From contig JALDRA010000001.1 of assembly GCA_031316235.1 (NCBI GenBank), forward strand, positions 1,860,001 through 1,892,000: a DNA stretch of 32,000 bases. The letters run 5' to 3'. This DNA comes from Candidatus Scalindua sp. GTDB lineage: Bacteria; Planctomycetota; Brocadiia; Brocadiales; Scalinduaceae. Of the stretch, positions 1-32,000 are shown piece by piece. Under the pieces are notes generated by a model, which was given only the letters and a program-made list of their open reading frames with translations, was not told the origin of the DNA and made no database searches. Numbering within the stretch: position 1 is the first letter of the stretch; each line of letters opens with the position of its first letter. The position numbers were made by a program, and so were the translations under genes.

Positions 1-324
1 GAGCCTTGCGGGCTGAACCAGATCTACAGTCTAAGATATGGAACAATTCCAATAGTGCATGCGACAGGAGGGCTTGATGACACGATAAAAGATTACGATC
101 AGGCAAATGGGGCAGGGAATGGTTTCAAGTTCAAAGAATACAACACCAGTGCATTCCTTAACAAAACGAAACAGGCGCTCAATGTATTTGAAAACAGAGA
201 AGAGTGGAGTCGGTTAATGAAAAACGCAATGGCTGAAGATTTCTCATGGGAGATATCAGCAGAGAAATATATAGAACTTTATAAAAAAGCTGCCTCCTGT
301 CGGCAATTTTCGCCTTTTCGATAA
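1..324 (+). CDS. glgA: Glycogen synthase, C-terminal fragment (5' end lies left of the window)
   Basis: Frame 1 is open from nt 1. Translation EPCGLNQIYSLRYGTIPIVHATGGLDDTI...DFSWEISAEKYIELY matches the conserved glycogen/starch synthase C-terminus (remembered E. coli GlgA: [29 protein letters not shown]...DFSW). Stop TAA at 322-324. Confidence 0.85.
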   Translation, partial: EPCGLNQIYSLRYGTIPIVHATGGLDDTIKDYDQANGAGNGFKFKEYNTSAFLNKTKQALNVFENREEWSRLMKNAMAEDFSWEISAEKYIELYKKAASCRQFSPFR

Positions 325-339
325 TTAACTTTCTCACTC

Positions 340-2037
340 TCATAATCCCATTGACTCAATCATCATTTTTCCTATGTCCGTACTATGCCACAAACCATCA
401 AATCGGTTTTGAACAGCTTCCGGTCCAAAAGCTATGACAAAGACCGGCGTTGAAGTGTGAGTCCCCGTTCCCCATACAACCTGTTGCTGTTCTGCAATCT
501 TCCGGGCTGTGAGGGCCTGCCTGTTCACTCGCACGTTTGGATAAAATGCCTTGAAATCATGGATAACAGGTATTGATTGAAAAGACAGGTATGGGTGATG
601 CCCCTTTCCATAAAACGGTACGTATTCTTCTCCGATAATTTCTTTGGCCTGCTCAAGCGTAATCTCGAATTCAAGATTCTCATTAACAAGCCTTTTAAGC
701 TCCTGATCAGTCTTTTGATGCGGAGTTAATGCATCAAACACCCTGAATACCTCAGTCAGCGTTTTTTTTTGGTTGTATATTTTGTCTAACACTTCATAGG
801 ACCCGTAATTATATACAGATTTGCAGTTGTCCTCTTTCAATTGCACCCCTCCTGATGCTGCAGATTGATGGAAATTGCCGGAATAACTGAAGCCAAAAGA
901 ACCGGTTTCGTGGTCTGCTGTTATTATGAGCAGGGTATCTTTACGATCTTTCATCCACTCAAACACTGCCCCGACAGCCTCATCAAATTTCAGCATTTCG
1001 TGGAGCAGCCAACCCGTGTCGTTAGCATGGCCAGCATAATCGATGAGCCCTCCTTCAACCATTAAGAAAAAGCCCTCCTTATTTACAGAGAGGAGAGAAA
1101 TCGCCTTCTGGGTCATCTCTTTTAGTGTGGGGGGGCGATCAAGACTCTCTCTTGTCTGAGAACAAATGATTCCGTCAGGCATTTCCGATCTGCAAAAAAG
1201 TCCAAGAACTTTTCCGGATTTACTCTGTAAAAGGGACTTTTTATTAAAAATAAGTTCATAGCCATTTTCACTTGCCTTAAGTAAAAGGTTTTTCTGATCT
1301 TTTCTTTTTGATTTGACCAAAGACTCGTTTTGGACTAAAGACAGGACCGTTTTATAACCGGCAGAACCTTTTCTGTTTACCCCCATTGGCAGGAAATACT
1401 GCAATCCTCCCGAAAGCATTATGTCTGCTTTTGATTCAACAAGCTGCTCTGCAATCTCATCTTCTGCCATGCGGTCAGCAACATGGACCGCAAATGCGGC
1501 GGGTGTGGCATGAGTAATGGTTGTATCGCTGACAAGTCCTGTTGATTTCCCCGCGTTTCTGGCTTTTTCCAAAATAGTCTCAAGAGGATTTCCATGAATA
1601 TCCACCCCTATCGCTTCCGGAGGCACGGCTTTCCCTGTAGCAAATTGAGTAGTACTGCAGGCAGAATCAACAACAATTTTTCCATAAGGGCCAACCATAA
1701 CAACCCCTGTTTCACCAGCGTCCATCACTTTTTCAATATTGAGTTTTCGGTTTTTGATTTGAGAATTGGGAGCATGTTCAGCATAAATAACAGCCAACCC
1801 AACTTGTTGCGGCCCCATACCATCACCAATCATGAGAATTACATTTTTGACTGAATTCGGAATTGTTGTACCATCGGCATCAACTCCTTCATCATTCAGG
1901 GGATCAACAGATAAGGCGGTACTCTTTGCCTCAAATGACGTATTTTGCTTCACCATCCCGGACGATTCCATTGCATATCCAGCCATACAAACGAGCTGAG
2001 AAACGGCAAAACACAAAAAAACGAAACATTTCATCAA
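340..2037 (-). CDS. phoA: Secreted alkaline phosphatase (PhoA family)
   Basis: 565-aa ORF with an N-terminal hydrophobic signal-like segment (MMKCFVFLCFAVSQLVCMAGYA). PhoA-type motifs are present: GDGMG, VDSACSTTQFATGK (D-S-A-x-S nucleophile context), ITADHETG, GTHTSTPVFV. Confidence 0.85.
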   Translation of the reverse strand: MMKCFVFLCFAVSQLVCMAGYAMESSGMVKQNTSFEAKSTALSVDPLNDEGVDADGTTIPNSVKNVILMIGDGMGPQQVGLAVIYAEHAPNSQIKNRKLNIEKVMDAGETGVVMVGPYGKIVVDSACSTTQFATGKAVPPEAIGVDIHGNPLETILEKARNAGKSTGLVSDTTITHATPAAFAVHVADRMAEDEIAEQLVESKADIMLSGGLQYFLPMGVNRKGSAGYKTVLSLVQNESLVKSKRKDQKNLLLKASENGYELIFNKKSLLQSKSGKVLGLFCRSEMPDGIICSQTRESLDRPPTLKEMTQKAISLLSVNKEGFFLMVEGGLIDYAGHANDTGWLLHEMLKFDEAVGAVFEWMKDRKDTLLIITADHETGSFGFSYSGNFHQSAASGGVQLKEDNCKSVYNYGSYEVLDKIYNQKKTLTEVFRVFDALTPHQKTDQELKRLVNENLEFEITLEQAKEIIGEEYVPFYGKGHHPYLSFQSIPVIHDFKAFYPNVRVNRQALTARKIAEQQQVVWGTGTHTSTPVFVIAFGPEAVQNRFDGLWHSTDIGKMMIESMGL

Positions 2038-2330
2038 TACCCCTTTTCTTTAAAAATGCAACCGTTGAAACCCCTGCTTATCTTCTCACCAAGATAGAGC
2101 CGGTGCATGATACAAACCAATCCGGTTTCTTTTCAGATGACCTATGTCCGCATAGAATCGCAAACAAAATACCAGAATGCAGAATATGGGTAAATACATA
2201 TAACATATTAATATTATTGAGATTAGAAAGCAAAAGTCTATCCACAACATTACACAAGTGGTAGTTTCCTCACATCTAAAATACTATAGTTACAAAACTA
2301 TTGTGGTTTCCATTTAACACAAAATAACTT

Positions 2331-2378
2331 AGTAGCTGTTAGAAAGCTAACATGTATGTTAGCTTTCTAACAGCTACT
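2331..2378. repeat. 48-bp palindrome: perfect 23-bp arms around a 2-nt centre
   Basis: agtagctgttagaaagctaacat gt atgttagctttctaacagctact; all 23 pairs checked by hand. It lies about 300 bp upstream of the phoA start, inside a 1.27-kb ORF-free gap. Confidence 0.95.
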
Positions 2379-3305
2379 GTAATCTACGGTGATTGGGTAG
2401 TGCATGGGAGATGGCGTAAGGTTTTAAACTCATGACATATAGCCTGAAGCCCCTAATCATTCGGCAAAACAACCAGTTTCTCAATGGGATATTCTAAAAA
2501 ACTAAAGAACTGTTTCTTATCTCAGGCAATGAGTCTCAACCAACCTCACTGAAGTTTATGAAAGAGTGTCCAGTATTAGAGATTCAGCAAATAGTTACCT
2601 GCTACAATAAGCCAGTAGTGTCCAGATAGAAATTGACTAAACTAATTACCCGCAATTATTATGCCTGAGCCCTGTATTGCCGCATGCATTTAACACCATT
2701 TTTTTACCAAATCGCTACTACCTCTCCATTTGAAATAGGCAAATTGAAGCCTAACAATCAGTGGGCAAACAACATAAGCGAAAAAACAAACCATTCTCCG
2801 GTTTTTGCATTACCTTCCAGTTTCCCGTTTACAGAGAAGAAAGTATCTGTTCCCTTTTCTTCCTTCTGTATAATTTTTAAACACAGGAAGTAAGAAGGGA
2901 AATCAGGGTTTGCAATGGCAAGGACTCATAAAGAGACAGTATCAGATTAGAGACCAAATCCATTCAACAAAGCGAAACAGATGCCGAAAGAGGCAAAAGT
3001 TCCGACTCTCACACCTGGAAAAGCTTATGATTACCGCTAATTGAAGGGGCGTCGAGTATTCGAAGGAGAGAGCCTGCAGGAAAAAGCCAGAAAGAGTCGG
3101 TTGCTTGCGTAACAGGTTACAAGATAAGCGCTTGCATTTGTGGGCAATTCCCTACACCCTTTAGTCTTATCCTTGTGTGAAAAAAACTCATAAAGTGAAC
3201 TGATATAGACCCAGAAATGATGACATACCGATAATAAAATCAAGTAAATACAGGCCATATCCAATTAAAGTTGCTTTAAAACACGGTAAATGTTAAAACG
3301 ATTTT

Positions 3306-3986
3306 ATGGACAAAACAATAGTAATAGTGGACGACGAACCGGATATTGTAGCGCTTGTGTCTGTAAACTTGAAGAAGGCAAACTTTAAGGTAGAAGGCTG
3401 CTCCGATGCAGAAAGTTTTTATAGATTCCTGGAGGAGCAGACTCCTGACCTTATTATTCTCGATCTCATGCTGCCTGATGCAGATGGTCTTGAAATATGT
3501 AAATATCTCAAAAATAAAGATCCACTTTTTTCTATTCCTATTATTATGCTTACGGCAAAGGGGGATGAAATGGACAAAATCCTTGGATTGGAATTTGGCG
3601 CGGATGATTATGTCACAAAACCTTTTTCTCCAAAGGAACTCGTTGCAAGGGTGAAGGCTGTCCTCAGGAGGCCCCAGGAGAATGGAGAATCAGATAAGCT
3701 GGGTATGGGAGGAATATTAACAATTGATCTGGAAGCTTATCAAGCTTTTGTTGAAGGAGAAAAGATAGAGTTAACTTCTACTGAATTCAGGATAGTAAAA
3801 TTACTTTTATCAAAAAAGAGCAAAGTATTCTCGAGGAATGACATTTTAGACTACCTGTGGGGGAAAGACAAAATTGTCTTGGACAGAACTATAGATGTGC
3901 ATATCAGGAATTTGCGTGAAAAGCTGGGCAAGGCTGGCCGGTTCATTAAAAATATCAGGGGTATAGGGTACAAACTGGAAGAGTGA
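3306..3986 (+). CDS. OmpR/PhoB-family two-component response regulator (receiver plus winged-helix DNA-binding domain)
   Basis: Receiver signatures VDDEPD, LIILDLMLPDADG, IIMLTAKG, ADDYVTKPF. C-terminal winged helix LTSTEFRIVKLLL...RTIDVHIRNLREKL...IRGIGYKL. No histidine kinase gene is adjacent. Confidence 0.9.
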   Translation: MDKTIVIVDDEPDIVALVSVNLKKANFKVEGCSDAESFYRFLEEQTPDLIILDLMLPDADGLEICKYLKNKDPLFSIPIIMLTAKGDEMDKILGLEFGADDYVTKPFSPKELVARVKAVLRRPQENGESDKLGMGGILTIDLEAYQAFVEGEKIELTSTEFRIVKLLLSKKSKVFSRNDILDYLWGKDKIVLDRTIDVHIRNLREKLGKAGRFIKNIRGIGYKLEE

Positions 3987-4264
3987 AAAACCGTGTTGGA
4001 AATTATCTGGTCTGTAATCACTCAAGGTGCCAAACGTGCAATACCGGCAGAAATATGCCCGTTATATTCTCAAATATTTGAGAAAGTGATACTTGCAGTG
4101 TAAGACCCACCAGTAATGATAATTGTATTTTTACCCGGTTTTGGTAAAATTACCAAAACTTTGTTGTGTATGGAGTATAGTTAAGACATAATCTGAAATC
4201 CAGGTACAATGAGCGGGAATCTGGCCACCGGAAAAACAGTAAAAACAGGTAAAGAGAGTATCAA

Positions 4265-5293
4265 ATGAAAGCTGTTGTTAAGAAAAATCCCGCGAAGGGT
4301 CTGCAATGTATGGCCGTGAGTACTCCGCAGATAGGGCTCAGAGATGTATTGATTAAGGTTACCTATGCCTCGATCTGCGGCACAGATGTTCATATTTATG
4401 ATTGGACTCGCTGGGCCCGGGATCGGCTCACCCCTCCGCGCACAATAGGCCATGAGTTCGTTGGTACTGTTACCAGGATTGGAGGAGAAGTAACACAAGT
4501 AAGGGTGGGAGACAGGGTTTCAGCAGAAAGCCATATTTTCTGTGGTTATTGCTATCAATGCCGGATCGGATATTCTGAAGTATGCAAGAACAGTAAACTG
4601 CTCGGAGTGGACCATGATGGTTCATTTGCCAAGTTCCTGGTCCTGCCAGAACATGTCATCTGGAAGAATGATCCGAACATTCCAGATAAATGGGCAACAC
4701 TTCAGGAACCATTTGGCAACGCTGTCGATACCGTAATGGCAGAAGATGTTTCTGCAAAGTCACTCCTGATATTGGGAGCGGGACCTATCGGACTTTTTGC
4801 AACGGGTATTGCCAAGGCAAGTGGGGCCTCTCTGATCCTCCTCTCAGACCCAAATGACTATCGATTGAATATAGGCAAAAAAATGGGTGCACACCTGACA
4901 ATAAATCCGAAAAAAGAGGATGTCGTACCGTTCGTACGAGAAGCCACAAAAAACGACGGTGTTGATGTTGTTCTTGATTTTTCGGGAAACAACCAGGCAT
5001 TAAATCAGGGTTTAGCGGTAATTACACCGGGGGGGAGGATCTCCATCCTCGGTATTTATGAAAAACCTGTCACCCTCGACTTAAATAATGATGTCATCTT
5101 TAAGAAGATACGTATTTATGGGATAACAGGACGTGAAGTGTTTTCCACCTGGTACAAAACATCCCATTTTTTAACCTCCGGACTTATTGATCTGAGCCCG
5201 GTTATCACCCATCATTTCGCATTGAAAGATTACGAAAAGGGCATAAGACTTATGAAGGAAGGTACATGTGGGAAGATAATCCTGGGTGTGTAA
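4265..5293 (+). CDS. tdh: L-threonine 3-dehydrogenase (Zn-dependent MDR family)
   Basis: Near-colinear with remembered E. coli Tdh: ICGTDVHIYDW, GHEFVGTVTRIGGEV, GREVFSTWYK...SGLIDLSPVITHHF...GKIILGV. A kbl gene follows. SD-like aaagagag precedes the ATG. Confidence 0.9.
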   Translation: MKAVVKKNPAKGLQCMAVSTPQIGLRDVLIKVTYASICGTDVHIYDWTRWARDRLTPPRTIGHEFVGTVTRIGGEVTQVRVGDRVSAESHIFCGYCYQCRIGYSEVCKNSKLLGVDHDGSFAKFLVLPEHVIWKNDPNIPDKWATLQEPFGNAVDTVMAEDVSAKSLLILGAGPIGLFATGIAKASGASLILLSDPNDYRLNIGKKMGAHLTINPKKEDVVPFVREATKNDGVDVVLDFSGNNQALNQGLAVITPGGRISILGIYEKPVTLDLNNDVIFKKIRIYGITGREVFSTWYKTSHFLTSGLIDLSPVITHHFALKDYEKGIRLMKEGTCGKIILGV

Positions 5294-5455
5294 GGTAGAT
5301 TCAAATACTTTTATATGAAGTAAATTCAGACAGCAAAAAATACTCAATAATTAGCCGTTCAGGCTGAAACTTAAAAAAAGAACAGCTTTGATTAAAAGCA
5401 TTCCAGGAAGCAAGGAAAGATGGACAATCTAAGTTCATTTCTTTTGAGCTATCTT

Positions 5456-5507
5456 CCTGCCCGTGCGCCTCTTCTCTTCATATCAACGCACAGGCAGGCA
5501 TTTTTTT
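5456..5507 (+). terminator. Hairpin plus T7 tract between tdh and kbl (intrinsic terminator or attenuator candidate)
   Basis: cctgcccgtgcg (5456-5467) pairs with cgcacaggcagg (5487-5498): 12 bp with 1 mismatch and a 19-nt loop. It is followed by ca + ttttttt (5501-5507). Confidence 0.5.
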
Positions 5508-5558
5508 GCGGAGCTGTTGTTTCTCCTGAACCCCGCTTGAAAGGAGTGTGTGGATACC

Positions 5559-6734
5559 ATGGATAAACTTGATTTTGTAGATGACGAATTAAAAATTCTT
5601 GAAGAGTCAGGGCTATACGTTCGCATTCGTACGGTAGAAGGTCCTCAGGATGCATGGATCATTGTAGATGGCAGAAAGGTGTTTAATCTCTGCTCGAACA
5701 ACTACCTCGGCCTTGCTAACGACAGCCAGTTGAAACTTGCTTCCTGTAAGGCGATTGAGAACTTCGGGGTAGGCCCCGCGGCCGTAAGAACGATTGCCGG
5801 AACAACCTCCCTGCACAGAGAACTGGAAAAAAAGCTTGCACGATTTAAAGAAGTGGAGGGTACCTTATCTTTCCAGTCGGGGTTCTGTGCAAACCTTGCC
5901 GTTATTCCCGTAATCGCTGGGAAGGAAGACGTTGTATTTTCAGATGCCCTCAATCATGCAAGCATTATTGACGGATGCCGTCTCTCCCGTGCCCGGGTTG
6001 TTTGTTATGAGCATGGTAATACCAAAGATCTTCAGGAGAAAATCGTTTCTGTAGAAAAAGCAAGGCGCAAGATCATCATTACCGATGGGGGCTTTAGTAT
6101 GGAGGGCGATATTGCCCCGTTACCAGAAATAGTGAAAATTGCAGAAAGCCATAATGCAATCACAATGGTAGACGATGCGCATGGTGAGGGGGTATTGGGA
6201 AGGGGTGGAAGGGGGATTGTGAACCACTTCAATTTGCAAGGCAAAGTTGACATTGAGGTCGGAACCATGTCAAAGGCATTTGGTGTCGTTGGTGGCTACA
6301 TTGCAGCGAGTAAGGGATTGTGTGATTATCTTGCACAAAAAGGGAGACCTTTTCTTTTTTCAAGTGCTTTAACCGCTGCCGATGTGTCAGCTTGTATCGC
6401 TGCAGTTGATACCTTGACAACTTCGGACAGCCAGGTCAACCAGCTTTGGTCAAATACCACATTTTTCCAGCAGGGGATGCTGCAGACAGGGTTTGATCTT
6501 GGTAACACAAAAACGCCTATTACACCTGTTATGATAGGAGATGCCCGGTTGGCTAAGGAATTCAGCCGGAAGTTGTTTCATGAGGGCATCTTTGCCCAGC
6601 CCATTGGTTATCCAACGGTCCCGAAGGAAAGAGCACGGATACGCGTTATGCTTTCAGCAACACATACCAGAGAAGATCTTGGCTGGGCAATAAGCCATTT
6701 TGAAAAGATTGGAAAGGAATTGGGTATTTTGTAA
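5559..6734 (+). CDS. kbl: 2-amino-3-ketobutyrate CoA ligase (glycine C-acetyltransferase)
   Basis: PLP-dependent alpha-oxoamine synthase family: [35 protein letters not shown] (PLP lysine), [11 protein letters not shown]. It sits directly downstream of tdh. Start is ambiguous: ATG 5559 is 12 nt after aaggag, while in-frame GTG 5550 is only 3 nt after it. Confidence 0.9.
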
Positions 6735-6959
6735 GATCTCAAATAAAATGGCTCTCTATGGTGCCGGATATCTCAAGTCTGCCATAACGTATTGCCATTT
6801 CCCTGCCTTTCTCTCTCTATTCTGCTGATATTTTTATAACCGCAAAGGTATTAACCGTATGCAGGGTATGTATATCGTATTATTTATCTCCGGAACGATT
6901 TCATCATAAATTTTGTTTAATAATAACAGGTTCGGGTCAGGACAGGTTGGGAGGATAAG

Positions 6960-7568
6960 ATGCCTAAGTTAATTAACTCTAAACAAAAATTCACCTTAGT
7001 ATGTCTCTCTATTCTTTTTATCGGTTGTTCATACTCACCCTACCATTATGACTTTTCGCTTATAGAACCGAAGAGCGAAGCAATGAGTTTTACGGATAAT
7101 AACGTCAGGTTTGAGTTTGTTCCATCGCCTGAGAATATAAGGGTGTCGATAGAAAACAAGAGCAATCATGAGATAAGCTTTATCAGGGATAATGCCAGGT
7201 ATATAGATTTTTCAGGTAAGTCTCACCTCGTTTACTATGGCAATGACTATGTGGACGAGGTAATAAATTTTGTAAATGAATATCACAGGCATGCCCCGAG
7301 AATTAAGATAGCTCCGAATTCTGAGATACGTGGCTATGTATGGATTAATAACTGGCAGAGCTCCATTACAGGGGAAGGTGCGAGTACCTATCCTATCACA
7401 TCTCATGATATATCCAATCAAATGGAGCCTCTTTTTCCAAGATATCGTTTTGAGGGAAGAGGAGATGAGTTGAAGGATTCGAAGTTTAGTCTCATTCTGC
7501 CCATTGATTTTGATGGACAGATAGCAAACTATGCATTTAACTTTATGATAGATGATGTGAAAGAATAG
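6960..7568 (+). CDS. Hypothetical lipoprotein
   Basis: 202-aa ORF with a signal peptide and lipobox (LSILFIGC|SYS). SD ggaggataag lies before the ATG. No recognisable catalytic motif. Confidence 0.6.
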   Translation: MPKLINSKQKFTLVCLSILFIGCSYSPYHYDFSLIEPKSEAMSFTDNNVRFEFVPSPENIRVSIENKSNHEISFIRDNARYIDFSGKSHLVYYGNDYVDEVINFVNEYHRHAPRIKIAPNSEIRGYVWINNWQSSITGEGASTYPITSHDISNQMEPLFPRYRFEGRGDELKDSKFSLILPIDFDGQIANYAFNFMIDDVKE

Positions 7569-7840
7569 AAAGGTTTTGATTGGTGATGTATTTACCATTA
7601 TAGATAGTTTGTCACAAAAATCCTTCTATATTGACAAATAATGGCTATTTCTCAAGTTATGGTAGGAGCATTCGAGCATAGCCTTGTTTTCCGTTATGTT
7701 GTGAAGGTTGTGCAGATGCATACAATAAGAACCCTGATAAATATTCTGAGACGAAAAAACGCAGAGATCCAATAAAGAAAAACGAACGTTCAACAGCATA
7801 CTAGTAAGTAGTATTGCGGTCTTAAAAAGGTATCTCAAAG

Positions 7841-7883
7841 AAGGCGTTCCTGTGTTAGTACCATGCAGGAACGCCTTCTTTTG
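7841..7883 (+). terminator. Intrinsic-terminator-like hairpin
   Basis: Perfect 12-bp stem aaggcgttcctg / caggaacgcctt with a 13-nt loop, followed by cttttg. It lies 273 nt after the lipoprotein stop and 84 nt before the SNF2 start. Confidence 0.5.
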
Positions 7884-7966
7884 TTCTGCATTATTGAGGG
7901 TGCCCTTCTTCCAGGCCCAAACAACTACACACAAATTAACAATGAATATTTTTATAAATAATTATC

Positions 7967-10627
7967 ATGAACTTTGAGTTGAACGCGATTCCCATGCCCA
8001 ATGGGGCACTACAGTTGGAGTGGAATGAAGTATCCGAACCGATAACCAAAAGCCAGCAACTTCTTCAAAAAGAGATACACAGCCGTTTTAAGACTGATCT
8101 TAAAGCCTTTCTGTTATTCTTAAGCTTTGCGGACAAGTCAATACCACTCTCTCCCTCACTGGATTACTGGCGTTCTTTTACGGGAATATTTGCCAATAAA
8201 CTGGCCCATCTACCGGATCTGGAAACAATTCGAGATGCGGTGACTATACCTCTGGATGATGAGAATATTAGCGAAATGCTACTCCGAGCGCCATTAATGC
8301 CTGGCGCTGAGTACTTAAACGCCGGATTTCTCAAGCTTGTCTGGTCGATGCTGAACACGCAGTTTCAATACGAAATAAGCATGTACGAGGGAACGGTTGA
8401 GGATTTTATTCATACCTATAGTCCGGACGTTCATCTTGTCGGGCGTATCTATTTTCATCTGGTGGAAAATAAAGGACGGGACTACCCGTTCGCCTTTCTG
8501 GCCACCTATTCAACAACGTCAGACAAGCAGGGCAAATCAAAACATCTACCATTAAAAAGCGCATTAACGGAATATGGTGCGGATAGTGAGAAGCTGCTGG
8601 AGCTACTCTCTACAGTCTACCTGGCTGCCAAAGAGAGCGACTTGATTGCGGATATTCTGGATTCCGGAGAACTTTTTCATCCACTTGCATGGGATGAAAA
8701 AGAGGCATATCATTTCTTAACGGAGATTCCTGTTTATGAAAAGTCCGGAATTTTGTGCCGTATTCCTAACTGGTGGAAATCTGCGTCATCACCGTTTAAG
8801 GTAACTATACAGCTTGGCGGAAAGGAAGAGCCTCTTTTGGGAATGGATGCTGTTTTGGATTTCCATGTTGGTTTGTTTGTAGAAGATACGCCTATTACAG
8901 AGGCGGAAGCAAGGAAGCTGCTGGAGGAGACAAATGGACTTGCATACATTAAGGGCAAATGGGTTTCAGTAGATGCTGAAAAGCTGAAAACAACTCTAAA
9001 TGCTTATGAAAATGCCAGAAAGTTGATGAATGAAAAGGATCTTACCTTGCATGAAGCATTGCGACTGCAGTTATATTCAAACAACATGTTGGGACTCCCT
9101 GAGGATGACGATAGCATTGAGGTGTCAAATGGGGAATGGTTGGAGCAGGTAATGGAAAAATTGACAAACGTAAATCTGATTCCACCGGTAAGCACAGGAA
9201 AAACTTTCAAGGCACAGCTTCGGCCATATCAGGAAAAGGGAGTAAACTGGCTCTGCTTTTTACATTCGATTCAATTTGGGGCGTGTCTTGCGGACGATAT
9301 GGGGCTGGGGAAAACAGTACAGATATTGGCCTTCCTGCATATTCTGAAGTGCAAAAAACAGAAAAAGTCTAACCTCCTGATAATTCCCGCTTCTCTCATT
9401 GCAAACTGGAGAAATGAGATAGACCGTTTTGCTCCCGAACTTAAATACTTTATTGCACACCCGGAAGCACAGAGCAAAAAGAAAGTTGCTGCAAAGGATG
9501 AAAAATCCTTGAACAAACTTGATCTGGTTATTACGACGTATGCATTGGTACAAAAGTATGAGTGGCTTAAGACGTATTCCTGGAACTACGTAATTCTGGA
9601 TGAAGCACAGGCAATTAAAAATCCGGGGACAAAACAGACAAGGAACATAAAAAAACTCAATTCAAATAACAGAATTGTTATGACTGGGACTCCCATTGAA
9701 AACAGGCTGTCAGATTTATGGTCGTTGTTTGATTTTCTTAACCCCGGCCTGCTCGGGAATGCAAAAGAGTTCAGCGAATTTGCCGGTAATGTGAAAAAAA
9801 CGAATAGTGGCTATTCCCGGCTCAAAAAAATAATCAGCCCATATATTTTAAGAAGGTTGAAAACAGACAAGACTGTTATATCGGATTTACCGGACAAGGT
9901 TGAAATGTATACGTATGCGGGATTAAGCAAAAAGCAGATAGTGTTATATCAAAACACAGTAGATGAATTAAACAGAAAGCTGGATATCCTGGATGGTATA
10001 CAGAGAAGAGGGCTTATATTGGCATCTTTAACAAAATTTAAGCAGCTTTGCAATCACCCGGATCAGTTCCTTGGTGTGGGAGAATACGAAGAGGCCGATA
10101 GTGGAAAATTTTCAAGGTTACGTGAGATCTGCGAAACAATATATGAAAAACGGGAGAAAGTTTTGATATTCACACAGTTTAAAGAGATAACCGTACCTTT
10201 GCATCTATTCCTGAAAACTATATTCGGAAGGGAGGGGCTGGTGTTTCATGGAAGTACCGCTGTGGGAAAGCGGAAGAAAATTGTAGAACAGTTTCAAGGC
10301 AGCGAATATATTCCATATATGGTATTATCACTGAAAGCCGGTGGAATAGGATTGAATCTGACGGAGGCGAACCACGTGATCCATTTTGATAGATGGTGGA
10401 ATCCTGCAGTTGAGGACCAGGCGACAGACAGGATCTTCCGGATCGGCCAGAAAAAAAACGTCCTCGTGCATAAATTCATTACAAAGGGGACCATCGAGGA
10501 GAAAATCAATGATATGCTCCGCGAAAAGGCGAAATTGTCATCAGACGTAATACAGGTTGCCGGTGAATCGATGCTCACTGAAATGGGCACTAATGAACTT
10601 ATGGATCTTTTCAAATTAACTTTATGA
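7967..10627 (+). CDS. SNF2/Swi2-family DNA-dependent ATPase with a long N-terminal accessory domain
   Basis: 886 aa. Helicase motifs LADDMGLGKT (I), ILDEAQAIKN (II), MTGTPIENRLSDLWSLFDF (III), LKAGGIGLNLTEANHVIHFDRWWNPAVEDQATDRIFRIGQKK (V/VI). About 430 aa of non-helicase sequence precede them. Confidence 0.9.
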   Translation: MNFELNAIPMPNGALQLEWNEVSEPITKSQQLLQKEIHSRFKTDLKAFLLFLSFADKSIPLSPSLDYWRSFTGIFANKLAHLPDLETIRDAVTIPLDDENISEMLLRAPLMPGAEYLNAGFLKLVWSMLNTQFQYEISMYEGTVEDFIHTYSPDVHLVGRIYFHLVENKGRDYPFAFLATYSTTSDKQGKSKHLPLKSALTEYGADSEKLLELLSTVYLAAKESDLIADILDSGELFHPLAWDEKEAYHFLTEIPVYEKSGILCRIPNWWKSASSPFKVTIQLGGKEEPLLGMDAVLDFHVGLFVEDTPITEAEARKLLEETNGLAYIKGKWVSVDAEKLKTTLNAYENARKLMNEKDLTLHEALRLQLYSNNMLGLPEDDDSIEVSNGEWLEQVMEKLTNVNLIPPVSTGKTFKAQLRPYQEKGVNWLCFLHSIQFGACLADDMGLGKTVQILAFLHILKCKKQKKSNLLIIPASLIANWRNEIDRFAPELKYFIAHPEAQSKKKVAAKDEKSLNKLDLVITTYALVQKYEWLKTYSWNYVILDEAQAIKNPGTKQTRNIKKLNSNNRIVMTGTPIENRLSDLWSLFDFLNPGLLGNAKEFSEFAGNVKKTNSGYSRLKKIISPYILRRLKTDKTVISDLPDKVEMYTYAGLSKKQIVLYQNTVDELNRKLDILDGIQRRGLILASLTKFKQLCNHPDQFLGVGEYEEADSGKFSRLREICETIYEKREKVLIFTQFKEITVPLHLFLKTIFGREGLVFHGSTAVGKRKKIVEQFQGSEYIPYMVLSLKAGGIGLNLTEANHVIHFDRWWNPAVEDQATDRIFRIGQKKNVLVHKFITKGTIEEKINDMLREKAKLSSDVIQVAGESMLTEMGTNELMDLFKLTL

Positions 10628-10643
10628 TCGGAAGAAGACTGTT

Positions 10644-11657
10644 ATGAGCTATTGGGGATTTCCAAGATATGTATCCGTTGGGGAAAAGCAGGAGAAATCC
10701 AAGAAAAAATTAGAGCAGTTAAGAAAGAAGAACAAGGATATTGAACCAATAATAATAGAAGGCAGGACCCTTGCGCATACGTGGTGGGGCAAGGCGTGGA
10801 ATAATAATCTGGAGGGATACGCCGATTATCGTAATCGGATAGAGCGTGGGCGGAGTTATGTACGTTGCGGTTGCGTGCTTGACTTGAAGATCAGTGAAGG
10901 AAGGGTTCAGTCACTGGTGATGGGTTCCGAGACAAAACCTTATTCCGTTGTAATAAAGATAGAGGCCCTGGAAAAATCGGTTTGGAGAAAGATAAAAAAT
11001 GTGTGTGAAGGTAAGCTCGGTTCGCTACAGGAACTGCTTTTGGGTAAATTCCCCAAGGCATTAGACGAGATATTTACGGCTCATGGAAACGGACTCTTTC
11101 CCGCACCGAAAAAGATAGATTTCGACTGTAGCTGTCCTGATTGGGCAAGCATGTGCAAGCACGTTGCTGCAACTCTTTATGGAGTTGGTGCCCGGCTGGA
11201 TAAAGACCCCAATCTTTTTTTTGCTCTCAGGAAGATTGAAATAAATGATTTAATTTCAGAAACCGTCAAAGGGAAAGCGAGGGAGTTGCTTACAAAGGCA
11301 AAGAAGAGAAGCAGTCGGATTATTGAAGTTCAGGACCTGTCATCTGTTTTTGGCATTGAGTTGGATAGAGATTCTAGGCCTGCAAAGAAGATCAAAGCCA
11401 AAGCTATCCAAAAAGAGAAAACCCCGAAAGCGAAAAAGAACCTTCTAAAAACGAAAACAATATCCGTGAAAAACCCTGTAAAAAAAGCGGCAAAGAGTGT
11501 TTCAAGGAAAGGTACAAAAAAAACATCAACTGAGACAATTAAGAAAACAACAAAAGATACAACTAAAGCTAAGGTTGCCAAGAAACCAACAAAAAAACCT
11601 AAGGCAAAAAAGGCAGCCAAAAAAGTTTCCAAAAAGAACGGTACCAAAAAAAAATAA
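10644..11657 (+). CDS. SWIM zinc-finger protein with a lysine-rich C-terminal tail
   Basis: CxCx6CxH SWIM signature DCSCPDWASMCKHVAA (nt ~11127-11162). Starts 16 nt after the SNF2 stop, so it is a probable operon partner. By hand count, 37 of the last 92 residues are Lys. Confidence 0.85.
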   Translation: MSYWGFPRYVSVGEKQEKSKKKLEQLRKKNKDIEPIIIEGRTLAHTWWGKAWNNNLEGYADYRNRIERGRSYVRCGCVLDLKISEGRVQSLVMGSETKPYSVVIKIEALEKSVWRKIKNVCEGKLGSLQELLLGKFPKALDEIFTAHGNGLFPAPKKIDFDCSCPDWASMCKHVAATLYGVGARLDKDPNLFFALRKIEINDLISETVKGKARELLTKAKKRSSRIIEVQDLSSVFGIELDRDSRPAKKIKAKAIQKEKTPKAKKNLLKTKTISVKNPVKKAAKSVSRKGTKKTSTETIKKTTKDTTKAKVAKKPTKKPKAKKAAKKVSKKNGTKKK

Positions 11658-11763
11658 AATGAAAACGTACCTGCCTTTGCCAGGCAAACAGTTTCCAATT
11701 GTTTTTTGTCCCGCTTGCTTTACAATTGACAAAATATATAGTTTTGCATATATCTATCAAGTA

Positions 11764-12387
11764 ATGAGTGAAAACTATATAGTGCAGTTGAGACACATTC
11801 TGGCCTTCCAGCCACTGACTCAACAGCAATAACAGAAAGACTCGAAGTATCTTTTGCAACATTAAACCGCTGGTTAAATAAACATGCGGTCCCTCACAAA
11901 AAAAGATTAGAACAGATCAGCCGATTGCACAGAGAGTAACAGAGACCTCAAGTAAAGAGATCCAACGACTACTTATGCAAGGTCTTCGGGAAGACTGAGG
12001 ATCGTGCTCGAAGTATCAGACGGGGATTCGTGGGCTTTATATGATGTTGACGTATCCACAGGATATTCCGGAAGAGATGAGCAGATTAATCAGGCGTTGG
12101 AATTTCGGGAAACAAAAGGACATACAGTCAATCGAAAAATTTCACAGTGACTTTGAGCTGATCCACCCTTTGGTGATGGAAATGGTCGTGTCGGCCGTCT
12201 GATAATGGTTTTGCAATGTCAGGCAAAAAATTATGCCCCGGTTATCATCGAAAATTCAAGAAAGGCTGAGTACTATGAAGTTTTGGAATATGCTCAAACG
12301 AAAAGTGAATATCCATTTGTTCGTTTTCTGGTTGATGAAATGAAAAGGACTTTTAGGATAATCAAGAAATATAGTAGTATTATTTGA
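11764..12387 (+). pseudogene. Disrupted HTH-Fic (Fic/DOC family AMPylase-like) gene: three frameshifts plus one in-frame stop
   Basis: Homologous pieces are spread over three frames. Frame 1: MSENYIVQLRHILAFQPLTQQQ*. Frame 3: ITERLEVSFATLNRWLNKHAVPHKKRLEQISRLHRE* (XRE-like HTH). Frame 2: TETSSKEIQRLLMQGLRED*GSCSKYQTGIRG...IEKFHSDFELIHP. Frame 1 again: FGDGNGRVGRLIMVLQCQ...* Rejoining the last two gives the Fic motif HPFGDGNGRVGR. Confidence 0.8.
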
Positions 12388-12833
12388 CAGTTAAGTCAAT
12401 AGCATGTTTGGTCCTCTCCCTGAGTAGGTTGATAAACAAACAAGTTAAAATATCAATATTAAAGACCTGGCCCTATTTTTCACTTTGCGGAGGGGAATAT
12501 GGGTGAGCAGGAAATCGCTGATTGGATAAAAACAAATAGCACAAAGCAAAGATAAGATAAACAAGAGAAAAAACAGATGGAAAAGGAGGAATGTCATTTT
12601 TTATATCTTGTTCTGAATATGTTGAACTACGAAACGACTTCCAGTCGGCAATCATCTCATTACGTAGTGAAGTTCATGATAAAGATACATTCCCCTTTTC
12701 CACAAACATGAGAGGCAGCACTATAGTAATTCCACAGCGCAGGTTTGTTAACAAGCCCAGCTTTTTCCGAGGTGTAATTAAATAGGTATGGTGTCCCCCG
12801 ATTGATTAAAAGAAATCGAGGAAAACTGTTATT

Positions 12834-15800
12834 TCATTCTCGCTTCAAGTAACCTGTCATTGACAGTACAATGAATGACCAGATAATCCAGCCTAAAATA
12901 CTGAGAAGTAACGCGACAAAGCTTGGTGGTAAAGAGATCGGCCAGCTCAAGATTGCTTTTTCATTGCCAATTTCCTGGCTGATACTCAAACCTGTTTTGG
13001 TTGGAGGTTGATTCCGAAGTCTCTGATCATCATAATTTTGCATCCCTGCAATCTGAACTATTGGTATACTAATTTCGATCGCTTTTGTTAAGGATTGAAA
13101 GATGCTAATGTGTTGAATTGGTTCATCCTTTATGTCCTCCCAGTTTGATAGTTGTGAGGAGACAAGAAAAAAACTCGTAAATAAAAGGAGGAGGGCAAAC
13201 CCAAAAAGTCGGATCGTGCCAATTCCAAATCCGGTGGACCAGCCAAAGAGTAGCCCATAGATATAATAACGAATTGGACCCTTTTTTCTTCGATATACTT
13301 TATTTAACCACCGATTTTGCATACTTATATATATATTATTTGCCTCACCCTTTCGACCCTGCATGCGTAACAGTTTTTCCACCGAAGCATAGGGTTCCAT
13401 TGTGAATGGTTCTGTTTGCTTAAGTATCTTTTCTAACGAACTGTGCTCGTGTTCGTCATTGTCAACGGTAATGCGAGTGAAGTTTACACCCCGAAAGTCA
13501 ATCCTGGCAGGCATGATGCTCTCTTTTGAGTTATACTCTCCTTTGGGTATCCATATATCAAGATGCTGTATGTCTGCCCTCTCAAGAATCCACACCCTCT
13601 CTTCAGAATTAGCATTATTAGTGGCAATACTTAACTGAGAAAATTTTGAGCCTGTAAAGTCTAGCTTGCCACCAACAAAAAATAACCGACGAATATTGTT
13701 TCGTTTTAAATTCTGAGGGAAAAGAACCTTTAAAATTGCAATATTTAACATTAGTATGTTTTCTTTTTCTGAATTTGATAAGCTATCAACAGACTTTTTC
13801 AATTTTCCAGAGTCATCTAATATATCCTTGCACTTATTAAGTTCCTCTTGCACCTTAGGAGAAATATTGATTCCTTTATCAACAACTTCATCTTTATACA
13901 ATAATAAGTTGTCCTTAAAAGCGTTCAACGCAGTAACGATGTCTTCCCGCAATTCTTCACAATCTATTGTTTTAGAGGTCGCTCTTCTGTTCGTTAAAGC
14001 TTCATCATATCTTAATTTCGTTAAATCTTCAGCATATCTTAATATCATAATTAACAGTCTACAGATACTTTTCGCTTCAACCCATACAGCTGCGATCCCC
14101 TTGAACGGTGAAAACAGATCCTTAATAGGATAATTAAAGATGAAATAGTACAAAAGATAACAAAATTTAATTTTTTTTCGTAGAAAGCCCTCTTTTTTCG
14201 TAAAAGAGGAAATGTCTCTATAAAGTCTTAATAAGACACCCCAATTAGAGACACTATCTAAAGTTATTACTATTGAGGTGTCGATTTTATTAATATCATC
14301 CGGTTTTCGTAACAGTTCAGTATGACCCTTGATCAACATATTTTGTCCTGAAACATCACCCGGTGTCGTAAGGCCGGTCAGTTTCAGGTCTCCACCACAT
14401 CGGAGCATCTCAAAGTCAATCTTCCGTGCGAATGCAAATAAATCGTGTTTCCTTTCTGATTCTGGCGCCTCACTCGTACAGCTGTAACAGACCACATCAC
14501 TGTTAGTATCAATATCCCGAATAGAAAGTGTGCCGCTAGCAGTCATACCACTGAAATTTACCTCTCCGTCAATGATAGAGTTCTCGATACGGACATCACC
14601 ATTGACCCAGATTGTTTCAGCCCAGTCATCTATCTGTTCCTGCAGGAACAGTTCTATCTCTTCTCTTGATATCTTCTTTTTGTTAAGAAGCTTTTTATAA
14701 CAATACATCTCTAAATTATTAGAATATACGTCTATACCATCGGCAAACTCTCTAAGGTAATCCTGATTGAATAATAAAAGAGATCCCTTTATATTAGTAT
14801 TTTCTATAGTGATTCTCTGCTCACGCTCACTCTCTAGACGGAGCAATTCATCCTCAAAAGGTTTTTTTTTATACCACAGCTCTTTTGCCCACTTACGGAG
14901 TTCGCCATAAATTTCAAACGCATTAGGCTTACGGTTAGTTTCAGTACCCTCACACTTATCATCCAGCCAAAGACCGGTAAGATCGATACACGCCTTTATT
15001 ACTGAGTCCCGAATGATGAGCTTAGAAGCCTTTGTGCGCTGAAGTAAAAGACCTTGAGGAGTTTGTTTTTTCGATAAAATTTTTGTATCTTCTTGGTTTT
15101 CACGTAATAGGGAATCCCTTTTGATCGTTGCTTTATTTCTTATTATGTAATTAGCGAATTCCGGTTTCTCGTCATTATCATTGCTTACCAAATTTTCGCA
15201 ACTTTCGTCTGGACACCAATAGTCACGGACTTTTTCAGCCATGGAAGGGCTAATTGTGGGAGTGCAGCATATGGCACCATATTCACCGGCTTCAAACCGG
15301 GCATTGCCACCGATATATGCTCCATTCAGATAGACTTTCCCTCTTACCCGTGCTTCATTCAGAATGACAGAGCCCATAACATGTGTCCTTCCAAATTGTG
15401 CAAACCTGAATTGAACCTGTGTCTTCCCAGGTTGTTTACTCTCCACTAGAGTGACAAGCGGAAGATTGAGCCATAATTTTCCATTTAGTTTATTATGCCA
15501 GCACTTTTGAAAGGCATCGGTCCAATAATCCATCGTAACTTGTAGATAGTTCTGAAGCATAATATCACCACTAGATTCCAGCAACTTGCAGCTAATATCA
15601 TTCTCAACCCATATCCCACGGAGATCGAGATTACCCGTGACCTTTGCCAAGTGGAAACTGATATTACCGCCAATAAATGTGCGCATGTGATAAAATGGTT
15701 CGGTTGGTCGATCACCCTGCGCCCAGAGGACCACACCTCCTTCTATCCTTGCATTATCAAATGTAACGTCTTGAAAGAGTACTTCCGAATCGGTTTTAAA

Positions 15801-17780
15801 CAGTTCCGGGTTAAGACTTGTGGTTATGAGGCCGCTGAGAAATAGAGGACCTCTGATCTGGCAGGAGTCACCACGTACTGCACCGAGCACAACTGTAGGA
15901 CGCGAATCCTCATCTTCTCCAGCTTTAAACTCGCCACGCTTCAGCACAGACTTAAACCAAGCTGACAGGTCTAGTCCACCTTTGAAGTGGCTGTAGCGTA
16001 TGTCTAGCGCTACGCAGTAACGATGATTCTTAAAACGGTCGCTTACAAGAATTTTATTCTTATCATCAACTAAGTTTTCGTCATATAAAGGAGTGAGGCG
16101 TGTTCCGTTAAAATGGGTGCGCCCACAAACCTGAGCACTTCGCATGGCGATGGAGCCATAGACATATGATCGTTCGATCCGCAACTCTCCATCAATGCTA
16201 ATACCATCAAGAAAGAGGGCAATGGTTTTATCATAACCGAATTTCACTTTAGAAGGATCTTCGGTTGATGGAAGTCCCCAGAAGCGACACCAATAAAAAA
16301 TGAGATCTCCGCCGATAGCAGCATTTCGGAGAAAAACCTGCCCGAGAAATTCGCATTGAATAAATTTGATGCTCTTCTCCATGATTGCGTCATCCAGATA
16401 CACGTCATCAAGAAACTTAACTCCCTCCAATACAATTGGGTAAAAAATGGTTTGACCTCGGTAGTTGAAAATACCTTCATACTGCCTAGGACGAACAGCT
16501 AGATACCGCTCACGGCTAAGCCACTCGGCATCATACTTTATCGGTTCGTAATCAACTTTGGAAAGTGCAGGAATTGGAGGGACAAGAGCCTCTTTCAGGA
16601 AATCAGACACAAATTCTTTAGCAAATTCTTCAAGTACCAGAGTCAGACCAAAGTCGAGACTAAGCTTGTCGTTGAACCCCCATTTTCCGATAGGTAAAGG
16701 ATAGGTGTAAGACTTTAGGGGTTTATCATACAGCATTTCTACGAAGCCGCCTTGATTGATCTTCATAAATGCAGAGTAGAAATTCCATCCATACTGAATG
16801 AGTACAACATAACACTCATAACGTGCTTTTGTATCCTCCTTGACCTTCTTACCATTGTCTTTGTCATTTGGTTTGCTAACTGTGTTATTAGCCTGGCCAA
16901 GAAGATCCTTTATGTTCTTAGAGTTTTCAGGTTTCTCAGATTCCTGTTCACTGCCATTGCCGCATACAAGTTGAGTCACATTCTTTATTGTTGGTTTTTG
17001 AATACCCTTACGTATCTCAATAATTTCGCTAAGGGACTCTTTGAGGTTGCCAAATTTAAGAGTCATCCCCCGTCTATCATCGTCGTCCGTTTTTAAATCA
17101 TTTTTTACTCTTTCATTGAGATTCGAGTAGAAGTATTCATGGTTTTCATCCCATTCAACCCACGAGATATCATCAAGTTCTTGAATGATACGGAACGGAC
17201 CATTTTCGCCGGCGACAAAGGTGGTGAAAAAATCTAAATATTCCTCTGCGTGATCAAGAACAATGCCACCCTCTTTTTTATTTACTTCATGGATGGGCGA
17301 GCTTGTACCATTGAGCGCATATACTCTTACTGGTGGTATCGAAGAATTTACCGGTTGGTGTTCTGATGAAACATTCGCCTGTTTAGGATAACGGACAAGG
17401 TAGTAGGCTCGGTAATGGGGTAGATGTTTCGGAGAAGTATCTGAACTGCTATCGTTGTCGGCGTTATTAGTCTCATTAATCTGGATTTCAATAACAATAG
17501 GTGTTAGTTCGCGCGAATCATCATTGTCCGCATTCTTATAGAATCTTGGATTACGCCATCGAATCTTTTCAATCTTCAACTTATCATTGTAAGTTTGCTT
17601 GGAGGTTTTTTTATTAGACGATTGCCACTCTTTAATGAGGTTTGATAAAATCGAACTTTTATTGGAAATTTCTTTCAAGCCCTTTTTAACTCGATCGTCT
17701 GGAATTCCTGGATTATACTCTTCCCATTTACTCTCTTCGTTGTCTCGATTTTTTCCGTACATGCTTTCCCCCTTTGACAA
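12834..17780 (-). CDS. Giant (1,648 aa) hypothetical protein: charged N-terminal region, degenerate beta-solenoid-like repeats, C-terminal membrane module
   Basis: Uninterrupted 4,947-nt ORF with SD aaggggga and a candidate promoter upstream. Many repeat units such as IGGDLIFYWCRF, IDGELRIERSYVYGSIAMRSAQVCGRTHFNG, IGGNISFHLAKVTGNLDLRGIWVEND, VNGDVRIENSIIDGEVNFSGMTASGTLSIRD, VGGKLDFTGSKFSQLSI. Hydrophobic segments IRYYIYGLLFGWSTGFGIGTIRLFGFALLLLFTSFFLV and SFVALLLSILGWIIWSFIVLSMTGY sit at the C-terminus. No N-terminal signal peptide. Confidence 0.8.
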   Translation of the reverse strand: MSKGESMYGKNRDNEESKWEEYNPGIPDDRVKKGLKEISNKSSILSNLIKEWQSSNKKTSKQTYNDKLKIEKIRWRNPRFYKNADNDDSRELTPIVIEIQINETNNADNDSSSDTSPKHLPHYRAYYLVRYPKQANVSSEHQPVNSSIPPVRVYALNGTSSPIHEVNKKEGGIVLDHAEEYLDFFTTFVAGENGPFRIIQELDDISWVEWDENHEYFYSNLNERVKNDLKTDDDDRRGMTLKFGNLKESLSEIIEIRKGIQKPTIKNVTQLVCGNGSEQESEKPENSKNIKDLLGQANNTVSKPNDKDNGKKVKEDTKARYECYVVLIQYGWNFYSAFMKINQGGFVEMLYDKPLKSYTYPLPIGKWGFNDKLSLDFGLTLVLEEFAKEFVSDFLKEALVPPIPALSKVDYEPIKYDAEWLSRERYLAVRPRQYEGIFNYRGQTIFYPIVLEGVKFLDDVYLDDAIMEKSIKFIQCEFLGQVFLRNAAIGGDLIFYWCRFWGLPSTEDPSKVKFGYDKTIALFLDGISIDGELRIERSYVYGSIAMRSAQVCGRTHFNGTRLTPLYDENLVDDKNKILVSDRFKNHRYCVALDIRYSHFKGGLDLSAWFKSVLKRGEFKAGEDEDSRPTVVLGAVRGDSCQIRGPLFLSGLITTSLNPELFKTDSEVLFQDVTFDNARIEGGVVLWAQGDRPTEPFYHMRTFIGGNISFHLAKVTGNLDLRGIWVENDISCKLLESSGDIMLQNYLQVTMDYWTDAFQKCWHNKLNGKLWLNLPLVTLVESKQPGKTQVQFRFAQFGRTHVMGSVILNEARVRGKVYLNGAYIGGNARFEAGEYGAICCTPTISPSMAEKVRDYWCPDESCENLVSNDNDEKPEFANYIIRNKATIKRDSLLRENQEDTKILSKKQTPQGLLLQRTKASKLIIRDSVIKACIDLTGLWLDDKCEGTETNRKPNAFEIYGELRKWAKELWYKKKPFEDELLRLESEREQRITIENTNIKGSLLLFNQDYLREFADGIDVYSNNLEMYCYKKLLNKKKISREEIELFLQEQIDDWAETIWVNGDVRIENSIIDGEVNFSGMTASGTLSIRDIDTNSDVVCYSCTSEAPESERKHDLFAFARKIDFEMLRCGGDLKLTGLTTPGDVSGQNMLIKGHTELLRKPDDINKIDTSIVITLDSVSNWGVLLRLYRDISSFTKKEGFLRKKIKFCYLLYYFIFNYPIKDLFSPFKGIAAVWVEAKSICRLLIMILRYAEDLTKLRYDEALTNRRATSKTIDCEELREDIVTALNAFKDNLLLYKDEVVDKGINISPKVQEELNKCKDILDDSGKLKKSVDSLSNSEKENILMLNIAILKVLFPQNLKRNNIRRLFFVGGKLDFTGSKFSQLSIATNNANSEERVWILERADIQHLDIWIPKGEYNSKESIMPARIDFRGVNFTRITVDNDEHEHSSLEKILKQTEPFTMEPYASVEKLLRMQGRKGEANNIYISMQNRWLNKVYRRKKGPIRYYIYGLLFGWSTGFGIGTIRLFGFALLLLFTSFFLVSSQLSNWEDIKDEPIQHISIFQSLTKAIEISIPIVQIAGMQNYDDQRLRNQPPTKTGLSISQEIGNEKAILSWPISLPPSFVALLLSILGWIIWSFIVLSMTGYLKRE

Positions 17781-17838
17781 TGCAACTTGTCAACATCTAA
17801 ATTCGAGATATAGTTTTTTGGATGGTGCAGAAACTGGG

Positions 17839-17867
17839 ATAATAAAGCTACAGATTTTCGAAGTCAA
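17839..17867 (-). promoter_or_regulatory. Candidate sigma70-type promoter of the giant ORF
   Basis: Minus strand reads TTGACT - 17 nt - TATTAT. The -35 is the reverse complement of 17862-17867 and the -10 of 17839-17844. It lies about 60 nt upstream of the ATG at 17780. Confidence 0.45.
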
Positions 17868-17893
17868 GGGAAAAGAGAGTGAATATATTATTA

Positions 17894-18013
17894 GTGGTTG
17901 ACCAACTGCCCAGATACAAGGCGCGTAAAAAATCCGGAACCGGAGCGTATTCAAGTACGTGAGGATTGCGGAATTTTTACAGCAACAATGGAGGTGGGTA
18001 GTTGGTCAGCCAC
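17894..18013. repeat. 18-nt imperfect inverted repeats enclosing 84 nt, abutting the lpd stop codon
   Basis: gtggttgaccaactgccc (17894-17911) versus gggtagttggtcagccac (17996-18013): 16 Watson-Crick pairs. The other two positions are G-U wobbles if transcribed from the + strand and A-C mismatches from the - strand. Confidence 0.8.
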
Positions 18014-19266
18014 TATTTGAGTGCTTCAATGAACAACTCACTAAACGTCGGATGCGGGAATATCACCTCTTTCAAGTCTTCCAGTCCCATCTTTTTCTGT
18101 ATCATCGTAACGGCGGTTGCAATTAAGTCGGTTGCATTTTCACCAATAATGTGCGCACCCTTTATCCGCCTGCTTTTTTTGTCAACCACTATCTTTATAA
18201 ACCCATATAATTTATCAGCACATCTGGCTTTGGCATTTGCTGCATAATCAGCCTTATATACGTCATGCTCTTCCGTCTCTGACACTCCAACTGACGCAAT
18301 CTCCGGCAGCGTGTAGATACAATTTGGGATGCAGTCGTAAACCATTGTCCTCTCTCCCCCCATGATATTATGTGCGGCAACGACACCCTGCATAGTTGCC
18401 ACGTGGGCCAATTGATTCTTTCCTGTCACATCGCCGACAGCATAAATGGTATCAACCTCCGTCTGCATCTTTCCATTTACCTTACCATAATCTATCCCGC
18501 TCAATTCCGGCAGATATGGTTTCCTTCCGACAGAAACAAGGATTTTGTCAAAGTGGACCTCTTGACCATCAACAGTGATTTCATGGTTAAACTGCACCTT
18601 CTTTCCCGCTAGTATGGTAACACCTTTTCGTTTTACAATCCTCTCAATTTCAGAAGAAAGATCTCTGTCCAGGTCAGGAAGTATCCTGTTCTTCGCCTCG
18701 ATTATGGTAACACGGCTGCCAAGGATTTGGAAAATCATCGCAAATTCAAGTCCTATTACGCCGCCTCCTATGATAACTAATCTTTCCGGAACAGAGTTCA
18801 GTTCGAGAATTTCCCTGCTTGTCATAATGTTGTCTCCTGAAGCAATTCTGATTGGCTCACTTCCGGTTGCAACGACAATGTTCCTCGCCTCAATCTCCTG
18901 ACTGCCTACCCGAACCTTGTTTTGAGAAACGATGCAGGCTTCCCCCTGGAGAAAATCTATCCCCTTATTTTTTATGTTTAATTCAATTCCTCTGACGAGT
19001 GCATGAACAATACTGTTTTTCCTTTTTATAATCTTCTCGAAATTGATTGTAAAGGATGCATCAATCCCCTTTCTCGAGCTGTGCACAAGGTCTTCAATGA
19101 GGGCTGCTGAACTGATTAAGGCCTTTGTAGGGATACAACCGTAGTTTGTACAAGCACCTCCTACCCTCTCTTTTTCAATGATGACCGCTCTACCACCCAG
19201 ACCTGATATCTCAGTTGCACACGAATATCCACCCGGACCAGCACCGATTATGACTGCATCATACAT
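18013..19266 (-). CDS. lpd: Dihydrolipoyl dehydrogenase (E3 / glycine-cleavage L protein), short 417-aa form
   Basis: FAD-binding GAGPGG, redox-active disulfide GGACTNYGCIPTK, second dinucleotide fold IIGGGVIGLEFA, C-terminal HPTFSE. Overlaps the upstream lplA-like gene by 8 nt. Confidence 0.85.
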   Translation of the reverse strand: MYDAVIIGAGPGGYSCATEISGLGGRAVIIEKERVGGACTNYGCIPTKALISSAALIEDLVHSSRKGIDASFTINFEKIIKRKNSIVHALVRGIELNIKNKGIDFLQGEACIVSQNKVRVGSQEIEARNIVVATGSEPIRIASGDNIMTSREILELNSVPERLVIIGGGVIGLEFAMIFQILGSRVTIIEAKNRILPDLDRDLSSEIERIVKRKGVTILAGKKVQFNHEITVDGQEVHFDKILVSVGRKPYLPELSGIDYGKVNGKMQTEVDTIYAVGDVTGKNQLAHVATMQGVVAAHNIMGGERTMVYDCIPNCIYTLPEIASVGVSETEEHDVYKADYAANAKARCADKLYGFIKIVVDKKSRRIKGAHIIGENATDLIATAVTMIQKKMGLEDLKEVIFPHPTFSELFIEALK

Positions 19267-20011
19267 GTTGGCATCTCTCTATCCATTCCCTCGATCTATA
19301 TTTTTCCCTTGCTAATACTCGAGCCGCAGAAAGCTCCTTACTGCTTAAATCCCTTTTGTTTAAAGGTGTATCGAAAAATCTGGAAAATCCATCCGTTGTA
19401 GCACTCTTTAAGAGTTCTTCTGAGATATCAATGTAGGCGATCCTCTTACTCAGCTCATGAACTTCTGGTTTTTGTATAAAACAATTTGAGAGTTTTTGTA
19501 TATCGATGCCGGTCAGGATTGAACCATGCTGGAGAAGCCTCCCTCGCACTCTTGTCTGGGCACTACCAACAATCTTCTTCCGGTCAATTACGATTTCATT
19601 GAAGGATGGTTCCTGAAAGCAGACGGGATTCTGTTTGTTCACCATCACCTCTTTGTTCATTTCAGGATCTAAACCTAAAAGCTGTAGTCCGAGAATAATA
19701 GCACTGCTGATAATATTGTATGAATCAACAATAGATCTCGGCATCATGCCTTTGTCAATAATAAAAGTGTAGGTGAGTTCTTTTTCGTGTAAAACAGTCT
19801 TTCCTCCCGTAATTCTCCGGACGATATCAACCTCGTTCTCATTACAGAATTCTCTGTCTATATCAGAAAGATCCTGAAACCTGCCAATCGATACCGCTGC
19901 GGGCTCCCATTGATAAAGCCTGAGAAGGGGGACATTCGATGCAAGCAGAACTTCATCGATTGCCATATTCATATAGGCGTTATCAAAACCTGTATCAATA
20001 CAATCAATCAT
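19259..20011 (-). CDS. lplA: Lipoate-protein ligase / octanoyltransferase family protein
   Basis: MIDCIDTGFDNAYMNMAIDEVLL...LLRLYQWEPAAVSIGRFQ...GGKTVLHEKELTYTF...KIVGSAQTR is typical of the LplA/LipB catalytic domain. Family alignment favours the ATG at 20011. The ORF can extend to a GTG at 20134, adding 41 aa with no family resemblance. Confidence 0.75.
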   Translation of the reverse strand: MIDCIDTGFDNAYMNMAIDEVLLASNVPLLRLYQWEPAAVSIGRFQDLSDIDREFCNENEVDIVRRITGGKTVLHEKELTYTFIIDKGMMPRSIVDSYNIISSAIILGLQLLGLDPEMNKEVMVNKQNPVCFQEPSFNEIVIDRKKIVGSAQTRVRGRLLQHGSILTGIDIQKLSNCFIQKPEVHELSKRIAYIDISEELLKSATTDGFSRFFDTPLNKRDLSSKELSAARVLAREKYRSREWIERCQHV

Positions 20012-20229
20012 TCTTATTTCGGATTGCGGAATTCGGATTGTTATGATCTCTTCCTGTCGTAAGAATTCACCGCAAAGACGCAAAGGGCTCAAAGTTTTAC
20101 TGATTAAGGTGCAGATGTGCTTCGATTTCAGCACCTATGATTTCTTTTTACAATATGTCTTTTTCTTTCATTCTTCTTTATTTTCTTTGCGCTCTTGGCT
20201 TTGTGGTTAATAATTATGCATTGCGTTAG

Positions 20230-21096
20230 TCACCCTGAGCCTTTGAAACGGTGAACGATTTGGCTATCAGCACGGTAACTACTTCTCACAAGAGGTCCGG
20301 AAATAACATGGGTAAAACCCATTTTTAACGCTTCGACTCTCATTTTGTCAAACTCATCATTTGTGTAAAATTTTTTGACTTCAGACAAATCCCTTCTCGG
20401 CCGGAGATACTGACCAATAGTAATAATATCGACACCCGCATTTCTTAAGTCATGTAGTGTTTCCACTATTTGATCTTTTGTTTCACCAAGCCCTACGATC
20501 AGTCCTGATTTAATGATTGGAATCCATCTTTTTGCCTGTTGTAATACCCTTAAAGAGCGTTCGTAACTCCCGTCTGGTCTTACCTGCGGAAAAAGTTTTC
20601 GTACTACCTCAATGTTGTGATTGAATATATAAGGAGATGAGTCAAGAACCTTTTTTAAAAATTCTCGCTGCCCCTGAAAGTCTGGTGTCAGGATCTCTAT
20701 TCTGCATTCAGGTCTTCGTTTTCTGATCTCGACCACTGTCTCATAAAATCGCCCTGCACCAAGGTCAGGAAGATCATCTCTCGTTACGGACGTTATAACC
20801 ACATAGTTTAAATTAAGACTTTGAACAACCTTCGATATTTTTTGAGGTTCATCGCCATCCAACTCTCCCGGGGTACCGGCAGGAACATTACAGTAAAGGC
20901 ACCGCCTGGTACATGTGCCTCCCATAATCAGAAATGTGGCAACACCCCTTCCATAGCATTCGGCTATATTGGGACACTTTGCCTCCTCACATACCGTCTT
21001 TACCTTATACTTATGTAATAGAGATCTTATGTAGCGGTAATTTTCTCCGGATGGTATTCGGACTTTAAGCCAATCAGGAAAATTTCTACGCCTCAT
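20230..21096 (-). CDS. lipA: Lipoyl synthase (radical SAM)
   Basis: Auxiliary cluster motif CEEAKCPNIAEC and radical-SAM motif CTRRCLYCNV. 288 aa. The start overlaps the gcvPB stop by 11 nt. Confidence 0.92.
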   Translation of the reverse strand: MRRRNFPDWLKVRIPSGENYRYIRSLLHKYKVKTVCEEAKCPNIAECYGRGVATFLIMGGTCTRRCLYCNVPAGTPGELDGDEPQKISKVVQSLNLNYVVITSVTRDDLPDLGAGRFYETVVEIRKRRPECRIEILTPDFQGQREFLKKVLDSSPYIFNHNIEVVRKLFPQVRPDGSYERSLRVLQQAKRWIPIIKSGLIVGLGETKDQIVETLHDLRNAGVDIITIGQYLRPRRDLSEVKKFYTNDEFDKMRVEALKMGFTHVISGPLVRSSYRADSQIVHRFKGSG

Positions 21097-22507
21097 CCGT
21101 ACACCATTTCAAGTTTGGTTTCCGAGCCGCACGGACAGTATCGAGCCTTCCAATCGGTCCATGTAAAGGTGCATTCTTCAGTTTCTGTGGATCGTCTCCA
21201 GCCTCCTCCTTAATTACCCTCATTGCATCTATGAAGGCATCTAAATTCTCTTTTGTCTCGGTTTCAGTAGGTTCAATCATCATGGCTCCTTTAACAATTA
21301 AAGGAAAGTAGATGGTTGGGGGGTGAAAACCGAAATCAATAAGCCGCTTGGCGATATCATTTGTTGTCACGTTGTTCGGCATCAGGCTATCGTCGATTAC
21401 AAATTCATGCTGGCAGACCCGATCATATTGCAAATGGTAATGCTTCTTGAGTTTTTCCTTCATGTAATTGGCATTTAAGACTGCATTTTCTGCAACGTTC
21501 CTCAGGCCAGCAGGTCCGATAGACCGTATGTAAGAGTACGCCCTGAGAAGAATACTGAAATTCCCGTAAAAGGAGTGCACTCTTCCGATAGATTCCTCCG
21601 AATCCTCGAACTCCAGTTTCTGATTTACTCTTGGATTCGGCAGAAATCTTTCCAGCTCTTTTATAACGCCAACAGGACCGGCTCCCGGCCCACCACCTCC
21701 ATGGGGAGTGGAAAATGTCTTGTGGAGATTAAGATGCATGAGGTCAATGCCGAAATCCCTTGGTTTAACAATTCCAAGCATTGGATTCATATTGGCGCCA
21801 TCAAGATAGCAGAGCCCGCCGTGATCATGAATGATCTTTGTGATTTCTAAAATATTTTCATCAAATATTCCCAAGGTGTTTGGGTTTGTTATCATGATGC
21901 CGACTACATGGCTATCCATTTTTTGGCGCAGGTCAACCAGGTCAATTCCACCTGATGAACTTGATTGCACTTGCACAGGTTGATAACCGCACAGAGAAAC
22001 AGAGGCGGGGTTTGTTCCGTGGGCGGAATCCGGAATAATGACAGTTGTACGCTCCTCTCCTCTCTTCTCAAAATAAGCCTTCATTATCATGATTCCCGTC
22101 AATTCACCATGAGCGCCTGCAGCGGGTTGCGTCGAAAAGGAATCCATTCCCGTAATCTCACAAAGATACTTCTCTAATTCATAGATGATTTCAAGCGGAA
22201 CTTTGTTATTTCTTGATAAGGGGTGTATGATAAATTCCGGACGATTTGCAACTACCTCATTTATTTTGGGATTATATTTCATCGTGCAGCTTCCCAAAGG
22301 GTAGAAACCATTGTCAACGCCGAAGTTAGATCTACCAAGATTCGTGTAATGTCTCACAATTTCAACTTCAGGAAGCTCCGGAATAGTAAGGTCCGTTCTC
22401 TGCAAATCTTCTGGAATATTACTCTTTATGTCTAACTCCCTGACATGGAAAGAGCTACTCCCTGTTTTCGTTTTTTCATTGAGTAATTTCATGAATAACC
22501 CTATCAA
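21086..22507 (-). CDS. gcvPB: Glycine dehydrogenase (decarboxylating) subunit 2
   Basis: LPEVEIVRHYTNLGRSNFGVDNGFYPLGSCTMKYNP and the PLP-lysine context HLNLHKTFSTPHGGGGPG are typical of split P-protein subunit 2. The start may be the internal ATG at 22492; either start overlaps the gcvPA 3' end. Confidence 0.9.
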   Translation of the reverse strand: MIGLFMKLLNEKTKTGSSSFHVRELDIKSNIPEDLQRTDLTIPELPEVEIVRHYTNLGRSNFGVDNGFYPLGSCTMKYNPKINEVVANRPEFIIHPLSRNNKVPLEIIYELEKYLCEITGMDSFSTQPAAGAHGELTGIMIMKAYFEKRGEERTTVIIPDSAHGTNPASVSLCGYQPVQVQSSSSGGIDLVDLRQKMDSHVVGIMITNPNTLGIFDENILEITKIIHDHGGLCYLDGANMNPMLGIVKPRDFGIDLMHLNLHKTFSTPHGGGGPGAGPVGVIKELERFLPNPRVNQKLEFEDSEESIGRVHSFYGNFSILLRAYSYIRSIGPAGLRNVAENAVLNANYMKEKLKKHYHLQYDRVCQHEFVIDDSLMPNNVTTNDIAKRLIDFGFHPPTIYFPLIVKGAMMIEPTETETKENLDAFIDAMRVIKEEAGDDPQKLKNAPLHGPIGRLDTVRAARKPNLKWCTDEA

Positions 22508-23765
22508 TAACCTCTTTCGGTGTCATTTCAGTACAGCAGACAAGATAACAGTCCCTGAGATCAGGGTAATATTTTTCTAAATTAATACCAATCTCCATAT
22601 TGGTCAATTTTGCCAGAATAGCCTTGTTGATTCTCACCACAAATTCGTTGAAAAAAGGAGTATTGAATACCAGCTCGATACCTTCAATTTGTTGTAACTT
22701 ATGTGAAAAATAGACCGCTAATTGATTATTGAGCCTGGCTAGTTTACCTATATTTCCCCCATAGGTAACAAGATAGACAGCGGCGGCCAGCGCGCACAAC
22801 CCCTGGTTTGTGCAGATGTTACTTGTCGCTTTTTCTCTCCTTATATGCTGCTCTCTTGTGCAGAGAGTCAGAGCGAAACCTCTTGTACCGTGGATGTCTA
22901 CGGTTTTGCCCACGAGTCTCCCCGGCATCTGTCTGACATACCCTTTTTTTGTTGCAAAGATACCCAGCCCCGGACCACCGAAATTCATTGGATTTCCAAA
23001 AGATTGTCCCTCTGCGGTTACGATGTCAACATCACTGTTTGCGAAAGGCTGCAGTATAGCCCAACTCAGGGGTTCAGTAGTTGAAGTAATGAGCAATATA
23101 TCTCTGGCTCTTTCTCTGATTGCATTGAGGTCTTCTATCAAACCAAAAAAATTTGGATTCTGAATTAATATTGCAGATGAGCCCTCTGTATCAAAGTCAG
23201 AGGTTAAACCATTCTGACAATCAACTTCTCTCAACTCTAAATCACCTGCATTTGCATAAGTTTTCAGGACTTCTCGATAAAAAGGGTTAATTGTCTTTGA
23301 AACGAGAACCCGCTTTTTCCCCTTTATCTTTGTTGCAACGATCATTGCCTCGGCAAGACTGGTAGCTCCATCGTACAACGAAGCATTCGAAACATCCATA
23401 CCCGTTATTTCACATATCATACTTTGATATTCATAGATCGCCTGAAGTGTCCCCTGGCTAATTTCTGGCTGATACGGAGTGTACGCTGTACTGAACTCGC
23501 CTCTTGAGGTTATTGCTTTTACTGTAGAGGGAATATAGTGATTATAATTGCCTCCCCCCAGGAAAGACAGCAGCTGTTTATTTTTTTGTGATATTTTATT
23601 TAATTCTCCCAACAATTCAAATTCTGAGAATGGGCCTGGTGTTTCTAACGGTTTTGATAAGACAAGTTTTTTGGGAATGTCGTGGAAGAGATCCATAACG
23701 TCTTTAACACCGATTTCCCGCAACATTGATTCTCTCTCTCTATCAGTATTTGCCGTGTAGTCCAT
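22476..23765 (-). CDS. gcvPA: Glycine dehydrogenase (decarboxylating) subunit 1
   Basis: FLGGGNYNHYIPSTV, FSTAYTPYQPEISQGTLQAIYEYQSMICEITGMDVSNASLYDGATSLAEA are typical of split P-protein subunit 1. The ATG directly abuts the gcvH stop. Confidence 0.9.
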   Translation of the reverse strand: MDYTANTDRERESMLREIGVKDVMDLFHDIPKKLVLSKPLETPGPFSEFELLGELNKISQKNKQLLSFLGGGNYNHYIPSTVKAITSRGEFSTAYTPYQPEISQGTLQAIYEYQSMICEITGMDVSNASLYDGATSLAEAMIVATKIKGKKRVLVSKTINPFYREVLKTYANAGDLELREVDCQNGLTSDFDTEGSSAILIQNPNFFGLIEDLNAIRERARDILLITSTTEPLSWAILQPFANSDVDIVTAEGQSFGNPMNFGGPGLGIFATKKGYVRQMPGRLVGKTVDIHGTRGFALTLCTREQHIRREKATSNICTNQGLCALAAAVYLVTYGGNIGKLARLNNQLAVYFSHKLQQIEGIELVFNTPFFNEFVVRINKAILAKLTNMEIGINLEKYYPDLRDCYLVCCTEMTPKEVIDRVIHEITQ

Positions 23766-24152
23766 TTATTCTTTCTCAGTAACAAATGTCTCATATTCCG
23801 CTTCTGTCAGCAGATTATCGAGCTCATTTTTGTCTTTAATTTTTAATTTAACAATCCAGCCACCTTTAAATGGTTCCTTATTTACCAGCTCCGGCTCATT
23901 TTCAAGACGTCCATTTACCTCAACTATTTCACCACCGATGGGGCTTAAAACGTCACTCACAGATTTTACACTTTCAACAACACAAAGGTTTCCATCCTGC
24001 TCAACCTGCTTGCCAATTTCAGGTAATTCTACAAACACGATATCTGTAAGTTTCTCCTGTGCATAATCAGTAATTCCAACAATTGCGACATCACCTTCAA
24101 TTTTTATCCATTCGTGATCCTTACTGTATTTAAGCCCTATTGGGATTTCCAC
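23766..24152 (-). CDS. gcvH: Glycine cleavage system H protein
   Basis: LKYSKDHEWIK...GITDYAQ and the lipoyl-lysine motif VESVKSVSDV. Probable start is GTG at 24152 (gaggag SD 6 nt upstream; product begins MEIPIGLKYS). The ORF can extend to a GTG at 24203. Confidence 0.9.
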   Translation of the reverse strand: MEIPIGLKYSKDHEWIKIEGDVAIVGITDYAQEKLTDIVFVELPEIGKQVEQDGNLCVVESVKSVSDVLSPIGGEIVEVNGRLENEPELVNKEPFKGGWIVKLKIKDKNELDNLLTEAEYETFVTEKE

Positions 24153-24357
24153 CTCATTCTCCTCTCTAGAATTCGCAGAAAGTATGCATTTCTCAAAGGT
24201 CACTCAATTGTATTCTCAAGATCTCCTTAGAGTCCTCAAAATACAGTGAGGAACAAAACCAAATCATTACGTAAAATATCACTGCAGCAAGAACAGCACA
24301 CAGAAATTCACTTCATTAAACATATATCTGAAATAAACTTCAACAGATTTTTCTTGA

Positions 24358-24386
24358 TTGACAAATTCCAACTTAACCAATAAAAT
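24358..24386 (+). promoter_or_regulatory. Near-consensus sigma70-type promoter for the cobS-cobU-tal transcript
   Basis: TTGACA (24358-24363) - 17 nt - TAAAAT (24381-24386). It sits about 250 nt upstream of the cobS start. Confidence 0.55.
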
Positions 24387-24392
24387 GACCGT

Positions 24393-24637
24393 CGGGTGGT
24401 GGTGTCGGGGAAAAGCCTTGTTAGTTTCTTACCCAGTTTCGGGCTTATCTGGGTAGCTTCGCCACCATACACCCTTTTAAATACCTTTAAAGAAGCAGCC
24501 AGTGCAGGATGTCTTGCCGGTTAAGGGTTTTTCAAATCTACCCCTTTAACTGAGAATCCACAGAGGCACCTGGTTTCGCGTTCACCATTTTACAAAATCC
24601 CTCTTTCCGCATTCATACCTCAAAGGGGTTCAGCATC
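24393..24637 (+). promoter_or_regulatory. Structured 5' leader of cobS; candidate cobalamin riboswitch with an SD-sequestering expression platform
   Basis: About 245 nt lie between the promoter and the TTG start. Contains GGGGAAAAGCC, CGCCACC and a B12-box-like AGCCAGUGCAGGAUGUCUUGCCGG (24497-24520). 24541-24554 (ccccttt aacu gag) can pair with the SD region ctcaaagggg (24619-24628), or alternatively with ttaaggg (24521-24527). The fit to the canonical cobalamin core is only partial by eye. Confidence 0.45.
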
Positions 24638-25447
24638 TTGAAAGATTTTATCTGGACACTGCAATTTTTATCGGTTGTACCAATAACCACGGGCAATGAA
24701 AAAAGAGTTCCCAGGATATCACATATTGCATTCTGGTTTCCCATAGTTGGTGCCTGCATGGGTATTGTGTTGACATGTCTCTATCTTCTGGTACTTCAAC
24801 TGTTTCCAAACCAAATCGCCGATGCTATAATCTTGATAGCCTATATTGCCATGACGGGCGGATTTCATCTTGACGGCTTTGCTGACAGCTGTGACGGTTT
24901 GCTTGGTGGCAATAACAGGGAGAAGAGACTTGAGATAATGCGCGACAGTAGAGTGGGAACCTATGGGGTAATATGCCTGATAACAACCATTGGTTTAAAA
25001 TATTTATGTCTTGTATCAATTGATCCCAAAAATATGGTTGGAATATCTTTCTTCATTGGTCAGGATAGCGTTGAAAGATTAGGCCCTACTTTTTTCTATG
25101 CCTGTGAAAAAGGAAAGATACTCCTGTTTATGTGCGTCCTCGGTCGTTGGTCTCAGATTCTCTGTGCCTCGTTTTCTCCTTATGCCAGAGACGGAGAAGG
25201 AACTGGCCGGATAATAATTGAAACCATCAACCTTAAACATCTACTCATCTCTTCATGTATCCCCGGAATTCTTATTTTTTTCTTTTGTGGTCTGAAAAGT
25301 ATTTATGTATTATTTATTGTCCTGATTGTCTGTCTCATGTTTACCTCCTATGTGAAAGGAAAGATTGGAGGTATGACAGGAGATACCTTGGGTGCGGCAA
25401 ACGAGATAAGTGAGCTAACGGTCCTTCTTTCCTTTTTAATCATATAA
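24638..25447 (+). CDS. cobS: Adenosylcobinamide-GDP ribazoletransferase (cobalamin synthase)
   Basis: Polytopic membrane protein. GGFHLDGFADSCDGL, LEIMRDSRVGTYG, GGMTGDTLGAANEISEL match remembered E. coli/Salmonella CobS. TTG start: the N-terminus MKDFIWTLQFLSVVPI aligns with CobS MSKLFWAMLSFISRLPV. Confidence 0.88.
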   Translation: MKDFIWTLQFLSVVPITTGNEKRVPRISHIAFWFPIVGACMGIVLTCLYLLVLQLFPNQIADAIILIAYIAMTGGFHLDGFADSCDGLLGGNNREKRLEIMRDSRVGTYGVICLITTIGLKYLCLVSIDPKNMVGISFFIGQDSVERLGPTFFYACEKGKILLFMCVLGRWSQILCASFSPYARDGEGTGRIIIETINLKHLLISSCIPGILIFFFCGLKSIYVLFIVLIVCLMFTSYVKGKIGGMTGDTLGAANEISELTVLLSFLII

Positions 25448-25462
25448 TTCTGACTTTTGTTG

Positions 25463-26008
25463 ATGGCGAAATTAACATTCATTATTGGTGGTACCAGAAG
25501 CGGAAAGTCTGCATTTGCCATGCAAATTGCTGATAAACACCAAAAGGTCTGTTATGTTGCAACTGCCCGTTCATCACAAAGCGCAGCTATCAATGATGAT
25601 GAGATGCTTCAAAGGATAAGAAAACATCAAGAGAACAGACCCGCTGACTGGAAAACATTAGAAGCACCGCTGGAACTCGACAAGGCCATCTCTGGACTTG
25701 ATGAGGTATATGATGTTGTACTTATCGATTGCATTACTCTTTATGTTACAAATATGTTTCTGGAAGATTTCAAAATGAAAGAGCAAGAAGGAAACATAAT
25801 TGATGCAATAAATCGATTATGTATTGTTTGCAAGGAGATATCCTCTCATGTTATCATAGTTACCAGTGAAGTTGGCCAGGGTGTTGTACCGGACAACCTG
25901 TTAGCCAGGAGATTTCGAGATATTGCCGGACATGTTAACCAGTTGATCGCAAAAAAGGCAGATACGGTATTTCTCGTAACTGCCGGAATCGAAACGAAGA
26001 TTAAGTAG
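25463..26008 (+). CDS. cobU: Adenosylcobinamide kinase / adenosylcobinamide-phosphate guanylyltransferase
   Basis: P-loop [13 protein letters not shown], length about 180 aa, directly after cobS. ATG at 25463 preferred over the upstream TTGs at 25457/25460. Confidence 0.88.
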
Positions 26009-26055
26009 TGGTTGAACCACTAAGTAGATTAATTAACTTTTTTCAGGGAGATAGA

Positions 26056-26700
26056 ATGAAATTTTTTATTGATACTGCAGATGTAGAACAGATAAGGGAG
26101 GCAGAAAGCTTGGGGATTTTAGATGGGGTTACCACTAATCCCACATTAGTATCGAAAACAGGACGACCATTTAAAGAGATTCTTGAAGATATATGTTCAA
26201 TTGTGAAGGGCCCTGTAAGTGCTGAAGTGGTCAGCACAGATGTAAAAGGGATACTTCAGGAAGCGAGAAATCTGGCGAAGATTGCTGATAACATCGTCGT
26301 CAAAGTCCCCCTGATTAAAGAAGGACTTAAGGCGGTAAAGATTCTCACATCAGAAGGTATACACGTAAACGTTACCCTCTGTTTTTCTTCAAATCAGGCT
26401 CTACTTGCTGCAAAGGTGGGGGCTACCTACATCAGCCCCTTTGTGGGAAGACTAGATGATAAGGGACATACGGGGATGGATGTTATAGATGAAATTCGCA
26501 CCATTTATGACAACTATGGGTTTGAGACACAGATAATTGTCGCAAGTGTGAGAACGCCCCTGCATGTCAGGGATGCGGCACTCATGGGTGCCGACATTGC
26601 CACAATACCGTTTGATGTCTTTAATAAAATAGTACAACACCCACTGACTGATGACGGATTGAAGAATTTTCTTGCAGACTGGGAAAAGGTTCCGAAATAG
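26056..26700 (+). CDS. tal: Transaldolase, short (fructose-6-phosphate aldolase-like) subfamily
   Basis: [32 protein letters not shown] and the Schiff-base lysine context VVKVPL. 214 aa from ATG 26056 (SD gggag 5 nt upstream). The ORF-track GTG at 26008 would add a non-homologous 16 aa. Confidence 0.9.
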
Positions 26701-26907
26701 TACCCAGGGGCCAAAACCAAACTTCGGATACCGATGCGGCATTTTTCTCTTAAAACGGTAGATGAAAATCCATGCAAGAATAGGACTGTCAGTATTTGTC
26801 CATGGAAACAACATGATAATATTGACCGTGCAGAGTCCGCACTCAGTGCCCGTACAGGAACAGGAACGGATAATTCATTGTTGCTACCCGAATGCACCGG
26901 AAATATG

Positions 26908-28155
26908 TTACAGGTTCCGGGCTATATTTTCGCTTGTCACCAGGCCATCTACGAAATTATTTTTTTTCCATCGTTCCAGCATCAGTTTAAGAGGTTGCGC
27001 TTTCTGACTTTCTCCCCCCACAACGAGAATAATGTAAGGTCTTTTCTTCTGCCTCTGCAGATTTTTTTCAATCTCACAGAAATTTACCGTAAATATGGAA
27101 CTAAAGAAGTGTGCTGCATCGACAAGATCCTGCTTCGATATATTTGCATTACTATTGGCAATTTTTTTTAGTTTTTTAATCTGTTCAAATTCATCATATC
27201 TGAATTTTCCATTTTTCTGTTCAAATACTTCCGAGACTAAATGGTGAAACAAAAAGCCATCTTTACTAAAAGGTGCAAATGCTATTTCACCCATAATGTC
27301 AAAATTTCGTATAAAAGATTGCAGCCGCAAATTGTAAACATGGCGCATAAAACCCATGACAGGAAAATTCCATCTTATAGTGCCTAAACCAAGAATTACG
27401 ATGTCGCTCTGGAGAACTTCATTGTCAAATCCAAGCATTTTTTGGGTTCGAATTCGCTGCTCGACAATTTCATACAGTGATTCTTTGGTATAGAGGTTTG
27501 AGATCTCCGGTAACTGATAGGTATGCGCAACTTCGACATTTGAACTCTTGTTTAACAGTTGAGATACGATATGGAGCGGCGTCAGTTCAATTAAACTGTT
27601 TGATCTCAAAGCCAGGCAACTTGAAAAAACCAAATTTATATCCGAATGATCCAACTCCTCTGCTAAACTCATTACCGTATAAAAAACGCTGCTTCCTCCA
27701 GAAGCGGAAATTTTTATGACGGTTTCTTTCGTAAAATCATTATCACTCCTGTTACTCTTCATGCCTACCGATGCTTTCTCAAGTATATGATTTATTCTTC
27801 GTACCAGAATATCTGAGGCATACCTCCCTATTTGTTTCAGATAGGACTTTGTATTGACAAAATAATCTGCATTTTTCAATACCACAGCATCCTTGATATT
27901 ATAATTATTTACCAATTTTTTTTCCTGCGTCACATTTCTCTCATCATAAAACATCTTCAATGGGACATTTTTCTTCGTTTGCCAACTAGCCAGGCGCTTA
28001 GAGACCAGAGACTGCGACATCTGCAACTCGTTTGCTATCTCTTTTTGTGTCACGAATCGAGGCCATTTATCGTAGATAATCTTGGCAATCTTATTGTCAA
28101 GGTCAAGATGGCTGATAGCAATCCTGGGCCTATTATTCTGTCTTATTGTAGTCAT
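26908..28155 (-). CDS. SorC/CggR-like transcriptional regulator (N-terminal HTH plus sugar-phosphate-binding-type domain), atypically long at 415 aa
   Basis: HTH VTQKEIANELQMSQSLVSKRLASW. Family-like blocks ISASGGSSVF, SDIVILGLGTI, IMGEIAFAPFSKDG. C-terminal ILVVGGESQKAQPLKLMLE...DGLVTSENIARNL resembles the SorC consensus (G..Ka.ai.aal...L+TDe.tA..LL). Assignment is from remembered family patterns. Confidence 0.6.
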   Translation of the reverse strand: MTTIRQNNRPRIAISHLDLDNKIAKIIYDKWPRFVTQKEIANELQMSQSLVSKRLASWQTKKNVPLKMFYDERNVTQEKKLVNNYNIKDAVVLKNADYFVNTKSYLKQIGRYASDILVRRINHILEKASVGMKSNRSDNDFTKETVIKISASGGSSVFYTVMSLAEELDHSDINLVFSSCLALRSNSLIELTPLHIVSQLLNKSSNVEVAHTYQLPEISNLYTKESLYEIVEQRIRTQKMLGFDNEVLQSDIVILGLGTIRWNFPVMGFMRHVYNLRLQSFIRNFDIMGEIAFAPFSKDGFLFHHLVSEVFEQKNGKFRYDEFEQIKKLKKIANSNANISKQDLVDAAHFFSSIFTVNFCEIEKNLQRQKKRPYIILVVGGESQKAQPLKLMLERWKKNNFVDGLVTSENIARNL

Positions 28156-28461
28156 AATGCAGTTACTCCCAGAAAAACAGTTTCAGGAATTGTACTTCTC
28201 ATTATTACGAGAGAAAAACAACATTGTCATGCCTGTTCAGAAAAAAAAACGATCCTGCAATTAAAATCTATCATTCAAAAACAATATGATTAAAAATCAT
28301 ATTGTAATAATTATTATCTATTATAAGAACGGTAACCCCTTTATTTAAAGCCATTTTTCCTTTATGAGAATAATTATTATCTAAATGTTTTTTATATTTG
28401 TCTATAGTTTTTTTGATTTCTTATCGCTTGAGATGTGTTCATGTAGAGATGGCTCACGCCT

Positions 28462-28472
28462 CCCCCCCCCCC
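28462..28472. repeat. Homopolymeric C11 tract
   Basis: gcct ccccccccccc gcaggg. The 11 C were counted by hand, in an otherwise very AT-rich intergenic region, 372 nt upstream of the HAO-like ATG. Confidence 0.95.
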
Positions 28473-28843
28473 GCAGGGTGCAAGACAAAAAAATACACAC
28501 TGCCTTTTTACGGAGAAAAGGTAGTGGACACGGCTATTGAGAAAATTATTTTATATTATTTTAAGAATTTCAAGAATAATAAAATAAGCCAATTACAAGA
28601 CGCAACATCCGAATTTAAAATATTTTATATTATTTTATAATATTTATATCTAGTGCTTTGACCTATAAATTCTTATTATTATTATTGATTCCACATAATA
28701 AGAATGTAAGATACAATAGAACAAATAGGTGTTCAGCAAATTAAATTAAGAAAACCAAAGGAGGAGGGGAGGTCGTTGATTTTTACACCAACGGGAGAGC
28801 CGTGTAAGGAAAATTTATATAGTTTTAGAAAGGAGAAGTGCAT

Positions 28844-30589
28844 ATGTTAAAAAGAAGCAGTTTGTCAGTACTCGGTTTTATAGTATTTATGAGTGCATTA
28901 TGTGTCAGCACTGATTTTTCAACCAAAGAGGCAGAGGCGGTTGAAATCATCACGCACTGGGTGCCGCACGAAGTATACGGTATGCCTGGCGATCCTGACA
29001 ACTCTGGTAAGGTGTTCTTTTCAGGTCTGTATGCCAAATACATGGGGTATCCGGAAGGAGCGCCACCATATCCTGGTAAATACAGCCGATTCTGGAGAAC
29101 ACTTCCAGCATATCGTTATTACCTCCCGGATTTCATGTATAACAGGGACGAGATCAGGCCGTCTAACCCAATCAAGGGGCAGTTCAGACTTCAAGAATGT
29201 CTTGGCTGCCACTCAGTGGTTACCCCTGGTATCGTAAGGGATTATGAGAAGAGTGCACATGCCAAGGCTGAACCCAGCCCGACTGGATGTGACACTTGTC
29301 ATGGTAATAACCATCAGAAGCTTTTGATGCCGAGCTCAAAATCTTGTGGTGTAAGCGATTGCCACGAAGAGCAGTATGTACAAAATATGCAAGGAGGAAT
29401 CGGATCACACGGATCGTGTGCAAGCTTCGCTCAGATAGAATGTGCATGGTCAATTGAGAGACCTCCGGGAGATACAGCCGGATGTACTTTCTGCCATACA
29501 AGCTCAGAAGAGCGTTGCAGCACATGTCACCAGAGACATCAGTTCGATCCTGCAATAGCAAGACGATCAGAACAGTGCAAGACCTGTCACTGGGGTAAAG
29601 ACCACAGGGATTGGGAAGCATATGATATCTCAATACATGGAGTTGTGTATCAGGTCAACAAGAACGATCCAAGCAACTTCGATTTCTCGAAGAAGCTTTC
29701 TGATGCTGATTACGTAGGACCTACCTGTCAGTATTGTCATATGAGAGGCGGCCATCACAATGTGCAGAGACTGTCAACCGTATACACCAGCATGGGTATG
29801 TCGAATGCGGACAGAGGTGCACCTCTTTGGAAAGAGAAGAGAGACACCTGGGTATCGGTATGCGACGATTGTCACTCACCAAGGTTTGCAAGAGAGAACC
29901 TGCAGGCGATGGACGAGGCATGTAAAGATGCCGGTCTTAAGTATACGGAGACGTTCAAGATTGCAGAGAACCTGCAGCTCGATGGTATGGGCGAGCCTAT
30001 GCCGAAGGATCTGGCACCTGACTGGAGTGGTCAGCACATATGGAGTTTGAAGATTGGTGCGTACCATGATGGCCCCGAATACGGCGGAAAATCAGGTGAG
30101 TCTGGTGAGTTCAGAATGTCGAACTGCTCAGACATTGAAAGGGTCTGTTTTGAGAGTGTTGGATACTGGATGACTTACATATTCAAAGGCATGGCACACG
30201 GTTCATGGAACGATGCAACCTACTGTGACGGTTCCTTTGGTATGGACAGATGGCTTGTGAAGGCAAAGGCAGCTGCTGAGCAGGCGAGAAGGTTTACGGC
30301 AATAGAGAAGAAGGTTGGAATCAACTGGGTGCCACAGGATTTCTGGAGGCATGGCGATTGGTTAGAACAGTTGTCTGGATGGAAGATAGTGAAGGAGTAT
30401 CCTGGAAAGACAATATTCGATCTTTGTCCTGAGCCAGGCTGGCTTGATACACATCATGCACCAGCTGAGGAAGTGGAATACATAAACAGAAAGCTTAAAG
30501 AGCTGGGTATGACTGCCGGTTCACACAGTGCGCATGAGCAGCATTCCGGTGACCATGATCCTAATGCAAGATCCATGAAAGCACATTAA
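28844..30589 (+). CDS. hao: Octaheme hydroxylamine-oxidoreductase-like cytochrome c (HAO / hydrazine dehydrogenase family), secreted
   Basis: Signal peptide MLKRSSLSVLGFIVFMSALCVS. Eight heme c sites in HAO-like spacing: CLGCH, CDTCH, CGVSDCH (CX4CH), CTFCH, CSTCH, CKTCH, CQYCH, CDDCH. SD aggag lies 8 nt before ATG 28844 (the ORF-track GTG 28838 is too close to the SD). A strong terminator follows. Confidence 0.9.
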   Translation: MLKRSSLSVLGFIVFMSALCVSTDFSTKEAEAVEIITHWVPHEVYGMPGDPDNSGKVFFSGLYAKYMGYPEGAPPYPGKYSRFWRTLPAYRYYLPDFMYNRDEIRPSNPIKGQFRLQECLGCHSVVTPGIVRDYEKSAHAKAEPSPTGCDTCHGNNHQKLLMPSSKSCGVSDCHEEQYVQNMQGGIGSHGSCASFAQIECAWSIERPPGDTAGCTFCHTSSEERCSTCHQRHQFDPAIARRSEQCKTCHWGKDHRDWEAYDISIHGVVYQVNKNDPSNFDFSKKLSDADYVGPTCQYCHMRGGHHNVQRLSTVYTSMGMSNADRGAPLWKEKRDTWVSVCDDCHSPRFARENLQAMDEACKDAGLKYTETFKIAENLQLDGMGEPMPKDLAPDWSGQHIWSLKIGAYHDGPEYGGKSGESGEFRMSNCSDIERVCFESVGYWMTYIFKGMAHGSWNDATYCDGSFGMDRWLVKAKAAAEQARRFTAIEKKVGINWVPQDFWRHGDWLEQLSGWKIVKEYPGKTIFDLCPEPGWLDTHHAPAEEVEYINRKLKELGMTAGSHSAHEQHSGDHDPNARSMKAH

Positions 30590-30652
30590 TATTTTTCATG
30601 GTTTCTTGAGATGTTTAGGTAATGAGCAGTTCTGTTAGCAGTTTATAAGTAG

Positions 30653-30690
30653 ACAGGGGAGCCGGGTATATACCCGGCTCCCCTGTTTTG
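30653..30690 (+). terminator. Rho-independent terminator of the HAO-like gene
   Basis: Perfect GC-rich palindrome acaggggagccgggtatatacccggctcccctgt (30653-30686) running into a T4 tract (30686-30689). Confidence 0.9.
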
Positions 30691-30889
30691 TATATACTGA
30701 AACACTTAAACCAAAACCATCATTTTGGCCCATACATGTACGTTTTTGTTGACATGTTTTGAGAGTTAAAACAAAACCTCCTGGACCTGTCCCTGTACCA
30801 TTCTCAACTACAAGTATCATTCTCATAACGTATTACATTTTTTCCTTTATCAATCCCTCTTATGGTACGCTAATTGTGAAAAACACTTC

Positions 30890-31573
30890 ATGAGACAAAA
30901 GAAAATGGAAAATAATATAAACAGATGTATTCTGAATGGAAAATTTTCTCTCTGTCGGGAAGCCAGCCTGCATTACATCTCACAACTGCAGGAGTGTGTA
31001 AACCGGTTTAAGAGAGGGGAAACTGATGCAGCGGAATCTCTAGAAAAGTGCGGAAAAATTTTGAGTCAAATTACCGATCCAGAATTCCCCTTTTTCGCAG
31101 TGAGGCACTATAGAGAGCTTTTCTTATTTATTCTCTACCAGCTTCCAAAAGCATCATCACATGAAAAAGCTACGGCAAGCGAATCTCAAGAACCACTCAA
31201 TGGTAAATTAAGCAACATTTCTCGTATCAGGGAGAGAGAAAAGAGAAAATACCAAAGAGTCAAGCTGCCATTTCCGGTCATGTTCCGATTGAGAAAAAAA
31301 ATATTTCCTTCTTTCTGGAATATGGCAACAACCGAAGATTTAGGAACAATGGGTATGCTTTTCCATTATAAAAATGTCCTCAAAACAGACTCACTTCTTG
31401 ACTTAAAAATAGGTATTTCTCAAACCACACGAACCATAAATTGTATCGGGAAAATAATACGAACGATCAACCACCCAGATACTACCCGGCCCGGTATGGC
31501 AATTCAATTTGTTTACATTGGTGAAAGTGAAAGAATAACGCTCAATCAGCTTATTACGAAACATTCTCCATAG
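30890..31573 (+). CDS. PilZ-domain protein (C-terminal PilZ, N-terminal region of unknown function)
   Basis: C-terminal half has the PilZ pattern: KRKYQRVKLPFPVMFRL ... DLGTMGMLF ... IGKIIRTINH...PGMAIQFVYIGESERITLNQLI (RxxxR ... D/NxSxxG-like ... beta-barrel). The N-terminal ~115 aa are unassigned. Confidence 0.6.
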   Translation: MRQKKMENNINRCILNGKFSLCREASLHYISQLQECVNRFKRGETDAAESLEKCGKILSQITDPEFPFFAVRHYRELFLFILYQLPKASSHEKATASESQEPLNGKLSNISRIREREKRKYQRVKLPFPVMFRLRKKIFPSFWNMATTEDLGTMGMLFHYKNVLKTDSLLDLKIGISQTTRTINCIGKIIRTINHPDTTRPGMAIQFVYIGESERITLNQLITKHSP

Positions 31574-31615
31574 CAAACCTTAGCCATGAAATAAACACGG
31601 AATAGACATTTCCCC

Positions 31616-32000
31616 TTATTTAACAACATCCTCAGCGATTATCCATATTCCATAAATCTGAAGAAATCTCCCTTCCACTCCAGAACGAGCCTCGATTAAT
31701 GACCGCGCACTGTCAGCATATTGGAAACGCTCGCTGGTTCTTTGCTTTATCCATGCACCTGAAGACGATGAGAATTCCAGGCAGAAGTTAAAAATTTCGA
31801 TGTTTGCCTTGTCAGCATAATATCGCAAATGAGAACCTGCAACTTCATCCGTACTTAATATATCATCTATATATGAAACTTTTAATCGATAAAAACGTTT
31901 TGTCCCTGTAATCGGTGAAAGAAAATGGGGAGCCAAACCACCAGGTATCATTTTGCTGACTGGTGAATAAGTGGTGCTTGATGTGGCAAAAATATAGTCT
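31616..32000 (-). CDS. Hypothetical protein, probably 5'-truncated by the window edge
   Basis: The track starts this ORF at ATG 31951, but the reading frame stays open upstream to nt 32000 (…DYIFATSSTTYSPVSK-MIPGG…). No motif recognised. Confidence 0.45.
   Translation of the reverse strand, partial: DYIFATSSTTYSPVSKMIPGGLAPHFLSPITGTKRFYRLKVSYIDDILSTDEVAGSHLRYYADKANIEIFNFCLEFSSSSGAWIKQRTSERFQYADSARSLIEARSGVEGRFLQIYGIWIIAEDVVK

Follow-up and report, generated by a model that had tools for sequence, protein, structure and literature searches.

What kind of protein is encoded by an uninterrupted reading frame of 4.9 kb that occupies 15.5% of the DNA examined around it, and does that protein really stand alone? 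The ORF lies at 12834..17780 (-) in a 32,000-nucleotide stretch of a Candidatus Scalindua genome (referred to here as the window), and a sequence-only reading of the window had described its product as an orphan, membrane-anchored protein built from solenoid-like repeats. The coordinates of the gene and its features are collected in Table 1.

Table 1. Position of the gene, its upstream signals and the parts of its product in the window
Feature	Position	Strand	Remarks
Sigma-70-like motif TTGACT-17-TATTAT	17839..17867	(-)	10/12 matches; upstream of gene; motif only
Perfect inverted repeat TTGACAA-N6-TTGTCAA	17774..17793	(-)	directly 5' of Shine-Dalgarno GGGGGA (17772-17767)
Gene for 1,642-aa protein	12834..17762	(-)	ATG 17762-17760, stop 12836-12834; mechanical ORF reaches TTG 17780
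N-terminal head region	16473..17585	(-)	aa ~60-430; conserved across family
Beta-solenoid part 1 (predicted)	14307..16436	(-)	aa 443-1152; Pfam Pentapeptide_3, AF2
In-frame insertion of repeated DNA element	13698..14279	(-)	582 bp, aa 1162-1355; nhmmer, E 4e-46 with element model
Beta-solenoid part 2 (predicted)	13464..13682	(-)	aa 1361-1433; AF2 strands at segment residues 919-991
TPR-like helical hairpin EPYASVEKLLRMQGRKGEANNIYISMQNRW	13308..13397	(-)	aa 1456-1485; basic stretch follows
TM1	13158..13217	(-)	aa 1516-1535; hydropathy 2.12, AF2 helix; preceded by conserved G(F/Y)G at aa 1511-1513
Short helix and extended segment with invariant Pro, IFQSLTKAIEISIPIVQI	13047..13106	(-)	aa ~1553-1572; between TM1 and TM2
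TM2	12840..12926	(-)	aa 1613-1641; hydropathy 2.58, AF2 helix; GWIIW(P/S)xFxLxxxGxL(K/R)R

The gene and its family

Counted from a TTG codon, the ORF comprises 1648 aa. However, the ATG at 17762 is most likely the true start, since GGGGGA precedes it by 5-6 nt and the resulting 1,642 aa correspond exactly to the protein deposited at NCBI (P0001). An independent Logan assembly (L003; 9,787 bp) proved 100% identical to positions 8768-18554 of the window, which rules out an assembly chimera. The frame represents a real gene of the Candidatus Scalindua genome, intact and stand-alone, and the earlier description of one long frame covering about 15% of the window agreed with the ORF listing, the NCBI protein and L003 alike. 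The gene had also been credited with its own promoter and Shine-Dalgarno sequence; both TTGACT-17-TATTAT and GGGGGA are indeed present, but promoter-like sites in the region (21) were not in excess over those in shuffled sequences (16.5 +/- 3.9). The perfect inverted repeat may serve as an operator or form a hairpin in the 5'-UTR. Rfam and tRNA scans gave nothing useful.

Word-indexed protein searches returned almost nothing, the window protein matching only itself. In contrast, an exhaustive HMMER search found 144 relatives, 15 of them at E<1e-30 and with E-values down to 1.9e-155, so that the 'orphan' label was an artefact of word-indexed searching. About 15 of the relatives were full-length and had the same full architecture (22-37% identity in the full-length alignment), with three parts in common: an N-terminal alpha+beta head, a long beta-solenoid predicted to be four-sided and a C-terminal membrane module. 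Collinear conservation of all three parts characterised a subfamily (P0002-P0012, P0020, P0021 and P0023) whose head motifs, LDGTSxPIH..N, YLDFF, GPF, VEML.D.P and LPI..W.F, are present in the window protein. A homologue is known from Flavobacteriaceae R38 (NAS31998.1). Judged by these alignments, the window protein is a member of a rare, unannotated three-part family, which is now defined and for which neither Pfam nor NCBIfam has a model. Its distribution is very patchy: a scan of 185,579 species genomes gave at least one locus, a lower bound because the scan used two peptide patterns only, and the family members looked up were single-member clusters.

The genes neighbouring the window gene are housekeeping genes, and the four family contexts examined (the window, L002, L013 and L014) had no gene in common, in line with the earlier statement that the gene has no functional tie to its neighbours. 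None of the four was a defence island, and a defence-island setting was discarded for want of support from these contexts; PADLOC-DB gave 0 defence families at E <= 1. For the full protein, its head and tail, and the inserted module, nothing useful emerged from NCBIfam, PADLOC or the PDB (searched by sequence and by profile), and neither the protein nor the module had a tblastn match among plasmids or phages.

Head, solenoid and membrane module

The core of the head is alpha+beta and consists of two halves, at aa ~146-210 (LNGTSSPIHEVN...YLDFFTTFVAGENGPF) and at aa ~318-365 (VLIQYG...GGFVEML.D.P...LPIGKWGF), separated by a variable low-complexity linker (aa ~215-315). The N-terminal sequence blocks quoted in the sequence-only reading are present in the translation and conserved in the relatives, as are the polar residues S154, H158, N161 and D346. 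The characterisation of residues 1-110 as charged and low-complexity stood only in part, in that residues 60-110 are conserved and were modelled as strands. The AF2 model of the head had a pLDDT of 58.8 and a pTM of 0.60, with core blocks at 70-89, and no Pfam, PDB or Foldseek match to the head was found. This domain is also found in an nSTAND1-ankyrin protein, where it lies at the C-terminus and its linker is a mere ~25 aa long. The contig encoding that protein also carries a relaxase.

For the solenoid, Pentapeptide_3 (PF13576) matched aa 446-490 with E 6.6e-13 (49.1 bits against a gathering cut-off of 27), and three Pentapeptide_3 stretches lie inside aa 430-900. In the AF2 model of aa 443-1642 (pLDDT 76.3, pTM 0.72; solenoid mostly above 90) the first part of the solenoid is made up of ~83 short strands, one every 5-6 residues, which give four-sided coils of ~22 aa, with helical excursions at aa 741-753, 854-875, 947-975 and 1002-1043. 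The rod-like solenoid would have roughly 23 coils in all. LDLSAWF and DLRGIW are conserved in the family alignment, and the second part aligns with ...VGGxLDLTGSxF... of the relatives, the solenoid picking up again after the insert. The dozens of short repeats from which a solenoid had originally been read could not be established statistically from sequence: hydrophobic periodicity peaked at 5.3 and 23 aa but did not rise above that of shuffled sequences (power 68.6 at 5.3 aa, against a 95th percentile of 77 for the shuffle maxima), and self-BLAST detected no internal repeat in the window protein. The solenoid assignment consequently rests on the Pfam match and the AF2 model, by which the structure is predicted to be a rod-like, four-sided solenoid of the Pentapeptide_3 type. 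Foldseek comparisons with PDB and BFVD, a check proposed in the sequence-only reading, gave no significant match for either the head model or the model of aa 443-1642; the best matches of the solenoid model were beta-helices (Ag43, PL6 lyases, pertactin and EfsQnr).

Of the 144 family-search matches, ~100 carried the tail, with phmmer E-values reaching 1e-27. When the window tail was aligned with 21 others, every tail motif could be seen in the window protein; overall identity was ~25%, yet a Gly and a Pro were invariant and E, R, A, W, I, P and G nearly so. In the helical hairpin E, R, G and A are near-invariant, and a weak profile match to the TPR repeats of OGT was seen (E 0.055). For the stretch that separates TM1 from TM2, the family and the wider tail alignment both show P1567 as invariant and N1540 as conserved; AF2 placed a helix at aa 1554-1565, and the segment as a whole is a candidate re-entrant loop. 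In TM2, W, I, P and G are near-invariant. The C-terminal EPYASVEKLLRMQGRKGEANNIY block, the GWSTGFGIG hairpin and the last hydrophobic helix pointed out previously are all present and conserved in the relatives. Pentapeptide_3 was found in 40 of 46 more distant tail-bearing proteins, the sole other Pfam domain being one Zn_ribbon_4, which agrees with the resemblance, pointed out in the sequence-only reading, to a conserved membrane module behind pentapeptide-like repeats. This module, for which Pfam and NCBIfam hold no model, is widespread and had until now gone unannotated.

The protein had been predicted to be a cytoplasmic solenoid tethered by its C-terminus. Hydropathy and AF2 both gave the membrane helices, so that the model contains a solenoid as well as TM helices. 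The Kyte-Doolittle profile had just two main peaks, at aa 1516-1534 and 1604-1633, and a weaker third at 1223-1241, leaving no hydrophobic N-terminus, as expected from the predicted absence of a signal peptide. A KVYRRKKGP stretch precedes the membrane helices and the terminus is KRE, both of which fit an N-in, C-in topology and so a solenoid in the cytoplasm. Since the charges are arranged in this way and a signal peptide is missing, we assign both head and rod to the cytoplasm, with the tail as a probable membrane tether.

A repeated DNA element within the solenoid

The Lys/Glu-rich helical stretch had been taken for a native interruption of the solenoid. Instead, it corresponded to an in-frame insertion of repeated DNA that was lacking in all 14 aligned relatives. 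The insert sits between two solenoid coils, has a GC content of 0.31 (0.41 in the rest of the gene) and encodes, besides the Lys/Glu-rich stretch, a hydrophobic FCYLLYYFIF... segment; AF2 modelled it as helices with low confidence. Mapping on the consensus showed that this copy of a ~423-bp element is old and has been partly rearranged, and that it contains ~159 bp of additional internal sequence; its dS to other copies was ~1.0-1.5. The NCBI name of the window protein, 'YtxH domain-containing', derives from a sub-threshold match within this insert: YtxH (PF12732) scored 15.2 bits against a curated cut-off of 37.5, at aa 1269-1313, and similarly weak matches occurred in 3 of 11 element copies. 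A YtxH-like identity was rejected on both counts, and the database name, which depends on foreign DNA, stands corrected.

Eleven copies of the element were found in 10 different genes, one of which (L009) holds two. The hosts included ABC_tran+FtsX, prenyltransferase+TIR, CHASE2, sigma-54 AAA+ and FAD-oxidoreductase proteins and one with K+-channel features. The DNA boundaries were sharp and identical among copies, with unrelated flanks, and the module had a GC content (0.29-0.33) below that of its host gene in every case. Across copies from nine data sets, nucleotide identity (71-89%) exceeded amino-acid identity (47-80%), dS was 0.12-0.65 and dN/dS about 0.4-1.5; dN/dS was below 1 in most pairs, which indicates some protein-level constraint. 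Variation by codon position (0.128/0.089/0.146) gave a weak coding signature. There were no stops in the host frame in 10 of 10 copies, where 12.3 would be expected, only one frame was open, and all length differences were multiples of 3. The canonical copies could all derive from one lineage. Long terminal inverted repeats were absent, the termini having only a 5-bp GGCTC/GAGCC complement; no consistent flanking direct repeat or target-site duplication was seen, nor a strong palindromic fold (DNA fold z = -2.11), and on these grounds the insert was taken to be neither a MITE nor a palindrome. An intein was likewise excluded by the absent splicing motifs and the predicted helical fold. With the element model nhmmer found no second copy in the 32-kb window, and a module scan gave none in genome contig or viral contig collections and one locus in metagenomes.

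These comparisons indicate that the helical stretch at aa 1162-1355 is foreign, probably mobile DNA inserted in frame and under weak protein-level constraint, a repeat that also lies within many unrelated genes of marine metagenomes. A bona fide functional domain, helical and with an interaction or regulatory role, spread by ordinary domain shuffling rather than as selfish DNA, would account for the dN/dS values and the weak coding signature, for the lack of terminal inverted repeats and target-site duplications, and for the many multidomain hosts of signalling or immune type (TIR, CHASE2, sigma-54 AAA+, Roc-COR neighbours). We nevertheless regard it as unlikely: identity is higher in DNA than in protein, with dS low across unrelated genes, the DNA boundaries are identical, one gene carries two copies, GC is constant and low in any host, the AF2 model is of low confidence, the module has no Pfam or PDB relative, and the Scalindua copy is rearranged. 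Less likely again is that the insertion inactivated the protein, leaving a decaying relic whose long ORF persists by chance or through recent history. A foreign segment of 194 aa with a hydrophobic stretch inside a solenoid is what such a relic might contain, yet 1,642 open codons at 41% GC are not expected by chance, the frame is intact although the element copy is old, and the invariant residues E1462, G1469, N1540, P1567, W1628 and G1637 are all intact downstream.

Until now, selfish DNA that lies in frame in bacterial genes has been regarded as nearly a Rickettsia speciality. We tentatively propose, as no more than one possibility, that the ~423-bp module is of a selfish-DNA class not described before, one that keeps its hosts in frame and, lacking a transposase, long inverted repeats and target duplications, inserts into unrelated genes of free-living marine bacteria of more than one phylum, each time adding a helical segment of 140 aa; and that the Scalindua host protein is one of a so far unrecognised family of one-polypeptide proteins with a cytoplasmic solenoid sensor and a membrane effector. 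An element three times larger, non-palindromic and located in transporters, TIR proteins, sensors and a channel of marine bacteria would show in-frame selfish insertion to be a more general route of protein evolution than Rickettsia suggests. It would also raise the mechanistic question of how the element moves and why only in-frame sites are found. The Scalindua protein, for its part, is a ready-made case for gauging how much foreign sequence is tolerated between the coils of a beta-solenoid.

Possible function and relation to known systems

The overall reading, of a real gene of a three-part family whose product is a membrane-tethered cytoplasmic solenoid with a foreign in-frame insert and a sensor/effector role, is one that we hold to be somewhat better than an even chance. 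The functional proposal on its own is more speculative and of low confidence: the protein may be a sensor and an effector in one polypeptide, in which the head and the solenoid surface would bind a cytoplasmic macromolecule and the membrane module, being more than an anchor, would respond either by forming a membrane conductance as an oligomer or by regulating one. Cited in support are the position of the head domain at the C-terminal (sensor) end of the nSTAND1-ankyrin protein and the very patchy distribution of the family. Among the top 50 Foldseek matches HalA had a probability of 0.90, although not a significant one (E 0.07, TM-score 0.30), and Kv1.3, GORK, Shaker and TRPV3 also appeared, at probabilities of 0.16 or less. 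The tail gave a probability of 0.4% against KcsA by hhalign and no channel in a PDB profile search, and the loop between the Pro segment and TM2 is of variable length (35-70 aa), unlike that of classical pore-loop channels.

Three other roles were weighed against a sensor and effector. The protein could be a passive structural rod, that is a rigid cytoplasmic spacer, tether or scaffold at the membrane (for example in membrane or organelle organisation), neither sensing nor forming a pore. Beta-solenoids, such as the one in the AF2 model, are rigid rods, the neighbours are housekeeping genes with no defence context, and Pfam, NCBIfam and PADLOC searches found no catalytic domain; but specific tail residues are far more strongly conserved than a simple anchor would require, the head has conserved polar residues, and extreme rarity and patchiness would be odd for a core structural role, so we give this explanation a rather low probability. 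Scarcely credible, and largely refuted, is the view that the protein is a beta-helix adhesin or toxin, secreted or on the cell surface, like those of the autotransporter, TPS or polymorphic-toxin classes. The Ag43, pertactin, Hap and Pet passenger domains among the top Foldseek matches would suggest one, but these matches were not significant (E >= 0.05), there is no signal peptide, beta-barrel, TPS domain or toxin domain, the C-terminus consists of alpha-helical membrane helices, and the coils are predicted to be four-sided as in pentapeptide repeats. The window protein had no significant match to an adhesin, S-layer protein or toxin in the Pfam, NCBIfam, PADLOC, PDB and Foldseek searches. 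Equally improbable is a DNA mimic of the Qnr/MfpA kind, protecting or inhibiting a DNA-binding enzyme: the Pentapeptide_3 match and EfsQnr among the Foldseek matches (E 1.1) point that way, but the solenoid is nearly neutral rather than strongly acidic (net charge -12 over 712 aa), is about four times the length of Qnr, and belongs to a membrane-tethered protein with extra domains.

The Scalindua protein can be set beside several known systems. With the STAND NTPases (nSTAND1, PF20703) it shares the small head domain, found in one nSTAND1-ankyrin protein, but that head alone, as it has no NTPase domain. HalA (PDB 9nyi; PMC13434031) serves the Hailong anti-phage system as its membrane ion-channel effector; it too combines a membrane domain with a cytoplasmic extension, was the only Foldseek match of high probability, and offers an analogous logic, a cytoplasmic sensor governing membrane conductance. 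This is analogy and not membership, for there is no sequence similarity, HalA lacks a solenoid, and no HalB-like nucleotidyltransferase is encoded near the Scalindua gene. With the Pentapeptide_3 proteins (PF13576) the Scalindua protein has in common a match above the gathering score and a predicted four-sided beta-helix with strands every 5-6 residues. However, only ~45 of ~780 Scalindua solenoid residues match the model, the ~22-aa coils are irregular and broken by helical excursions, no regular 5-residue periodicity was found, no solved pentapeptide-repeat protein was significant by Foldseek, and the head and membrane tail lie outside the Pfam definition. The protein belongs with an unnamed superfamily combining a Pentapeptide_3 solenoid with a C-terminal module of two membrane helices, with which it shares EPYAxxExxLRxxGxxxxAxxxY, G(Y/F)G, TM1, xxIxxP and GWIxWPxFLxxxxGxxRR, whereas its own subfamily adds the head of ~370 aa and a longer and far more divergent solenoid.

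The inserted element can be compared with two kinds of in-frame DNA. Like inteins, it lies in frame in host genes and is close in size to mini-inteins, but its first residues are SSLIT and its last LFPQILSKS, without a C-terminal His-Asn, and it is predicted to be all-helical rather than to have the HINT beta fold; presumably, the insert stays in the mature protein. The nearer parallel is with the Rickettsia palindromic elements, described by Ogata et al. 2000 (reviewed in PMC10969869) as selfish DNA in frame in protein-coding genes. In both cases repeated DNA lies in frame inside unrelated genes, encodes a conserved peptide and is apparently tolerated by its hosts, and the Scalindua-type element is conserved mainly at the DNA level. 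It differs from the Rickettsia elements in its size (~423 bp or 140 aa, against ~150 bp), in not being palindromic, and in its occurrence in free-living marine bacteria of many data sets, including one Planctomycete.

The gene and its surroundings

The large uninterrupted ORF of the sequence-only reading was confirmed, and counted from a TTG it encodes 1648 aa (see the table). An ATG at 17762, with GGGGGA lying 5-6 nt 5' of it, gives instead a product of 1,642 aa, the protein deposited at NCBI, on a 4.15-Mb contig, as 'MAG: YtxH domain-containing protein [Candidatus Scalindua sp.]'. The same gene was present on a 9,787-bp contig of an independent Logan assembly (run SRR28338162), which is 100% identical to window positions 8768-18554, and an assembly chimera could therefore be ruled out. 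The TTGACT-17-TATTAT sequence proposed as a promoter does exist, but promoter-like motifs in this region are no commoner than in shuffled sequence. Judged by sequence, the perfect inverted repeat directly 5' of the Shine-Dalgarno sequence may act as an operator or form a hairpin in the 5' UTR, and the TTG start falls within it.

Immediately upstream lies a complete operon (gcvH, gcvPA, gcvPB, lipA for lipoyl synthase, a lipoate ligase gene and lpdA for dihydrolipoyl dehydrogenase); nothing in it suggested that it is functionally tied to the large gene. In the 337-aa protein encoded downstream, a SWIM-like CxCxnCxH motif (Pfam SWIM E 0.0087) is accompanied by a tail very rich in Lys. The apparent Fic/DOC remains are short ORF pieces in different frames, including a typical Fic C-terminal piece; they read ...FELIHPLVMEMVV... 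at the place of the expected HPFxDGNGR (Pfam Fic E 0.0088, below cut-off) and are probably a pseudogene. The neighbourhoods of three relatives (contigs L002, L013 and L014) had no gene in common with the window or with one another, and none was a defence island.

Positions of the features discussed
Feature	Contig	Position	Strand	Remarks
Large ORF	window	12834..17780	-	single, unbroken
TTGACT-17-TATTAT	window	17867-17839		
Inverted repeat TTGACAA-GTTGCA-TTGTCAA	window	17774-17793	-	
Glycine-cleavage and lipoylation operon	window	18013-24203	-	same strand as large gene
SNF2-family helicase with DUF3670, then SWIM-like protein	window	7967-11657	+	convergent with large gene
Fic/DOC gene fragments	window	12004-12387	+	in ~1-kb gap between large gene and SNF2/SWIM-like pair
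Element copy in large gene	window	13698-14279		aa 1162-1355; nhmmer, family alignment
5' piece of this copy	window	14271-14229		
Antisense ORF	window	13756-14133	+	125 aa, entirely within insert
Similar antisense ORF	L001	4210-4515		
K+-channel-like element host	L001	3476-7149		
Gene cluster with prenyltransferase-TIR element host	L010	1-8247		
Two element copies in one gene	L009	3433-3855 and 4009-4431		153 bp apart
P0148	L004	2921-7480		nSTAND1-ankyrin protein, 1,519 aa

Family, fold and topology

The protein had been described as an orphan, which was not borne out: when aa 443-1642 were searched exhaustively with HMMER against 1.84 billion representatives, 144 relatives appeared at E <= 1e-3 (15 at E <= 1e-30). 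A word-indexed protein search returned the window protein alone, although exact look-up confirmed that relatives were present in its own collection, so that its 'no homologue' taken alone would wrongly have backed the orphan claim. Almost all relatives are metagenomic singletons, and Flavobacteriaceae bacterium R38 was the single genome picked up when 185,579 species genomes were scanned, a lower bound as the scan relied on two peptide patterns. The window protein adds a member to a superfamily that can be recognised but has not been characterised.

Full-length alignment with 14 relatives (22-37% identity) revealed three conserved parts. The N-terminal head has the blocks LDGTSxPIHxxN...YLDFFxxFxxGxxGPF and VQYGxxxFxAxFxVxxxGxVEMLxDxP...LPIxxWxF, separated by a variable low-complexity linker, and the long repeat region has invariant landmarks that include LDLSAWF and DLRGIW. 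In the tail, EPYAxVExxLRxQGRxxEAxxxY is followed by a basic stretch, then by G(F/Y)G, a hydrophobic helix and NW, and then by a short helix with an invariant Pro at its end (AIxISxPI), a variable loop and the last helix, GWIIWPxFLLxLxGxLRRE. The quoted sequence blocks, non-hydrophobic N-terminus and C-terminal hydrophobic helices of the earlier reading were all found.

Only one Pfam domain passed the threshold, Pentapeptide_3, which scored above its gathering cut-off at aa 446-490 (E 6.6e-13); neither NCBIfam nor PADLOC gave a match. An AlphaFold2 model of aa 443-1642 built with the family alignment (pLDDT 76.3, pTM 0.72) showed a beta-solenoid at aa 443-1150, mostly at pLDDT above 90 and broken by a few helical excursions, a low-confidence helical stretch at aa ~1155-1358, solenoid again at aa 1361-1433, and a helical region at aa 1440-1641 that includes membrane helices at 1516-1535 and 1613-1641. 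In this model strands recur every 5-6 residues, and therefore the coil would have four faces per ~22 aa, of the pentapeptide type. Sequence-only repeat tests were negative, so the solenoid reading, which held, rests on the Pfam match and the model. Foldseek against the PDB gave nothing significant for this model, the best matches being beta-helices (Ag43, E 0.05; PL6 lyases; pertactin; EfsQnr). The head model (aa 60-445; pLDDT 58.8, pTM 0.60) has an alpha+beta fold with no significant match in the PDB or BFVD.

The tail is common to about 100 of the 144 matches. In an alignment of 22 tails (~25% identity) a Gly and a Pro are invariant, and E, R, A, W, I, P and G nearly so. No Pfam or NCBIfam model covers it; its EPYA...Y block looks like one TPR-like hairpin (E 0.055). 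The tail generally accompanies Pentapeptide_3 solenoids: Pentapeptide_3 occurred in 40 of 46 tail-bearing proteins, in agreement with the earlier reading of the tail as a module behind pentapeptide-like repeats, and the sole other Pfam match was one Zn_ribbon_4; the majority lack a signal peptide. Basic KVYRRKKGP before the first membrane helix (TM1), an acidic stretch after it and KRE at the C-terminus fit an N-in, C-in topology. This charge pattern would place head and rod in the cytoplasm, as had been proposed for a solenoid tethered by its C-terminus.

Possible function

The large gene is a rare accessory gene, intact and standing alone. Its product is a cytoplasmic solenoid anchored in the membrane, with a head that is conserved and a tail in which particular residues are conserved. 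Tentatively, and with less than even confidence, this single chain might serve as both sensor and effector. Several leads point this way. The head is found again, in compact form, at the C-terminus of the nSTAND1-ankyrin protein P0148 (aa 1384-1504), on the sensor side of that protein. P0148 lies on a contig that also carries NikA-like, relaxase and Endonuclease_NS genes and so is probably a mobile element. The tail, judged by its alignment, is too conserved for a mere anchor, the family is patchily distributed, and the weak Foldseek list includes several tetrameric cation channels and HalA (prob 0.90, E 0.07), the Hailong ion-channel effector (PMC13434031). Against a combined sensor and effector, there was no defence context in the window, L002, L013 or L014 and no PADLOC match, hhalign of the tail with KcsA gave 0.4% probability, and a long variable loop separates the Pro segment from TM2, the last helix. 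That the protein is simply a passive scaffold seems somewhat less likely still.

An in-frame DNA element

The helical stretch had been taken as an interruption of the solenoid, a misreading: the family alignment showed ~210 extra residues, unique to the window protein, between ...KGHTELL and ...VGGKLDFTGSKF, and these are an inserted DNA element. The NCBI 'YtxH' name stems from a 15.2-bit match (cut-off 37.5) within it. The insert core matched a different group of proteins (40-58% identity) that share only this module: ABC_tran + FtsX, prenyltransferase + TIR, CHASE2, K+-channel-like, sigma-54-type AAA+, FAD-oxidoreductase-like (two copies) and pentapeptide + tail proteins, several being immune or signalling-type multidomain proteins. 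In all of these proteins the module is ~140 aa, starts SSLITVGNISNW and ends LFPQILSKS; it has no relative in Pfam or the PDB. The K+-channel-like host, a membrane protein with the signature TTLGFGD, adjoins Zot-like and secretin genes resembling an integrated filamentous phage, LRR-Roc-COR and TIR genes cluster around the prenyltransferase-TIR host, and on L011 a caspase-like (Peptidase_C14) gene precedes the host gene.

The DNA of ten canonical copies, drawn from nine data sets, was compared. Their nucleotide identity (71-89%) exceeds their amino-acid identity (47-80%), with dS of just 0.12-0.65 and dN/dS of 0.4-1.5. The ends are sharp (5' GGCTCCTCATTAATAACTGTGG ... TTTTGTCAAAGAGCC 3') with wholly unrelated flanks, length differences are without exception multiples of three, and the host frame is free of stops in every copy where 12.3 would be expected, while four other frames have 7-25. 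Module GC (0.29-0.33) is in every case lower than that of the host gene. The canonical copies thus behave as a DNA repeat. Most dN/dS values below 1 and weakly coding-like codon-position variability (0.128/0.089/0.146) indicate some selection on the peptide. This would follow if disruptive insertions are lost, and a functional domain would fit as well. The two copies within the FAD-oxidoreductase-like gene differ by dS 0.34, too much for a very recent tandem duplication.

The window copy (nhmmer, element positions 48-413, E 4e-46) is older than the others, from which it differs by dS ~1.0-1.5 (dN/dS 0.26-0.47). It has ~159 bp of extra internal sequence, partly a diverged duplicate of the element itself, and a GC of 0.31 against 0.41 for the remainder of the gene. 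Frame -3 of the element has just 2-6 stops per copy, and the antisense ORF probably results from the Lys/Glu/Asn-rich sense frame without being a gene itself.

The nearest parallel is with the Rickettsia palindromic element, a type of selfish DNA that likewise lies in frame within unrelated genes (PMC10969869). The present element is three times longer, is not palindromic (DNA fold z = -2.1) and has only a 5-bp terminal complement, without target duplication. It is a more unusual finding than the protein family, and a new variant of the Rickettsia phenomenon.
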